IMG/VR virus record: IMGVR_UViG_3300044854_000085
Coordinates: 20,757-84,756 of that record
Length of the DNA: 64,000 nt
Source of the DNA: a virus
Lineage: Duplodnaviria; Caudoviricetes
Strand: one strand, 5' to 3'
The notes below the pieces were generated by a model, which was not told the DNA's origin, made no database searches, and saw nothing but the letters and a program-made list of their open reading frames with translations. A program made the position numbers and the translations under genes. Below are positions 1 to 64,000 of this stretch, in pieces. Every line of letters begins with the position of its first letter. The stretch's first letter is position 1.

Positions 1-213
1 CGTCATCGGCTTCGATGGCAGATTGTTTTCCGCGCATTCGTTCGAAATGGCCGTCGCCAAGGCGCGCAATTGGGCGGAACACAACAGCGGATCGAAGCCC
101 ATGAGACGGCCGTAAGAGAGAATGTGTGATCACGTCTGGGGCTACGACTTCCTCGCCAACGTCTACCGCTGCGGTCGCTGCGGCGAGCCCCTGCCGGAAG
201 AATTAGAACGAAC

Positions 214-250
214 TCGAATAATTATTCGATCGCACTCGAATAATTCCGAA
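214..250. promoter_or_regulatory. Palindromic operator-like site upstream of the integrase
   Basis: Perfect 16-bp palindrome TCGAATAATTATTCGA (214-229); CTCGAATAATT occurs twice (213-223, 235-245) in an AT-rich patch. Confidence 0.4.
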
Positions 251-300
251 TCGACCGATCGGACCTGAACAGGCCTAAATAGACCCCAAAGTGGGTCCAT

Positions 301-486
301 ATGGTGCGGTTGACCGAAAGCCGCTGCATCAACTGTGGCGATCGGCACATCGAATCCCTGTCGCCGCAACTGGAGTTTCCGTTCACACGGATGTGCATCT
401 GCGGATGTTCGCTGTTCGAACCTGAGCCGGACCCGCTTCTGAGGACTGATGAGCTGCTACAAACGCGGGAAGTACTACTGGTATGA
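301..486 (+). CDS. Small Cys-rich hypothetical protein
   Basis: 61 aa with CINC and CICGC; overlaps the integrase start. Confidence 0.45.
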   Translation: MVRLTESRCINCGDRHIESLSPQLEFPFTRMCICGCSLFEPEPDPLLRTDELLQTREVLLV

Positions 487-1507
487 CCTCCTCTGGGACG
501 GAAAACGGATCCGTCGATCGACACGTCAAGCCTCCAAACGCGCCGCTGAACAATTAGAAGCCGCACACCGTACGCGCCTGGCATTGGGCGAGGCCGATAT
601 CGCGCCGCGAAAGAAGGTCACGCTCAAAGATTTCTCCGCGCAGTTCAACGACTATGTGAAGGTGCGATCGGCCGAACGGCCGCATACGGTCGCCTTCTAC
701 AAGCGCACGACGTCGAAACTTCTCGAGTACGAGCCCCTCGCTGCGGTCTGGCTCCATGCGATCGATGAAACATTGATTGACGGATACGTCAGTCAACGCC
801 GGGAACAAGTCGCGCCGGCGACGGTCAATCGCGAGCTCGCCACGCTGAAACGCATGCTGCGGCTGGCGATGACGCATTGGAAGCTGCTCGACAAGGTCCC
901 GAAGGTCACGCTGCTCGACGGAGAACGGATTCGCGAATTCATTCTCTCGCCGGAGCTCGAAACCAAGTACCTGGCGGCGGCGCCGCAACCGTTAAAGGAT
1001 GCCGCGGTCGTCATGCTCGACGCAGGCCTGCGCGCCGGCGAGCTGCTCCGTCTGACGATTCACGACATCGAATCCGAACCGAAGCAAGGCGCGAAACTCG
1101 GCTCGATTTGGATCCGGAAGGGGAAATCGAAGAATGCCAAGCGCGTCCTCTCGATGACGGAACGCGTTAATGAAACGTTGGCCAATCGGCCGCTGACCAC
1201 GAGCGTTTACATCTTCCCGGGTAAGAAGCCGGAAACGCCGATATCGATTTCGTGGCTGGAGCGGCAGCACCGCAAGGTGCGCGAGACGCTGAAGCTGCCC
1301 GAAGAGTTTGTCATCCACTCGCTGCGACACACGTTCGGAACCCGCCTGGGTGAGACCGGCGCGGACGCGTTCACAGTCATGAAGGTGATGGGTCACTCCT
1401 CGGTGACGATCTCACAGCGTTACGTGCATCCGACTCCGGACACGATGGAACGGGCGTTCGAGCGCCTGGCTGCGTTGCAGACCGCTAAAGAAAAGAAGGA
1501 AAGTTAA
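449..1507 (+). CDS. int: Tyrosine recombinase / phage integrase
   Basis: N-terminal arm-binding-like segment (YKRGKYYWY..GKRIRRST), catalytic R in AGLRAGE, HSLRHTF box, MGH and the catalytic Tyr in QRYVH. Confidence 0.95.
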   Translation: MSCYKRGKYYWYDLLWDGKRIRRSTRQASKRAAEQLEAAHRTRLALGEADIAPRKKVTLKDFSAQFNDYVKVRSAERPHTVAFYKRTTSKLLEYEPLAAVWLHAIDETLIDGYVSQRREQVAPATVNRELATLKRMLRLAMTHWKLLDKVPKVTLLDGERIREFILSPELETKYLAAAPQPLKDAAVVMLDAGLRAGELLRLTIHDIESEPKQGAKLGSIWIRKGKSKNAKRVLSMTERVNETLANRPLTTSVYIFPGKKPETPISISWLERQHRKVRETLKLPEEFVIHSLRHTFGTRLGETGADAFTVMKVMGHSSVTISQRYVHPTPDTMERAFERLAALQTAKEKKES

Positions 1508-1510
1508 AGC

Positions 1511-1702
1511 GTGAAGTACTTGGAACCGTCGTTTACAGTCGCGGTGACCGACCGCAAGACAGCACCGAAGACGCGCAACTTTCGCGAGCTCCGTGAGGAT
1601 CTCGAACGTCGGCAGCGCGCCAAACGGCCGCACAAATACGTCAACGGCGGCGTGATGTGCCAGATCTGCGGGCTGGATCCCCGCGCTGCGATTCACATCT
1701 AA
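1511..1702 (+). CDS. Hypothetical phage protein
   Basis: 63-aa ORF filling the int-terS gap; C-terminal CQIC...H. Confidence 0.55.
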   Translation: MKYLEPSFTVAVTDRKTAPKTRNFRELREDLERRQRAKRPHKYVNGGVMCQICGLDPRAAIHI

Positions 1703-1715
1703 AATTAAATTCATA

Positions 1716-2171
1716 ATGCCGGAAAGTAATGCAGCGCCGGCGCCACCAGATTTCCTCAGCGCAGAAGCGCAACAAGAATGGGGCCGACTCGCTCCAGGCC
1801 TCTTCGCCTCCGGCATTCTAACCTCCACGGACATCGCGGCATTCGCGGCGTACTGCCAAGCCTGGGCAGACTTCAGTTATGCGCGACGCCAGATCCAGGC
1901 GGAGGGAATGCTCGTGGTCGGCGCCCTGGGAAATGTCATCGTGAATCCGCTACTTTCGGTTCAGAATCGCGCGGCGCATACATTCCACAAGTTTGCGGTC
2001 GAATTCGGAATCACGCCACGATCGCGGTCGAGCCCGTCGAAGAAGAAGCCAAATGCCGAGCCGAATCGGCATATCGAAGCGTCGGCCCCGCGCCAGCCGC
2101 ACACAAATGCCGAGCGGAATCGGCAAATCGAAGCGCCGGTCGACGATCTCGACGCGTTCATGCGCGGCTGA
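1716..2171 (+). CDS. terS: Terminase small subunit, P27 family
   Basis: PAPPDFLSAEAQQEW..L, LTSTD.AAFAAYCQAW, NPLL and EFGITPRSR are typical P27-family TerS motifs. Confidence 0.85.
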   Translation: MPESNAAPAPPDFLSAEAQQEWGRLAPGLFASGILTSTDIAAFAAYCQAWADFSYARRQIQAEGMLVVGALGNVIVNPLLSVQNRAAHTFHKFAVEFGITPRSRSSPSKKKPNAEPNRHIEASAPRQPHTNAERNRQIEAPVDDLDAFMRG

Positions 2172-2172
2172 C

Positions 2173-2679
2173 ATGAGCGAAGAACGAAAGCTGCTGCCCG
2201 CATTCGCCGTCTCGCTGATGCCGGCCAAGCAAGAAGTGTTTCTGGACGCCTATGCCAAACACGGCTGCATCACCGCGGCCGCGAAAGTCGCCGGCATCGA
2301 TCGCAAGACGCATTACAACTGGCTCGGCCCGAAAGATAACCCAACGTCCTACGCGATCCGGTTTAACGAGGCCCGAGATACATTCGCCGATCGCATTCGC
2401 TACGAGATCAAACGGCGCGCGCTGGAAGGCGTCAAAAAGGCCGTCTATTACAAGGGCGAAAAGATCGGCACCGAGGAAGAGCACTCCGACCGGCTGCTGG
2501 AAATGCTTGCCAAAGCGCATTGTCCGGAATACCGCGACAAGGCTGAAGTCACCCACAGCGGTGAGATCACGCACAAAGGGCAAGTCGGCATAACCGGCGG
2601 CGTTCTGCGCGTGGAATTTGTCAGAAGCCCCTTCGAAGACGGATCTACTCCAAAGATTACTGATACCCGAACGCCTTGA
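2173..2679 (+). CDS. Second terminase small subunit-like HTH protein
   Basis: KQEVFLDAYAKHGCITAAAKVAGIDRKTHYNW HTH and YSD/HSDRLLEML-type motif; ATG 2173 follows the upstream stop and the ORF overlaps terL. Confidence 0.7.
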   Translation: MSEERKLLPAFAVSLMPAKQEVFLDAYAKHGCITAAAKVAGIDRKTHYNWLGPKDNPTSYAIRFNEARDTFADRIRYEIKRRALEGVKKAVYYKGEKIGTEEEHSDRLLEMLAKAHCPEYRDKAEVTHSGEITHKGQVGITGGVLRVEFVRSPFEDGSTPKITDTRTP

Positions 2680-3928
2680 ATTCCTTTTCCAGCCCGCGCG
2701 CTTCAAAGCGGTGTGGGGTGGGCGTGGGGGCGGTAAAAGTCACACAATCGCGGCCGCGCTAATCATTGAGGCGTATCGCCGGCCGCTGCGCGTGCTCTGC
2801 GCACGCGAGATCCAGCAATCGATCCGGGACTCGGTAAAACGTCTGCTCGACGACAAGATCGCGGCGGCCGGCATCGGCGACTTCTATCGGTCGACAGATA
2901 CGGAGATCCGCGGGGCCAACGATTCGCTGTTCATTTTCGCGGGCCTGCGGACCAATATTGCGTCGGTCAAATCGCTGGAAGGCATCGACATCGCATGGAT
3001 TGAAGAAGCCAACACGGTGTCTCAGGGAAGTCTCGATGTCCTGATCCCGACCATTCGAAAGCCGGGATCCGAGCTCTGGTTTAGCTGGAACCCGCGGCAC
3101 TCGACCGATCCTGTCGATGCGATGTTTCGCGGCGCCGCTCCGCCGCCGAACACGATCGTCCATGAGATCCAGTGGCGCCACAACCCGTGGTTTCCAAAGG
3201 TGCTCCAGGATGAGATGGAATGGTGCAAGGCGCGCGATCGCGACAAATGGTTGCACGTTTGGGAAGGCGGATATCTCAGAAACTCCGAAGCGCGCGTGTT
3301 CAAGAACTGGCGCATCGGATCCCCGGACGAATTCCCAACGAAGCGCGAAACGCGGTTTTACTACGGCGCCGATTGGGGCTTCTCGACAGACCCGTCGACG
3401 CTGGTGCGCTGCTACATCGAAGGCCGCGTGCTGAAGGTCGACTACGAAGCTTACGGCCACGGCGTCGACATCGATTTCCTGCCGTTCATGTTCGGCGGCT
3501 TCGGCGATCCCGAGCTCAAGAAGCTCAATGAGGAAGCGCACAAGAAACTCTCGAGCGGTTTGCCGCAGTACGGCGGCAAGCTGCCGAACTGGAAAGGCGT
3601 GCCGATGGCGCGCAAATGGCCGATCCGCGCGGATTCGGCCCGGCCCGAAACCATCAAGTACTTGCAGACGCATGGCTTCCCGCGGATGGTGGCGGCCAGC
3701 AAAGGCGCCGGCTCGGTTGAGGACGGCGTGGAGTTTCTCAAAAGCTACGACATCGTGGTGCATCCGCGCTGCATACACACGATTGACGAATTGACGACGT
3801 ATTCCTACAAGACGGATCCGTTGACGGGCCAGGTCCTGCCGATCCTCGAAGACGACAAAAACCATATCATCGACCCGCTGCGATACGCGCTGGAAGACGC
3901 GCGCCGCCCGGGCCTGCAAATCTTTTAA
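2618..3928 (+). CDS. terL: Terminase large subunit, PBSX/XtmB (pac-type) family
   Basis: Walker A WGGRGGGKSH, Walker B WIEEA, SWNP, nuclease motifs GADWGF, ADSARPE and NHIIDPLRYAL. Confidence 0.95.
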   Translation: MSEAPSKTDLLQRLLIPERLEFLFQPARFKAVWGGRGGGKSHTIAAALIIEAYRRPLRVLCAREIQQSIRDSVKRLLDDKIAAAGIGDFYRSTDTEIRGANDSLFIFAGLRTNIASVKSLEGIDIAWIEEANTVSQGSLDVLIPTIRKPGSELWFSWNPRHSTDPVDAMFRGAAPPPNTIVHEIQWRHNPWFPKVLQDEMEWCKARDRDKWLHVWEGGYLRNSEARVFKNWRIGSPDEFPTKRETRFYYGADWGFSTDPSTLVRCYIEGRVLKVDYEAYGHGVDIDFLPFMFGGFGDPELKKLNEEAHKKLSSGLPQYGGKLPNWKGVPMARKWPIRADSARPETIKYLQTHGFPRMVAASKGAGSVEDGVEFLKSYDIVVHPRCIHTIDELTTYSYKTDPLTGQVLPILEDDKNHIIDPLRYALEDARRPGLQIF

Positions 3929-6183
3929 TGAAATTCTCACACCGTTTCGCACGTTGGGTATTACGGCGCGCCGCCGAACTCCCTCTTCCCATGCAAGCCC
4001 GCGAAGGCTTCCTGCTCAACGTCGGCGCCGGCAATGATTTAGAACTACGCCCGGTCAAAACGAAGTCCGACCAGCTCGACTCCTATGCGGGTTGGGTATA
4101 TGCATGCGCGTCGACGATCGCCTCCGATCTCCGCGCCAATCCATGGGCCGTCTGGAAGAAGACCGGCAAGCGCCGCGAAGACTGGGAGGAAGCCGACAAG
4201 GCCTCGCTGCCATCGCTATTCAGCCGCCCCAACAGCACGCAGACCTGGGGACAATTCATTGAACTCCGGAACCTGCACAAGGATCTGTGCGGCGAAGCGT
4301 ACTGGCATCTGATCTGTTCCAAACCCGGCGGCGCCGTCGTCGGCATCCAGCTCATTCAACCCGACTATGTCGAACAGCCAGTCCTTGACGGCCCACGCAT
4401 CGTCGGGTGGAGAGTGAGCATCGGGGGACGCAGCGCCACCACGATCGATGCGCAGGACATCATTCCGGACTTCTATCCGCATCCGGCCGATCCGCTGCGC
4501 GGCGCTTCCCCGGTTGAAGCGTTCGCACTGTCGCATCATCTGGATCTCTATATGCGCGCGTACGGCGTGAAGATGGTTCGCGACGGGTCCTCGATTGCTC
4601 AATATCTCAAAACCGAACAAGAACTGACTCCCGAACAAGCCGAAGCGTCAGCCGAACAGGTGACTGCGCGCGGCCGCCGGATCGGCCGGCTTCACGTTTT
4701 CGGCAAAGGCGTATCGGTTGAAACGCCGGGCCTGCCGTTCAAGGAGTTGGAGTTGCTGGACACACTGAAGCCGTCGCAGCAACAAATCATGGGCATCTAC
4801 AAGGTGCCCGCCTCGAAGCTCGGCATTGTCGAAGACAGCAACCGCGCCAACATGGAAGCGGCCTCCTACAACTACAACCTGAATGCGCTGTGGCCGCGGC
4901 TGATGACGTTCGATGAAATCATGAATTTGATTCTGATGCCGCGCGTATTCGGTAAAGCGGCCTCCGGTTTGGCGTATGAATCCGAGAGTCCGGTCAAAGA
5001 GGATGAGCAGCAAATCTTCGATCGCGCGCTGAAAAAGTTTAATGCGGGACTGATCAAGGTCAATCAGGCGTTACACGAAGTCGGCGCCGACGATCAGGGC
5101 GAAGAAGGCAACGTCTACTTCATTCCGTCGACCGTGACGATCGTCAAGAACCTGGAACCGACGCCGCCGAAGCCGGAACCCACAGTCTCGCCAATCGCCC
5201 CCAACAATGAAAGCGGCGGGCAATCGCCCGCCGCTCCCACCCCGCAAACAAACCAACCGAAACAGGCCAATCCTATCGAAGAGGCCACAAAGAAGATAGC
5301 CGCGGCCGCTCAAGTGACCGCCGATGCGGGCATGCGCCTGGCGCTCGACGCCAACAAGCGCGAGATGGCGGTCATGCGGAGGCAATTGGCCGAAGAACGC
5401 TACCTGCGCATGCAGGAGCAGCTCGAAGCGCGCGCCAAATCGAAGTTGCGGGCGCAGTTCTCGCGCGACCTGAAGGAAACCAAGCGGCTGCTCGATGAAC
5501 ATTTCGCCGGCACGCGCATCATGCGTCCTCCGGCAGGATTCCCGGAACAACTCATGGTTCTGGATATGGGAACGCGGAACTGGATCGACGACGCCGCCAA
5601 AGCGAACCACGATGAATGGCTCGATCTGCTGCGCGAGATCACATTGGACGGCGCGCGCGCGGGCACGGAACTGCTCAAACAGGAAGTCGCCGGCGGAATC
5701 TCCTTCAACGTGTTCCAACAGAAGGCCGCCGAATTCGCTGCACGGCACGCGGCCGAAAAAATCAGCGGCATTCAGATCACGACGGAAAGAGCCGTCCGCC
5801 AATTGATCACGCGCGCGGTGGAAGACGGCTCGAGCCTGGCGGACACATCGAAGGGTTTGGCCGAGCTCTACGACGAATTCAAAGGCAGCCGCGCGGAAAC
5901 GATCGCGCGCACCGAAACATCAACCGCCGTCAGTTGGGGCAAGTATCAAGCGGCGCGAACCAGCGCCGCGAACCTGGGCTTAACGCTAGAGCGCCAATGG
6001 GTTGCCACGCGAGACGATCGAACACGCGATACGCACGCTGAGGCCGACGGTCAGACGATCGCTTTGAACGACACGTATGTCGTCGGCGGCGCGAACCTGA
6101 GACAACCGTCCGATCCCAACGGGCCGGCTGAAGAAACAATCAACTGCCGGTGTACGGAAACGTACATCGACGTTTCGGACTAG
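3928..6183 (+). CDS. Portal protein fused to a Mu gpF/SPP1 gp7-like head morphogenesis domain
   Basis: HK97-like portal N-terminus (WVYACASTIA, GEAYW, YKVPASKLG), Pro/Thr-rich linker, C-terminal RAETIARTET..QWVATRDDRTRDTH..PAEETINCRC. Confidence 0.85.
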   Translation: MKFSHRFARWVLRRAAELPLPMQAREGFLLNVGAGNDLELRPVKTKSDQLDSYAGWVYACASTIASDLRANPWAVWKKTGKRREDWEEADKASLPSLFSRPNSTQTWGQFIELRNLHKDLCGEAYWHLICSKPGGAVVGIQLIQPDYVEQPVLDGPRIVGWRVSIGGRSATTIDAQDIIPDFYPHPADPLRGASPVEAFALSHHLDLYMRAYGVKMVRDGSSIAQYLKTEQELTPEQAEASAEQVTARGRRIGRLHVFGKGVSVETPGLPFKELELLDTLKPSQQQIMGIYKVPASKLGIVEDSNRANMEAASYNYNLNALWPRLMTFDEIMNLILMPRVFGKAASGLAYESESPVKEDEQQIFDRALKKFNAGLIKVNQALHEVGADDQGEEGNVYFIPSTVTIVKNLEPTPPKPEPTVSPIAPNNESGGQSPAAPTPQTNQPKQANPIEEATKKIAAAAQVTADAGMRLALDANKREMAVMRRQLAEERYLRMQEQLEARAKSKLRAQFSRDLKETKRLLDEHFAGTRIMRPPAGFPEQLMVLDMGTRNWIDDAAKANHDEWLDLLREITLDGARAGTELLKQEVAGGISFNVFQQKAAEFAARHAAEKISGIQITTERAVRQLITRAVEDGSSLADTSKGLAELYDEFKGSRAETIARTETSTAVSWGKYQAARTSAANLGLTLERQWVATRDDRTRDTHAEADGQTIALNDTYVVGGANLRQPSDPNGPAEETINCRCTETYIDVSD

Positions 6184-6218
6184 AATCCGAATCACCATAA
6201 CAACTTTTGCGAAATGAC

Positions 6219-6249
6219 AGGCCCGCCTCCCCGGCGGGCCTTTTCTTTT
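6219..6249 (+). terminator. Rho-independent terminator after the portal gene
   Basis: Stem GGCCCGCC/GGCGGGCC followed by TTTTCTTTT. Confidence 0.7.
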
Positions 6250-6907
6250 GGAGCTGATTTTCATGGATGAAAAACTCTGTATGCGCGGCGCTTTCTTAAG
6301 CGCCGACGACACATCGCGCGTGATTACCTTCCGCGCATCCTCCGCCGCAGTCGACCGCCACGGCACCCGCATCGATCCCACTGGCATCGACACCGACAAC
6401 TACAACCAGAATCCCGTGTTCTGTTGGGCGCATGACGCCTACCCCTCCATGTTCGGCGTGCCGAAGATGGAACACGTGCTGGGCCGTGTTGTCGCGACGC
6501 GAGCATCGAATGATGCCTTCGACATCGATGTCGAATTCGCGACCGCCGACGTGAATCCGCTCGCCGACCAGGCCTTGAAGATGGTCAAGGCGCGGTTCCT
6601 CAATGCCGTGAGCATCGGCTTCCGGATCATCGACGCGCACGTGAGCGTGGTTGACGGCGAAGAGATCCCGATGATCACCAAGTGCGAGCTGCTGGAAATC
6701 TCGCTCGTGGCCGTGCCGTCGAATCCCGAGGCGCTGGCTTTATCGCGGGCCAAAGAAAAAACGAAATCGAGCGTTCCCCCTGTGGAACGCCAACAATCTT
6801 CAACGCCTCCCTCCCAAGAGGCAGACTTCGGCGTTGTGATCCACGCGCTCCAACGCGCGTTCACCGACTGGCAGATCCAGAAAGCTTTTGAATCTGCCCT
6901 CAATTAG
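6248..6907 (+). CDS. HK97-type prohead protease (real start probably 6265 or 6281)
   Basis: VDRHG, NPVFCWAH (His), AVSIGF (Ser), LLEISLVAVPSNPEA. Confidence 0.9.
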   Translation: MELIFMDEKLCMRGAFLSADDTSRVITFRASSAAVDRHGTRIDPTGIDTDNYNQNPVFCWAHDAYPSMFGVPKMEHVLGRVVATRASNDAFDIDVEFATADVNPLADQALKMVKARFLNAVSIGFRIIDAHVSVVDGEEIPMITKCELLEISLVAVPSNPEALALSRAKEKTKSSVPPVERQQSSTPPSQEADFGVVIHALQRAFTDWQIQKAFESALN

Positions 6908-6955
6908 CAAACAGACCGATCCCCAAATCCCAAAACACAACTCGGAGTAAAGAAA

Positions 6956-8272
6956 ATGGAAACCCAGAATACGGATTTCGCCGCCGTCGTGCGCGCCGAA
7001 ATCAAACAGGTCGAAGAGACCTTGAAATCCCACGTGTCCGGCCAGGTTGCCGAACAGTTCCGCACGGTTCAGGCCGACATGGCCGCGATCCGCGAAGACC
7101 TGAAGACACGCGCGTTGGCCGGCGAATCGCCGAAAGCCGAAAGCGTGAAGGAACTCGAAACGCGGTTGGCCGCGGCCGAGACTTCCGTTCGCGAAATGGT
7201 TGAAGCTGCGAAAACAGCGACGACCAAAGTCACGTCGATGAATGAAGAGGAGCGCGATGCGAAACTCTTCACGGGCGCTTTCATCGCCAATCAGGAGGAG
7301 CTGCGAAGCCGCCTGTATCAGTTGCGCCAGTTCGGAAGCGACAGCACGCGCGCTATCGACGCGTCGCTGTTTGCGACCGGCGGCAAGCTGAGCCCCGAGA
7401 CCGCGGACCGATTCATCGATTGGGTCATTCAGAAGCAAGCGGCTCTTTCGAGAATCACCACGCGCCGGATGCTGGCTCCCCAGGGCCACATCGATGAGCT
7501 GACGGTGTCCCGCCGCAGCATGCGCAAAGCCGTCGACGGCGAAGCGCCAACGGTTGCCGATGCCATCGGCACCAAGCGCCGGACGTTGACGACAGTCGAA
7601 GTCATCTGGGCGGAAGACATCACACTGACGTTCCTCGAAGACAACATCGAGCGACGCGGTGCGGAAGCCCACATCGCCCGGCTGATCGCGACGCAGTTCG
7701 GCAACGACGCCAACGATCTGGGCTGGAACGGCGACGACAGCGAAGATTCCAGCGGCGGCGATCCGTTCCGCTCCATCAACCAGGGATGGATCCGGTTGGC
7801 GCAAGACGACAACCAGGTCAACGACGTCGACGCGTCGGACAACTCCGGCGACGATGCCACCTGCTCGGGCGTCCTCGGCGAAGCGATGCGCAGCCTTCCC
7901 GTCGAATACCTCGGCCTGGGCGACCTCGGCTACTTCATGCCGTTGCCGTTCTGCCAACGCTATGCGGAGGAATTGTCTCAGCGCAAGACGCCGCTCGGCG
8001 ACCAGGTAATGGTCAACGGTTTCCCCGTGCTCCGATATTTCGGATTGCCCGTGATTCCGGAAGTCCACCTGTACGAATTCACCCAGGACAAGGGCATGCT
8101 GACCCCGCTCAGCAACCTCGTGTTCGGCGTGCAGCGCGTCGTGACGGTTGATGCGGAATGGCGGCCTCGCAAGCGCGCGGTGGAATACACCGTGACGGCG
8201 AGAATCGACTACGAGTACTCGACTGGCAAAGCCATCGCGCTCGTGTCCGGTATCCCGGCCTTCCTGCGGTAG
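6956..8272 (+). CDS. Major capsid protein (HK97 fold) with N-terminal coiled-coil scaffold segment
   Basis: Follows the protease; coiled-coil N-terminus; GGKLSPETADRFI, LEDNIE and EYTVTARIDY; strong RBS; terminator downstream. Confidence 0.85.
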   Translation: METQNTDFAAVVRAEIKQVEETLKSHVSGQVAEQFRTVQADMAAIREDLKTRALAGESPKAESVKELETRLAAAETSVREMVEAAKTATTKVTSMNEEERDAKLFTGAFIANQEELRSRLYQLRQFGSDSTRAIDASLFATGGKLSPETADRFIDWVIQKQAALSRITTRRMLAPQGHIDELTVSRRSMRKAVDGEAPTVADAIGTKRRTLTTVEVIWAEDITLTFLEDNIERRGAEAHIARLIATQFGNDANDLGWNGDDSEDSSGGDPFRSINQGWIRLAQDDNQVNDVDASDNSGDDATCSGVLGEAMRSLPVEYLGLGDLGYFMPLPFCQRYAEELSQRKTPLGDQVMVNGFPVLRYFGLPVIPEVHLYEFTQDKGMLTPLSNLVFGVQRVVTVDAEWRPRKRAVEYTVTARIDYEYSTGKAIALVSGIPAFLR

Positions 8273-8316
8273 TCGCAATTCATGACGGCGTTGGCTCCCC
8301 CGTGCCGTCATCCTCC

Positions 8317-8349
8317 CCGGGCCCGGGTTTACCGGGCCCGGCCTTTTTT
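8317..8349 (+). terminator. Rho-independent terminator after the capsid gene
   Basis: CCGGGCCCGG-GTTTA-CCGGGCCCGG followed by a T run. Confidence 0.75.
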
Positions 8350-8365
8350 CACCAGCTTCTCAGAA

Positions 8366-8386
8366 GTAGGAGAAGCGTTCTCCTAC
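8366..8386. repeat. Dispersed motif, inverted pair GTAGGAGAA-GCG-TTCTCCTAC
   Basis: Read directly; the same half-site recurs near 15.4, 17.3, 24.1, 30.2 and 46.9 kb. Confidence 0.8.
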
Positions 8387-8457
8387 CGCTTCTCACACCG
8401 GCCAATGGGTCGGAGTGGGACGGATAGGGATGAATCGGGACAGATAGGGCTTTACAC

Positions 8458-8739
8458 ATGAACGATGCAATTCCTGTAGTGACTGCGGCGGTCGACAAAG
8501 CCGAAGTCGCTTTACCGAACTTCTCACGGGCCGCGCGCGTCTGGTCGACAGCCGATTGGGCACGGTTCAAAACCTCCGATGGCAAAAAGTACGTAACGAT
8601 CGAGAACAAGAACGGCGGCATTGTGTCGCGATCGATCCGCTTACTGGAACCAGACACGCGATCGGTTAAACAACGCAAGCGCGATCGGCGCGCAGCGCGC
8701 GAGCTTGGCGCTATCGCCGCGAAGGCGCAGACGGCATGA
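8458..8739 (+). CDS. Hypothetical protein in the head module
   Basis: 93 aa; ATGA overlap with the next gene. Confidence 0.65.
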   Translation: MNDAIPVVTAAVDKAEVALPNFSRAARVWSTADWARFKTSDGKKYVTIENKNGGIVSRSIRLLEPDTRSVKQRKRDRRAARELGAIAAKAQTA

Positions 8740-9317
8740 AACGCCTGATCACCATCGGCGATGTCTGCACGTATTTGAAGATCGCCGCCACACCCGACGT
8801 GGAGCCGGCAATCGATACGGCGCACGCGCTGGTTGCCGCGCATCTGCTGGTGCAGTCCCTCGATCGAGCGGTACGCACCGAGAAACACAAGCCGACGTGG
8901 GACACCCGGCTGATCGTGACGCGCAGCGGGCCCATCGCCACATTCACATCCGCGAAACTGAACGGCGTGGCCATCAGCGAGGACAACTATCTGTCCCGCT
9001 TCTGGACGATCGAAAACATTGGCGATGAGCCGTGGGTCCGCGGCGATGTGCTCGAACTGGAATTCACCACCGGCTTCGGGAAGCTGGAATCCTCCGCCGG
9101 CGACGACGTCTATTTGCCGTTCAACGTGAAGCGCGCGCTGATCATCACCGCGGCCGTGCTGCACAAGCGCAACTCAACGAACGTGGATCCGACCGTCACG
9201 TCCGAACGTATCGGCGATTACTCCTACACCCGCAGCGATCGAAACTCAGATGAACACGGCGACATCCCCCAGGCCGCCGCGGACCTTTTACTTGAGTACA
9301 GAAAGCCGAGGATATGA
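8736..9317 (+). CDS. Head-tail adaptor (gp6/gp15-like connector)
   Basis: Position; LITIGDVCTYLKI N-terminus, LPFNVKRALI, SERIGDYSYT, LLLEYRKPRI. Confidence 0.8.
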   Translation: MKRLITIGDVCTYLKIAATPDVEPAIDTAHALVAAHLLVQSLDRAVRTEKHKPTWDTRLIVTRSGPIATFTSAKLNGVAISEDNYLSRFWTIENIGDEPWVRGDVLELEFTTGFGKLESSAGDDVYLPFNVKRALIITAAVLHKRNSTNVDPTVTSERIGDYSYTRSDRNSDEHGDIPQAAADLLLEYRKPRI

Positions 9318-9469
9318 GCGACAGAGAAATCGCCGCCCTCGGTACTGCATTCGGCGCAGGACTGATGCTGCTGTGTTTCGGTTTGTGGTCTCACAGTGAG
9401 CAGATGCTCGCTTGGGGAGGCTTTGCATCCGCTATCGCCGGCTTTCTCTTATTTCTCGAACTGACGTAG
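9314..9469 (+). CDS. Small two-helix membrane protein
   Basis: My translation (not in the ORF track): MSDREIAALGTAFGAGLMLLCFGLWSHSEQMLAWGGFASAIAGFLLFLELT; ATGA overlap upstream. Confidence 0.55.
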   Translation: MSDREIAALGTAFGAGLMLLCFGLWSHSEQMLAWGGFASAIAGFLLFLELT

Positions 9470-9476
9470 TGCAGCA

Positions 9477-10082
9477 ATGCCCTGGCGCGTGCCCGACGAA
9501 TGGAAGGGCGAAACGGCCGTCATCTTCGGCGGCGGTCCTTCACTGAACCAAGCCGACGTGGACTATGCGATCTCGCGCGGCTGGCGTCGGATTGCATGCA
9601 ACAACGCCTATCTGCTCGACCCGCACGCCGACGTGCTGTGTTGGGCCGATCAACGCTGGTATTTGTGGAACCGCAAGGATCTCCACAAGCACGTTGGGAA
9701 ATACAAGGTCTGTTGGCGTCTCGTGCCGGCGACGACCGGGCTCACGATCAAGACGCTGATGCATCACCGCGGCGTGGTCTCGAACGATCCTCTGGCGATC
9801 GTCGCCAACAACACCGGCCAGGGCGCGATCAACCTCGCCTACCTGTTCGGCGCGAAGCGCATTCTGTTGCTCGGCTTCGATATGCGCACGCACGGCGCTC
9901 AACACAACTGGCACAAGCTGCACCAGCGCGGAACGGCGCAGAGCCGCTATAAGGAAGTGTTCGGGCCCGCGATCGCGAAAGCCGGAGAAGCGATCCAGAA
10001 GAAGGGCGTGACGATCCTCAACTGCACGAAGGATTCAGCCATGAAGTGTTTTCCGATCGTCGATATCCGGGAGATCCAATGA
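9477..10082 (+). CDS. Sialyl/KDO-transferase-like glycosyltransferase (CstII/Maf/DUF115-like) A
   Basis: AVIFGGGPSL..IACNNAY..ILLLGFDM..H..WH, resembling the IIAGNGPSL..RCN..LSGIDF pattern of CMP-ulosonate transferases as I recall it. Confidence 0.6.
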   Translation: MPWRVPDEWKGETAVIFGGGPSLNQADVDYAISRGWRRIACNNAYLLDPHADVLCWADQRWYLWNRKDLHKHVGKYKVCWRLVPATTGLTIKTLMHHRGVVSNDPLAIVANNTGQGAINLAYLFGAKRILLLGFDMRTHGAQHNWHKLHQRGTAQSRYKEVFGPAIAKAGEAIQKKGVTILNCTKDSAMKCFPIVDIREIQ

Positions 10083-10339
10083 CGGTTGAACAGAAACTCG
10101 CGCGGCTAACGCCGTCCCATCACCACTTCGAACGGGTCCTCGATCCGTGGCACGTCGACGCATTCGTGGGAACGCCGGCCGAAGGACACGGCATCGGTGG
10201 CGAACGCCGCGTGGTCTGGTACTCGGTCGATTGGTGCGGCAACCTGATTCAGTGTTGGGGCGAAGACACGCCGCCGGGAGTCGAAGCCAGCGATAAGGAC
10301 GGCCAGAAGATCATCGCCGGATGCCCGGCCAACGAGTAA
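10079..10339 (+). CDS. Hypothetical protein
   Basis: MTVEQKLARL...; coupled by ATGA and TAATG overlaps on both sides. Confidence 0.6.
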   Translation: MTVEQKLARLTPSHHHFERVLDPWHVDAFVGTPAEGHGIGGERRVVWYSVDWCGNLIQCWGEDTPPGVEASDKDGQKIIAGCPANE

Positions 10340-11196
10340 TGCTTTATAACCTGCCCGAATTCGGAATCAATCTCGCGCCGTGGTTCGATACAGTGTTCGA
10401 GAACGATCAGCCCCGCAAGCGCGGCCTGTTCCTCATTGCCGGCCCGTGCGTGATCGAATCTCACGCGCACGCGAAATACATGGCCATGGCGATTAAACAG
10501 ATGGCCGCGGCCGCGGGCATTCCGTTCGTGTTCAAGGCGTCTTTCGATAAGGCCAACCGCACATCGCATGCATCCTATCGCGGGCCTGGTCTGGCGCGCG
10601 GGTTGGACATTCTCGACGACATCCGGCGGACGATACACGTGCCGGTCCTCACCGACGTGCACGAAGCGTTCGAAGCGGGTCCTGTCGCCGATGTAGTCGA
10701 CATCATCCAGATTCCGGCATTCCTTTGCCGGCAAACCGACGTCGTTCAAGAGGCGGCGCGGACGGGAAAGATCATCAACGTGAAGAAAGGCCAGTTCCTT
10801 TCTCCATGGGACGCGAAAGCGATTGTCGATAAGGCCCGCGCCGTCGGAAACGATCGCGTGATGCTCACCGAGCGCGGATCCACATTCGGCTACAACAACC
10901 TGGTGGTCGACTTCCGATCGCTGCCGATCATGAGCCGGTTCGGTTGTCCTGTGATTTTCGACGCGACACACAGTTTGCAATTGCCCGGCGGTGAAGGATC
11001 GCACTCCGGAGGAACTCCCGAGTTTATTCCCCACCTGGTGCGCGGTGCCGTGGCCGTCGGCGTTGATGGGGTCTTCATGGAAGTTCACGACCAGCCGGAG
11101 AAGGCGCTATCGGACGGAGCCAATGCGTTGAAGCTCGATCGACTGCCTGCGGTTCTTGCGGAAATGAAACGGATTCACCAATGTTTAAACAGGTAG
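10339..11196 (+). CDS. kdsA: KDO-8-phosphate synthase, metal-dependent type
   Basis: AGPCVIES, KASFDKANRTS, TDVHE, QIPAFLCRQTD, NVKKGQF, RGSTFGYNNLVVD, FDATHSLQ, FMEVH and ALSDG; the Cys/His/Glu/Asp metal ligands are present. Confidence 0.97.
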   Translation: MLYNLPEFGINLAPWFDTVFENDQPRKRGLFLIAGPCVIESHAHAKYMAMAIKQMAAAAGIPFVFKASFDKANRTSHASYRGPGLARGLDILDDIRRTIHVPVLTDVHEAFEAGPVADVVDIIQIPAFLCRQTDVVQEAARTGKIINVKKGQFLSPWDAKAIVDKARAVGNDRVMLTERGSTFGYNNLVVDFRSLPIMSRFGCPVIFDATHSLQLPGGEGSHSGGTPEFIPHLVRGAVAVGVDGVFMEVHDQPEKALSDGANALKLDRLPAVLAEMKRIHQCLNR

Positions 11197-11783
11197 CGCT
11201 CAAACCGGCCGACGTGATGCACGCATCGATTGCCGCGATTGCGCGCGCGGCGCGTGTTGTTCCGCACCTGTACGCGTTCGATATCGTGGCGCACGCGATT
11301 GCGACCACCGATCGGACGGTGTTTGTCACCGGCATTGGAAAGTCCGGAGTCGTCGCCCGCAAGATTGCCGCCACGCTGGCGACATGCCGGATACGCGCGG
11401 TATTCGCGGATCCCGGCGCGTTATGGCATGGCGAGCTCGGCTCGATCGAGAGCGATGACATCGTCATCATGGTCAGTCACAGCGGCGAGACCGACGAGCT
11501 CCTGCGGCTGGTCCCGATTCTCGAGAAGAAACGGTGCATGATCGCGCCTATCGTCGGTTATCCGTTATCCACGCTCGGCAAGATGCTCTGTTCCATCGCG
11601 ACTGGAATAGTCGACGAGCCATTCGCGCAGATCCCAACCGCGTCGGCCGCGGCGGCAACTGCCGTCGGCGATGCGCTCGCCGTAACGGTTGCTCAGTTGA
11701 AAGGACTCGATGACGTTTCGCTCGCACCAGAACATCCCGGTGGAACTATCGGCCAGACAAACGGTCGATTGGGCCCGCGTTGA
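11181..11783 (+). CDS. kdsD: Arabinose-5-phosphate isomerase (stand-alone SIS domain, KdsD/KpsF/GutQ family)
   Basis: TGIGKSGVVARKIAAT, HGELG, SHSGET, PTASA..GDALAV, HPGG; no CBS domains. Confidence 0.9.
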   Translation: MFKQVALKPADVMHASIAAIARAARVVPHLYAFDIVAHAIATTDRTVFVTGIGKSGVVARKIAATLATCRIRAVFADPGALWHGELGSIESDDIVIMVSHSGETDELLRLVPILEKKRCMIAPIVGYPLSTLGKMLCSIATGIVDEPFAQIPTASAAAATAVGDALAVTVAQLKGLDDVSLAPEHPGGTIGQTNGRLGPR

Positions 11784-12420
11784 AGGTTCTGCTGAAACCG
11801 TAATCATCGTCGCGTCCGGTCCGAGCCTGCGGGCATTTCCCTTCTACCGGCTGCGCGGCCGCGGATTCGTCATTGCCGTGAACAACGCGGCGCGGGCGGT
11901 TCCTTTCGCCAATGCATGGGTCACCGTCGACACGATGCGCCTGGGCGACCGCATCCCCGCGCGGTTCGACGGAACGCGCTACATCGCCGCGCCGGAAGAA
12001 TTCGGATCTCCGGATGCGCGCTGCCCGTGCGATCGCCACATTCCGGACTTCGACGTGAAGTACCTGCGGCGGATCGATCAACCGACGCTCGCGGAGGATC
12101 CGACGGTTCTGCACGGATTGAATTCCGCGTTCGGCGCTTTGAATTTCGCCTATCACCTGCGGCCGCGGCGCATCGTGATGTTCGGCGTGGATGCGAATCG
12201 GTTCGAGGCGTACTTCTACGGTCACCGCCAGGCGACACGGAAACAGAACCGCGTCATCCAGGATATGCCCGATGTATTTGCCTCGGCCGTTCCCCAACTG
12301 GAGGCGGCCGGCATTGAAGTCCTCAATGCGAGCGCAGCGAGCTCGGTCCGTTGTTTTCCACGGATGGATTCTCAGACGGCACTTAACCGTCTGCGGTCAT
12401 GGACACCCTTCGCACGATAG
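11710..12420 (+). CDS. Sialyl/KDO-transferase-like glycosyltransferase B (paralog of 9477; start uncertain)
   Basis: VIIVASGPSL..VIAVNNA..NSAFGALNFAYHLRPRRIVMFGVD..YFY..VLNAS. Confidence 0.6.
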   Translation: MTFRSHQNIPVELSARQTVDWARVEGSAETVIIVASGPSLRAFPFYRLRGRGFVIAVNNAARAVPFANAWVTVDTMRLGDRIPARFDGTRYIAAPEEFGSPDARCPCDRHIPDFDVKYLRRIDQPTLAEDPTVLHGLNSAFGALNFAYHLRPRRIVMFGVDANRFEAYFYGHRQATRKQNRVIQDMPDVFASAVPQLEAAGIEVLNASAASSVRCFPRMDSQTALNRLRSWTPFAR

Positions 12421-12589
12421 TCCGGAGATCGTCTTCCCACAACAGGCGCGCGCATTTGGCGCACAGCAATAGGTCGCTGTTCGTTTCCGAATCGTACAAG
12501 CGAATGGCGGCTAGTTCTGAACAGTCGCCGTTCAAGTGGGTCTGATGGAAGTTGTGCGGACAAGCACAGGTCGGCTCGATCGGAGCCAT
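12383..12589 (-). CDS. Possible small Cys/His-rich protein, antisense to the late operon
   Basis: MAPIEPTCACPHNFHQTH..C..CAKC fills the 12420-12602 gap; no clear RBS. Confidence 0.3.
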   Translation of the reverse strand: MAPIEPTCACPHNFHQTHLNGDCSELAAIRLYDSETNSDLLLCAKCARLLWEDDLRTIVRRVSMTADG

Positions 12590-12601
12590 AACTAGAGTCT
12601 T

Positions 12602-13132
12602 ATGGAGTTTCAAATGTTTCGTGGCGATTTTCTCGTAGAACTGATCAAAACGCACGGCCTAAAACGCGGCGTCGAGTTGGGTTTGTGGAAAGGCCGGACC
12701 TACTTCCACATGCTCGACCGCTGTCCGGAACTGGAGCTGGTGGGCGTGGATCAGTGGATGTACCACCCGGAGCGCAAGAGCATTCCCGGCGGTGAAACCT
12801 ACGAACGCTGGAACATGCCGGGCCTGGAAAAGACGGTCCGGACCCAGGCGAAGAAGTACGGCGATCGCGCCGTGCTGCTCAAATCAGCGACCGTCAGCGC
12901 CGCCAAGTACTTCCAGGAAGGTTTTTTCGATTTCGTCTTCATTGACGCCGATCACTCGGAAGCCGGCGTGCGCTCCGATATCGAGGCATGGAAACCGAAG
13001 GTGCGAGCTGGCGGGTTTCTGACGGGTCACGACATCATGTGGCCGACCGTGGAGAAGGTTGTCCGCGAGCTGGTGCCCGGCTATCAGCAGAACGGGACCC
13101 ATAGCGACGCTTGTTGGTACATCCAAATATGA
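12602..13132 (+). CDS. Class I SAM-dependent methyltransferase (Methyltransf_24-like, sugar O-methyltransferase type)
   Basis: VELGLWKGRT, GVDQW, FDFVFIDADHS, GGFLTGHD. Confidence 0.85.
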   Translation: MEFQMFRGDFLVELIKTHGLKRGVELGLWKGRTYFHMLDRCPELELVGVDQWMYHPERKSIPGGETYERWNMPGLEKTVRTQAKKYGDRAVLLKSATVSAAKYFQEGFFDFVFIDADHSEAGVRSDIEAWKPKVRAGGFLTGHDIMWPTVEKVVRELVPGYQQNGTHSDACWYIQI

Positions 13133-13341
13133 ACGAAAAAACATCCAAACGCGTGGCTTCCGTTGCCGGACGCATTTCCCGCAGACTCGGCACGCTCAAA
13201 GCCATCGAGGACGCCGGAGTGTGGGTTGCAGTATTTCCGGCAGGAGAAGAGGAGTTGCAGTTCGTCAAAGTGGCGAGCTTGGCCGAACTGAGAGCCATGG
13301 CCGCGTCGCTGATGACTCAGGCTCCCGATAAAAAATTATGA
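13129..13341 (+). CDS. Small hypothetical phage protein
   Basis: MNEKTSKRVASVAGRI...LMTQAPDK; ATGA overlaps. Confidence 0.6.
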   Translation: MNEKTSKRVASVAGRISRRLGTLKAIEDAGVWVAVFPAGEEELQFVKVASLAELRAMAASLMTQAPDKKL

Positions 13342-13622
13342 TTCGCACCGCATTGACGCCCGAGGACGCCGTGCGCGTTCTCAACGAAGCGCTCGAACTC
13401 GACCGCGTCGGGCTATCGCAATTGTTTTTGCGCGCCGCCCCATGCAACGAAGCGTTGGCGGATCATCCGACCATCCAGGTCGGCACATATCCGAACGGCA
13501 GCTTTTACGTGCGGCCGTTGGGTTTGATCAACGGTCTGTTCGGCGTCGACGAGGAAAGCTATGGACCCATCGCCGCGCAGGTCGAAAACGGTTTGATTCT
13601 GAAGTTCGTCACACGGAACTGA
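13338..13622 (+). CDS. Hypothetical phage protein
   Basis: 94 aa; coupled to the upstream gene. Confidence 0.6.
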   Translation: MIRTALTPEDAVRVLNEALELDRVGLSQLFLRAAPCNEALADHPTIQVGTYPNGSFYVRPLGLINGLFGVDEESYGPIAAQVENGLILKFVTRN

Positions 13623-14014
13623 CGGGTTTGCGGACGATGTGCATTGCGCCGTCGTCCGCGGCCGGCCGAACGCGTTCATCATGCGATGCGACGCCTTGGC
13701 TGGTGGTTGGGGCGGGCTCTGTACGCATCGGCAGAGCCCGCACCGCCGAAGGCTTTTGATCCTATGGGCAAGCTACTGTTTTTCAGGAACGCATATTCGG
13801 CGCTGCGCGAGGAAGCCAATCGCGTCGTCATTCGGCAGGACGAGTTTTGCGCGAAGCTCCAGACAGCGATCGATTCCAAAAACCGACGCGCCGTCATAGA
13901 AGCTTTTCTTGAATTGAAGCAGAGTGTCGGCCGGTCGAGCGAGCCCGCAAAGACTTCCGTTGCCGGCTGCCGGCACATCGTGCTCCAGGTCTTGCGCCAG
14001 TTGAAGGTGCAAGC

Positions 14015-14695
14015 GTGTTGACCGTCGCCTGTGTGATGCGTTCCGGCGGCGTTTACAACGCCACGCACGTACGCACGCTCGAAGCGATGGTCTCGCGCCA
14101 TCTGCCGTACCTGGACCGGTTCGTGTGTCTGACCGATTCCGACTTCCTCGATCCGCATGTCGAATGCATCGGCCTGGTGAACCACTGGCCGGGCTGGTGG
14201 TCAAAACTCGAACTGTTCAGCAAGCGGGTGGCTCCGGAAGGCAGCCGCGTGTTGTATTTCGATCTCGACATGGTGATCACCGGAAGCCTAGTGGAGATCG
14301 CAGCCCGGCCCGAGCCGTTCATCGTCAAGAGCGACACGTACCGGAACGGCATCAAGAGCCCGCGGCATCTGAAGGGACGGCCGGGTTATCAATCGAGCAT
14401 GATGGCGTGGACGGCCGGCGAGCTCGAATACTTGTATACCGACTTCGCGCGCACCGCGCCCACGCATATGACCAAACACAAGGCGATCGGCGATCAGGAG
14501 TTTTTAGAATTCCACGCCCCGCGTGCGGCATATTGGGACGATGTGGCGCCGGGCCAGGTGGTCAGTTTCCGTAGACATTGCCGCGAAGGCCTGCCCGCCG
14601 ATGCACGGGTTGTGGACTTCCACGGCAAAATGAAACCGTGGCTCGCTGACGACGCCTGGATTGCCGAGCATTACCGGATCGGAGAGAGACTGTGA
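14015..14695 (+). CDS. GT-A fold glycosyltransferase (GT8-like)
   Basis: VACVMRSGGVY, FVCLTD, GWWSKLELF, LYFDLD (DxD), SSMM.W, GDQEF, VVDFHGKMKPW. Confidence 0.8.
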   Translation: MLTVACVMRSGGVYNATHVRTLEAMVSRHLPYLDRFVCLTDSDFLDPHVECIGLVNHWPGWWSKLELFSKRVAPEGSRVLYFDLDMVITGSLVEIAARPEPFIVKSDTYRNGIKSPRHLKGRPGYQSSMMAWTAGELEYLYTDFARTAPTHMTKHKAIGDQEFLEFHAPRAAYWDDVAPGQVVSFRRHCREGLPADARVVDFHGKMKPWLADDAWIAEHYRIGERL

Positions 14696-14871
14696 ACAAA
14701 CCAGAGACATTCGAACTCCAGATTTCAGCCGTCCGCATTGACGAAAACAACAAATCGTCGGTCGTCTACAAATCGCGAACTGTCGCGAAGCTCGAGACGC
14801 AGGAGCAAGTCGATAGAATCCTCAGCCGCATCGAAGATGTCATCGCGGATATGACAGGCAGGGCCGCATGA
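14692..14871 (+). CDS. Small hypothetical protein
   Basis: GTG-start ORF (MNKPETFELQISAVRIDE...) with 4-bp overlaps on both sides; my translation. Confidence 0.5.
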   Translation: MNKPETFELQISAVRIDENNKSSVVYKSRTVAKLETQEQVDRILSRIEDVIADMTGRAA

Positions 14872-15197
14872 ATATTGCGCACTTTCTCACCGAGACGCTC
14901 ACGCAGGAGCGGAAGACACGCACGTCCAACGGCAAGGGCGGCTTCACCGAGACGTATCACTCGATCGGCACGGTGAACGGCCGGATCAACGACGCCGGCG
15001 GAAGCGAAGTCCACGTCGCCAAGCAGCGGAAGGCGGAAGTCAGTCACATCGTCTACCTGGATCCGGACACGGATGTGAAGATGGGCGATCGCTTCATCGA
15101 CTCGCGCGGCCGCGTGTTGCGCGTGACGATCCCGCACGCGGAGATCCCGTCGGTGCCGATTTATTCGAAATCGTTCCTCATTGAAACGCAACACTGA
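14868..15197 (+). CDS. Head closure / stopper protein (SPP1 gp16-like)
   Basis: LTQERKTRTSNGKGGFTETY..VKMGDRFID..VLRV; size and position. Confidence 0.8.
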   Translation: MNIAHFLTETLTQERKTRTSNGKGGFTETYHSIGTVNGRINDAGGSEVHVAKQRKAEVSHIVYLDPDTDVKMGDRFIDSRGRVLRVTIPHAEIPSVPIYSKSFLIETQH

Positions 15198-15260
15198 CAA
15201 GCGTTCCACGTGGCACATGATAGGTATCATGTGGATTATCATGAGGCACTTATCATGATC

Positions 15261-15333
15261 GCGCCGGTCGTCTAGCGGTTAGGACACGGCCCTTTCAAGG
15301 CCGGGATCAGGGGTTCGAATCCCCTCCGGCGTA
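15261..15333 (+). tRNA. trnE: tRNA-Glu(TTC), CCA not encoded
   Basis: Full cloverleaf: acceptor GCGCCGG/CCGGCGT (G1-U72), D arm GTC/GAC, anticodon stem CGGCC-CTTTCAA-GGCCG, T arm AGGGG-TTCGAAT-CCCCT. Confidence 0.92.
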
Positions 15334-15364
15334 TTGTCTTGACGATCATCAAGAACATCTGAAC

Positions 15365-15425
15365 GTATATACGTCGATATACGCCGATATACGCTTCCGG
15401 AAGTCTTCTCCGACTCTTCTCCGAC
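15365..15425. repeat. Short direct repeats: (G/T)ATATACG x3, then CTTCTCCGAC x2
   Basis: Read directly between the tRNA and the 15429 gene; CTTCTCCGAC is the reverse complement of the dispersed motif. Confidence 0.7.
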
Positions 15426-15428
15426 ACA

Positions 15429-15860
15429 TTGAGCAACAACCCGCAGATCCAGTGGAACTCGGCCGCAATCGTCGCGAAAGTGACGGCACGGGTGGAGAAG
15501 AACGTCGAAAAGGCCGCGCTCCTGGTCGAACGCACCGCGATCCGGAAACTCAGCACCGGCCAACCGGTGCGCCGCACACCAGGCGGCCACCTGGTCGGAT
15601 TGAATCCGTCGGCGCCCGGTCAACCGCCCCACACGTTAAGCGGCCGATTGAAGCAAAGCATCACGCACATTGTGGAGAACGTCGGCGGCAAGATCATCGC
15701 CTGGATCGGATCCAACGTCGAATACGCCCGCCGTCTGGAGCTCGGCTTTACGGGCCGAGACCGAGCGGGCCGCAACATCCGCCAAGCGCCGCGGCCGTAC
15801 TTGCGGCCGTCGGTAACCGAAAACAAGTCTGCGATCGAAACCATTCTTCGAGGCAAATAA
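15429..15860 (+). CDS. HK97 gp10-like tail completion protein
   Basis: SAPGQPPHTLSGRLKQSI, IGSNVEYARRLELG, PRPYLRPS. Confidence 0.85.
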   Translation: MSNNPQIQWNSAAIVAKVTARVEKNVEKAALLVERTAIRKLSTGQPVRRTPGGHLVGLNPSAPGQPPHTLSGRLKQSITHIVENVGGKIIAWIGSNVEYARRLELGFTGRDRAGRNIRQAPRPYLRPSVTENKSAIETILRGK

Positions 15861-15861
15861 G

Positions 15862-16887
15862 GTGAAGACCCTCTTCCAGCGACCCGACCGCATCAACGAT
15901 CCATTGTATGTCGTGACCATGATTTCGAACCCAGCGCGTTACCGAGTCCGCTGGAAACACTTCGAGGATTTCGCGAAGCGCTGCGAGGAAGCCGGTGCGA
16001 TTCTCTATCCCGTTGAAGTCGCCTTCGGCGAGCGCGCGTTTGTTATCGATCATCCGAACGTGATCCAGCTTCGAACCTCACACGAACTCTGGCACAAAGA
16101 GAACGCCATCAATCTCGGCATCCAACGGCTGCCGCAGGATTGGAAGTACGTGGCCTGCATCGACGCCGATATCACGTTTGCGCGGCCGGATTGGGCGAAC
16201 GAAACTATCCATCAGCTCCAGCATTACTCGGTCGTGCAGATGTGGTCGCAGGCGCAGGACCTGGATCCGGAGCACCAAGCTCTTGTCGAGCAGCGCCTGA
16301 GTCTGGCCTATTGCTGGATGCACGGACTGCCGCGCCGTGTGAATCACACGAAGGGCGATTATTACGGCTACGAAACCACCGTCTCCGGACAGGGATTCTA
16401 TTGGCATCCCGGTTATGCGTGGGCATACCGCCGCGACGCGATCGACGGATTCGGTGGATTGCTCGACGTGTGCATGCTTGGCGGCGCCGATTATCACATG
16501 GCGTACGGCCTGATCGGTGAAATCGAACAGACGATCCAGCGCAAGACGCTCACAAACTACAACGACATCATTCGACGTTGGGCCGACCGCGCCGATCGCA
16601 CAGTAAAGCGCAGTGTTGGTTACGTTCCCGGGCTGATCCTTCACTCATGGCACGGCGCGAAGGCACACCGCCGATATCGCGATCGCTGGAGCATCTTCGA
16701 GCAAGTTCAATATGACCCGTATGCCGATCTCAAGCACGACTGGCAAGGTCTCTGGCAGCTCACCGATCGCAGTCCGGAATTCCGCCACATGCTGAGCGCT
16801 TACTTCAGACAGCGAAACGAAGACAGCGTCGACGTGGATCCGCGCTGGGCGGCGACAATGCTGAATGCGCCGGGAAAGCAACAATGA
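15862..16887 (+). CDS. Glycosyltransferase-like protein (GT-A, DxD) between tail completion genes
   Basis: LWHKENAINLG, YVACIDADI (DxD), VQMWS, HPGYAWAYRR, LGGAD, HSWHG. Confidence 0.6.
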   Translation: MKTLFQRPDRINDPLYVVTMISNPARYRVRWKHFEDFAKRCEEAGAILYPVEVAFGERAFVIDHPNVIQLRTSHELWHKENAINLGIQRLPQDWKYVACIDADITFARPDWANETIHQLQHYSVVQMWSQAQDLDPEHQALVEQRLSLAYCWMHGLPRRVNHTKGDYYGYETTVSGQGFYWHPGYAWAYRRDAIDGFGGLLDVCMLGGADYHMAYGLIGEIEQTIQRKTLTNYNDIIRRWADRADRTVKRSVGYVPGLILHSWHGAKAHRRYRDRWSIFEQVQYDPYADLKHDWQGLWQLTDRSPEFRHMLSAYFRQRNEDSVDVDPRWAATMLNAPGKQQ

Positions 16888-17330
16888 GCGATGGATTTAT
16901 CGACCTGGACGCCGCCTTCTACAACCGCATGGCGGGAGATCACACGCTCACCGGCCTGCTCGCCAGCTACCCGGACGCGGAGGCAACTAGCGGCGAAATG
17001 CCGGCAATCTTCACGGATCGTGAAGTGCCCGAAGACGCGACACTGCCCTACATCGAAAGCTTCGGCCAGTTATCCGACGTCCCCGACGACGACAAGATCA
17101 CAGTCGGCCGCGAAGTTCACCGCGACATCTTCTGCTTCACCGAGCGAGGCCAGACCGACACGCTCAATCAGATCGCCGATCGCGTCAAAACGCTCTTTCA
17201 TCGTCATGCACTGGAAATCACCGGCGCGACGACGATCAGCGCCTCGGTTAGCGGTCCGATCCCGGCCGAAACCGATGACACGCTGATCGGCGTGGTTCTC
17301 ACGGTACGACTGCGCTTTGAGATGAACTAA
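16884..17330 (+). CDS. Tail terminator (DUF3168-like)
   Basis: LDAAFYNRM..LTGLL, IFTDREVPEDATLPYI, IADRVKTLFH; directly before the tail tube gene. Confidence 0.8.
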   Translation: MSDGFIDLDAAFYNRMAGDHTLTGLLASYPDAEATSGEMPAIFTDREVPEDATLPYIESFGQLSDVPDDDKITVGREVHRDIFCFTERGQTDTLNQIADRVKTLFHRHALEITGATTISASVSGPIPAETDDTLIGVVLTVRLRFEMN

Positions 17331-17336
17331 ACCCCG

Positions 17337-17357
17337 GTAGGAGAACCCTTCTCCTAC
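17337..17357. repeat. Dispersed motif, inverted pair GTAGGAGAA-CCC-TTCTCCTAC
   Basis: Read directly. Confidence 0.8.
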
Positions 17358-17380
17358 TCCGACAATTCAACCCTTTTCCG

Positions 17381-17418
17381 AAAGCCCGGCGGGCTCAACT
17401 CGCCGGGCTTTTTTATTT
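17381..17418 (+). terminator. Rho-independent terminator upstream of the tail tube gene
   Basis: AAAGCCCGGCG...CGCCGGGCTTT followed by TTTATTT. Confidence 0.75.
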
Positions 17419-17441
17419 CACATCGATAGGAGAAACCCAAC

Positions 17442-17900
17442 ATGGCTGGCCAAAACGGCGCAATTGTCCTTCTGAAGGTCAACGTTTCCACTTCCTCTGG
17501 AGACGATTTCCAATTCATTGGAGGGCAAACCAACCTTTCCATCAACGAAACCACGGCAGAAATCGACGTTTCCGACAAGCTCTCCGGACGCTTGGGTGAA
17601 CGCGTTCCCGGCCGCGCGAAAGCGAACGTGTCGGTGAACCTGCACTTCCTGCGGAGCGATCCGACGATCGTGTACCTCAAGGACAAGTACAGAAACCGCG
17701 AACAGATCGAAGTCATGGTCTTCGACCGCGCGAACCTGGACGCCGTCGACTCGGTGGGCGAAATCACCGGCGACAGCGTCGAATCCGCGAGCGGCATCAT
17801 CGTCAACTTCAGCGAAACCCATCCCGATCAGGACAAGTCCACAGTCAGCTTGGAAATCTCGCTGAACAACGACTGGGTCCCTGCTTCGTCTGGCGAGTAG
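17442..17900 (+). CDS. Major tail tube protein (TP901-1/lambda-like)
   Basis: NGAIVLLKV, IGGQTNLSINETTAEIDVSDK, TVSLEIS. Confidence 0.85.
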   Translation: MAGQNGAIVLLKVNVSTSSGDDFQFIGGQTNLSINETTAEIDVSDKLSGRLGERVPGRAKANVSVNLHFLRSDPTIVYLKDKYRNREQIEVMVFDRANLDAVDSVGEITGDSVESASGIIVNFSETHPDQDKSTVSLEISLNNDWVPASSGE

Positions 17901-17919
17901 ACCCGAAAGGAACCACTAA

Positions 17920-18381
17920 ATGAATCCCGAACGCACGATTGAAATCGGCGGCCGCGCCTACCCGCTCCTGTTTTCCACCAACGCTGTCTATCAGCTCGAG
18001 CTGAAACTGCGGCAGGACAACATGGGCACGCTCGGATCTTTCCTCCAGCGTGTTGCTGCGGGACAGGCCGGACCGGTCGAACTCCATTTGTTGCTTTGGG
18101 CGTGCATGGAAGGGGGCCGGCGGAAAACCGGCTTCCGTCCGATTCCCTTCACGCTCGATGAAGTCGGCGATCTGATCGATGACGCCGGCGGTATCGTCAC
18201 ACTGGCTTCCAAACTGAGCGACGCGGTCGCCGCGGCCAGTCCCGATTCCAAGGACGACAACTCAAAAAACGAACAGTCGGCGAAGAGTGGGACTGGAAAA
18301 CGCTCCTCGCCCAGGCGCTCCGCACGGGCATCGGAATCGACGAATTCTGGAACCGAAGCTTCGGCGAACTCGAGCTCCTGA
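17920..18381 (+). CDS. Tail assembly chaperone G
   Basis: TIEIGGRAYPLLFSTNAVYQLE; between the tube and tape measure genes. Confidence 0.85.
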   Translation: MNPERTIEIGGRAYPLLFSTNAVYQLELKLRQDNMGTLGSFLQRVAAGQAGPVELHLLLWACMEGGRRKTGFRPIPFTLDEVGDLIDDAGGIVTLASKLSDAVAAASPDSKDDNSKNEQSAKSGTGKRSSPRRSARASESTNSGTEASANSSS

Positions 18382-18638
18382 TTTCCGCCTGGCTGTGGCG
18401 GCAGGAACGCGAACGGGACGTCGCCAAAACGATGGCATGGCTGACGGCCGCACTCGGCCGGGCATCCCCGATGCCATCGATTGAGAAGCTCCTGGATCAC
18501 AAACCGCCTCAGGCATCGCTCGAAGAAATCGAGCAGCAGCGCGCCTTCGAAGACAAGGTGAAGCGCGCATTCATAACCACTGAACAACGACGCGGGCCTC
18601 TGAAACGACGGCCTGCCCGCATCCCCTCATCCGCATAA
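18264..18638 (+). CDS. Tail assembly chaperone T, reached by -1 frameshift at A AAA AAC (18264-18270)
   Basis: Slippery heptamer in the G frame; the -1 frame stays open (KRTVGEEWDWKTLL...DEFWNRSFGELE...MAWLTAA) to the 18638 stop. Confidence 0.8.
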   Translation, partial: KKRTVGEEWDWKTLLAQALRTGIGIDEFWNRSFGELELLISAWLWRQERERDVAKTMAWLTAALGRASPMPSIEKLLDHKPPQASLEEIEQQRAFEDKVKRAFITTEQRRGPLKRRPARIPSSA

Positions 18639-18647
18639 AAACCGAAC

Positions 18648-21600
18648 ATGAGTGACAACAGTCTCGGACAACTTGGCTCCGCCGCAGTCGCGATCGTTGC
18701 GGATCTCTCTACGCTCAAGCCCGGCCTCGATAGCGCCAAAACGCCCGTGCAGGAGGCCGCTCGATCCCTCGGCGATCTCTTCACGAAGGAATTCCAAAAG
18801 GCGCTGAAGGACAGCAATGAAAACCCGCTCGCGAAATTCGGAGAGAACCTCACCGAAATGGGCGGGAAAGCCAAGGAAGCCGGCAAAGCGTTAACCGAGC
18901 TGGCTGTCCCCTTCGAGATCATCGGCGGTGGGGCTTTCGAAGCCGCCGAGAAGATCGAAGCGGCGATGAACACCATCCGTGTCGGTACCGGAGCCACGGG
19001 GGAAAAACTGGAAGAGTTGGGAGCCAGCTTCAAAACAGTCTTTGCGGCTGTTCCCAATTCAACCGAAGACGTCGGCCGCGCCATCGCCGATCTTCACGTC
19101 CGCGCGGATCTTTCCGGCAAGGCACTGGAAGAGATGGCGACGCAATTGTTGAACGTGTCGCGCATCACGAAGGGCGACATCGGCGCCAACGTCTCTGCCA
19201 CCACGCGCTTGTTCCGCGGCTGGACCGACGCGGCTAAGGACCAGGCCGGAAGCCTCGATTACCTGTTCAAGGTCTCTCAGCAGACCAATATCGGCTTTAC
19301 GACCCTCAATGATTTGATGGTTCGCTTCAAGGTTCCGCTCCAACAGCTCGGATTCGATTTCGAGCACTCCGCGGCGATGCTCGGCAATTTCGAAAAAGCG
19401 GGCGTCAATGTGGATCAGGCCATGATGGCGCTCAGCCTCGGCTTGAACACGCTCGCCGAACACGGCGCGCAGGATGCGGGCGCGACGATGGGATTGCTCT
19501 TCGACAAGATTAAGCACGCCAAGTCGGATGTCGAAGGGACCGCGATCGCGATCAAAGTCTTCGGCGCTCGCGCAGGCAAGGAACTCGGCGCCGCCATTCG
19601 CTCGGGAAAACTCGACGTCGACGGTTTCGTCGAAAGCCTGAAGAACAACAAAGAGACCATCAACGCGGCCGCTGAAGACGCGAAGACCTTCGGTGACAAA
19701 ATCGCCGAGCTCGGTCACAAGATGATGGAAGCCCTGGCTCCGCTCGGACTCACCATCAAGAAATCTCTCGAGAGCTGGATGCCGACGATTCAGTCGGCCA
19801 TCGGCACGGTCGCCAAACTTGTCGAAGGATTCGGCCATCTGCCGCAATCTCTGCAAACCATCATCCTGGTCGGTGGCGCACTCGCTGCGGCCGCCGGTCC
19901 GACGCTATTCGGCATCGGACTGTTGAGCTCCATTGTCGGCGAAGCCATCGCGGGACTCTCGGCGCTGGCTGGCGTGTTCGCGGGAATCGCGGCCGTCGCT
20001 GCGCCCGTGGCCGCGCCGATCGCCGTTGTTGTCGCTGCACTCGCAGCACTCGGCGGCGCCGCGTATCTGGTCTATAAGAATTGGGACACGGTCAAAGGCG
20101 CATTGGTCGGCGTCTGGAACTCCGTCAAGGGCGCCGTCCTGCCCGCGGTTACAGGAATCGAAAAGGCGCTGACCGACACGTGGAACGAAATCCGCGAGAC
20201 GCTCAAACACACCTGGGCGGACATCGTATCGAACGCCTCGGGCGCATGGTCTTCCCTTAAAACGTCAATCGCCCCGATATTGGAAGCAGTCAAAGACCTT
20301 TGGGACCGCTGGGGCGGCACGATCCTTTCGGGCATGGCCACCGTGCGTGATGGGATTGGCGTCGTATTCAGCACGATCGGCAGCATCGTGGGCAACGCGT
20401 TCCGCGCCGTCGGCGCCGTCATCGCAGGAGCTCTCAACGCGATTGTTCCGCTGGTGAAAATCTTCGTCGGTGGATTGACCGGCAACTGGTCGCTGGCGTG
20501 GGAAGGCATGCAAGGCGTCGTGAAGGCCGCGTGGGGTGCGATCAGCGGCGTCGTGTCGGCAGGCCTGAAAATCGTCGCCGACTACATCAACAACTTCCTC
20601 GGCTTCTGGGCCACCACCGCAAGCAAGGTTGCATCGGCATTGCCGTCGGCCGTATCCGGCCCGGTACAAACGCTGGCCGACAAACTCAGAAGCGGCGCCG
20701 ATGCCGCCAAAGGTTTCGGCGACGCGCTGCAATCCTCCGCTCCGAAAACCGCGCAGGCGGCCGGTGAAATCAAGAAGGTCGGCGAGAGCTCCAAAGAAGC
20801 GGCGACGGCGGCCGGCGAACACGGCAAGGCAATTGGCGAGGCCGCGAAAGCCACAGCAGAACATGGCAAGGCGGCAAAGGCGAGCGCCCACGATCAGGAC
20901 GTTCTCAACGCCGTTATGACCGGCACGAAGACCGCGGCGGAGCAGTATGACGAAAAGCTGAAGGAAATGAAGAAGTCGCTTACGGAGGCCAACTTCGAAG
21001 CGCGGGCCCTGAGCGAAATCCTCCTCTATGCCCAAAAGAACCACATTTCCGCGACGGTCGTACTGTCCAAGTTTGGCGAGCAGATCCGCTCCACGGTCGA
21101 AAATCTCATGGGAGAAGGCAAGGCGGTCAAGTCCGACCTTGCGGCCTGGTACGACAAAGCGAAGGTTTACGAACTCACGACCGCCGCGCTGAAGAAATTC
21201 GGCGACGCCGCGCACGAGCCCAAGGTTCTCGCCGACGCATTCAACGAACTGTCGAAATCGATCGGACCCACAAAGGCGCTGGAAGCCGTCAGCCAGCATC
21301 TGACCGCGATGCGCGAGAGCGCAATCAAGGCGGGCGAGGCTGTGCCGCAGGTTCTCGATGCGACCGGCAAAGACCTGATCAAGCTGAACGAAACGTCGAA
21401 GGTGACGGCCGCAATCCGCACCAGCATCGACAGCATGTGGCAGTCGATCTCGCAGGGGCGCGACGCCGGATCCACGCTCGAAACGAAGTTCAAAGGACTG
21501 ACTCACGACGGCGCCACCGTCGATGAAGCCATCAAGGCTTTGAGCAGCGACATCGAACAGATGTCCGCTCGCGCGCGCGCGGCCGGCGAACCACTGTCGG

Positions 21601-24071
21601 CTTTCGTCCAGGATCTCGTCCGCACCAAAGAAGTCACCACGGCCGTTGAAGAGGCCATGAAGAAATTGGGCGAGCAGCACGATGCCCCGGAAGCGATCGC
21701 CGCGACGTTTGCGGCAGTGCTTTCGAAAACCAATTCCATCCCCGCTGCGCTGGATGCGGTTCGCGACAAACTGAATGCCGTTCGCGCTGAAGCGGTAAAG
21801 ACGGGCAAGGACCTCGGGAATCTGAACGTGATCGCGGTTCTTGACGACAATACCCAACACGCCGAAGCATTCAAGAAATCGCTCGAAGACATTAAGCGCG
21901 CAACCCAAGAAGCCTCACTCACGCTGGCCGATCTCCGCACACCGGATCGCCGCGAGCAAGTGGTCACCCGCCGCACGCAAAACGTCGTCACGACAAGCGA
22001 ACTCCATCAGGCCGAAGCCAGCGTCAATCTCGACGCCTTCAAACGCGCCGCCGCCGAGTATCTCGCCGAAGGCAAGTCGATGGCGGAAGTCACGCAACTG
22101 ATCGGATCCGATTACGTTGCGGCCGCCGAGACGGCGCGCAAGTATGGCATTGCCATTGACGAAACCACGCAGCAGCAACTGAAGCAGATCGCCGTGCAGC
22201 AAATGGCGACCAAGGGCCTGGAGGACATCGAACGGCTCAAACAATTGCCCGATATCGTCGTGAATGCCGTCCAGCAGATGTGGCTTGCCGGCGCGAATTG
22301 GGACGCCATCATCAAGGTCCTTGGGCCCGACATTATCGCAGCGTCGGAAGCAGCAAAAGAGCTGCACCTGCAATTACCCAAGACCACAAAAGATCAACTG
22401 GAAGCGGCGGCCGCCGATGCACGGCGCGCGCAGGCTGCAAAGGAATTCCAGCAGGCGATGACGCAGGCGATGGGCCAGCTCATCGCGGATTTCAACCGCG
22501 GACTCACCGATGCGATTTTCCACGCGAAATCCTTCGGCGAGGCGATTAAGGATGTTTTTCTCAACGCGAGCAAAAACATCACGACCATCATCCTGACGCA
22601 AATGACCGCGCCGCTAACCGAGGCGATGCAGGGCCTCGGCAAAAAGTTGGCCGGCCTGTTCAGCGATGGTGGCGTGTTCGGTAATCTATTCAACAAACTC
22701 GGAGACAAGATCAGCGGGATGTTCGGCGGCCTTGGAGAAAACGCCGGCAAGAAAATTGGCGGCCTCATCGGTAGTGTGGCCGGGCCACTCGCCGCCGCTG
22801 GCATCGGCGCCGCGATCTCCGCCATCACGAACGCCATTGGCAAAGGCCGGCGCACCGCCAACAAATTCGGGGAAGAAGTTCAGAATCCCTTCGGGGCCGA
22901 TTTAGGCAAGGATGTCGCCGCGTTCAATGCGCTGGCCAGCAGCGGACATGCGAGCGCGAAGCAATTGTTGGATGCATACAACAACGTCCGTTCGCTGATT
23001 GACCAGTTCAAAACGGACGCCGGCGCCTTCGCGGCTAAAGGGAGCACCGAAGCAAAAGTCGTCAAGCAGGCATGGGACACCATGACCCAGAACTTCGGCC
23101 CGGATTTCGTCAAAATCCTCGGGCCGATGGGCGACAAATTGAAAGAACTGGGCGTGGATGTAACCCAGAGCGCCGGCGATATCGACAAGGCCGCCCAAGT
23201 TCTCGATAACTTCGAAAGTTCCGTTGAATCGATTGTTAGTCAAACCACGGCGAGCGCCGACAGCGCCGACGTTCTCGTGGAAGCGATCAAGCGCCTTCAG
23301 GACGCCGGCGTTCCGCTCAAGGTCATCCTGGATGCCAATGGGGACGCGATCCGCAACGCCGTCGATCAACTGAAGGATCTCGGCCGGGACGTTCCCGACA
23401 CCCTACAACAGATGGCCGATGCGATCGACCAGCTCGGCGATTCGGCAGCGGAAGGAACGCGGAAGTTTAACGACGCCGTTGCGTCGATCGTCAGTTCAAC
23501 GACCAGCTACGCCGACAATGCCAACGTGCTGGAAGAGGCGTTGAAGCAACTGATCGCGAAAGGCACGCCGACCAGTCTGATCATCGACGCTAACGGTGAT
23601 GCGATCGCAAAAACGGCCGCTCAATTGACGGCGCTCGGTAAAGACGTTCCACCGAACATCGCCGCATTGGCGGATCAGATTGCAAAGACGTCGAAAGCGG
23701 CGAAGGATGCAACGACCAACCTGGCCGGCAACGGCGTGGAAAAGATGCTGCACGATTACGCGGCCGCCTATGCTCACGGCTTCGAAGTCGCGAACCGCCT
23801 CAGCCCGTCCGGATCGTCGCTCGCCTATCACGCCGCAACAACCGGCAACTTCAACCCGTCGGTCGGTACGATCTCCGGAGTGAACACAACCGGCCAACCC
23901 GCAACTGTCAATGTCCAGCATCAAGGCGTTGTCGTCAACATCAACGGCGACGCATCCAAGGACGTGATTGACAAGATCACCACGGCCCTGGAAACCAACC
24001 AGCGGCAGTTCCTCGATAAAACAGTGCTCTCGATCAAGAGAGTCTGGAACGGAGTCGGCCCGACGCGGTAG
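18648..24071 (+). CDS. Tape measure protein
   Basis: 1807 aa, Ala-rich and helical, TP901-like N-terminal domain, W-periodic repeats; canonical position. Confidence 0.95.
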   Translation: MSDNSLGQLGSAAVAIVADLSTLKPGLDSAKTPVQEAARSLGDLFTKEFQKALKDSNENPLAKFGENLTEMGGKAKEAGKALTELAVPFEIIGGGAFEAAEKIEAAMNTIRVGTGATGEKLEELGASFKTVFAAVPNSTEDVGRAIADLHVRADLSGKALEEMATQLLNVSRITKGDIGANVSATTRLFRGWTDAAKDQAGSLDYLFKVSQQTNIGFTTLNDLMVRFKVPLQQLGFDFEHSAAMLGNFEKAGVNVDQAMMALSLGLNTLAEHGAQDAGATMGLLFDKIKHAKSDVEGTAIAIKVFGARAGKELGAAIRSGKLDVDGFVESLKNNKETINAAAEDAKTFGDKIAELGHKMMEALAPLGLTIKKSLESWMPTIQSAIGTVAKLVEGFGHLPQSLQTIILVGGALAAAAGPTLFGIGLLSSIVGEAIAGLSALAGVFAGIAAVAAPVAAPIAVVVAALAALGGAAYLVYKNWDTVKGALVGVWNSVKGAVLPAVTGIEKALTDTWNEIRETLKHTWADIVSNASGAWSSLKTSIAPILEAVKDLWDRWGGTILSGMATVRDGIGVVFSTIGSIVGNAFRAVGAVIAGALNAIVPLVKIFVGGLTGNWSLAWEGMQGVVKAAWGAISGVVSAGLKIVADYINNFLGFWATTASKVASALPSAVSGPVQTLADKLRSGADAAKGFGDALQSSAPKTAQAAGEIKKVGESSKEAATAAGEHGKAIGEAAKATAEHGKAAKASAHDQDVLNAVMTGTKTAAEQYDEKLKEMKKSLTEANFEARALSEILLYAQKNHISATVVLSKFGEQIRSTVENLMGEGKAVKSDLAAWYDKAKVYELTTAALKKFGDAAHEPKVLADAFNELSKSIGPTKALEAVSQHLTAMRESAIKAGEAVPQVLDATGKDLIKLNETSKVTAAIRTSIDSMWQSISQGRDAGSTLETKFKGLTHDGATVDEAIKALSSDIEQMSARARAAGEPLSAFVQDLVRTKEVTTAVEEAMKKLGEQHDAPEAIAATFAAVLSKTNSIPAALDAVRDKLNAVRAEAVKTGKDLGNLNVIAVLDDNTQHAEAFKKSLEDIKRATQEASLTLADLRTPDRREQVVTRRTQNVVTTSELHQAEASVNLDAFKRAAAEYLAEGKSMAEVTQLIGSDYVAAAETARKYGIAIDETTQQQLKQIAVQQMATKGLEDIERLKQLPDIVVNAVQQMWLAGANWDAIIKVLGPDIIAASEAAKELHLQLPKTTKDQLEAAAADARRAQAAKEFQQAMTQAMGQLIADFNRGLTDAIFHAKSFGEAIKDVFLNASKNITTIILTQMTAPLTEAMQGLGKKLAGLFSDGGVFGNLFNKLGDKISGMFGGLGENAGKKIGGLIGSVAGPLAAAGIGAAISAITNAIGKGRRTANKFGEEVQNPFGADLGKDVAAFNALASSGHASAKQLLDAYNNVRSLIDQFKTDAGAFAAKGSTEAKVVKQAWDTMTQNFGPDFVKILGPMGDKLKELGVDVTQSAGDIDKAAQVLDNFESSVESIVSQTTASADSADVLVEAIKRLQDAGVPLKVILDANGDAIRNAVDQLKDLGRDVPDTLQQMADAIDQLGDSAAEGTRKFNDAVASIVSSTTSYADNANVLEEALKQLIAKGTPTSLIIDANGDAIAKTAAQLTALGKDVPPNIAALADQIAKTSKAAKDATTNLAGNGVEKMLHDYAAAYAHGFEVANRLSPSGSSLAYHAATTGNFNPSVGTISGVNTTGQPATVNVQHQGVVVNINGDASKDVIDKITTALETNQRQFLDKTVLSIKRVWNGVGPTR

Positions 24072-24088
24072 GAGAACCCTTCTCCGAC
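24068..24088. repeat. Dispersed motif, inverted pair GTAGGAGAA-CCC-TTCTCCGAC overlapping the tape measure stop
   Basis: Read directly. Confidence 0.8.
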
Positions 24089-24101
24089 CCTTCCGAGAAC
24101 C

Positions 24102-24881
24102 ATGAAGAAGCCTGCATATTTTCTCGCCAACTTCCTTGCATCGGCCGCGGCGATCACCACGTCGACGGAGGATGATCTGTTCGTGAAGGCGAACCTGTAC
24201 GACCAGATCGCCGGCAAGCCGTTCAAGTTCACGTCATCGACGACGGGCTATATCGAAATCGATCACGGCGCCGCGGCCACATACGACACCATCGCGATCA
24301 TCGGCCACAACCTCACGGCCGAATCCTCGGTGGTTGTCAAAGGCGGTGCAGCGGCCAATCCGTCGACGGTGATTGAAACGGCCGAATACCGGGAAGACTG
24401 TTTGTGGATCGACCTGGGCTCGCGCAACGAGCGTTACACGCGCGTCGTGTTCACGGATACGAATCCGGACAAGATCACGATCGGAGAAATCGTGCTCGGC
24501 ACGCGCATTGAATTGCCGCGCGCTCCACGGTTCGGCGTCCAGGCGTCGCGTGAAGAAATGGATCTCGCCTTCGAGACCGTGCGCAGAGTCGAATCGGTTT
24601 ACAAACTCGGCGGCCGCGAGCGCCGCAAGTATGCGTTCCGGTTTCCGCAATCCGAATACGACGATTTCCGCGACATGCACATGGCCGTGGGCGGGCAGGC
24701 CGCGCCGTTTGTCTGGATCCCGGATCAGGACGGAGCTGAAGTCTTCTACGTTCGCAAGCAGGCTGGTTTCGACCCGCGCGCTTCGGAAGAACCGGCTCAG
24801 GACAGCGACGGTTTGGACGAAATCTACGATTACGACCTGGAGCTGCGCGAAGAAGTCCACGGCGTTCTCGTGCTCTCGTAA
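24102..24881 (+). CDS. Distal tail / tail tip protein (putative)
   Basis: First gene after the tape measure; beta-rich; PFVWIPD motif. Confidence 0.6.
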   Translation: MKKPAYFLANFLASAAAITTSTEDDLFVKANLYDQIAGKPFKFTSSTTGYIEIDHGAAATYDTIAIIGHNLTAESSVVVKGGAAANPSTVIETAEYREDCLWIDLGSRNERYTRVVFTDTNPDKITIGEIVLGTRIELPRAPRFGVQASREEMDLAFETVRRVESVYKLGGRERRKYAFRFPQSEYDDFRDMHMAVGGQAAPFVWIPDQDGAEVFYVRKQAGFDPRASEEPAQDSDGLDEIYDYDLELREEVHGVLVLS

Positions 24882-24930
24882 CGCGTCGCGTTATTACCGC
24901 AACCCATAATCGACCGGAAATCATCCCAAA

Positions 24931-26001
24931 ATGCTTTTACTCGCAGATTCGTTTGACTACATCGCAAGCCCGACCGAACGCGGTTGGATCGCCAATTACT
25001 CCGGAGGCGGCAATTACCCGCCATCGATCGATGCCGGCACGGGCCGCCGGGGATCCAACAGCCTCAAGATCAACGGCAACTATTCGCACCTGCAACGGTC
25101 AATTCCCGGAACGCCGGCGACGTTGATTGCGCAGTGTTCCATCAAACCGCCCGGCGCCCCGCCCACGAACGCCGACTCCGATCCCGCCCACCTTTTCATG
25201 CTTTGGCAGGGCGGCGGCCGCGGCTCGGGAACCACGGCCCAATGTGGATTGGGATTGCTCCCGTCGATGAAGCTGGCTGTCGTTCGCGGCTATCGCGAAC
25301 ACGGTACGTACAGCATCCTCGGTACGACGCCGGACGCGATCAGTCCGTTTTCCACCTGTCACGTTGGATTGAAAATCACGATCGACAATTCAACGGGAGC
25401 CGCGACGGTTTACATCAACGGCGTGGCAGTCCTCACGTTGACGGGCCTGGATACTCAGGTAACGGCCAATGCCTACGCCGACGTGTTCACGCTCGGTCAT
25501 CTGCATAATTTCAACTACATCTACAACGTCGATGACTTTGTCCTGATGGACGATTCCGGATCGAGTTGCAACGATTTCCTCGGTGACCGCGGCGTCTATG
25601 CCGACGTGAACAGCGGAGCGGGATCTAACGCCGACTTCACGCCTTCGACTGGATCCAATGAGGGCAACGTCGACGACGCCACTCCGAACAACGACACCGA
25701 CTACAATAAATCGCCCAACGTCGGGGATAAGGATTCGTTTGTGTTCCCGGATCTGCCCGATGACGTCGATAGCGTCGATGCCGTGTGCATCGACATCATT
25801 GCGAAAAAGACAGACGCCGGCAGCCGCTCGCTTTCCGGATATGCGAAATCCGGCGGCAGCGACGCGGTTGAGGACGACCATCCGCTAAACACCGATTACG
25901 ACCACTTCCAAGGCCACTTCACCGAAGACCCTGCCACATCGGCGGCGTGGCTCCCGTCGGCCGTCAACGATGCCGAACTCGGCTACAAGGTCACCGTCTA
26001 G
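24931..26001 (+). CDS. Virion protein with lectin/ConA-like beta-sandwich (putative)
   Basis: HVGLKITIDNSTGAATVYINGV, VDDFVL; tail-tip context. Confidence 0.55.
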   Translation: MLLLADSFDYIASPTERGWIANYSGGGNYPPSIDAGTGRRGSNSLKINGNYSHLQRSIPGTPATLIAQCSIKPPGAPPTNADSDPAHLFMLWQGGGRGSGTTAQCGLGLLPSMKLAVVRGYREHGTYSILGTTPDAISPFSTCHVGLKITIDNSTGAATVYINGVAVLTLTGLDTQVTANAYADVFTLGHLHNFNYIYNVDDFVLMDDSGSSCNDFLGDRGVYADVNSGAGSNADFTPSTGSNEGNVDDATPNNDTDYNKSPNVGDKDSFVFPDLPDDVDSVDAVCIDIIAKKTDAGSRSLSGYAKSGGSDAVEDDHPLNTDYDHFQGHFTEDPATSAAWLPSAVNDAELGYKVTV

Positions 26002-26002
26002 G

Positions 26003-26410
26003 ATGGGAGTACTCCTACCAATGATTACAGCCGATCAACTCGTCGCTCATGCCGTAGGCGACTACATCTTTCAGTCCGACTGGATGGCGCGCCACAAACG
26101 CCAAAGCGACATCGCCGCGATGGTTCATGCGATTACCTACGCTCTGCCGTTTTTACTGTTTGGTCCTTCTGCTGGGGCCCTGGGCTTCATCGTCGGATCA
26201 CACTTCCTTATCGATCGATTCGGGCTCGCGCGGTACGTGGTCTATGCCAAGAACCTCGTGGCGCCGCGGTTGTTTCGTCGACCTTGGGCGGAATGCGACC
26301 GTACGGGATATCCCGCAACGAGTCCGGATTTTCTGGCGGTCTGGCTCCTAATCATCGCGGACAACATCCTTCACGTTCTCCTGAACGCCGCAGCGCTGCG
26401 CTGGCTATAG
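26003..26410 (+). CDS. DUF3307-like membrane protein
   Basis: LVAHAVGDYIFQSDWMA..K, H..TY, HFLIDR, IIADNILH. Confidence 0.75.
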   Translation: MGVLLPMITADQLVAHAVGDYIFQSDWMARHKRQSDIAAMVHAITYALPFLLFGPSAGALGFIVGSHFLIDRFGLARYVVYAKNLVAPRLFRRPWAECDRTGYPATSPDFLAVWLLIIADNILHVLLNAAALRWL

Positions 26411-26426
26411 CCTTCCAGAAGTTTGA

Positions 26427-29400
26427 ATGACTGCACGCCAAGATTACTTAACCGCACTCAGCGGCGCCGGATATGCGGCGACCGTCGCCGTTCTCTTTGA
26501 GGAAGGCAGCGGCACACCGAATGAATTTGTCTCGAGTACTCCCGTCGGGACCAGTGGCTCGCCCGATTGGGATATCGTCGACGGCGTCACCGCGGGTAAG
26601 GCGGCCAGCGTCAACGACGCGTGGAATCTCGGCGCATCGAACGCATTCCTGAACCATGACAAGGGAACCGTTCTTATCATCCGGAAAAAGCTCGATACGA
26701 CCGCGCGCAACAGTTCCGGATTCGGGGTCGATGTTGGCGAGCACCGTTGTGCGGCCCACATGCCGTGGGGCGATAACCACATCTATTGGGATTTCGATAC
26801 GTGGTCTAGCGGACGTTGCACCTGGAACGGCTACACGCCATCGACCGATTGGGAAGCGTGGGCCTTCCGCGGCGGTCCATCCGGCGCATCGATCTGGCTG
26901 AACGGGGTAAAGAAAGCATCCCACACGACGGCCGTCACCACGACGCTCGTCAGTGACGATTTCTGGATCAACAAGTCCGCCGTCACCGGCGACGTTCAGG
27001 ACGTTTTCTTTTTCGCTTACGTTCCCGACGAAGTTTCCGACGCCGTTCTGGAAGACTTCACCCCCGGAACGGTTCTCGGTCTGCCGGGAGGCGACGCCCG
27101 CGTCACCCATGCGGTGCGCAGCGTCGTTGCGTCCGCCGACTCCGACGCACGCGTCAGCCACATGGTGCGCTCCGTCGTTGCCGGCGCGGATCCCGACGCG
27201 CATGTAACACAGATCGTCCGGCAAGTCATCGGCGGGCCCGTGACCGCGATCGCCGTTGAGGATTCCATCGGCCTGGCGGAAAGCGTCGAAGGCGCGGTCT
27301 ATGACGTCATATCCGGCGATGTGAGCGATGCGCTAGCGCCGTTTGTCGACGCGATTCCGACGGCGGAACACGATCGCTTTTTAGGAGATCGCCCGGTCGT
27401 TCTCGCGCGGCAATTTCTCGATACCGGCACGGAGAACATTTCCGACGTTGGGGTCCGCCATCCGACACGCTTCTATGAACCGCGCGTCGTGGATTGGGGC
27501 GAAGTCGAACGCGCCATTCCTCTTCCTCCGGGATTGCCGATTATCAGCGAAGCCACAATCAAGCTGACCGACAACGACGGCTACTGGAGAAGGATCGCGC
27601 ACATCCGCAGCCTTCGCCGTAAAGGCATCCAGATCAAGACCGGGTTTGAAGGCGGAAGAGAATCTCTCTTTCCGATCGCCTACACGGGCGAGCTCACCAA
27701 AGCCGTGTTTCCGGACGGGGCCGTCACGCTCACGGCGCGCGACCAATGGCAGCGCTGGCTCAACATCTCCATTCCGCCGTGGGGGGACCGCACCAATTTC
27801 CCGAATCAGCCCGACGGGCAGGACTCATTTTTCTTTCCGCTGATCTTCGGCCGAAACATATCGACCGACGAAAACCCAAGAGGACAGGTCAAGCTCTTCC
27901 TCTGCGACACGGAGCGCAATCTGTGGGCCCTGAACCGCACGCCGACGAAAGCCATCGTCCGTCTTTACCGGAAGCTGCCGTCCGGTGACACGGTGAGCAT
28001 TGTTCCTCTGGCGGAGTACGAAAAGGTCGAAGAGGACAAAGAAATCGACGGTTGGACCTTCACGCCGGCGTACGTCCATATGTTCGAAGACCAGCCGGAC
28101 GGAACCGAGCTCTACGCGGACGTCGATGGAATATCCGAACGCGGCGGCTACGGCACGCTGCCATCGTTCACGCACGCAACGGTTGAAAACCTGATCGATC
28201 ACCTGATCAATCTGTTCTTCTATCTCACGGTCATCGATCCCATCGCGGATCCGTTCGGAAGCACGGAAACGACGGCATGGGAAACGGCCTGGCACTACTA
28301 CAACGACAACAACCTGTTGTTCGCCGGCTGCGTCGTCGAACCGATGACGTTCGGTGCGCTCTTTGCGCGCATGTGCGAATCCGGCAATCTGTTCCTTTAT
28401 CCGAACTGGAGAGGGCGCATTGCGGCATCCGTGCAGCCGGTCACCAATCCCGATCGGCCCGTTTACACAGACGCCTTCGAACTCTTGAGCAAAGCCGCCG
28501 GCAGCGAAGCGGAAATCGTTTCCAGTCTCCCCGAAAAAACGCAGAACCAGTTCTTGTACCTGTTCTCGAGAAACTACGTCACCAATCAGTGGGGCGCCGG
28601 CGACATCTACAACAACGAAGCGGACCAGGCCGAGCTCGGCGTCATTGAGCCGGATAACGATATCGAGCTGCATTGGGTGCGCGACGCCGCCACGGCCGCA
28701 TGGGTCATTGCCCGCCGGGCGGAGCTGTTCAGCCTGCGGGCCTATCAGGTCGAACTGAGCGTTGAAGCGCCCAAAAACATTTACAAGCTCGAGCTCGCGC
28801 AGACGATCGGCATCACCCATTACGCTGGCATCGGCGGACCGTGGACGAATCGCGAATTCATGATCTATGCCATCCGCTACGCGATGGCCGCGCAGAAATT
28901 GATCTTGCGCCTGGTCGCTCTGCCGGTCGGCATTACCGGGCCCATTCCTTATGAGCTGGTGGAAATCGGATTGGGCACGACCTTCCCCGGTCTTAACGGC
29001 CCGTACGGCAAAGCGTCGTTTTATTGGCGCGCATCGGATTATCCGGAAGGCACAACGTTTCAATGGGAAGCGACCGTCGAGCCGGTCGGCAGCGCTCCGC
29101 TTGCGTACGTGACCGACGAGAGCGGCGCGTTCGTGTACGCGGACTTGACGCTCCCGGATGGCGATGCCACTCCTGCCGGCGAGACTGTCTATTTCGACTG
29201 GAATCCGGTGGGAACGCCCGACGGGCTGTTGAAGGTGACCGTCTACAACCTGATTCTCTACCGGCTCCGCCTGGTCGCCTATCACAACAGTGCGCAGTAC
29301 GTCTGGATCGACATCAATATGTCGAACGGAGGCGGGTTTAACGCGACCGATCAGAACATCGCTAGCGGCGAGGAATTCCGGACGACGTCGGATCATCCGC

Positions 29401-30044
29401 AATTGTGCGGCGTGCCGTTCAAGTACGAGGCATCGAAGTATCAAGACGCGACGGTTTTCCGCTGGAGGATATGGCTCGCGCAAATTTTTGGCAGTTGCTT
29501 TAGCGCGTTGTTCGACATCACGGACGGAACGACGATCACGTTCGACAACGTCATTCCGGAAACGTTCTTGATGACCGGTTCGGAAGCCTTCCTCAACCCA
29601 ACGTACTATGAATTGCCTCTGCCGATCGGATTGCTCAAGGACGGCCACATCTATCAGCCGGCGATCTGGCGCCATCCGCTGGTGAGCATACAAAACGTCT
29701 TCTTCCACAAGGCGCGGATCTCGATCAAATCCACTCCCGTCAAGGACGTCGAAGTCCGTTGGCGCGTCGACAACGAGCGAATGGTGAATCGCGCGTCGGC
29801 TTACAGCCGCGTCGTGATGGCGCAATTGGAAGTCACGGGCAATGACGGCAGCGGCGTGTTGACCGATTGCGGCGAGGGCGACACGGCCATCACCGGAACG
29901 GAAGTCGTCGAAGTCGCCGCGGACGCAGTTGAAGGCTTCGCACGTTCGGAGAATCTTCTGGCGGACTTGGTTCCTCTCGATCGATACGTCGCCGGCGGCG
30001 TCGGGCCCCAAGATCAGAACTTGATTTACCGGGTAACGCCATGA
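26427..30044 (+). CDS. Large tail tip / hub / central fibre protein
   Basis: 1205 aa; N-terminal LamG-like segment, 17-aa repeats, FFFPLIFGR hub-like region. Confidence 0.7.
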   Translation: MTARQDYLTALSGAGYAATVAVLFEEGSGTPNEFVSSTPVGTSGSPDWDIVDGVTAGKAASVNDAWNLGASNAFLNHDKGTVLIIRKKLDTTARNSSGFGVDVGEHRCAAHMPWGDNHIYWDFDTWSSGRCTWNGYTPSTDWEAWAFRGGPSGASIWLNGVKKASHTTAVTTTLVSDDFWINKSAVTGDVQDVFFFAYVPDEVSDAVLEDFTPGTVLGLPGGDARVTHAVRSVVASADSDARVSHMVRSVVAGADPDAHVTQIVRQVIGGPVTAIAVEDSIGLAESVEGAVYDVISGDVSDALAPFVDAIPTAEHDRFLGDRPVVLARQFLDTGTENISDVGVRHPTRFYEPRVVDWGEVERAIPLPPGLPIISEATIKLTDNDGYWRRIAHIRSLRRKGIQIKTGFEGGRESLFPIAYTGELTKAVFPDGAVTLTARDQWQRWLNISIPPWGDRTNFPNQPDGQDSFFFPLIFGRNISTDENPRGQVKLFLCDTERNLWALNRTPTKAIVRLYRKLPSGDTVSIVPLAEYEKVEEDKEIDGWTFTPAYVHMFEDQPDGTELYADVDGISERGGYGTLPSFTHATVENLIDHLINLFFYLTVIDPIADPFGSTETTAWETAWHYYNDNNLLFAGCVVEPMTFGALFARMCESGNLFLYPNWRGRIAASVQPVTNPDRPVYTDAFELLSKAAGSEAEIVSSLPEKTQNQFLYLFSRNYVTNQWGAGDIYNNEADQAELGVIEPDNDIELHWVRDAATAAWVIARRAELFSLRAYQVELSVEAPKNIYKLELAQTIGITHYAGIGGPWTNREFMIYAIRYAMAAQKLILRLVALPVGITGPIPYELVEIGLGTTFPGLNGPYGKASFYWRASDYPEGTTFQWEATVEPVGSAPLAYVTDESGAFVYADLTLPDGDATPAGETVYFDWNPVGTPDGLLKVTVYNLILYRLRLVAYHNSAQYVWIDINMSNGGGFNATDQNIASGEEFRTTSDHPQLCGVPFKYEASKYQDATVFRWRIWLAQIFGSCFSALFDITDGTTITFDNVIPETFLMTGSEAFLNPTYYELPLPIGLLKDGHIYQPAIWRHPLVSIQNVFFHKARISIKSTPVKDVEVRWRVDNERMVNRASAYSRVVMAQLEVTGNDGSGVLTDCGEGDTAITGTEVVEVAADAVEGFARSENLLADLVPLDRYVAGGVGPQDQNLIYRVTP
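27093..27233 (+). repeat. Three degenerate 51-bp (17-aa) tandem coding repeats
   Basis: DARVTHAVRSVVASADS / DARVSHMVRSVVAGADP / DAHVTQIVRQVIG. Confidence 0.75.
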
Positions 30045-30208
30045 CGAAAGATCAACAACGTGACGCCCTATTGAGCCTCTCCGACGAGCTGCGGGGGCGG
30101 CTGCTGACATGGCCGGCAAACACATCGTTGCTGTTCAACGATGAGGAAACTGCCGAACTCGAGTCCGCGTTCGGGCCGAATTGGCGCGCACTACTAAGCG
30201 GCACTTAG
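30041..30208 (+). CDS. Small hypothetical protein
   Basis: MTKDQQRDALLSLSDELRG...; ATGA overlap; my translation. Confidence 0.5.
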   Translation: MTKDQQRDALLSLSDELRGRLLTWPANTSLLFNDEETAELESAFGPNWRALLSGT

Positions 30209-30209
30209 T

Positions 30210-30299
30210 ATCGGAGAAGCATAGGAGAAGCTCTGGCGTCTTTAAAGACGCCAGTCGTCGGAGAAGCGTAGGAGAAGTAAGTGTCGCGTTGACGCGACA
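30210..30299. promoter_or_regulatory. Structured intergenic element: two motif half-sites, a 22-bp palindrome, two more half-sites, a hairpin
   Basis: ATCGGAGAAG, ATAGGAGAAG, CTGGCGTCTTTAAAGACGCCAG (30233-30254), GTCGGAGAAG, GTAGGAGAAG, TGTCGCGT-TG-ACGCGACA. Confidence 0.7.
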
Positions 30300-30343
30300 T
30301 TTCAAAAAGGGTGTACACACCCGGATTTCGTTTGGAGAAAACT

Positions 30344-31066
30344 GTGAAGCACGGATGCGAACGAATTGGCCTTGAAGGCCTGGACATCATCGGCACGCTT
30401 TTGGAGCGTGATCCAGAAACGGGTCTCTACACCCGAATTGTCGCGGAAGCGAAAACCAAAAACTTGATCGTCGACAGCGCGCAGCCGGTCTTGCTGCAAC
30501 GGCTGTTCGGCGTGTCCGGATCCGCGCGGACGATTTCGAAGATCGGCGTCGGCTCCGGAACCACGGCGCCGGCAACCAGCGATGTGGCGCTGACCACCGA
30601 GCTCCTGAAGAAAATCATCCAGAGCGTCGACCAGACCGGTGAGGCGTCGCTGCCTCCATCGCGCATCTGCTACACGCAATTCGATCCGACCGAAGCCAAC
30701 GGCAGCGGTACGTCCTACATCCGCGAAGTCGGTTTCTTCTTCGACAACAACGCGATGGTCACGCACGCATTGTTCGGACAGAAAGCGATCACGAACGCGA
30801 CGCAGGCCGATCCGGTTGTCATCACCAGCAACGGCCACGGCTTGTCGAACGGCGATTCCGTGTACATCCAATCGGTCGGCGGCATGACGGAGCTCAACAA
30901 CAATCACTACGTTGTGGCCAACAAGACCACGAACACGTTTGAACTCGCCGGCGTCGACGGAACCGGCTTCACCGCATACACCACTGGCGGCAAGTGGACG
31001 AAGGAATTTATGAAGAACTCTTCTCGAGTGTTCCGCGTGAGCTACACGTTCGGATTCTCGTCCTGA
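30344..31066 (+). CDS. Tail fibre-associated structural protein
   Basis: GTG after GGAG; KNLIVD, KIGVGSGTTAP..D.ALTTE, IREVGFF, ITNATQADPVVIT..HGL.NGD. Confidence 0.75.
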   Translation: MKHGCERIGLEGLDIIGTLLERDPETGLYTRIVAEAKTKNLIVDSAQPVLLQRLFGVSGSARTISKIGVGSGTTAPATSDVALTTELLKKIIQSVDQTGEASLPPSRICYTQFDPTEANGSGTSYIREVGFFFDNNAMVTHALFGQKAITNATQADPVVITSNGHGLSNGDSVYIQSVGGMTELNNNHYVVANKTTNTFELAGVDGTGFTAYTTGGKWTKEFMKNSSRVFRVSYTFGFSS

Positions 31067-31119
31067 GTTTTGGCGTCCGCACACTTCACACACACGAATA
31101 AAAGGATCGGATAAAAGAA

Positions 31120-31530
31120 ATGGATTTAAGCAACGTATTCCGGCTTCCCGCGAAACCGCTCGCAGCAGGAGATTTCGTGATCGGCGCGAAACACAGCGGG
31201 CCTCCCTCGTTCTATCGCGCCATCCCCAACCCGCGCACCGTGATTACCATAGCGAGCGGCGCGATTCCCACCGCCGGCGCCGTTCTTTTGGCCCGCAGCG
31301 ACGACGCCTCGAACCTCACGCTCGCCCAACCGGGAGCGGCCGACGACACGCTGCGCATCGTCGATGTGTCGGGCAAGGCGCACACCATCAGCACCGGATC
31401 CAATGGCATCAACGGCAGCATGAACCTGATCACGTTTAGCGGCAACAAAGGCGCGTCGATCACGCTGCTCGCCTACGCCGGCGTCTGGTACGCCGTGGAA
31501 TTCAATGATGTGGAGATCACCAATGACTAA
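31120..31530 (+). CDS. Putative minor structural protein
   Basis: 136 aa, beta-rich (LTLAQP..LRIVD..HTI..ITLLAYAGVWY). Confidence 0.6.
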   Translation: MDLSNVFRLPAKPLAAGDFVIGAKHSGPPSFYRAIPNPRTVITIASGAIPTAGAVLLARSDDASNLTLAQPGAADDTLRIVDVSGKAHTISTGSNGINGSMNLITFSGNKGASITLLAYAGVWYAVEFNDVEITND

Positions 31531-31756
31531 AAGCGTCCTCTTCATCGCACTCGTATTGATCCTCGGCTTGATCGCTCTCGCCGCGGCCGCGCAGAGCCCC
31601 ACACAGTTCGGGGCGGACGATCTCAAACGCATGCTCGGTGAGCGGGACATCGTCATCGAACAACAGGGCCGCATCATCCAAACACTCGAAAAAGAAAACG
31701 CCGCATTGAAGCAGGAAAACACCGATCTCAAAAAGGCGATAGAGAAAGGACAATGA
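31523..31756 (+). CDS. Signal-peptide plus coiled-coil small protein
   Basis: Hydrophobic leader ending AAAAQ, then a heptad coil. Confidence 0.6.
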   Translation: MTKSVLFIALVLILGLIALAAAAQSPTQFGADDLKRMLGERDIVIEQQGRIIQTLEKENAALKQENTDLKKAIEKGQ

Positions 31757-33357
31757 CCATGAGAAAACTATTTTCACTTATCGGCGCAGTTCTACTCCTC
31801 GCCACGGCGAGCGACGCGCAGACGGTCGCGAACCGGCCGACATACTCCGGCGAGGGAGCACCCGCCGACCTTCGTCCCACATGCAATTCTGGAGATCGCT
31901 TCATCGATACCTCGGCGAAACTCGCATACACCTGCACGGACCCGACGAACGAAACCGCGGCGAATCGCTGGTCGCAAGATGGAGGTTCGAGCGGCGGGGC
32001 GGGGTCGTTCTCGGACCAATACACGGTCACGGGTTCTGAACTGGTGGTTGACGGCAATCTGGCCACAGATCCGACCATGAGTGGGTGGACGCTGGGGGGC
32101 GACACGTCCTGGTCGCCCGGGTCTGTCACGTCCGTCTACGCCGGTGGCGACCCGACAGTTACGACCAACGCGTTCTCAGTCACTATGGGGCACTTCTATC
32201 TGGTGTCGTTCACGTTGAGCGGGGTTGTGGGGGCTGGTCCTAATTTCTACAGCAACGGTGGCAGGCTTACCAGCTACAGTCCTGCAATCCCGAACGGCGA
32301 CTTCTCCGTCGTCGTGTACGGCAAGTCTACGGGGTCGGATTCGCTCGTCATCGACGACCACGACTATTCGATGGACGACGCCTGGACGGTGTCCAACGTG
32401 TCGGTCAAGGAAGTGGACCTGTCCCCCGCCTTCACCGACGGCAGGATCAACATCATAAATTCCGTCAGCAGGCACCAAGGCATATTCTCCGACTTCAAAC
32501 TCGAGGTGCGGACTCCACTTTTGCGCGTGGGGCAGAGCGACGCCGCGCCCGAACTGCTTTTTAATGCGGACGGCCTGTCGGTATTCGGCGGCGCGAACCC
32601 CGACGCGGCGTCCGTATTGAGCGTATTCGACAGTACTACGTTTCCGGGCGACGCCACGAACTACTACAGCGCCTTCGTCTACCAGTTGATGAACGCGAAC
32701 GGCCACGTCATCACGAACCAGTCCGGCATGAGCGTGACGGCGGGGGTCACGGACACGACGGGCGGCGCGTCATTTACTGGGTATTCCGCCGCGTACTCGG
32801 GCATCTTCGGCATCAGCGGCAACGCCACCACCGCGTCGCCGGTGGCGGCTGTCGCGGTGTACTACGCCGACGTGCAGCAGGCTAGTGGCGGCCCCAAGTC
32901 GCACGCTGCCCAAGTTTCTGGATTCTACGCACCCACGTTCGAGACGTTCCCGTGGAACGGAACCCGCGGCACCGACACGGTGATGGTCTTTTGGTCCGGC
33001 GATCAAGCCGGAACGGCAACGAACGTCTACTATTCCTGGTTCGATTCCAGAGGCGTCGGCCGTTGCAAAGAAGATAGCAGCTTCGACTCGGTCGGTCAGT
33101 CCATCTGCGTCGTTTATAACCCGCAGTTCACGAAGTACACGCCAGGGGCGTCGAACTACGAGCGTATCGTCTACGGCCAGTGGGACGGCAACGTCGCGGA
33201 GATGGGTCCAGAAAAAGGCGGCACCGGAACCGAGCGCGATCTAAAACTGCTCGGCGCACATTTGAAGATTAAATCCATAACTGCATGCCCGTCCGGACAA
33301 ACCGCGCCCTTGTCGATCGATGAGAATGGCAACGTGGTAAAGGGTAGCTGCTCCTAA
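31753..33357 (+). CDS. Ser/Thr/Gly-rich fibre- or adhesin-like protein with a signal peptide
   Basis: MRKLFSLIGAVLLLATASDAQ leader; beta-rich body. Confidence 0.65.
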   Translation: MTMRKLFSLIGAVLLLATASDAQTVANRPTYSGEGAPADLRPTCNSGDRFIDTSAKLAYTCTDPTNETAANRWSQDGGSSGGAGSFSDQYTVTGSELVVDGNLATDPTMSGWTLGGDTSWSPGSVTSVYAGGDPTVTTNAFSVTMGHFYLVSFTLSGVVGAGPNFYSNGGRLTSYSPAIPNGDFSVVVYGKSTGSDSLVIDDHDYSMDDAWTVSNVSVKEVDLSPAFTDGRINIINSVSRHQGIFSDFKLEVRTPLLRVGQSDAAPELLFNADGLSVFGGANPDAASVLSVFDSTTFPGDATNYYSAFVYQLMNANGHVITNQSGMSVTAGVTDTTGGASFTGYSAAYSGIFGISGNATTASPVAAVAVYYADVQQASGGPKSHAAQVSGFYAPTFETFPWNGTRGTDTVMVFWSGDQAGTATNVYYSWFDSRGVGRCKEDSSFDSVGQSICVVYNPQFTKYTPGASNYERIVYGQWDGNVAEMGPEKGGTGTERDLKLLGAHLKIKSITACPSGQTAPLSIDENGNVVKGSCS

Positions 33358-33442
33358 ACTTTCGTTTTTAACTTCAAATCTCCGGCCCGTCGAAGAACAT
33401 TGCGTTTCTTTCGACGGGCCGTTTCATTTCCTGCGAACTCAA

Positions 33443-33874
33443 ATGACACGAGACGAACTGATTGCGCTCTCGCGCGATGTGGCAAACACACACAGCCTCG
33501 ACCCGTCGCTGGTTTGCGCCGTGTGCCATCACGAAAGCGACAACTGGAACGTGTGGGCGGTCCGGTACGAGCCCGCATTCTTCACACGGTACGTGGAGCC
33601 GATCGCCGGCATCGGCGACACGGAAAAGATCATGCGCTCGACGAGCTGGGGATTGATGCAGCTCATGGGCCAGGTGGCGCGCGAGCTGGGATTCAAGGGA
33701 TCGTACCTTTCGGAACTATTGGATCCGCCGACCAACCTCGAATGGGGTTGCCAGAAATTAAAACGCTGCGTGGATCGCGCGAACGATACACGCACCGCGT
33801 TGCTCCTGTGGAACGGCGGTGCCAACAAGAATTATCCGGACCTGGTGCTGCGGCATCTGACGGAGTACTCGTGA
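33443..33874 (+). CDS. Endolysin, soluble lytic transglycosylase family
   Basis: AVCHHES (catalytic Glu), SWGLMQL, DPPTNLEWG, ALLLWNGG. Confidence 0.9.
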   Translation: MTRDELIALSRDVANTHSLDPSLVCAVCHHESDNWNVWAVRYEPAFFTRYVEPIAGIGDTEKIMRSTSWGLMQLMGQVARELGFKGSYLSELLDPPTNLEWGCQKLKRCVDRANDTRTALLLWNGGANKNYPDLVLRHLTEYS

Positions 33875-34563
33875 AGCTCGCCGGCATTCTCCTCCGCTTG
33901 ACGGCCGCGATCGCTCTCCTCGCCATTGGCTTCGCGGCCGTCTACCTGGCGATCCAGATCCCGGATGAAATCGCCCGCACGCGATCGCGATTCTCCATCG
34001 AGATGCGATTCACGCGGAAAGCACTTCAAACGGAGATTGCCAACACACGGGCGGCCGCGCAGGAAGAGATCCGCGCGACGCGTCAGGATCTGTTGTCAGA
34101 ACTGACAACAACCCGCAAGCAGGTCCTCGCTATCACCGATGACCGATTGAAGTCTGTTACCGCGTTGTTAGATGAAACGCGCCGTGATCTGAACGCGCAA
34201 TTAACGCGGACGAATGAAACGATCGCGCGTTTTTCTGAAACGACATCGGCCCAAAGCGAAACGCTGGTGGCGAACACGACCGAGCTGAAGGACCGCGCGC
34301 TCTTACGCGAGCCGATGCTTTATTCCCGCGTTCTTGGAACTACCGGAGAGTTCAACAAATTTCTCGACGCTGGACGCCGCGCGGCTGAAGAAGGCGCAAA
34401 GGCCGCTCCCGTCCTCGCGAGCTCGATCGAGAAAACCTCCGCCCACGTGGAAGCCATCACTGCCGACGTGGAGATCGTCACACACGAATACACCAAGCCG
34501 AAAGCCTGGTGGAGAGCGCTTCTCCCGGCAGCCGGAGGCGCTGCACTGAAATTGATCTTTTGA
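33871..34563 (+). CDS. Membrane-anchored coiled-coil protein (spanin-like, putative)
   Basis: GTGA overlap with the endolysin; N-terminal TM, long coil, amphipathic C-terminus. Confidence 0.55.
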   Translation: MKLAGILLRLTAAIALLAIGFAAVYLAIQIPDEIARTRSRFSIEMRFTRKALQTEIANTRAAAQEEIRATRQDLLSELTTTRKQVLAITDDRLKSVTALLDETRRDLNAQLTRTNETIARFSETTSAQSETLVANTTELKDRALLREPMLYSRVLGTTGEFNKFLDAGRRAAEEGAKAAPVLASSIEKTSAHVEAITADVEIVTHEYTKPKAWWRALLPAAGGAALKLIF

Positions 34564-34576
34564 AAGGATTCACAAA

Positions 34577-34822
34577 ATGGAAACAACACTGATGTTATTG
34601 AAGCTGATTCCCGCCATCATCGCCGCGATCCGCGCGATCGAAGATGCCCTGCCTGTTGCCGGCGCAGGAGCCGACAAGCTGAATGCCATCCTCGACACCG
34701 TCAAAGCCGCAGACGAAAAAGTGGACCCGGGCAAGCTCGCCAAAGTGGTCTCTGTGTTCGTCGCATTATTCAAGAAATTCGGTGTGTTCGGCGGCGCTCC
34801 CGCAACCTCGCCGACTGTCTAA
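34577..34822 (+). CDS. Holin-like small protein
   Basis: Hydrophobic N-terminus; lysis context. Confidence 0.45.
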   Translation: METTLMLLKLIPAIIAAIRAIEDALPVAGAGADKLNAILDTVKAADEKVDPGKLAKVVSVFVALFKKFGVFGGAPATSPTV

Positions 34823-34825
34823 CCA

Positions 34826-35026
34826 ATGAACGGCTTCATCGACATCCTCAAGGACTGGCATCTGTGGGTGATCGTCGGAGGCTATTGGGTCGTGATGGCC
34901 GCCATTGGTGGCATGCCCGAACCGAACTCCGCGTCCAGCCTGCGCTATCGTTGGGCTTATCGAAGCTCGCATATTTTCGCGGCGAATGTGAAAACGGCAT
35001 TCGCGGCAATCACCGACAAGAAGTAA
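34826..35026 (+). CDS. Small membrane protein (holin candidate)
   Basis: WHLWVIVGGYWVVMAAIGGMP. Confidence 0.5.
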   Translation: MNGFIDILKDWHLWVIVGGYWVVMAAIGGMPEPNSASSLRYRWAYRSSHIFAANVKTAFAAITDKK

Positions 35027-35058
35027 ATCGCTCGGCCCAAGGAGAGGGGTTTAAGTCA

Positions 35059-35493
35059 ATGAACGATCTCACACGTGCATTCGTCCGGACAAACTCCGCT
35101 TTGCTGGACAAGGAAATCATCGATCTCGTTGTCGGCGACGACAGGGATTTCGAAGCCGATGTTTCCGGGATTCCCGAAGACGCGGAGCTCCAGACAGCCT
35201 GGCTCACGATCAAATTGAACGAAGAGGATGACGACTCGGCCGCCGTCGTTCAAAAGAGCATTACGGCCGAAGCAGAAGACGGCGTCGGGCAGATCACCGA
35301 GACCGGTTCGAGCGCATCGACCGGACACCTGGTGTTTCAGCTCACGCACGAAGACACGGCCGAGCTGGAAGCCGGCGTCGGCTATTACTATGACATTCGC
35401 GTTCGCACCGACACCGGCAAGACCTTTACGGTCGAACACGGCCGCCTGATCCCGCGGAGCGCGATCACGCGCGACGTTGAGCCGGCTTCCTGA
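35059..35493 (+). CDS. BppU N-terminal-like Ig-fold structural protein
   Basis: VVGDDRDF, AWLTIK, FQLTHEDT..L..YYYDIRV..G...TVEHG. Confidence 0.65.
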   Translation: MNDLTRAFVRTNSALLDKEIIDLVVGDDRDFEADVSGIPEDAELQTAWLTIKLNEEDDDSAAVVQKSITAEAEDGVGQITETGSSASTGHLVFQLTHEDTAELEAGVGYYYDIRVRTDTGKTFTVEHGRLIPRSAITRDVEPAS

Positions 35494-35541
35494 TTTCCCG
35501 CAGTTTCCCACTTTTTGAAAAACCAAGGACGGTACCTCCCC

Positions 35542-35811
35542 ATGCACTTCGATGGCACTATCACCCTCGGCAACATTGGCACGATCGTTTCGATCATCGC
35601 GTATGCGGCTTTCCAATACGCGACGATGAAAGCGCGTCAGAGACGATCCGAGGAAAGAATCACACTCATCGAAAACTTCATTACGGCGCACGCGAAGTGT
35701 CATCAATCGCAAGAACAGATCGTGGTGGAATTGCGCGAAGCGGTTTCGTTTATCAAAGGCTGGATGTCCGGCGCCGTTCGACCAGAACCGGCGCGCGTCG
35801 CCGGTCTTTAG
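35542..35811 (+). CDS. Single-TM coiled-coil protein (holin-associated, putative)
   Basis: FDGTITLGNIGTIVSII TM followed by a coil. Confidence 0.55.
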   Translation: MHFDGTITLGNIGTIVSIIAYAAFQYATMKARQRRSEERITLIENFITAHAKCHQSQEQIVVELREAVSFIKGWMSGAVRPEPARVAGL

Positions 35812-35875
35812 CTTAGGGCAAAAAAAATGGGGCATGCCTTGGCACGCCCCGCTGGTGGTGGAAGTTTAACGGCCG

Positions 35876-36050
35876 TTACGCCGTCGGTTGATTGTCCCCC
35901 TTCCAGCGGTCATAGAGACCGAAATTTTTCGCGCACGTGGGACCGTAGCCCACACCCGTGCTGCGCTCGTCGGTCAATGTTCGATTGCAGAACGAGCAAT
36001 GACCGCTCAACAGTCCGTATGCGGCCGCGACTCCCAAGGGGTCCGCGGCG
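35876..36050 (-). pseudogene. DUF6011-like C-terminal remnant
   Basis: DPLGVAAAYG...CSFCNRTLTDERS..VGYGPTCA; no credible start before the RM gene stop. Confidence 0.55.
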
Positions 36051-36080
36051 AATGAGTCTCGGCCGCTGTAATTGATAGAA

Positions 36081-39071
36081 CTATTTCTGGCCGCGTATCG
36101 AGGGCTCTCTCGCCAACTTCCGTCGCAAAAGGTCAATGGCACCGTCCTTGCCTACCACCGACTCCGATAGACCGAGGACATCACGCAAGAATCGGCTGTC
36201 GAGCTCCTGCCGTATCTTGTCGTGATCGATTTCGTGAAACGGCAGCAAATCCATTCCACTTAAATCATCGAAGATTTCGGCCGTCTTCTTGAGTTGCTTA
36301 GCCGAGAGTGCCGTCACGTCAAGGATTGGTAAAGAGGGCAGAACCGATACACCAATGCTTCCTCTTCCCGACTGCTGTTTGTTCGCGTGATACCAGTGTA
36401 AGAGCAACCCGAGCGAGGTATTCGACCAGAGCACCAAAGCTTTCTCCTGATCTTCAGAAGCCAACCGAATAGAAATCCAGGCTCGACCGCCAATTGTCCG
36501 TCTTTGAGTAAATTGCATACTCGTGGACTGGCTATTGAAGCGAAAATCACGGCTGAAGTGACAATGCGAGGCACTGTTCCAGACGTTCTTGAGTTTGAAT
36601 TCAATGATGACCTTTTCCTTCGCATTCTTGCCCTTGCGTGGCAATCCCTCACTATCCCCCTCGAACGCGATACTACGTTGCTTCTCTGCGTCGTGGGACC
36701 ATAGAACTGGATACGTTGGTGCGCTTCCCGGTTTCACCGCTGAGACATCGAACGGCCCTCGGATTCCTCCGCCTTGAGTCTTCCCGTTAATGTCCGCGTG
36801 GTAAGGGCCAATTTGACCTATCGTGTCCACGGTCGTCATTGAAATCGCGATTGATTCAGATTCTTCCATCGTCGGCAACCAGATGCGTTTCATGACTGCA
36901 ATTTGGTACGCCGCCTGTGCGAGAGCAATGTCGGCGACGCGGGCCAAATTCCAACCACCTTCCGTCGGCAGAGGGGCTTCCACGGCCTGACCGATCACGT
37001 CATTTCCGAAATTCAACAGCGTTCCGCCAAACGGACCATCCTCAAGGCTTCGAAGGTTTTTCGCGGCAATCAAATTATGAATCTGGCGCGCAGCACTCGC
37101 GCCCAGCATCGGAAAAGCAGGTCGTTCGTTCAGCACCACAAAGGTTCCTCGCTTCTCTGGACGGACCGCAGGAAGAGGAGTGGCTTCCTCTGCAACCTTT
37201 CGTCCCACCACGAGACATTCGCCGATATCTGTGTCTGCGGAAAACGACAATTCCGCGCCCTGCGCACCCGCAATCGACACGACAATCAAATCGTCATAGC
37301 GTTTCGTCAGCACACTCCGCGAATCCTCCCAAGCCTCACCCGACATGAGACTGAGTGGCATAACCAACGCAAGCATGCCGCCGATCTTCAATTTGCGGTC
37401 CGCCAGAACAAGAAAGACAGACGCTTCGCCGGCGTTGCCGTGCGCACTCGTTTTGTCGGTGAGATCCTTCAACTTGTCCGCCATCTTTTTCTGTTCTTGG
37501 TCGGTTGCCGAAAAAGCGGCGAACATCGGATTGCGTACGCCAATCTTCTGTGCTTCGTGACCGGTGTCTCGAGTAAACGGCGGATTCATTATCACCACAT
37601 CAAACGAACGATGCGGCATGTCGGCCCATCTCGCTTTCTCAAATTCACCCATGCCTTCGACCACTTTGGCCGAGGTGATGTGAAGAAAATCCTCAATCTT
37701 CCCTTGCGGATCGAGCAACGCCAATGAACCGAGTGCAACGCCTCCATCCTCCTGGACCCCATAAGCGACGGTCAGAATCGAACTTTGTTTGTATTTAACG
37801 AGCGGATGCGCTCCGGCAAGCATTGAAGCCGTCAAATGGGCGGCGGCCGGCAATACGTCACAACCCATGAATGCTAGAGCCATCATGTCTGGATGAAGAA
37901 CTTCGGAATCGCCTCCGGCAAGTTCGTGCAATTGACTGACGCGCTGATACGCCGTCGTCAACAACGTGCCGGTACCACACGCGAAATCCACGATTCGGAG
38001 ATTCTTCACGTCTTCAGGATTAGTCCATGAACCGCCTGTCGGCGTTTTTTCCGGAATGACGGCAAGCCCAACAAGCAAAGCTGCCGCGGCCGGTGTTGTG
38101 TAAAAGGCCGCCAAAAACTTTCGATCCGCAATGAGCCGCTGAAACACCGCCCCCGTGAGATCGTGCGATCGCATCAAGCGATTCTCGAGTAACCTTTCTG
38201 CCGTCACGACCAGCGTTTCTATTAAAGGTTTGCTGTACGCGGTGGGAATAAGCTGAAGAATGCGTCGGGCGATATCGAAGATCGGCCAATAATTGATTTT
38301 TAGGATCGCACGCCACTCGGCGAGAATCACGGATTTGGTCAATGCGCCTTGATTGCGAAGTTCGTCGAGGGATTTCACCTTCGCCAATTCATCCGGTCCG
38401 CCGGCCAACGTCTCCTGAAAAATGAATGCATTCGTCAAAATCGTTGTGGCCATGCGTTGCGTTTGCGCACTGTCGTCCTGTTTTAGTTCCGCCGCTATGT
38501 TCTCGATTGCGCCTTTGTGAGTAATCGCCATTTGTTCGAGCAATCCAGCGGATTCGATCACGCCGTTCGCCAGTTGATTCGCGGCTTCCTCGATAACGGC
38601 GGGCGGGACGGAGGCCGATTGAGCAAGGATCGAAATGTCTGCAATTGTTCCTTCAATCCAACCTGCTCCTGGCCATCGGGCTGAACTCGCCGGATCTGTG
38701 CCCGTATACAAGATCATTTGAAAGTCGGACGCGCTCACAATTTGAGAATGCAACTTCGAAGGCGTTGCGTTTCGTAGCCGATCGGGAACGCGCAACGCGA
38801 TTGATGAAAGGATCGTGCGGCCAGTCGTCTTGAGTTGTTGCCCGAGCCGCGATTTGGCTTCCGCTTCTACCGTGATAGCAGGCAGGACTTCCGTTTCGAT
38901 GACGACCGGCGAAACGTTCGCCTCAATAACTAAAATGTCAGGACGTTTACTACTGCCCTTGAGCATTCCGGTGTTTTCAGAACTGATGACGTTTGACGAT
39001 TGCCAAGCGCGCCGCGTTTGACGCAACGCCGCGGCGATCGCGTCATTGATGGTGTGCTCTGTGAGCGGCAC
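36081..39071 (-). CDS. Type IIG-like fused restriction endonuclease / N6-adenine methyltransferase
   Basis: N-terminal KRPDILV..VIETE, FYTTP, motif I VDFACGTGTLL, motif IV MNPPF, long TRD-like C-terminus; visibly more AT-rich than flanks. Confidence 0.8.
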   Translation of the reverse strand: MPLTEHTINDAIAAALRQTRRAWQSSNVISSENTGMLKGSSKRPDILVIEANVSPVVIETEVLPAITVEAEAKSRLGQQLKTTGRTILSSIALRVPDRLRNATPSKLHSQIVSASDFQMILYTGTDPASSARWPGAGWIEGTIADISILAQSASVPPAVIEEAANQLANGVIESAGLLEQMAITHKGAIENIAAELKQDDSAQTQRMATTILTNAFIFQETLAGGPDELAKVKSLDELRNQGALTKSVILAEWRAILKINYWPIFDIARRILQLIPTAYSKPLIETLVVTAERLLENRLMRSHDLTGAVFQRLIADRKFLAAFYTTPAAAALLVGLAVIPEKTPTGGSWTNPEDVKNLRIVDFACGTGTLLTTAYQRVSQLHELAGGDSEVLHPDMMALAFMGCDVLPAAAHLTASMLAGAHPLVKYKQSSILTVAYGVQEDGGVALGSLALLDPQGKIEDFLHITSAKVVEGMGEFEKARWADMPHRSFDVVIMNPPFTRDTGHEAQKIGVRNPMFAAFSATDQEQKKMADKLKDLTDKTSAHGNAGEASVFLVLADRKLKIGGMLALVMPLSLMSGEAWEDSRSVLTKRYDDLIVVSIAGAQGAELSFSADTDIGECLVVGRKVAEEATPLPAVRPEKRGTFVVLNERPAFPMLGASAARQIHNLIAAKNLRSLEDGPFGGTLLNFGNDVIGQAVEAPLPTEGGWNLARVADIALAQAAYQIAVMKRIWLPTMEESESIAISMTTVDTIGQIGPYHADINGKTQGGGIRGPFDVSAVKPGSAPTYPVLWSHDAEKQRSIAFEGDSEGLPRKGKNAKEKVIIEFKLKNVWNSASHCHFSRDFRFNSQSTSMQFTQRRTIGGRAWISIRLASEDQEKALVLWSNTSLGLLLHWYHANKQQSGRGSIGVSVLPSLPILDVTALSAKQLKKTAEIFDDLSGMDLLPFHEIDHDKIRQELDSRFLRDVLGLSESVVGKDGAIDLLRRKLAREPSIRGQK

Positions 39072-39323
39072 CTACAGCAATCCTTCCAGTAATGCCTTCG
39101 CTCGATCGATCCGCGGTTCATTGAGCATCCGGATCGCTTTAAGCACCGTTCGTTTGTGTCGTTCTTGTTCAACGATGTCAGGGGCCGCGTCTGCGGCTTC
39201 ACGCACGAGTTTGATGATCCTAGCGTGCTGTGCTTGCGACCACGGATCGGTGTCGGGCAAATCGCTCGTCGGCATGATCTCTCCTCGGTCGGTGATGATC
39301 GGATGCCGGCTTGGCCGTCTCAA
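39072..39323 (-). CDS. Small hypothetical protein abutting the RM gene
   Basis: Stop directly precedes the RM start. Confidence 0.45.
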   Translation of the reverse strand: MRRPSRHPIITDRGEIMPTSDLPDTDPWSQAQHARIIKLVREAADAAPDIVEQERHKRTVLKAIRMLNEPRIDRAKALLEGLL

Positions 39324-39714
39324 CTTTTCCGTTATGATGTGATCCAGCCGGATTGTTCACGATCATTCCGTGAATGTGTCGGTCAGGCCCGATGGAAAGA
39401 ACGCCTCTTTCCATCGGGCTGCGCGTCATTCTACAACAGCGCGTTGGACAGATTCGGGGCGCCTTCAGAGAGTCTGTCTTGTTTGGGATTCAGATCGCCT
39501 CGCCTAACTCGTTGACGCTCGGCGAAGCTATTCTTCAAGAGCGTGGGGCTTTGCGCGGCAAAGACAATCCTCGTCCGTCTCGATGTCTAACAGGCCGGTT
39601 CCTAACGAAGACTTCTTAGTCGAAATTGCAACCGCGACACAGCAGCCCTCGAATCCGCCAGGGGAGGACCCATGTTCGTGGTCTATATGGAACATCCGGT
39701 CGGAATCCCAATGT

Positions 39715-39969
39715 TCATATCCGATCCACGTGCATATAGGGCCGCCAGCCATCCATGTCGTCGCATGTATCTGCGTCTTCTATTGGTGGTTTACCGGCCA
39801 ACTGTCGCGCACGACGGCACGTTTCAATGAGGGCGGTATCCAAGTCCGGAATCGTGTCTCGAAATATTTGGCCGGGTAAAATCACTTCGCATTCCCACGC
39901 GTTTTCCACTCGATGCACGCGCAATTCAAAACCGAAAGATTGCCGCATCCATCCTTGAGCCATAATCAC
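39715..39969 (-). CDS. Small hypothetical protein
   Basis: 84-aa ORF in the leftward block. Confidence 0.4.
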   Translation of the reverse strand: MIMAQGWMRQSFGFELRVHRVENAWECEVILPGQIFRDTIPDLDTALIETCRRARQLAGKPPIEDADTCDDMDGWRPYMHVDRI

Positions 39970-40052
39970 TGCTCCATTTTTGATCCAAATTTTCGTTCGA
40001 ATCGGATTTCATCACATCAACTGATTTTGCGCAGCGCGGCGTCGAAACGGGT

Positions 40053-40787
40053 TCAAGGTTTCGGCCCTACTTCAATTTGAACCATGCCTTCCGCAATTCG
40101 TGGATCTTCAAATAGGTCCATAGAAAAACCTTCTGATTCAAACGCTCGTTGCAATATGGAGGCATGTACTGGTGGATTTAACCCGCTACGAATGATGATG
40201 CGGACGCCACGATGCGTGCTGCCAGATGCCTGGGCAAAAGAGTTCCGCCAACCCGCAGCGGTCAAAACATTGCGTATATCCGACGCAAATGCGCCCACCT
40301 CGGAATCTCCCTGTCCGTGCGTCAAGACCGCTACAGGCCCTTTTGCTGATCGGCTCAATACTCCGATTAAGCGCACGGTTTGCTCAGAGGTAATGATTCG
40401 AGGCGTGAGTTGCCGTCTGAGTTCTAGCGAGTCCTTCTCGAATATGGCGGCCCGCTGACGCAGTGCGGCCGCAGTCACCTCCAGGTTGCCAGCCCGTTCG
40501 TTAGCAGCACCAGCTTCCTTGCGTGCTGTCCCGGCTTCCTTGTTGGCTTCGCCCGCGAGATTATTCAACTTTGCTATCTCAGCCTTGCTCAAGTCTTCTA
40601 TCGCTTGCTGCACGGCGTGCAATTTGCGATTGTTCCACCATGCACGAACGCCAAATACCGTTTCACCGCCGACGCCGATAACTACGAGTACCCCAAACAG
40701 AATTACCCACTTTTCGATGCCGTCCAGGGCTGTTTCAAGCGCTTCCCTTTTGGCGAGCAGTGTTTCTACTGTCTCCGGCGGGACCAT
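40053..40787 (-). CDS. Single-TM coiled-coil membrane protein
   Basis: KWVILFGVLVVIGVGGE TM, EAG.A repeat coil, globular C-terminus. Confidence 0.7.
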   Translation of the reverse strand: MVPPETVETLLAKREALETALDGIEKWVILFGVLVVIGVGGETVFGVRAWWNNRKLHAVQQAIEDLSKAEIAKLNNLAGEANKEAGTARKEAGAANERAGNLEVTAAALRQRAAIFEKDSLELRRQLTPRIITSEQTVRLIGVLSRSAKGPVAVLTHGQGDSEVGAFASDIRNVLTAAGWRNSFAQASGSTHRGVRIIIRSGLNPPVHASILQRAFESEGFSMDLFEDPRIAEGMVQIEVGPKP

Positions 40788-41449
40788 TGACTCATTTCTC
40801 CTGGCCCGATCTGTGAGCGGACCCATTGGGTCACATGATCGGGCTGAGTCTGTGGGGTTGGTTCTCGGACAACCTTGATGACCATGCTCCCCGCATCCTC
40901 GATCGGATCGTCGACCGGCTGGCAAATCTCAACAACGACTACACCGACCCCCGGCCGAAGCACCAGGTTGTTTACATAGTCATAGATGGTCTTGACCAGA
41001 GGACCGGAGAGCCCACGGCTGAAAAACTTACCGTGCCTTTCGCGACCATCGATGGCGACGCAGACTAGAAGCCAGTTGCGATGAAATTGTTTCTCGTGCA
41101 GGCCCGTCGCTTGCCGTGTTCCCTTCTTTTCCAGTTCGCGCAGCTTCCCGGGAAGAAGCGTTTCAAATGTTTGTGGTTTGACCTTCACCCTCTTTGACTC
41201 GAACACGACAGCACGATCCGGTTTCGCTGGGTGACACACGAGAACGTCGATGTTCCCAGGCACCGTTGATTTACCGTGGATCTCCGGTGGTTTTAACTCA
41301 AACGCAATGCGAGCTGGGATGGGAAGATCTAACTCCCTCCAAAGCGTATGCCGGGCAGAAGATTGGCTAAATAGCCACCGTGTCAGCGGACCTTCGACAA
41401 TGTCCGTGACCGTCGACGACCTCCGCTGATTCAATCGCAATTCAGACAT
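40766..41449 (-). CDS. PD-(D/E)XK nuclease-like protein
   Basis: GNIDVLV...VFESKRVK followed by KGTRQA. Confidence 0.55.
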   Translation of the reverse strand: MSELRLNQRRSSTVTDIVEGPLTRWLFSQSSARHTLWRELDLPIPARIAFELKPPEIHGKSTVPGNIDVLVCHPAKPDRAVVFESKRVKVKPQTFETLLPGKLRELEKKGTRQATGLHEKQFHRNWLLVCVAIDGRERHGKFFSRGLSGPLVKTIYDYVNNLVLRPGVGVVVVEICQPVDDPIEDAGSMVIKVVREPTPQTQPDHVTQWVRSQIGPGEMSQWSRRRQ

Positions 41450-41526
41450 CGTTTGTATCTTCAATCGAATTATGGTGACGGCGGTCATCACGCGATGCAG
41501 TGGATCGGGGCCAGATCAGTGTTGCG

Positions 41527-42507
41527 CTACGCCGTGGCTTTTTGAGCGTTGGAGTCCGAAGACGTCTGCGTGGAACCGTCGGCGCTATTCAAAGACCTGC
41601 GCCGTCGTATGTACGCAATGGCCTCAAGCACTTTGAAAAACGCATCCCCAATGTGATCCGGTGTGAAGCGAATGAATTCGTGATCTGAATAGATGCCCTT
41701 CTCGAAAACAGCCCCCTCTTCGACAAGAGGTACAAGAAAAGCCCCCTGTTGAGCTCTCGCCATCTCGTCTCGCATCCATGAAGACGCTCCATCGACCGTT
41801 TGGATCACGACTACCAAATCGATGTCGCCCGACAACCTCTCCTGCACCTTCTCGCTGACACGACGCGGCTCATATGCTTCGCCGGTTATGACACGCACAT
41901 CGAGCAGTTCCAGAAATCTTCGAAGCTGCTGCGCATAATCGACCGCCTTTCCATCAAACCGAAAGCTGAGAAACGCCACAATCTGCTTGGCATGTGCGGC
42001 CGCCATCTCTTCCAGCTTTTCAATACGTTCGGTAATTTCCTTGAACCGCTGATTCATCCCACCAGGAGGAAGTTCGAGCTCTAGCTGTTTGCTCTTTCGC
42101 TCCACACGCGAAGGCCCCGCTGTCAGCGAAATATGTTTCCCTATTAACGCGATAAGCTGAGATAGATCATCGGGACCTTCCGCTTCAACGTAGATCGACA
42201 AAAACGCTTCATCATCAGAGAAAAAAGACAAACTTTCCCTTCTGTTGTTATAAGAAATGGCGCCTGAAATCAGCTCTTGAAAATCGACGGATAAACTACA
42301 GACGTCACATTTCAACTCGCATATCGAGACCAAGTCTTCTGGAGTAAGGTTGCGCCGATGTTCAGTTCCATCGGGAAAGGTCTCATGTAGCGTGATATCC
42401 ATTGACGTCCGGCCGAGATCATTCAAAATCGCCGTCAAACCGCGTCTGAGCTCACCGGGAGCAAAAACCTTCGGCTGAAACCACAAGTGCTTTGTCGTCT
42501 TTCCCAT
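41527..42507 (-). CDS. Protein with a C-terminal TIR-like domain
   Basis: AFLSFRF, LRRFLE, VITGE, DLVVVI, SSWMRDEM (putative catalytic Glu), LVPLVEEG; unknown N-terminal domain and coil. Confidence 0.65.
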   Translation of the reverse strand: MGKTTKHLWFQPKVFAPGELRRGLTAILNDLGRTSMDITLHETFPDGTEHRRNLTPEDLVSICELKCDVCSLSVDFQELISGAISYNNRRESLSFFSDDEAFLSIYVEAEGPDDLSQLIALIGKHISLTAGPSRVERKSKQLELELPPGGMNQRFKEITERIEKLEEMAAAHAKQIVAFLSFRFDGKAVDYAQQLRRFLELLDVRVITGEAYEPRRVSEKVQERLSGDIDLVVVIQTVDGASSWMRDEMARAQQGAFLVPLVEEGAVFEKGIYSDHEFIRFTPDHIGDAFFKVLEAIAYIRRRRSLNSADGSTQTSSDSNAQKATA

Positions 42508-42512
42508 TTGTC

Positions 42513-42923
42513 CTACGAGTAAACCGAAGTGTCCTGCGCGGGCACTGCATGCTTGGCAACCCACTCGAAGAAGCCTTCCTGATCCATCGCGTCCGCGCCT
42601 AAAGCCTCGAACGCTGCGGCGATTTCGTCATCGTCCTGACTCAATTCCCAACCGTTGACTTCCAGAAACACGAGCATCGCGCCTGCACCCGTCCTCTTGT
42701 TGCCGTCGATGAACGGTTGACCTTCCGCGAGAAAAAAACCATACGCTGCGGCCTTCTCTGGGATCGTCGAATATGCATCCTCACCGAATGCACTTTGTTG
42801 TGGCTGGAACACCGCCGACAGCAATTGATGTTCAGAACGAATGCCGTCGAGGCCACCGTATAGTGCGATGGCCCGACGGTGAATTTCTACAATTTGATCG
42901 GCGTTGAGATAAAGAACATCCAT
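42513..42923 (-). CDS. doc: Doc/Fic-family toxin, with the motif His replaced by Gln
   Basis: IVEIH..AI..YGG..GIR..QLLSAV.QP, KAAAY, QPFIDGNKRTG. Confidence 0.9.
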   Translation of the reverse strand: MDVLYLNADQIVEIHRRAIALYGGLDGIRSEHQLLSAVFQPQQSAFGEDAYSTIPEKAAAYGFFLAEGQPFIDGNKRTGAGAMLVFLEVNGWELSQDDDEIAAAFEALGADAMDQEGFFEWVAKHAVPAQDTSVYS

Positions 42924-42936
42924 CCGCGTCTTCCTT

Positions 42937-43164
42937 TTACTTTGCTAGTCTCCGCATCAGCTTCTCTCGCTTGCCGAAAACCTTGCTGGTTGCCCGCTCG
43001 AATTCTTCGGAGCTCGCATATCGGTGCGGAGCGATGATAAGTTCACTACCTCGGGTGCGGATTTCTACTTCGGTTTCGTCTTCCCAGTTGAGCTGCCGAA
43101 TGACAGCCGCCGGGACGATGATCCCCTGAGAATTGCCCACCTTCCGCAGTTTGCTCGTCAGCAT
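42937..43164 (-). CDS. AbrB/MazE-type antitoxin
   Basis: KLRKVGNSQGIIVP...LNW..ETEVEI...LIIAP; directly upstream of doc. Confidence 0.9.
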   Translation of the reverse strand: MLTSKLRKVGNSQGIIVPAAVIRQLNWEDETEVEIRTRGSELIIAPHRYASSEEFERATSKVFGKREKLMRRLAK

Positions 43165-43208
43165 GTTGAGTCCCTCCAGACTATTCCCGTCCCTCAAGAT
43201 GAGACGTA

Positions 43209-43228
43209 CGTTATAACAACGTTATAAC
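43209..43228. promoter_or_regulatory. Putative toxin-antitoxin operator
   Basis: CGTTATAAC-AA-CGTTATAAC, two palindromic GTTATAAC copies about 45 bp upstream of the antitoxin start. Confidence 0.55.
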
Positions 43229-43349
43229 ATTGTTTAAGGGTGCAGTGCTAGCACAATGTGTCAAGCACGGCATGCAAAGTTATTTCTAAATTGCTGTAGC
43301 ACGTTCGTCCGATGTGCCCTGCACATCCGGGCGCGGTAGGATGCGCGGC

Positions 43350-43715
43350 ATGAAGACGGTCATTTTGGTTTTGTTGTTGATGCTTGTCGCAGTCGGAGCG
43401 TCGAGCGCTCAAGGGCCGGTGTCTACCATGCTGACGGGGCGGGTGTCGGGGCAGGAGTTTTTGGAGCTTGACTACGCCAAGCAGCGATTTTGGGCGATCG
43501 GTTTTGTGGATGCACTTTACGTTGCGGACGCAACGCTTGCGCCCGACCCAGACAGATCAACCAAGTATCTGTCGTGCGTGCCAAAGATGTCATCAACGCA
43601 AATCGCCGAAATCGTAACGCGCTACATTAAGGACCATCCAGAAAAGTGGCAAATGCCGGCGAGTTTTCACGCGTGGAATGCACTGGTGCAAGCATGTAGG
43701 CGAGTGGACGGGTAA
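43350..43715 (+). CDS. Exported Rap1a/Tai-like protein
   Basis: Signal peptide; SGQEFL, IGFVDAL, CVPKMSSTQIAEIVTRYIKDHPE, ALVQAC. Confidence 0.55.
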   Translation: MKTVILVLLLMLVAVGASSAQGPVSTMLTGRVSGQEFLELDYAKQRFWAIGFVDALYVADATLAPDPDRSTKYLSCVPKMSSTQIAEIVTRYIKDHPEKWQMPASFHAWNALVQACRRVDG

Positions 43716-44122
43716 CGGGTCTCACTTATCCGTGACGTCGACGGCCGATCGTTCGACGCTCAGATTCACGGCGAGTTCGTAGGTTCCCATTGGGTAAAAT
43801 TACCCAATGATCGACGGATTGCCCACATCCATTGTTCTTTCGAACGGCCGCTAATACTTCCTCCAGCGTCACAATTACCCCTCCTTACCTTTCCCTTTGA
43901 GTGCTTCCAACAGCCAGTCCTCGTCATAAGGCTGGTAGCCGAAACCCATGACGTGCATGACCCGGCGTGAATTGCAACGCTGGCAGAATTCATAGTGATT
44001 CGCACGCGGCGTTTTGATCGGACCCGGACACGTCTTCGATTCGTCGAGAATCCACTGATGTCCGAACCAACGGCAGCGGCGCGGCTGCCGCGCGGATTCG
44101 CACATTGCGATGGTCCGGCGGA

Positions 44123-45850
44123 TCAATCAAACAACTCCTCGCTCGCGCGGAGCTCCCCGCTGCCCTGGATCAGCTCCAGAGAGCGGAGCCGACTCATGTA
44201 CGTGCTGAAGGAACCGCTGCCGCTACTCAGTCCCGCCGCGTCAGCCACTTCCTGCTTGGACATCGGCTGCGGATAAGCTTCGGCGAGTACGCGCAAAATT
44301 CGCGATGCGCCGCTTTCGCCCAACTCGTTCAACCAGTATTCGAGCAGTTCCCTTCCCTGGGGCAGCGGCTCGAAATCGCCCAACGCCTTCAGCCCACTTT
44401 CGGTAATTTGCAGATGTGCGCCTCCACCGACAATCCATCCGTTGCTACGGCCGCGACTGAGATACGTACTAAATGAGCCGCTCTTGCTCGACAGGCCCGC
44501 GAGAATTCCCACCTGGCGCGCGGACCGGCCTTGCGGGTATTGCGCGAGAGCCATGAGGATTCGTCGGAGACCGCTGTTGCCGACTTCCCCGGCTCCGTTA
44601 CTGGAGGCGTTCTCCCGTGCATGTGCATGCATATGCACGGGCGGCTTCGGCGGGAGCAACGCCTTCACGTCCGGCCGTGCCGGCGGCGAGAACGGTTTCA
44701 ATTGCAGCTTTGCCGCAGCGGAAGTCAGTTCACCGATCACCGCGCGCGCCGCATTCATTCGCTCCTGAAACTCCCCGGGAAGGGCGGCCAGTTTCGCGAC
44801 CGCTGTTTCCAATCGCTTGATCTGCGCATCCGAAATCACCGGTTTTTCGACAGTCTTCGTTTTCGCCGGCGCCGCCGGTTTCTGACGCTGGAGGTCCGCC
44901 AGTTCTTTTCGCAACATCGCGAGCTGCTTCCGAAGTTCGCGCGGATCCTCCTCCTTCGCCTTCTCGATCGTGGACTTCATCGCCTCCTGGATGCGCTCCA
45001 GATCCACAGGGGCCAGCGATCCCGATTTGTCGGTCTTACCAAACACCGGTGTCGCCGACGCGTCATAAGTCCACTTCGCACCGATCTTCACCTTTTCGAA
45101 AATGCCGAGCCATTGCGGGCTCCAGACATAAGCCGTCCCGTTGGGAAGCGACGGCAACTCCTTGACGATCTCCGTCATGTCGGTTCCCTGCTCGACAATC
45201 CAGCCTTCCATCACCTTCCGCTCCTGCGGCCCGGTCATGTTGAAAACGAACAGTGTGCCGATCTGATTGAGCACATCTTTGTTGACTGCCTGCGGCCGCT
45301 GCGAAATCAGCGTATTTCCGATACCGTAATTCCGACCGAGTTTGCAGAGGTCCTCCATCGCGCCCAACAGTTGCTCTTCCCCTTTGAACGCCTTCTGCGG
45401 AACGAATACCTGTGCCTCTTCGATGACGACGTGCATCGGCGATCGCGCGGCCTTCTTTCGGTGGAAGAGCTGTTCGGCAAACTGCGTCATGAATTCTTTC
45501 CGCTGGTGCTTGCGGAAGTGATGGACATCCAGAACTACGGATATCGCTTTGTCCACAACCAGGTCCGCAACCAGTGCGCCGGCTGTGTGAAGCAACGGAA
45601 TGTCGCCGCGATCGCCGCCGAAGATCGGTATCGAAATGCCGGGAGACTTACCGTCGGCAGCCAGACGCAAACCGAACCAGTTGCCGACTGGATCCAGAAT
45701 CACAACCTGCGCGCCGGCATCGAGCAGCTCTTCGACGAACTTCCCCGCGCCGTATGTTTTGCCCGCCCCGGAGCGACCCAGGAACGCGAACTTCTGCGTG
45801 ATGGCTTCCAGCGGCAAACTCAATTTGTCGGCAATATGTAGTTTCTTCAT
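44123..45850 (-). CDS. HerA/FtsK-like (DUF87/DUF853) ATPase with C-terminal winged helices
   Basis: GRSGAGKT, VILDPVG, VVIEEAQ, RNYGIG..ISQRPQ; coil, then wHTH-like repeats (SFSTYLSR/SFSTYMSR). Confidence 0.8.
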   Translation of the reverse strand: MKKLHIADKLSLPLEAITQKFAFLGRSGAGKTYGAGKFVEELLDAGAQVVILDPVGNWFGLRLAADGKSPGISIPIFGGDRGDIPLLHTAGALVADLVVDKAISVVLDVHHFRKHQRKEFMTQFAEQLFHRKKAARSPMHVVIEEAQVFVPQKAFKGEEQLLGAMEDLCKLGRNYGIGNTLISQRPQAVNKDVLNQIGTLFVFNMTGPQERKVMEGWIVEQGTDMTEIVKELPSLPNGTAYVWSPQWLGIFEKVKIGAKWTYDASATPVFGKTDKSGSLAPVDLERIQEAMKSTIEKAKEEDPRELRKQLAMLRKELADLQRQKPAAPAKTKTVEKPVISDAQIKRLETAVAKLAALPGEFQERMNAARAVIGELTSAAAKLQLKPFSPPARPDVKALLPPKPPVHMHAHARENASSNGAGEVGNSGLRRILMALAQYPQGRSARQVGILAGLSSKSGSFSTYLSRGRSNGWIVGGGAHLQITESGLKALGDFEPLPQGRELLEYWLNELGESGASRILRVLAEAYPQPMSKQEVADAAGLSSGSGSFSTYMSRLRSLELIQGSGELRASEELFD

Positions 45851-45876
45851 CGCTTCGGCCTGCGCCTCCAGTCCGT

Positions 45877-46690
45877 TCAATTCAACTCCGCGCGATCCAC
45901 AACACGCTTCCGGCCTCTCGGCTCGATCGATCCACAATCTAGGTCGATCACTTGATTCGCTCCGGGATAGAGCGTCAGCGTGCGGTCGACAATCACAGTC
46001 GGTCCCATATGAACAATCACTCGACATGTGGCCGCGTCCGGTTTTGCCGGCCGCCGGCATAACGCGCGGATGGCGGGCACGACGTTCACTCCAGAAATGA
46101 ATCCGCACATCGCAATAAACGCCCATTCGCCCCGAGAGGTTAACCCCGCGGCGATGCCCAGGCTCGCCCACAACACCGTGTGTAGGACGTGCCAATAATC
46201 GGGGTTCCACCATCGAGGCGCGATCATTTTTCCGCTTTCCCTTCCCACGTTTGGTTCGTCGGGTTAGTCGCGACGCGGTCCTGCACAAACCGCAGGACGC
46301 GTGCTTGCGCGTCCTGCGGCAAGTCGGCCATCACCCCGCTGATCACAACCATCGCGCGCACTTCCGGATCTTCCAGTCCGCGACGAATGACTTCGCCTTC
46401 TTTCTTGTCTTTCACGGGAATTGAAACGTTCATCGTTGCTCCTTTCCGCCAGCCCTTCGAACAACAGCGTTCAGCAATTCAAATAGATCGTCTCGCTCTT
46501 GCCGGTGACGCGCCTCGGTCCGTTCGCGCGACTCCATGACGTCGGCGAGAATTTTCGCAAGCTGCTCGGCCGTGACGCCTTCGGCCGGATGCGCGTGCCC
46601 GTCGGCGTCGATGTAAACCACAACGTCGCCGCGGTAACGAATGAGAAGCTCTTTCACAACGCCTCCAGGTCTCGCCGGCGGATCCGCCAT
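45877..46690 (-). other. Three small early genes (45877-46248, 46224-46433, about 46430-46657)
   Basis: Overlapping minus-strand ORFs with phage-like sizes. Confidence 0.5.
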
Positions 46691-47169
46691 CCACGGCCGG
46701 TCTTGATCGCCGGTAGTTTTTCTTCACGCATCAGCTCACGCAGATACGAACGCGGCAATCCGCTGAATTCGGCCGCCTGATCCAGTGTGAGAAACAGCCG
46801 CGGAGGCTCCGGCTTCCCAACCGCATCCGTCATCGCACGCGCAGCCAAGCCCAAAGCATCCAATACCGCCGACGCCACGACTATCTGAGAAGTAGGAGAA
46901 GCGGTCGGAGAAGTCGTCTGTAGCGCCTGCGATTCGCGCGGCAATACAAACGGTTGCGCGTCGGGATTGCGTTCCTTGCGCAGCGCCTCGACATCGCCCG
47001 GGTGATACACCGCCGCGGGCGGCCGTCCCGGTTGCGACCGCTTCGCGGATTGCAGCTTCCCTTCCGCCGAGAACTTCTCAATCGTCTTTGTGCTGACGCC
47101 GATCGCGTCGGCCGCTTCCTGTTTGGTGAGCCAGTCGGAGTACTCCGGACCGGGAGCCGATGCAGACAT
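46654..47169 (-). CDS. Double HTH (excisionase/MerR-like) DNA-binding protein
   Basis: WLTKQEAADAIGVSTKTIEK and FLTLDQAAEFSGLPRSYLRELM..LPAIKTGRGWRI. Confidence 0.8.
   Translation of the reverse strand: MSASAPGPEYSDWLTKQEAADAIGVSTKTIEKFSAEGKLQSAKRSQPGRPPAAVYHPGDVEALRKERNPDAQPFVLPRESQALQTTSPTASPTSQIVVASAVLDALGLAARAMTDAVGKPEPPRLFLTLDQAAEFSGLPRSYLRELMREEKLPAIKTGRGWRIRRRDLEAL
46892..46913. repeat. Dispersed motif, direct pair GTAGGAGAAG-CG-GTCGGAGAAG inside the double-HTH gene
   Basis: Read directly; encodes the SPTASPTS linker. Confidence 0.7.
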
Positions 47170-47321
47170 TTCAGTTCCCCAATCGATTTAAGGGCGGCCG
47201 GACGCTAACGCGGACCCAATGGTTCAGAAAACCCGACCGCCCCTCACGCATGACACTTCGCTTCAGATGCCGGGATGGTCCCGACCGCCCATTCCGGCGC
47301 AATTGCCGGGAATCTCTTTCC

Positions 47322-49177
47322 TCAAGCCGCGGCGCGCCGCCGTTCAGGCGCACCGTAGGGATGCGTTGAATAAAACCCATCGAGAACATGCATCGTCGAA
47401 TGACACCGGACGCATTGAATGGATGCCAGTCCGTCGCTGCGGCTGCGGACTTCAAACTCCGATCGCCGGCACGTGGAACACTGGACGCGCTCGCCCCGGC
47501 CTTCGACGAAGAACCACACTTCCTGGAATTCCGCTAGTCGCTCGTTATGAGAGCCCATCAGTTTGGAAAGTGCGTTTATCCTCATTTCACTCCAACCCGG
47601 CCGAGCGCCCGCGCGAGTTTTTCGATCGCATCCGGCGCCGGCGTGATGCCGCGCGCCTTCCCCTTCGCGAGCAGTTCTTCGCAGCGTTCAACGTCGACGT
47701 CGGGCCCACCGTTCAACAGGCCATATTTGCGCGCGGAATCGAGTGCAAGATAGCCTTCGGCCAAATCGACGGCGTCCTGCCATTCAGCGTTGGTTTTCGG
47801 ATCCATCGTCGACCCTCCGACCGAATTTCCATTGGTTGAACATTTTCTTCGCCTGCACGTGACGCTCGTACTTATCGAGCAATGCGTCGAGATCGATCGG
47901 CCGCTCCCATCCAACGAGCTCTTTACAGTCGCCGCAAATCACCGCGCAGTAGTCCCACGGTTGGCCAGTTACCAGCGCAACGATGCCGGCCCTCGACCAC
48001 CATCGCGAGCGCTGCACCTGGCCGCGCATAAACGGCGTGAATGGCGCCGCGCCGCATTTCGGACACGTCGCGAACTTCGGGTCCTGCATCAGTAGCGCGA
48101 TCGCTTCTAGCGGCATCAGGCGACGGCCTTCAGGTCCTTGGGACATTGATTGCAACGGCACCGCTTCTGCCCGCGGTATTCGGCATTCTTCATCGTGACG
48201 GTGTGTGTGCAATCCAACACGACGACGCCGCGTCCATTCGTGTTGGGCCTGAAGGCAATGACCGTCCGCAATGGACGTAGATCGCGCTCGCCCCGGTTCA
48301 TGCGGGAACCTCTTCTTCCTGTTCGGCCTCCGGTTCAAGACGCGCGAGCGCCTCCTGGATTTCTTCTGAACCTCCGGTCGCCTGTAACCGGTCGATCACC
48401 CATGCGAACTCGACGCCGTCGCTGACACGGCGCACCTGCACGTGACGCCGGCCCTTTCGGCCGACCAGTTCGACTTCCGTCCCAAAGCCAGTGAGAATCA
48501 TTCGCCCTCCTTCCAGATCAGGTTCCAGAACAAACGCAGCGTGTAACCGAGACTCGCCGCCCGTGCGCGTATCAGGATGTGGCCCACTTCGGCTCTTCGA
48601 AGATCCGTATAGTGGACGCGTGCGATCTCGGGGATGTCGAACACGTCGTGAAACACCATCGTCTCGAATATCTCGGGCGATCCGCGATAGTTCGCCAAGC
48701 CCGTCCACACGGTCGACACGAACAAACCATTCCACAAATGATCCTGCCGCACGATCCGGCCGCGGCCGTCTTCGAAATCGGCCGCCCACTCCAATAGGCC
48801 TTCCATACCGGGCGGGTATGGCGAACCGTCCATGCGGAAACAAGGAGACTGAACCTGTCTCATTTGCGTCCACAAAACGTACTGATCGCGTACAACGCGA
48901 GACTCGTGTGCGTGTCATCCAACCCCGACAAGATTGACCACAGATTGACTTGATGATCGGTCGAAAACAGCGATGCGGCGATTTCCAACAGTCGCCGTTC
49001 GCCGCCGGAGAACGTTCCGTCTTCCAGCATGCGATCGAAGTGGATTCGTTCCTTCTCCAGGTCGACATGCGCCCATACGCGGCCGTCATCCATAAACGTC
49101 TCATGCAGGAGGATCACCAGCGCTGCGCGCCAATCGCGTTGGCGATAGAGATCAACGATGCGGTCCGCTTTTGTCAT
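47322..49177 (-). other. Run of about seven small overlapping early genes, several Cys-rich
   Basis: For example 47322-47585, MDPKTNAEW..., MPLEAIALL..CPKC, 48116-48301, 48498-48875, MTKADRIV... Confidence 0.55.
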
Positions 49178-50274
49178 GCGGTGGCTCCTTTGAGAGCCGG
49201 TGTCTCCGGCCATTGGCGTACACGCAGATCGAGAGGCCATTCGTCAATGTCGCCGCCCTTCGAGTGATTGAACTTCAACGGCACGCAGTCCGATGGACAC
49301 ACCTTGCGGTTATGCGGAGCCGCGTTGAGTATTGGGGTTCGCGACAGACTTCGCCACGCGACTTCGCCCATAATCGGAACGCTGCCGAGCTGTTTCACGA
49401 AACACGCGACATTCGCGCCGCGGCATTTTTTAACGACCGATCGAGCCCATGCGAGATTGAACGGCCGCGCGCGCGGGCCGCTTTCGCCGCCGACGATGAC
49501 CCAATCTAAACGTGTGCCCCATGTGGAGCGCTCCGGCTCTTCGTGCGAGCCGCGCCGCTCGCCTGTCAGGGAATTGATTCCCGCAGACGGGTAGCCGTCC
49601 GGTCCAAGCCAATCAAGCGTGATTGGGCCCAGCGCGGGCTCGTAACTCACAAAGCGGATCGCAGCCGGCGTCTGAAGCAACAACGGAATTCTCGAGTCCG
49701 CAGCCTTCTGTGTTCCGGCCGAGACTCCGAGCCACACGTTCGGAAGTGGACCGTCTTCCAGGCAACGCGCTGTCGCTCGCATGTCATCGCTCCGGCGATC
49801 CAACGGATCAACATATTGGGCGATGCAATCCTCGATCAAACAATCGACTCTTCCAGGCGTTTCTGGATCGAGCAGATAGGCGCGCATTCGCTCGGGACGT
49901 TTGGTCAGCACCTGAAACGTGTGTCGCTGGCACGAAGCCATGACCGCGAAGACTTGATCGATCATCCACTCCGGAACAAACTCACCGAAAAGATCCGTCA
50001 TCGAACACACGAAGATGCGCCGCGGCCGTTTCCAGCGCAGCGGTTGCTCAAGAATGTGTTCCGCGATCGATATCTCCACCTTGTCACGATCCTGCCGGCG
50101 AAAACCCAACGTCGTACCGAGACGTCGGTTGATCACTTCCGCGTAACACTCTTCACATTCTTCCGACACGTGCTCGCAGTGCCAACCCGCGCGCACCATT
50201 TCTTCGTGGCCGTAGATCGCGCGAATCGGATTCCAGGACGCGTCGGTCCATTCAATTTTTGTGTGATCAGCCAT
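49174..50274 (-). CDS. Phage Gp37/Gp68 (DUF5131) protein
   Basis: TKIEWTDASWNP, CEHVSEECEECYAE, IFVCSMTDLF, FQVLTKRPER, RFVSYEP, WVIVGGESG, FVKQLG. Confidence 0.92.
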   Translation of the reverse strand: MADHTKIEWTDASWNPIRAIYGHEEMVRAGWHCEHVSEECEECYAEVINRRLGTTLGFRRQDRDKVEISIAEHILEQPLRWKRPRRIFVCSMTDLFGEFVPEWMIDQVFAVMASCQRHTFQVLTKRPERMRAYLLDPETPGRVDCLIEDCIAQYVDPLDRRSDDMRATARCLEDGPLPNVWLGVSAGTQKAADSRIPLLLQTPAAIRFVSYEPALGPITLDWLGPDGYPSAGINSLTGERRGSHEEPERSTWGTRLDWVIVGGESGPRARPFNLAWARSVVKKCRGANVACFVKQLGSVPIMGEVAWRSLSRTPILNAAPHNRKVCPSDCVPLKFNHSKGGDIDEWPLDLRVRQWPETPALKGATA

Positions 50275-53142
50275 CTTTCCCCCAACCCGCCTTTCTCAGA
50301 ATCTCGATCGCTTCCAACAGTTCCGGCGAAAGCGGAATACCGCGATAAATCGAAACCCCCAGATCCCGCTCGACCAGCGCCGTGAGCGTCTTCAGCAAAA
50401 CCCTTTTGCCGTCGACGGCGAGGCGTGGAGACCGATCTTGTTGGTCTTCCTTCACGACGCGTCCCTTTCTCGCTGCGCGTCCATCACGTCCCAACAATCG
50501 AAACAGATTTTTCGTCTGGCGATCGCCGACCAGGGCCGATAGTTGATCGCGGTTCCGCACAGGTCGCAGGTCCCCTCCTGTTGCGCCGGCAGTCCGCGCG
50601 ATGCCCAAAACGGCGCGGACATATCGTTCGCCTTCGCGATGCACACGACAAAGCCGCGCTCGCCGGTCAAGTCGGCGATTTCGTCGGCGGTGAGCTCCAC
50701 CCTGCCTGTCAATATTTCGCGCAGGCCCGGCGGTAGCATTTACACCTTCTCCGCCTTGCGAATCTTGATTGCGCGGATGAACACCGGATGTCCCATGTGA
50801 TCCGCCCATTCGACCCAATACCCGTACTTGTCGGGAAAGCCCGGCACTGTGTACGGACCGATGCTGCCGAGTACTCGGCCGAGCGCACCATCGCGGTGAA
50901 AATCCTCCGGCTCGGAATTGCACTTCACGATCAGCGTGTTGTTCGGGATCGCGCCGGGCGCCTGGTTCGTGGTGTAGAAGACGAGGCTCATAATTGATCC
51001 GGCACGCAACTGGAACAAACTCCGACGCCGGTCAATCGATTCACGACAGTCCAGGAGCAACCCAGCGCGCACGCCTGCGAATCCGTGCAACCGCATACGA
51101 GACACGTCGCCTCGATCCCGTCACCGCGCGACACGTCGATCGCTCGCCGGGCCAGCTTGCGGTAGAACGCGCGATGGGGACCGCTGAGCCCGGCAAGACT
51201 CTCGGCGTGACTATTGCCGATGTTGCAGCGCCACAATTCCAGGGCGAGCGTATCCACCACGCGCCGGTAGAGCGCCGGGGACAGTTCGTGGTTCTTCGTA
51301 AAAGCCCTCGCTGTTCTGTTCATCACGTCCTCCTGTACGAGCTGTCCTGCCGCGCTTCGTTCACCTTCCTCCCGCTTTCTGAAGTGCGGCCTTGATGTCT
51401 TCCAGCAGCACGCCCGTTTTCTTTCCGAGCTCCCGGTGTTGCTCCATCCATTTGTTCGGAAGCGTCAAGCCCATTTCGTAAATGAGCTCTGTGAACCGCG
51501 CCACGACTGCCAGCAACGCAGACATCGGATGTTCCGGGCATTGGGCGATGTGCGCTTTGAGGACGTCCGCCTGCGAGGTTGGAGTACTCGCCCTCGGTCC
51601 GTACTGATGGCCGCAGTAAGCGCAATTGACGAACATCCCGGATTGCAAATCCGCGATCCATTGCCGCAATCGCTTGCTCTCTTCGAGATCCGCCTTCGCT
51701 CCGGCTTGCAGATCGGCGATCCACCTGGTTAGTTCCTCTACGCGTGCGGCCAAGGCCGCGTTATCGTCGTTCATCACCGGGCCCTCAACTTCAAAACCAA
51801 ACTCGAAACGCGATTAAACAGATGATCGGAAAGGTTCAGATCGTCGTCGTCACGGATGGCTTCCAGCAGTTCGAGCATGTCCGTCGCGGCCTTGCACAAA
51901 TTGCACTTCTTGATCGAAATAAATACTGAACCGCGCAACTCCGGCCGCGCTACGACATCGCAGCGACACTCCAGACGCGGCGATTTCATCCTGCTTTCGT
52001 CTTTTGCTCCGGACATTGCTTGTGCTCCTTCGTGAAAGCCTTCATTACCTGAAGCCAGCTTTTGACGCTCATCGGCAGAGTGACCTGTACAAACGCGCCG
52101 CAGCGCCGACATTCGGCGCGGGCGCCGCTGTTGCGGATCACAACCCCGTTGAGATCCTTCGCTTTCAATTCACGCGCTCCCAAATGTTCGGAATCATCGC
52201 GGTATTGAACTCCCCTTCTGACAACGTCGGCTCGGGATCGGCAAACTCGATGACGTCGGGCCCACCGTCCACCGGCTTCCGGGAATAGCACATGATCGCC
52301 GTCGCTCGATGTTCGCGGCTCCGGCCTATGACCATCAATGCTTCCGGGTTGTTGGGATTCTCCGCAATGAGCCAGCGGCCGCGAGCGGCCGCGGCGTCAA
52401 TTTCACGTTCACGTGCCGGCGTGATTTGCGCCTCCATACGCACGTCGCTGATGATCAGATACGCATCGGCGCCGCCATTCATCAGGGAAAAGACAAGCAA
52501 GGTATCGCGCATGCGAGATCCGTGGAACACTTCGCCGTCGATCACAATCATGTGATGTCGGCCCAAGGCATCGACGATCAGCGCCCGCTGCCGCATACTG
52601 CCGCCAGTGGAGATCATCACGTCGCGCGCGAGTTTGGCATGAGCGAGAACCAGTTCTTCGAGCGCCGCTTTCGTCATCGCTTTCCCCTTCGCGCCGCGCA
52701 ATCGGCGAAGTGCGGTTGAATCCGACTCGTGAGTTGATCGGGAGTGATCGGCATCAATTTGCCCCTCGGCGTCCGCCAAAATTCAATGCTGGCATGGCAG
52801 AACTGACACCGTGCGCGCGCATGGTACGCATAGCCCGCAAGGTTGAGCTCGACGCGATCGCGCGGGAACGGCACGCTAGGCTCTTTCGCGTCCGTCGCCG
52901 ATCGCACGGATCTGTCCTTTGCCGGGCTCCAACTGTTTCCGCTCCATGAACTGGCTGTCCAACTGTTCGCCTGTCAGTTCAAGGAACTTCAGTTCGACCT
53001 TTGCCGAGTCGATGATGACGTCGGCAACCGCGGCAACCGCTCGCGCGCGATCGATGTCCATCGGTTTCTCTTCGTCCCTTAGAGACTCGATCGTTTCGAA
53101 CAAATGATCACGCAGGTCTTGTAGTCGATTCTTCGCCGCCAT
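50270..53142 (-). other. Run of small early genes (e.g. 50452-50739, 50988-51326, 51361-51777, 52674-52907, 52876-53142)
   Basis: Tightly packed minus-strand ORFs; several Zn-finger-like Cys pairs. Confidence 0.55.
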
Positions 53143-53983
53143 GTTCCTTCGCCTTCCTCCGTATGGCTCGTTTCAGCGCGCCCTTCAGATTGATGACTTC
53201 TCTCAGATCGGGCGGCAGGTTGTGAACGGTGGTGCGCGCCATGTGCTCTTTGTCGGTGAGCAGTTCCAGATTCTCCAGCGCGCAATTTAGATGGTTGCCG
53301 TCTTTCCACCAGATGCGATGCCCCGGCGGGATGGGCCCGTGCGCCGCTTCCCACACGCGCTTGTGGACGAATTCCCAATTCGGACTATTGGCGCCCTTCG
53401 CGCCGGGCAGCTCCGGCGCATCGCTGATCTTGATGCGCAGATAACCGTCGGCGTTGGGTTTAATCGTTCCGACGGGAAGGGTGTTCGGCGGGCGCGTGCC
53501 CTTCTTGAACTGCGTTTCTTCCATGCGGCCGCGGCCCTTCGAATAGCCGGGCCGGCGCAATCCTTTGTTCGCGGGCGCCTGGCCTGGCTTGAACTGAAAC
53601 TCGACGCCAATGTGGGCGCCCTTCTGCAACCGGCAGTGCGTTACCACGAACGTCTCGTCTTTCTTCAGCCCTAACTTGCGCGCTTGGGCATGGACGCTCG
53701 TCACGGATCGACCGATCCTTCTGGCGATATCGCGGGCGAAATGATCCGCGTATGTGCGCCGCAGGTAATCGTTGTCCTCGTCCGTCCACGGGTTTCGCAC
53801 GACGCGCTTTTGCTGGGATCTCCGATAGGCGGCGCTCTTTGTCAGGCCGAGTTTCTGAGCCTGAACGTAAACGCTCGACAGGCCGCGGCCGAGTGTCGTC
53901 GCAATGTCGATCGACGACTGATCCGCATACACGCGGCGGAGATAATCATTTTCGGTGTTCGTCCAGGCCCGGCGCTTCTTCAT
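53108..53983 (-). CDS. HNH endonuclease with two N-terminal HTH-like repeats
   Basis: WTxxENDYLRRxY..IAxxLGR..SV..QAxKLGL twice; VHKRVWE..HGPIP..WKDGNHLNC.LENL. Confidence 0.85.
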   Translation of the reverse strand: MKKRRAWTNTENDYLRRVYADQSSIDIATTLGRGLSSVYVQAQKLGLTKSAAYRRSQQKRVVRNPWTDEDNDYLRRTYADHFARDIARRIGRSVTSVHAQARKLGLKKDETFVVTHCRLQKGAHIGVEFQFKPGQAPANKGLRRPGYSKGRGRMEETQFKKGTRPPNTLPVGTIKPNADGYLRIKISDAPELPGAKGANSPNWEFVHKRVWEAAHGPIPPGHRIWWKDGNHLNCALENLELLTDKEHMARTTVHNLPPDLREVINLKGALKRAIRRKAKEHGGEESTTRPA

Positions 53984-55949
53984 CCACTTTTCTCCAGCGT
54001 TAGCCCGAGCCGAGCGGCGGCGCGTTCAGCGCATTCGGGGCAGTAGTACCGCCTCGTTCGTATATGGCCGCGCCATTGGGCAATGAGTCTGTGAGAGGCA
54101 TATTTCCGTGGATAGCATTGCGAGCAGAACAAGACGTCCATTCGCTTCAACTTAACGATCCGCCGAATGATGGGCTTGAAAAGTTCATAAGTCGCGTCAG
54201 GCAGGAAACTCACGACTGCTCCCACCTTCGCAGCCAGGTCAAAAGATCGATCGCTTCGTCTTCGGTGAGCGATATGCAGATGTCGCAGGAGCGGGCTTCT
54301 TTCCGTCCGAGCACTCCGGTGATCAGATCGGCGACTGGCGTACCGCCGAAGTTCACTTGAGAGACAGGCACTTCGATCTGCACGCCAGCCGCTCCCGTCG
54401 TCACCGAACGAAACGTGAAGATGTTCACTGGCCGCACCTATCGTGTTTGTCGCGTTCGTCGACCATCGGGCAGTTGTTCGCGTGTCCGGTGTTGTAGAAC
54501 TCGTCGTGATAGCCGCAGTAACCCTTGCCGATGAAGTTGCCGCACTTCGGACAGCGGTAACCCTGTGCCTGCATGTTGCGCGTTTCTTCTTCGTTGAGCT
54601 TCACGACTGCTCCAGCATCTTCTTCAGGTCCGGAACCGGCGCATACGGCTCGATGTTGTCCAGCGCGAAGCATCCGGACTTGCCAGTAAGTCCAACGACA
54701 GCCGTGTGCCCGCTGAGAACCCACGCCTCGGAATTGGTCGTGCAGGTCTCCCACTGGTCACGGCCGCGCACTGGGTAATACTTCACCAGCGCACAGACTC
54801 TGTGCTTCGCGTTCCATTCCGCGACTTGCGCTTCGAGTTCTGCTTGTGACTTCTGTTTCGGTCTTCCGCTCATAAGGACTCACTCCCAACTGGCATCACC
54901 GTCGCCGTGAATTTGCCGAGATATCGAACTTCCGAGTGCAATGTTCTCCGCGCGCACAACGTGATGCCCTGATGCCGATCGGAACTGTCAAACATCACGT
55001 ACTTGAGCCGAAGGGACTCGATCATCGGCTCGTGCTCGACTTCCTCACACCAGCACACGCTGTGTTGGTTGTTCAGCCGTTCGACGACGACGCGATAACG
55101 CAACCGCTTCGTTACGTCGGCCGGAATCTCCAGTTTCTGGCCCGGCATTGTCGCTTCCCATTCCTGAATAACCATCAACGTTCCTCCGGCTTGCTCATTG
55201 GATAAGTCCGACCCCTTTCATCGCCTCGAAATACGCATGGACGCGCTTCAAGGCGGCGCCATACGCCTCGGCGGTTTTCAGACTCTCTCGATCGATGGAG
55301 CTACTTTTCAAATCGAACGCAACGGCCGGCGTCGTCTCGTCGCCGCCGATGGCCGGACATTCGTAGAGCACGCGGCTGATCGCGCAGAATTCCCTCGCTG
55401 GATAGCTGCCGCCTTCATAGTGGCAGCCGGCAAAGATCAAGCCCGCCTGGGCCCACTGTTCGCGCGCGGGGCGGATCGCGTTGTTGGCCTCGCGCATGAT
55501 TCCCCAGATGACGCCCGAGTCTTCAAGGGCGGGATCGATGCGGTCGGGTTCGAACATGTCCCAAAAGCGCTGGAACGCGATGCGGAGAAACTTCGGCTCG
55601 TCCGCCTGCGCGATTCCCACTCGGAGATACGTCCTGTCGACCATTCAATCCCCTGCGTTCGAATTCAAGACGGCTCCTTTTCTTCGATCGCGACCATATC
55701 GTTCACGCGAAACGCCATGAGCATTCCCCCGCCGATGCGAACGATGGCGTAGTCGACTCCAAGCGCCGTCGTCCGGTAATGCACGAACTCGCACTCCCGT
55801 CCTGCGAACTGCTTGGCGGCTGGATCGTCGTCGTCCTGCGGGCGAACCCGCAGGAGTTGACCGCGATGGAAACGGATATCGGTTTTCACTTCGTCGTCTC
55901 CAGCGCCGCAATGACGAGCCGCTGCTTGCCGTCTTTCCACGGCGCCCAC
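53980..55949 (-). other. Run of small early genes (53980-54225, 54210-54437, 54601-54873, 54870-55178, 55195-55644 and others)
   Basis: Overlapping starts and stops. Confidence 0.55.
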
Positions 55950-57205
55950 TCCGCAAGCCCGCGCTCGACCAGCTCATCCTTGAGCGCCGCATAACAGTCG
56001 CGAAGCTGATCGATCGGGATTCCGCCAATCGCCGTCTCGGACGTCGTGCCGAAAATCTTGTCCAGGATGTCGAGCTTCATCTGCTTGTCCTTGCCCGTCG
56101 CTCCCGGCAACGCCCGTCCGAGCAATCCGAAGATTTCCTCCAACGCCTTTTCCCGGCGTCGCTTGATCTCGAAGCGCTCGTCTTCGGTTTTGATCAGCAG
56201 CGCCGCATCGCCTTCGGCCGACGTGTTGGCGATTTCGGGATTCGCGAGCACAGCCTCGATCGCCGGCGCGAAGTCCGCATACGTGGGGTTGCGGAACGTC
56301 TTGCCGTCGAGTAGCTGCGAGCGATCCTTGATGACCGTGGCTTCGCGCCACACTTCCTTGTCGTCGCCGATCATCTTCTCGAAGCGCTCCATCAGGATCA
56401 GCACGTCGGGTTCGTACGCGGTTTCGCCTTCGACTTTCATCTTCACGCCGCTTCTGAAAATCTGACGCTTGCCCGTCTCCGGGTCTTTTTCGTTGTCGTA
56501 CTCGTAGCCGGCGCGGCCGCACATGATGATCGAATAGGGATCGTTGACGAACGGTTCGGAGAACTCCTGTTTCCAGGTCGATTTGATCGGTCCCCAATCC
56601 TCGAACTGCAACTTCGTCCGCTTGACCTTCACCTTATAGGCGCGCAGGAAGTCTTCCCACACATGGGAAATCGAGTCGATGATCAGAATGTCGGCAAACC
56701 CGGCCCGCAGCCGGCGCATGGTCTCGGCCAGATCCGCCAGCGAGCGCGAAGAGCGCATCACCACCGGAACGCCGGCCTTGAGATAGAGGGGCTTCAAAAA
56801 CTGAGCGGCCTTCTCGGTGTCGAAGAGCACGACGGGCTTCTGCGACTGGAGATGTTTGTGCATCCCGATCGCGATCAGCGTCGCCGTCAGACTTTTGCCC
56901 GAGCCGGCGAAGCCTTCCAGACCCGCCTTGTAAAAGGGTTTCGTGTTGAGCAGCTCGGTGAAGAAGTTGTCCCCAAGCGGCTCGGTGATGGGTGGATGTT
57001 GTTCCACAGCACTCATTCGTGTAGTCTCCGGTTTGTTGTTTAGAGAAAGCACCCGCCGCAGTTCGGCAGTGATCGCTGCCGGATCAAACTGCGGCGGGTG
57101 TTTTTTTGCCGGCTGCCGGCGTTCGGCAGCCTCCAAGGTCGCCGACTGAATCGGCAGAATCCGCTGGTTGGGCCTTTGCGGATAAAACGGTCGTCGCATC
57201 GTCAT
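55886..57205 (-). CDS. AAA_24/Sak4-like NTPase (recombination); start may be 57016
   Basis: GFAGSGKSLTA, LFDTEK, LIIDSISHVWE, IIMCGR, EPDVLI. Confidence 0.8.
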   Translation of the reverse strand: MTMRRPFYPQRPNQRILPIQSATLEAAERRQPAKKHPPQFDPAAITAELRRVLSLNNKPETTRMSAVEQHPPITEPLGDNFFTELLNTKPFYKAGLEGFAGSGKSLTATLIAIGMHKHLQSQKPVVLFDTEKAAQFLKPLYLKAGVPVVMRSSRSLADLAETMRRLRAGFADILIIDSISHVWEDFLRAYKVKVKRTKLQFEDWGPIKSTWKQEFSEPFVNDPYSIIMCGRAGYEYDNEKDPETGKRQIFRSGVKMKVEGETAYEPDVLILMERFEKMIGDDKEVWREATVIKDRSQLLDGKTFRNPTYADFAPAIEAVLANPEIANTSAEGDAALLIKTEDERFEIKRRREKALEEIFGLLGRALPGATGKDKQMKLDILDKIFGTTSETAIGGIPIDQLRDCYAALKDELVERGLAEWAPWKDGKQRLVIAALETTK

Positions 57206-58312
57206 GGGCGCTCTTTTCCAACACGCTCGCAGTTCTCCCTCTCGATCACGGAAAACCGCAAAGCGGTCTCTAGCGGTAGTTGTCCGATGCGCTGTACGGC
57301 GTGGGCGGCTTGTTTGAGTAAGTGGCTCGCGTTGTCTAAATCGTTGAGCTTTGTGTGGTCGTCCAGAGAGTCCGCGAGTCGAATCAGTGCATTGTTGATA
57401 CGCGCCAGGTCTTCCCGGATCACTGTTGCGCGTGTATAAAGCTCGATAGCTAACATGTTATTTCGCCTCCGTGCGTTCTTCCAAATGGCTGCGCGAATAA
57501 CTGAGCACGCCATCGGCAATTTCGTTCTTCTGCGCTTGTTTGATCCGCTCGATGGTCGCGAGAAGTTTGCGGCGCGTCTCTTCCGGCATGCGAAGCGATT
57601 TGATGTCCTGTCCCAGCCAGCCGATCCAATAGGCCGTGTATCGCTCGTGTAAGAGTCTGCCCATTCCCTTCCTCCTTAAAACGAACAGGCCAAACGAAAC
57701 AGTTGGCAGATACACATCCCGTGATTGCAGGGACCATCGCTCGGATGATCGGTTTCGGGATGTCCGCATTTGCAGTCATAGATCCGGTCTTTCGAGTGAC
57801 CCCACATCGCGGTCTCCAGCGCCGCCTCCTGGTCGAGCTTGCCGCGTCGCTTCACAACGCCCTCCGCGTGAACGCGTCGAAGGTGACGAGTTCGGTTCCG
57901 CATTCATCACAATCGAAGCATGCGGCGTACATGCGCCGGGATTTGCCCGACGGTCCATACGTGGCTTGCACGTCTTCGCGACAGGCCAAGCAGCCAACCT
58001 CGATACAGCCTTCATCGTCGTCAAAATCCACGAGCGGCATGGAGTAGACGATCTCGACGCTGTCGTACATCGGCGATCGTCCGAAAAGCTGCGTGAATGT
58101 TCTGTCGATAGCCTTACTGTCAGAATTCATCGCCGTCGATTCATCCCTCATCGTCAATTCGCCCCCAAATAGCGATATCCATGGAGCGCCGCCGCTTCCT
58201 TTTTGGCGATCGTTCGCGCTTCCTGCCGGGTTTCGGCCGATATCGCGAACTCCACGCGGATACTCATCCGTCGCGGTTGAAACTTGCGATACGCGATGTA
58301 GTGCGTGGTCAT
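57202..58312 (-). other. First genes of the leftward early operon (57202-57519, 57458-57769, 57676-57903, 57852-58157, 58154-58312)
   Basis: 58312 ATG has a GGAGG RBS (MTTHYIAYRKF..., my translation); the rest are from the ORF track. Confidence 0.55.
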
Positions 58313-58348
58313 CCTTGAACTTCCTCCGTGATGTATGTGTCGGTTAGT

Positions 58349-58377
58349 AAGCTACAATAGACGGCGGATTACGTCAA
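58349..58377 (-). promoter_or_regulatory. Sigma70-like leftward early promoter
   Basis: TTGACG-17 bp-TAGCTT on the minus strand upstream of 58312. Confidence 0.6.
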
Positions 58378-58501
58378 TAGATTTTTGTAGGTTTCTACCC
58401 ATCACCACGCTGTATGATACCTGCCAGCACGTTCGGCCAATGGTGAGAAGGCGCTTGCTGCGTTAGCCTCCGTGGGTTTTCGGATTTTGAAGGAGTACTG
58501 A

Positions 58502-59233
58502 ATGCCAAACGAATTTCAGCCCGGGAGCGCATCCACCAAAAGGAACGAGCGCATCGCGGCTGGCATAGTCGGCCTTCTTGTCATCGGCCTGATTGCGAAC
58601 TGGGGCCTGGGCCCGAAAGATCCGTCGTCCGAATCATCGGAGACCGCCCCTACAACAGCCGCCGCATCGGCCAGCGCAACGCACCCCCAAACAGCGCGGA
58701 GTGTCGCAATTCCCGCGCAAGCAGCGCCAACTGCCGCAATTCCCGCCACCACCCGCAAGAGTTCCGGTGAATGGCGTGTGTCGAACGAAAAATCGGAAAT
58801 GGACGGCTCGGCAAAAGTCGGGCTATTTCTCGATGCAAATAATGAAGTTGATGGATGGCTAAAAACGCAGAGGCCAAAATTGGTGATTCGATGCCAGGAA
58901 CATAAGACGGATCTCTACGTGAACACCGGCATGCCGGCGAACCCGGAATATGGCTCCTTTAACGAATATACCGTGCGTCTTCGGTTAGATCAAAAGCCGC
59001 CAACGCGCCAATCATGGGGTCAATCCACTAATAACGAATCGCTCTTTGCTCCGAGCGCAATTCAGTTAGCGAAGCAACTCGCCACAGCCGAAACTTTGAT
59101 CTTCGAATTTACGCCATTCAATTCGTCGCCGGCACGCGCCGAGTTTAATGTTTCGGGGCTGAATGAGCACTTGAAGGAAGTGGCGCAAGCCTGTGGATGG
59201 AACTCTGCGGGCAAGGTCGCGGACGTTCAGTGA
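58502..59233 (+). CDS. Membrane-anchored VasI-like protein
   Basis: N-terminal TM, Ala/Thr/Pro linker, LVIRCQE..TDLYV, VRLRLD..P..W..ST..LFAP, FTPF..AEFNVSGL. Confidence 0.6.
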   Translation: MPNEFQPGSASTKRNERIAAGIVGLLVIGLIANWGLGPKDPSSESSETAPTTAAASASATHPQTARSVAIPAQAAPTAAIPATTRKSSGEWRVSNEKSEMDGSAKVGLFLDANNEVDGWLKTQRPKLVIRCQEHKTDLYVNTGMPANPEYGSFNEYTVRLRLDQKPPTRQSWGQSTNNESLFAPSAIQLAKQLATAETLIFEFTPFNSSPARAEFNVSGLNEHLKEVAQACGWNSAGKVADVQ

Positions 59234-59340
59234 TGCCAAGCCTTGGAGGCCCCTGGGCAATCACGACCAGAGTATTTTTGCCCGTTCCAGGCCTCCCTCA
59301 CGCTCGATTGTTTCTCAGAATGAAAGGAAGGACTGTATCT

Positions 59341-59814
59341 ATGAAGTCTGTTGTTAGCTTGATTCTCTGTCTCGCAATTCCCGCCATGCTCGTCGCCGCG
59401 GATGCGACGCCAAACTACGAAGTCAAATACGATGGCGGCTCACTACCAAACGTCAAGTCGGGCTCCGACCTGAAGCTATTCATCGATGGCAATACGGTGA
59501 GATTCATGAAGGACAAGAAGGAAGTCGCGAGCATTCCGGCCGCGACGATCACCGAAGTCAGTTATGGGCAAGATGTACACCGTCGCGTCGGAACGGCTGT
59601 CGCGGTGGGGATGGTCTCATTCGGCATTGGTGCGTTGACGGCTCTCAGCAAATCGAAGAAGCATTTCGTCGGCTTGACCTGGGCAAATGGCGATCAAAAA
59701 GGCGGTCTCGCGATTCAATGCGATAAGGACGAGTACCGTGGGATCCTGGCAGCGCTTGAAGGCGTGTCCGGCAAGAAAGCCGTCGATTCAGCGACGATGA
59801 GTGTAAAGAACTAA
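59341..59814 (+). CDS. Exported hypothetical protein
   Basis: Signal peptide; YGQDVHRRVG..SKSKKHFVGLTW, a pattern I recall from Acidobacteriota proteins (unverified). Confidence 0.7.
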   Translation: MKSVVSLILCLAIPAMLVAADATPNYEVKYDGGSLPNVKSGSDLKLFIDGNTVRFMKDKKEVASIPAATITEVSYGQDVHRRVGTAVAVGMVSFGIGALTALSKSKKHFVGLTWANGDQKGGLAIQCDKDEYRGILAALEGVSGKKAVDSATMSVKN

Positions 59815-59875
59815 CCGGCGAGCCGCAGCCCTGGAGGGCCCCTGCGGCTTTCGTATCGACCGCGACAACCTGCCG

Positions 59876-60517
59876 TCATCCTTCAGATAACGAATCCGCC
59901 AGACGCCGCAGCGCGGCGGCATGCTTTTCAAGATCGCGCTTGAGATCGAGATATGTGATACCGGAAGGGAATGTTCCGTCCACGATCGCGGAATGGAAAT
60001 CGGGCTCCGTCGTACGTACGCCGTTCAAGTGAAAATTGTAGATCGTCCGAAATTCCCAGAGCTGTTTGTGGCGCCACTCCGAAATAGATTGCGGAAGAGC
60101 TGTTGAGGAAAGTGGACGGATCAGCGGGCTGTCGGCCGCACTCTTTTCCTGATCGTAGATATGCCAGACTTCTTCGAGTTTCCGCACTAAAAATTCCGCC
60201 TGACCCGCCTTGCTGTGGATCGCGCCGGCGCGGCCTAACCGTTTGGGGTCCGGGCGTGTTTGTGCAGCGAAATCGCCGCGGGAAGCAATCTGCGCACTGC
60301 GTCGCGCGTTTCGAACGTTCCACCAAATCGCGCCGGCAAGTCCGATCCATAAGAGGCCGGTACCGACGATATTGAGCGCGATCGCCATATAATCAGCGTT
60401 CGCGTCTTTCCAGTGCCGAATATTTAGATATATCCATACGACATTCACTGCGAGTGCAATGCCTCCAATAATTGGAGCGGCTGCGAGCAGTGGCGATGGC
60501 GGTTTCTGGTTGTCCAT
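59876..60517 (-). CDS. Two-TM membrane protein
   Basis: Two hydrophobic helices followed by a soluble domain. Confidence 0.6.
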   Translation of the reverse strand: MDNQKPPSPLLAAAPIIGGIALAVNVVWIYLNIRHWKDANADYMAIALNIVGTGLLWIGLAGAIWWNVRNARRSAQIASRGDFAAQTRPDPKRLGRAGAIHSKAGQAEFLVRKLEEVWHIYDQEKSAADSPLIRPLSSTALPQSISEWRHKQLWEFRTIYNFHLNGVRTTEPDFHSAIVDGTFPSGITYLDLKRDLEKHAAALRRLADSLSEG

Positions 60518-60673
60518 ATCGCTCCTCGTAGCGATTTCCTTGAGAATTGAATCTGGCCGACAACAGGCCAAGGTATCCCGCGTTCGCTTCGGTTCATGAC
60601 GCCGGAGCTAGACGGCCAGATGGAATCCATTTTACCGTTTGGGCCGCGTGACTGTGCGCGGTGCTGACGAGGC

Positions 60674-60955
60674 TTAGCGGCGTGCAGAGTCCTGCGAGTG
60701 ATCTATTTTGAAGACGAGCCGAATACTGAACTCTTCCCCGCCCGCCGTCTTCGCGGCCCTAAGACTCTCCAAGAATTGCGCCACGATGTCATAGATCGGC
60801 CGCTGCCCGGCGATTTGCTTTCGGCATTCTGGACAGACTGTGGGCGCTTGAAATTGCGCGTTCGTCGTCAAAGATAGCGAGGCGCCGCATCTACAATCAA
60901 AGCGAATTGCCGCGATGTCATCCAGTCCACAGACGAAGTTGTGTTCTTGCACCAT
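60674..60955 (-). CDS. Small Zn-ribbon protein
   Basis: FDCRCGA...CPECRK. Confidence 0.55.
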   Translation of the reverse strand: MVQEHNFVCGLDDIAAIRFDCRCGASLSLTTNAQFQAPTVCPECRKQIAGQRPIYDIVAQFLESLRAAKTAGGEEFSIRLVFKIDHSQDSARR

Positions 60956-61119
60956 TCCTCCATTTTGTCACCGGGCTTACCAACCCAAACACCCCATCAA
61001 CATCGTCCAACACAAATCGCAGGTATTGATATGGCGCTTCACGATGGCCCGATCTTCCGGCGACCACTTGCGGAAGAGATCCGCGCGGACGTAGTGGCGC
61101 TGTCCTCCGGGAAGCAGGA

Positions 61120-61509
61120 CTAGCTCAGGTTTCGTTTTTTTTGCGATGCCTTCATGCGGGCAGCCTTCTCGGACAGCGCTTCGAGATTGACTCGGATACC
61201 GTGAACGAGGTCGCCCACTTTGCTGTTAAGGATTACGGACAACATTCGATGAAATTCGTGGTGTTCTCGAGGAACCGTCTCCAACCGGAAGCCAAGCAGG
61301 AAATCTTCAAAATCCACACCGCACTTCGAAAGCAATTCCGCGTAGTGCTCAATGGTCGGGTTGGCGCGGCCAGCCTCGATATCGTGGATATAGGTTCGAT
61401 CGCGTTTTGTAAGCTTAGCGAGTTTCGTCACACTTAAACCGGCATCCAGGCGAAGCCGCTGCAAGCGCTCACCCATGAGTTTCTTGGCCCGTTCCACCCT
61501 CACATCCAC
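61120..61509 (-). CDS. CI-like XRE-family repressor (no peptidase domain)
   Basis: GERLQRLRLDAGLSVTKLA..DRTYIHDIEAGRANPT. Confidence 0.85.
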   Translation of the reverse strand: MDVRVERAKKLMGERLQRLRLDAGLSVTKLAKLTKRDRTYIHDIEAGRANPTIEHYAELLSKCGVDFEDFLLGFRLETVPREHHEFHRMLSVILNSKVGDLVHGIRVNLEALSEKAARMKASQKKRNLS

Positions 61510-61604
61510 GCCTAAACTCTAGATGGCTCGTAGCCTACAGGCGCGAGAATTTTTATGTTGGTTGTAATAGGCCATCTTGATGTAGGCTAATAACCACTAG
61601 TCTA

Positions 61605-61862
61605 ATGACGCAGACTGAACGACAAATTGCTGGAGCAAACATCCGACGACGGCGGGAAGCGGAAGGATTGTCAGTCACGAAGCTCGCAGCGGAGCTCGAC
61701 ATCGAGCGTACCTATTTCTATGACATTGAGAACGGCACGGCGAACGTGACGTTCGAAAAGTTCGAGCGCATCGCCGAGTACTTCCGAGTGACCGTCCGCG
61801 ATTTATTAGAACCGCCTCCTCGAGGAGGCAAACGCAGCGAATTGGCCGGGAGTCGTCGATGA
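61605..61862 (+). CDS. Cro-like XRE-family regulator
   Basis: GANIRRRREAEGLSVTKLA..ERTYFYDIENGTANVT; divergent from the CI-like gene. Confidence 0.85.
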   Translation: MTQTERQIAGANIRRRREAEGLSVTKLAAELDIERTYFYDIENGTANVTFEKFERIAEYFRVTVRDLLEPPPRGGKRSELAGSRR

Positions 61863-62023
61863 CCTTCGCGAACATCGCAATCGTTTTACTGTCCGTCGTG
61901 GTCGCCGCCATCCTCCCGATGGTCATTGCGTATGGATGTATCCGGTGGAGCGATCGACGGCAGTGGGAACGCTTGCTTGCAACTCGGGAGCGTCATCGCT
62001 TCCACCAAGAAAGGCAGGAGTAG
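61859..62023 (+). CDS. Small single-TM protein
   Basis: MTFANIAIVLLSVVVAAILPMVIAYG...; my translation; ATGA overlap and abuts the next ATG. Confidence 0.55.
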   Translation: MTFANIAIVLLSVVVAAILPMVIAYGCIRWSDRRQWERLLATRERHRFHQERQE

Positions 62024-62353
62024 ATGCGGCAGAAGTTCGAGGCAACCAACTACGCCGACAGCGACGGCAATCCCGCGGGAGGAAGCGTGCTGTCGACAGG
62101 CTTGTCGATCGTCTGGCAGGACGGGCCACTCGGACGCGGGGAAGAACGGCAAGAGCCGAACGGTGTGTTCGTGGAAACGGTGATCGCGGCGGCGCTGCAG
62201 CGGATCGAGTTCTACCAAGCCGCGCAGAACGGCAAATTCAAATGCCGTGAAAACGCCATTGCGATCACCAAACTAGAGGAGGCGTTGTTATGGCTCGACA
62301 AGCGGATCCGCGATCGGGAAGCGCGCGACGTCGAAGGCACGCACGCAGCGTAA
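62024..62353 (+). CDS. tad1: Tad1-like anti-defence sponge protein
   Basis: IVWQDGP..NGVF..QRIEFYQ..F.CRENAIAITKLEEALLWLDKRIRDREARDVEGT matches the Tad1 pattern as I recall it (FQKG..HGV..RL..FQ..RENA.ALT..EEAL.W..R..DR..R.VLGT). Confidence 0.8.
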   Translation: MRQKFEATNYADSDGNPAGGSVLSTGLSIVWQDGPLGRGEERQEPNGVFVETVIAAALQRIEFYQAAQNGKFKCRENAIAITKLEEALLWLDKRIRDREARDVEGTHAA

Positions 62354-62664
62354 CGGAAGCAGGTGCAATGGACACGCCACCGGACAATCGTTGCGCGGCC
62401 TTGGGCGAGAGAGTCGATTCCCTCTCTACCGACACAGAGATTTTGCTTGCCCTTGGGCAGGCCGCGCCGAATTGAGATTGAAGGAGAAGACAAAAAATTA
62501 GGGGCCTTTTGCGGAGGCCCCGATCTCAAACAAGATTTAGCGCCGTAGCAAGCGCTTGTCTCGTGTCCCCATGATTGTACGCCGGGGAACGGGACGGGAA
62601 AGGTCCCGAATTGCCCGAAAACGCCGCATTTTTGCGATTTTTTAGATGCAACGGAACCCGGCTC

Positions 62665-63021
62665 CTACAGGCCGACGTGTTTCGCCGTCAACGCGATCAA
62701 CAACTTCTCGGCGATCGCAAACGGCACGCTGGCGGCATGGTCCTTCAGTCTCGCCTTAAACCCCTGCCATACCTTTTCGTTGCGTGCGGCATCCAGGAAC
62801 TCGTGTCCGCGCCAGGTCATACTGATCGGAACCCAAAGGAAATCAGTTTTGTCGCCGAGATTCTTACCCTCGATCAGCCCGGCTTCCGCCAAAAGTTTCA
62901 CGTGATAGGAAATCTCCTCCGGCGAATATTCCGGGGCTTCGACCTTCATCCATTTCTTGCCGCTGCCGCGTTCTTCGACTTCCAGCAGAATCGTACGAAT
63001 CAAATCCATGTCTCGCTTCAT
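62665..63021 (-). CDS. DUF2513 family protein
   Basis: MKRDMDLIRTILL, SYHVKLL.EAGLIE, MTWRGHEFLDAAR..VW. Confidence 0.85.
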   Translation of the reverse strand: MKRDMDLIRTILLEVEERGSGKKWMKVEAPEYSPEEISYHVKLLAEAGLIEGKNLGDKTDFLWVPISMTWRGHEFLDAARNEKVWQGFKARLKDHAASVPFAIAEKLLIALTAKHVGL

Positions 63022-63068
63022 GCAATTCCATTGTTGCACGTGCGTGACGATAGATCCCGGCGGCAACG

Positions 63069-63485
63069 ATGAAGATCACCATCCAGATCGCCGACACCGA
63101 CGGACCGAACGTTTCCCCGATGGACAATGAAACGAAAACGGCGCCGGTCGAACTGGATGTTCATCTTTGGGCCGAACACATTCATGTCGAAGAATCTGAA
63201 GCCGATGAATCGGAGGGTGACGAGGTCACCCTCGAGGCTCTCATAACGGAATTCATTGCGATGTTCGATTCCGACTTCGACCGCGAATCCGTGAAGCAAG
63301 AGCATCGGATGGATCCGATCGAGGAACACGTCGTTCTCCTGCTTCGCACCGCCCGCGAATTTGAACGCCTGCGCGAAATGCTATTGAACGCCGTCTACCG
63401 CCGCGTCGAGATCGCCGCACAAGAAGCGCGCGACTGGGATCGCCATGTCAACGAACAGAATCGGAACCGGAGCGCGGCATCATGA
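63069..63485 (+). CDS. Acidic hypothetical protein
   Basis: 138 aa; ATGA overlap with the excisionase-like gene. Confidence 0.6.
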   Translation: MKITIQIADTDGPNVSPMDNETKTAPVELDVHLWAEHIHVEESEADESEGDEVTLEALITEFIAMFDSDFDRESVKQEHRMDPIEEHVVLLLRTAREFERLREMLLNAVYRRVEIAAQEARDWDRHVNEQNRNRSAAS

Positions 63486-63856
63486 GGCGCAAACCTGAAG
63501 ACTCTGACAGTCGCCTGCTGAGCACGGCTGCCGCCGCGGCGTACATCGGCGTCAGCAAAAACACGATGTTCGACTACGTGAAGATGGGCGTCGTTCCCAC
63601 GATCACATTGCCCGCGCGGATCGATGATGGCGGACTGAATGGCAAACAACGCCGACGATATCTGATCGATCGACAAGACCTTGATGCGCTCATAGAGCGT
63701 CGGAAAACCACCGCAGCGGAGCGCACGATTTGTGAGCCGACGCCGGGTCCTTTACATGGCCCTAATGAGGAAGGCCGTCCGGGATTTAAGCGGGTTAGGT
63801 ATCCGAAGGGATGGCATGTTAAGTACACGGCCGGAAAGGGTTTAGGTGAGCCATGA
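63482..63856 (+). CDS. xis: Excisionase-like HTH protein
   Basis: LLSTAAAAAYIGVSKNTMFDYV..GVVP..RYLIDRQDLDALIE; next to the tRNA fragment. Confidence 0.75.
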   Translation: MRRKPEDSDSRLLSTAAAAAYIGVSKNTMFDYVKMGVVPTITLPARIDDGGLNGKQRRRYLIDRQDLDALIERRKTTAAERTICEPTPGPLHGPNEEGRPGFKRVRYPKGWHVKYTAGKGLGEP

Positions 63857-63873
63857 CGGTAATGACTGGCGTG

Positions 63874-63912
63874 TTAGGAAACCGCTGCTCTATCCATCTG
63901 AGCTACGGGGCC
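63874..63912 (-). other. 5' half of tRNA-Arg(CCT), truncated after the anticodon loop; probable att site
   Basis: Minus strand GGCCCCG-TA-GCTC-AGATGGATA-GAGC-A-GCGGT-TTCCTAA, then CACGCC instead of the expected ACCGC and T arm. Confidence 0.85.
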
Positions 63913-64000
63913 AAGCTATTCAGACGATCACCCGCCGGTCGAATGGCCCTTTTGCCGGCCCTTTTGAGCGCCGTCGATGGCTGCGGCCGCGGCCGCAAGA

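Follow-up and report, generated by a model that had tools for sequence, protein, structure and literature searches.

Tad1 sponges are a well-described form of phage counter-defence, of which thousands of homologs have been catalogued. Tad1 homologs from phages of Proteobacteria, Firmicutes and Cyanobacteria were reported in 2022, and those from Leptolyngbya, Opitutaceae and Acinetobacter prophages inhibit Thoeris (Leavitt et al., 10.1101/2022.05.03.490397). A collection of 1,587 non-redundant homologs has been assembled from IMG/VR v3 (Hadary et al., PMC12393519). An earlier, sequence-only reading of the DNA described here had stated that characterised examples come mainly from Firmicutes phages; this holds for the crystal structures, but homologs from elsewhere already inhibit Thoeris (10.1101/2022.05.03.490397), and, given these examples, a Tad1 outside the Firmicutes is no novelty. 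The reference structures are those of CbTad1 (PDB 7UAV, 7UAW, 8SMD and 8KBE-8KBH) and CmTad1 (8KBB-8KBD).

The ligand sites of these proteins have been mapped in detail. Leavitt et al. (10.1101/2022.05.03.490397) list eleven CbTad1 contacts with gcADPR, one of them H29, a residue of the GxGGAxH loop that touches a ribose hydroxyl. In the same protein, F82/N92 together with R109/R113 are required for binding of both gcADPR and 2',3'-cGAMP, while R90/T97 (R88/T95 in CmTad1) bind cyclic trinucleotides and hold the hexamer together, and substitutions at this trinucleotide site occur in only 6% of Tad1 orthologs (Li et al., PMC10680739). The guanine of 2',3'-cGAMP is contacted by Q8 and L13 near the N-terminus, and the Tad1 of Bacillus phage SBSphiJ7 binds both gcADPR isomers (PMC10680739). 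Acb2, which shares a helical hairpin with Tad1, likewise acts as a sponge in the form of a hexamer and takes up trinucleotides at a three-fold site (PMC10680739). Specificity varies among the homologs of a given sponge family (PMC10680739, PMC12393519).

The gene studied here lies in a window of 64,000 nucleotides, the whole stretch of DNA that was analysed, which runs from base 20757 to base 84756 of an IMG/VR virus record; this record measures 84,756 bp and has a completeness rating of 100%. The record carries a 127-bp terminal repeat (window 63874-64000 = G000:1-127) of the size of an assembler k-mer overlap, and is therefore best read as a circular assembly about 84.6 kb in length. Among its genes are those for a large terminase, a portal/Mu-F fusion and a tyrosine integrase; together with a CI/Cro pair, these identify a temperate tailed phage. 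On the minus strand just inside the terminal repeat, the sequence at about 63866-63905 resembles a tRNA acceptor and D arm; neither ARAGORN nor Rfam recognised a tRNA at this place, not even across the circularised junction.

The short Tad1 gene (P0001) occupies positions 62024-62353 on the plus strand and encodes 109 aa, with its ATG at 62024, its stop codon at 62351-62353 and an AGGAG motif 3 nt 5' of the start. The reading frame cannot be extended upstream, as the TAG of the preceding 54-aa ORF abuts the ATG. Codon-position GC (0.65/0.44/0.76) resembles that of the other genes of the phage. A mis-called or truncated ORF was considered and rejected, since the length is conserved among homologs and a stop directly precedes the start.

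Sequence comparison assigns the protein to Tad1. A phmmer search of all PDB sequences matched CmTad1 (8kbb, E 3.9e-13) and CbTad1 (7uav, E 8.8e-10), and everything it returned was a Tad1 entry except for one 230-aa protein, 'gp184'. In tblastn against GenBank phages, 99 records were matched, including the annotated Tad1 of SBSphiJ7; with this founding member, the protein shares 49% identity over 80 residues (pairwise E 1e-24). Across SBSphiJ7, CbTad1 and CmTad1, homology covers the last 75-80 residues or so at 32-49% identity. An alignment of 59 homologs of the short protein (A1), compared by hhalign with an alignment of relatives of a canonical Tad1 from the same phage (A2), gave a probability of 99.9% and an E-value of 6.5e-32. 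Family databases are less explicit: PHROG 2428, of unknown function, matches at E 1.3e-21; the Pfam model Acb2_Tad1_hairpin (PF24729) reaches 23.3 bits and so falls short of its 27-bit cut-off, but is assigned in a precomputed annotation that uses a later Pfam version; and NCBIfam holds no model for either Tad1 protein of this phage. The C-terminal motif from which the gene had first been recognised is present at residues 75-106 (RENAIAITKLEEALLWLDKRIRDREARDVEGT), except that two of its spacings were off by one: the protein has RENA...T and W...R, where two dots each had been written.

The predicted fold agrees with this assignment. An AlphaFold2 model built on alignment A1 reached a pLDDT of 96.3 and a pTM of 0.84, and consists of an N-terminal sheet of three strands (residues 5-11, 17-24 and 27-31) followed by two long helices (50-70 and 75-100). 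All Foldseek matches in the PDB with E <= 0.001 were Tad1 chains (probability 1.0, TM 0.63-0.72), and the next match had an E-value of 0.23. With VIA-align, the model superposed on CmTad1 with Z 10.2 (rmsd 1.9 A over 98 residues) and on CbTad1 with bound gcADPR with Z 10.1 (2.5 A over 100 residues), so that Tad1 structures covered 98-100 of its 109 residues, against Z 4.8 for the next unrelated chain. The antiparallel sheet and two-helix hairpin of Tad1 are thus both found in the model, the sheet having three strands versus the four (beta1-beta4) described for CbTad1. The HMM and structure comparisons that the sequence-only reading had proposed as a check therefore both lead to Tad1, and since sequence, fold and published ligand-contact residues all agree, its identification of a Tad1 homolog is borne out: the protein is a genuine member of the Tad1 family, encoded, like other Tad1 proteins, by a phage, here within a complete circular phage genome.

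Membership in the Acb2 family was also considered and rejected. The short Tad1 shares with Acb2, represented by T4 Vs.4 (PDB 7UQ2), the helical hairpin described by PF24729 and that alone, whereas Acb2 is devoid of the N-terminal sheet. The VIA-align match of the model to 7uq2 was weak (Z 4.4, rmsd 9.3 A), and the PDB phmmer search returned no Acb2 sequence.

The same phage carries a second, canonical Tad1 of 137 aa (P0121), encoded on the plus strand at G000:19693-20106 (L002:1336-1749), 651 bp before the start of the window. Its alignment with CbTad1 spans nearly the whole protein (E 3.2e-22), and the N-terminal strands and the GxGGAxH motif are present; its AlphaFold2 model, moderately confident with a pLDDT of 73, served only for counting strands. 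The two paralogs belong to the same family, lie on the same strand within the same early region, and conserve both the pocket and the trinucleotide-site residues. Their settings differ: the short gene stands behind cro, and the canonical one lies at the region's far end, where an excisionase-like HTH ORF and then the integrase (window 449-1507) come next. They are only 35% identical to each other, and each has relatives of about 80% identity elsewhere, which indicates that they were acquired separately. None of 10 other IMG/VR records with the short form, five of them at least 90% complete, holds a second, canonical Tad1.

Comparison with this paralog upholds the claim of a shortened N-terminus. 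BLAST aligns residues 3-109 of the short protein to 34-134 of the canonical one, and hhalign aligns 11-109 to 41-137; both agree that some 30 N-terminal residues are absent, comprising the first strand(s) and the GxGGAxH loop and, with them, the positions of the CbTad1 contacts H29, Q8 and L13. At 109 aa, the protein is 28 residues shorter than its paralog and 16-33 residues shorter than the characterised Tad1 proteins (125-142 aa). It differs from these further in a GNPAGG loop and a longer loop between strand 4 and helix 1 (GPLGRGEERQEPNG), as well as in E104, which replaces the leucine of the lid.

The residues that remain were mapped through the PDB phmmer alignments onto those named in PMC10680739 and 10.1101/2022.05.03.490397, taking into account that chain 8kbb is numbered +10 relative to the CmTad1 paper and chain u147712 -1 relative to CbTad1. 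The four CbTad1 residues required for gcADPR and 2',3'-cGAMP binding, F82/N92/R109/R113, correspond to Y64/N77/R94/R98, and R78/F87/G120/G55 to R60/F72/G105/G34. Clear equivalents were accordingly found for 8 of the 11 gcADPR contacts, among them all of the core adenine and diphosphate contacts. As for the remaining three, R57 has a probable equivalent in R38; N122 is replaced by H107, as in SBSphiJ7 Tad1, whose C-terminal lid, VEGTH, is identical to that of the short protein; and H29 has no evident counterpart. E104 stands at the position of the lid residue L119. The trinucleotide site is represented by R75/T82 (CbTad1 R90/T97), and the hexamer interface of CmTad1 (K96, Q98, E99, M102, W103 and K106) by K83, E85, E86, L89, W90 and K93. 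The short form thereby shares with Tad1 the adenine-stacking and phosphate-binding residues, the arginine and threonine of the trinucleotide site and the tryptophan of the hexamer interface. The structure prediction is of a single chain, and what speaks for an oligomer is the conservation of these interface residues.

Homologs of the short protein fall into 1930 clusters at 90% identity and 2196 clusters at 50% identity. Of the 1930 clusters, the 120 closest mostly contain proteins of 106-111 aa; within the subfamily, the GNPAGG loop hardly varies (P17, G19, G20) and E104 is conserved. Because this length recurs and is accompanied by a loop and a lid residue of its own, the short form is, judged from its homologs, a large and coherent metagenomic subfamily and no truncation artefact. 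Of 150 representative 50%-identity clusters, at least 95% retain the pocket residues, R38 excepted (88/150), which indicates selection on the pocket. Among the 120 closest clusters, R75, T82, K83, E85, E86, W90 and K93 are each kept in 100-120, and L89 in 85.

Further from the phage studied here, the second site behaves differently. In the 150 best representative short-form clusters, R75, T/S82 and W90 co-vary, all three being present in 31 and none in 81, and most of the more distant clusters are devoid of them while the gcADPR-pocket residues stay at 95% or above. A large subgroup of the short form may therefore exist that is dimer-only and blind to trinucleotides, to judge by these substitution patterns.

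The short gene is located beside a CI/Cro pair. A CI-like HTH repressor of 129 aa is encoded on the minus strand at 61120-61509 (Pfam HTH_31, 4.1e-12; PHROG 3 'transcriptional repressor', 2.7e-10), divergent from cro; a 44% identical homolog stands in the same arrangement at the related locus L015. The 95-bp intergenic spacer (61510-61604) contains two near-palindromes GTAG(C/G)CTAC at 61529-61539 and 61581-61590, which are candidate operators; an inverted repeat (I1) spans 61524-61539 and 61581-61596. The rightward unit begins with a Cro-like HTH regulator (61605-61862, plus strand; Pfam HTH_31 1.8e-11, HTH_3 1.5e-10), whose PHROG matches are families of transcriptional repressors or regulators. 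Its stop overlaps, in an ATGA, the start of a 54-aa ORF (61859-62023, plus strand; codon-position GC 0.60/0.42/0.69) with one predicted transmembrane hydrophobic helix and a basic tail, which ends directly before the ATG of the short Tad1 gene. This small ORF has no Pfam or NCBIfam match and only weak PHROG matches, and L015, the one syntenic relative, does without it.

The short Tad1 gene is thus the third and last of a tightly coupled unit of cro, the transmembrane ORF and tad1. It is followed, after a gap of 310 bp, by a convergent DUF2513 gene (62665-63066; Pfam 1.1e-28). Within the gap, a terminator scan detected a GC-rich hairpin at 62501-62521 whose T-run is confined to the minus strand; this hairpin is likely the terminator of the DUF2513 gene and shows where the rightward unit of three genes ends. 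A sigma-70 consensus scan around the short Tad1 gene and the CI/Cro spacer yielded no promoter, and Rfam found nothing in 61000-64000. The placement of the gene as third in the first rightward early transcript stands as regards gene order behind cro; a single early transcript for all three genes is inferred from their coupling.

The short form is widespread. There are 27 related loci within IMG/VR viral contigs, where it occurs in phages with third-position GC from 0.16 to 0.86, within runs of small same-strand genes, and relatives are found in metagenome-assembled genomes of six phyla; this wide spread in GC and phyla marks the gene as mobile. Of the related loci, L015, from an independent phage, is alone in showing CI, Cro and Tad1 in this order, with a short Tad1 that is 75% identical. 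Among cultured phages, the Vibrio phages VAP7 and BX-1 (MK795384, OK428602) and vB_VpaS_SD25, with genomes of about 145 kb, carry a relative that is 45% identical and has a GxPxGG loop, a longer N-terminus and no trinucleotide-site residues. Phage vB_VpaS_SD25 is classified in the Ackermannviridae, locus L042 is PQ249004.1 125709-126089, and the matching stretch of VAP7 and BX-1 bears no annotated gene. In another record (G560, that of locus L017), a weak hairpin-type match was observed at 32328-32522 on the plus strand (E 1.1e-4, 39% over residues 74-135 of the canonical paralog). It falls in a 109-aa ORF about 4 kb upstream of the short Tad1 of that record, and this ORF may, from its sequence, be a second sponge of the Acb2/Tad1 hairpin type.

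The sequence-only reading had proposed a probable Acidobacteriota host, which is not established. The phage KdsA is at best 61-63% identical to proteins in the Acidobacteriota sample versus 58-59% in the Planctomycetota sample, a margin too slight to tell the two apart; one of these KdsA searches took in two unpublished genomes (G027, G052), which carry none of the conclusions. In 401 sampled Acidobacteriota genomes, the short Tad1 had only 2 matches and the long one 1. The sole positive pointer to Acidobacteriota is a relative of the canonical paralog, 74% identical, that is labelled Bryobacteraceae.

Elsewhere in the window, a cluster of defence-like or moron genes was observed on the minus strand at 36081-46288. 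It includes an Eco57I/type IIG-like methyltransferase protein of 995 aa, a Doc/Fic toxin (42513-42920) with a MazE/AbrB-type antitoxin (42937-43194), and a HerA-like ATPase (44123-46285), all on the minus strand. A 344-aa ORF at 41527-42561 (minus strand) has no TIR match in Pfam or PADLOC. The ESM Atlas, on the other hand, gives a features score of 0.92 with 23 of 30 matches in TIR_2 clusters, and its structure search points to residues 192-325 or so, which suggests a TIR-like C-terminal domain. The coexistence of such a protein with two Tad1 sponges in one phage would deserve attention.

Taken together, the most probable reading (roughly 0.8) is that the short protein is a hexameric sponge that sequesters TIR-derived gcADPR and cyclic trinucleotides and is made at lytic onset. 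By analogy with the characterised Tad1 proteins, it would form head-to-tail dimers by way of its sheet and helical hairpin, and three such dimers would then come together as a trimer of dimers. The pocket at the dimer ends would take up the glycocyclic ADP-ribose made by TIR proteins of Thoeris, and possibly cyclic dinucleotides, while the site at the three-fold interface would accommodate cyclic trinucleotides, the signals of CBASS or type III CRISPR systems. By sequestering these immune second messengers of the host, the sponge would leave the corresponding effectors inactive. Translational coupling behind the Cro-like gene argues for early production, as soon as lytic growth or prophage induction sets in and before the host signal accumulates. 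Oligomeric state, ligands, expression timing and anti-defence activity are all features that we infer.

One alternative is that the short form is a decayed or non-functional remnant of a Tad1 gene that lost its N-terminus, in keeping with a length 28 residues below that of its paralog and 16-33 below that of characterised Tad1 proteins; yet this length recurs in most of the closest clusters, its ligand-contact residues are nearly invariant, its model is compact and very confident, and its codon-position GC is typical of coding sequence, so that conservation effectively refutes decay, which we regard as barely credible. The loss of strand 1 and of the GxGGAxH loop could instead signify a sponge of the same fold with a shifted ligand range, which would bind another ADP-ribose-derived or cyclic nucleotide signal, or would have lost dinucleotide binding, leaving the standard ligands to the canonical paralog in a division of labour. 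The subfamily's own GNPAGG loop and conserved E104 are consistent with such a shift, as are the retention of two separately acquired paralogs of 35% identity and the variation of specificity within sponge families (PMC10680739, PMC12393519). Even so, all core adenine and diphosphate contacts are kept, the VEGTH lid is that of SBSphiJ7 Tad1, a binder of both gcADPR isomers (PMC10680739), and nothing points positively to any particular alternative ligand; a shifted range is thus unlikely, although it is the more plausible of these two alternatives.

The presence of the paralog allows another possibility, namely that the short protein modulates the canonical one, for example through mixed oligomers, or, during induction, acts as a buffer for the signal from the TIR-like protein that the phage itself encodes. 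The helical hairpin that forms both dimer and hexamer interfaces is common to the two paralogs, and the TIR-like C-terminal domain suggested by the ESM Atlas in the ORF at 41527-42561 (minus strand) would supply a signal to be buffered. Against this, the 10 other IMG/VR records in which the short form occurs without a canonical copy indicate that it normally works alone, and the TIR assignment finds no support in Pfam or PADLOC. Such a role is very improbable, being far less likely than a shifted ligand range and only slightly ahead of decay.

A broader proposal is that the short form constitutes a functionally distinct Tad1 subtype, with a remodelled pocket entrance and a ligand spectrum unlike that of the canonical paralog. 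This is a tentative and rather doubtful idea; if it were true, the phage would possess two complementary sponges, one in its first early transcript and the other in the distal early region beside the integrase. In a bolder version, the cro-linked copy would mainly silence the signal of the phage's own TIR-like protein at prophage induction.

Given how many Tad1 homologs are already known, one more adds little by itself. The modest use of this locus is that it points to a large, coherent short subfamily that has dispensed with an N-terminal element known to contact ligands. The joint loss of trinucleotide-site and hexamer-interface residues in most of the distant members of this subfamily would amount to a natural experiment on the evolution of sponge specificity and oligomerisation. 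In addition, the occurrence of a short and a canonical Tad1 in one complete temperate phage offers a cleanly matched pair in which ligand spectra and the timing of expression can be compared.
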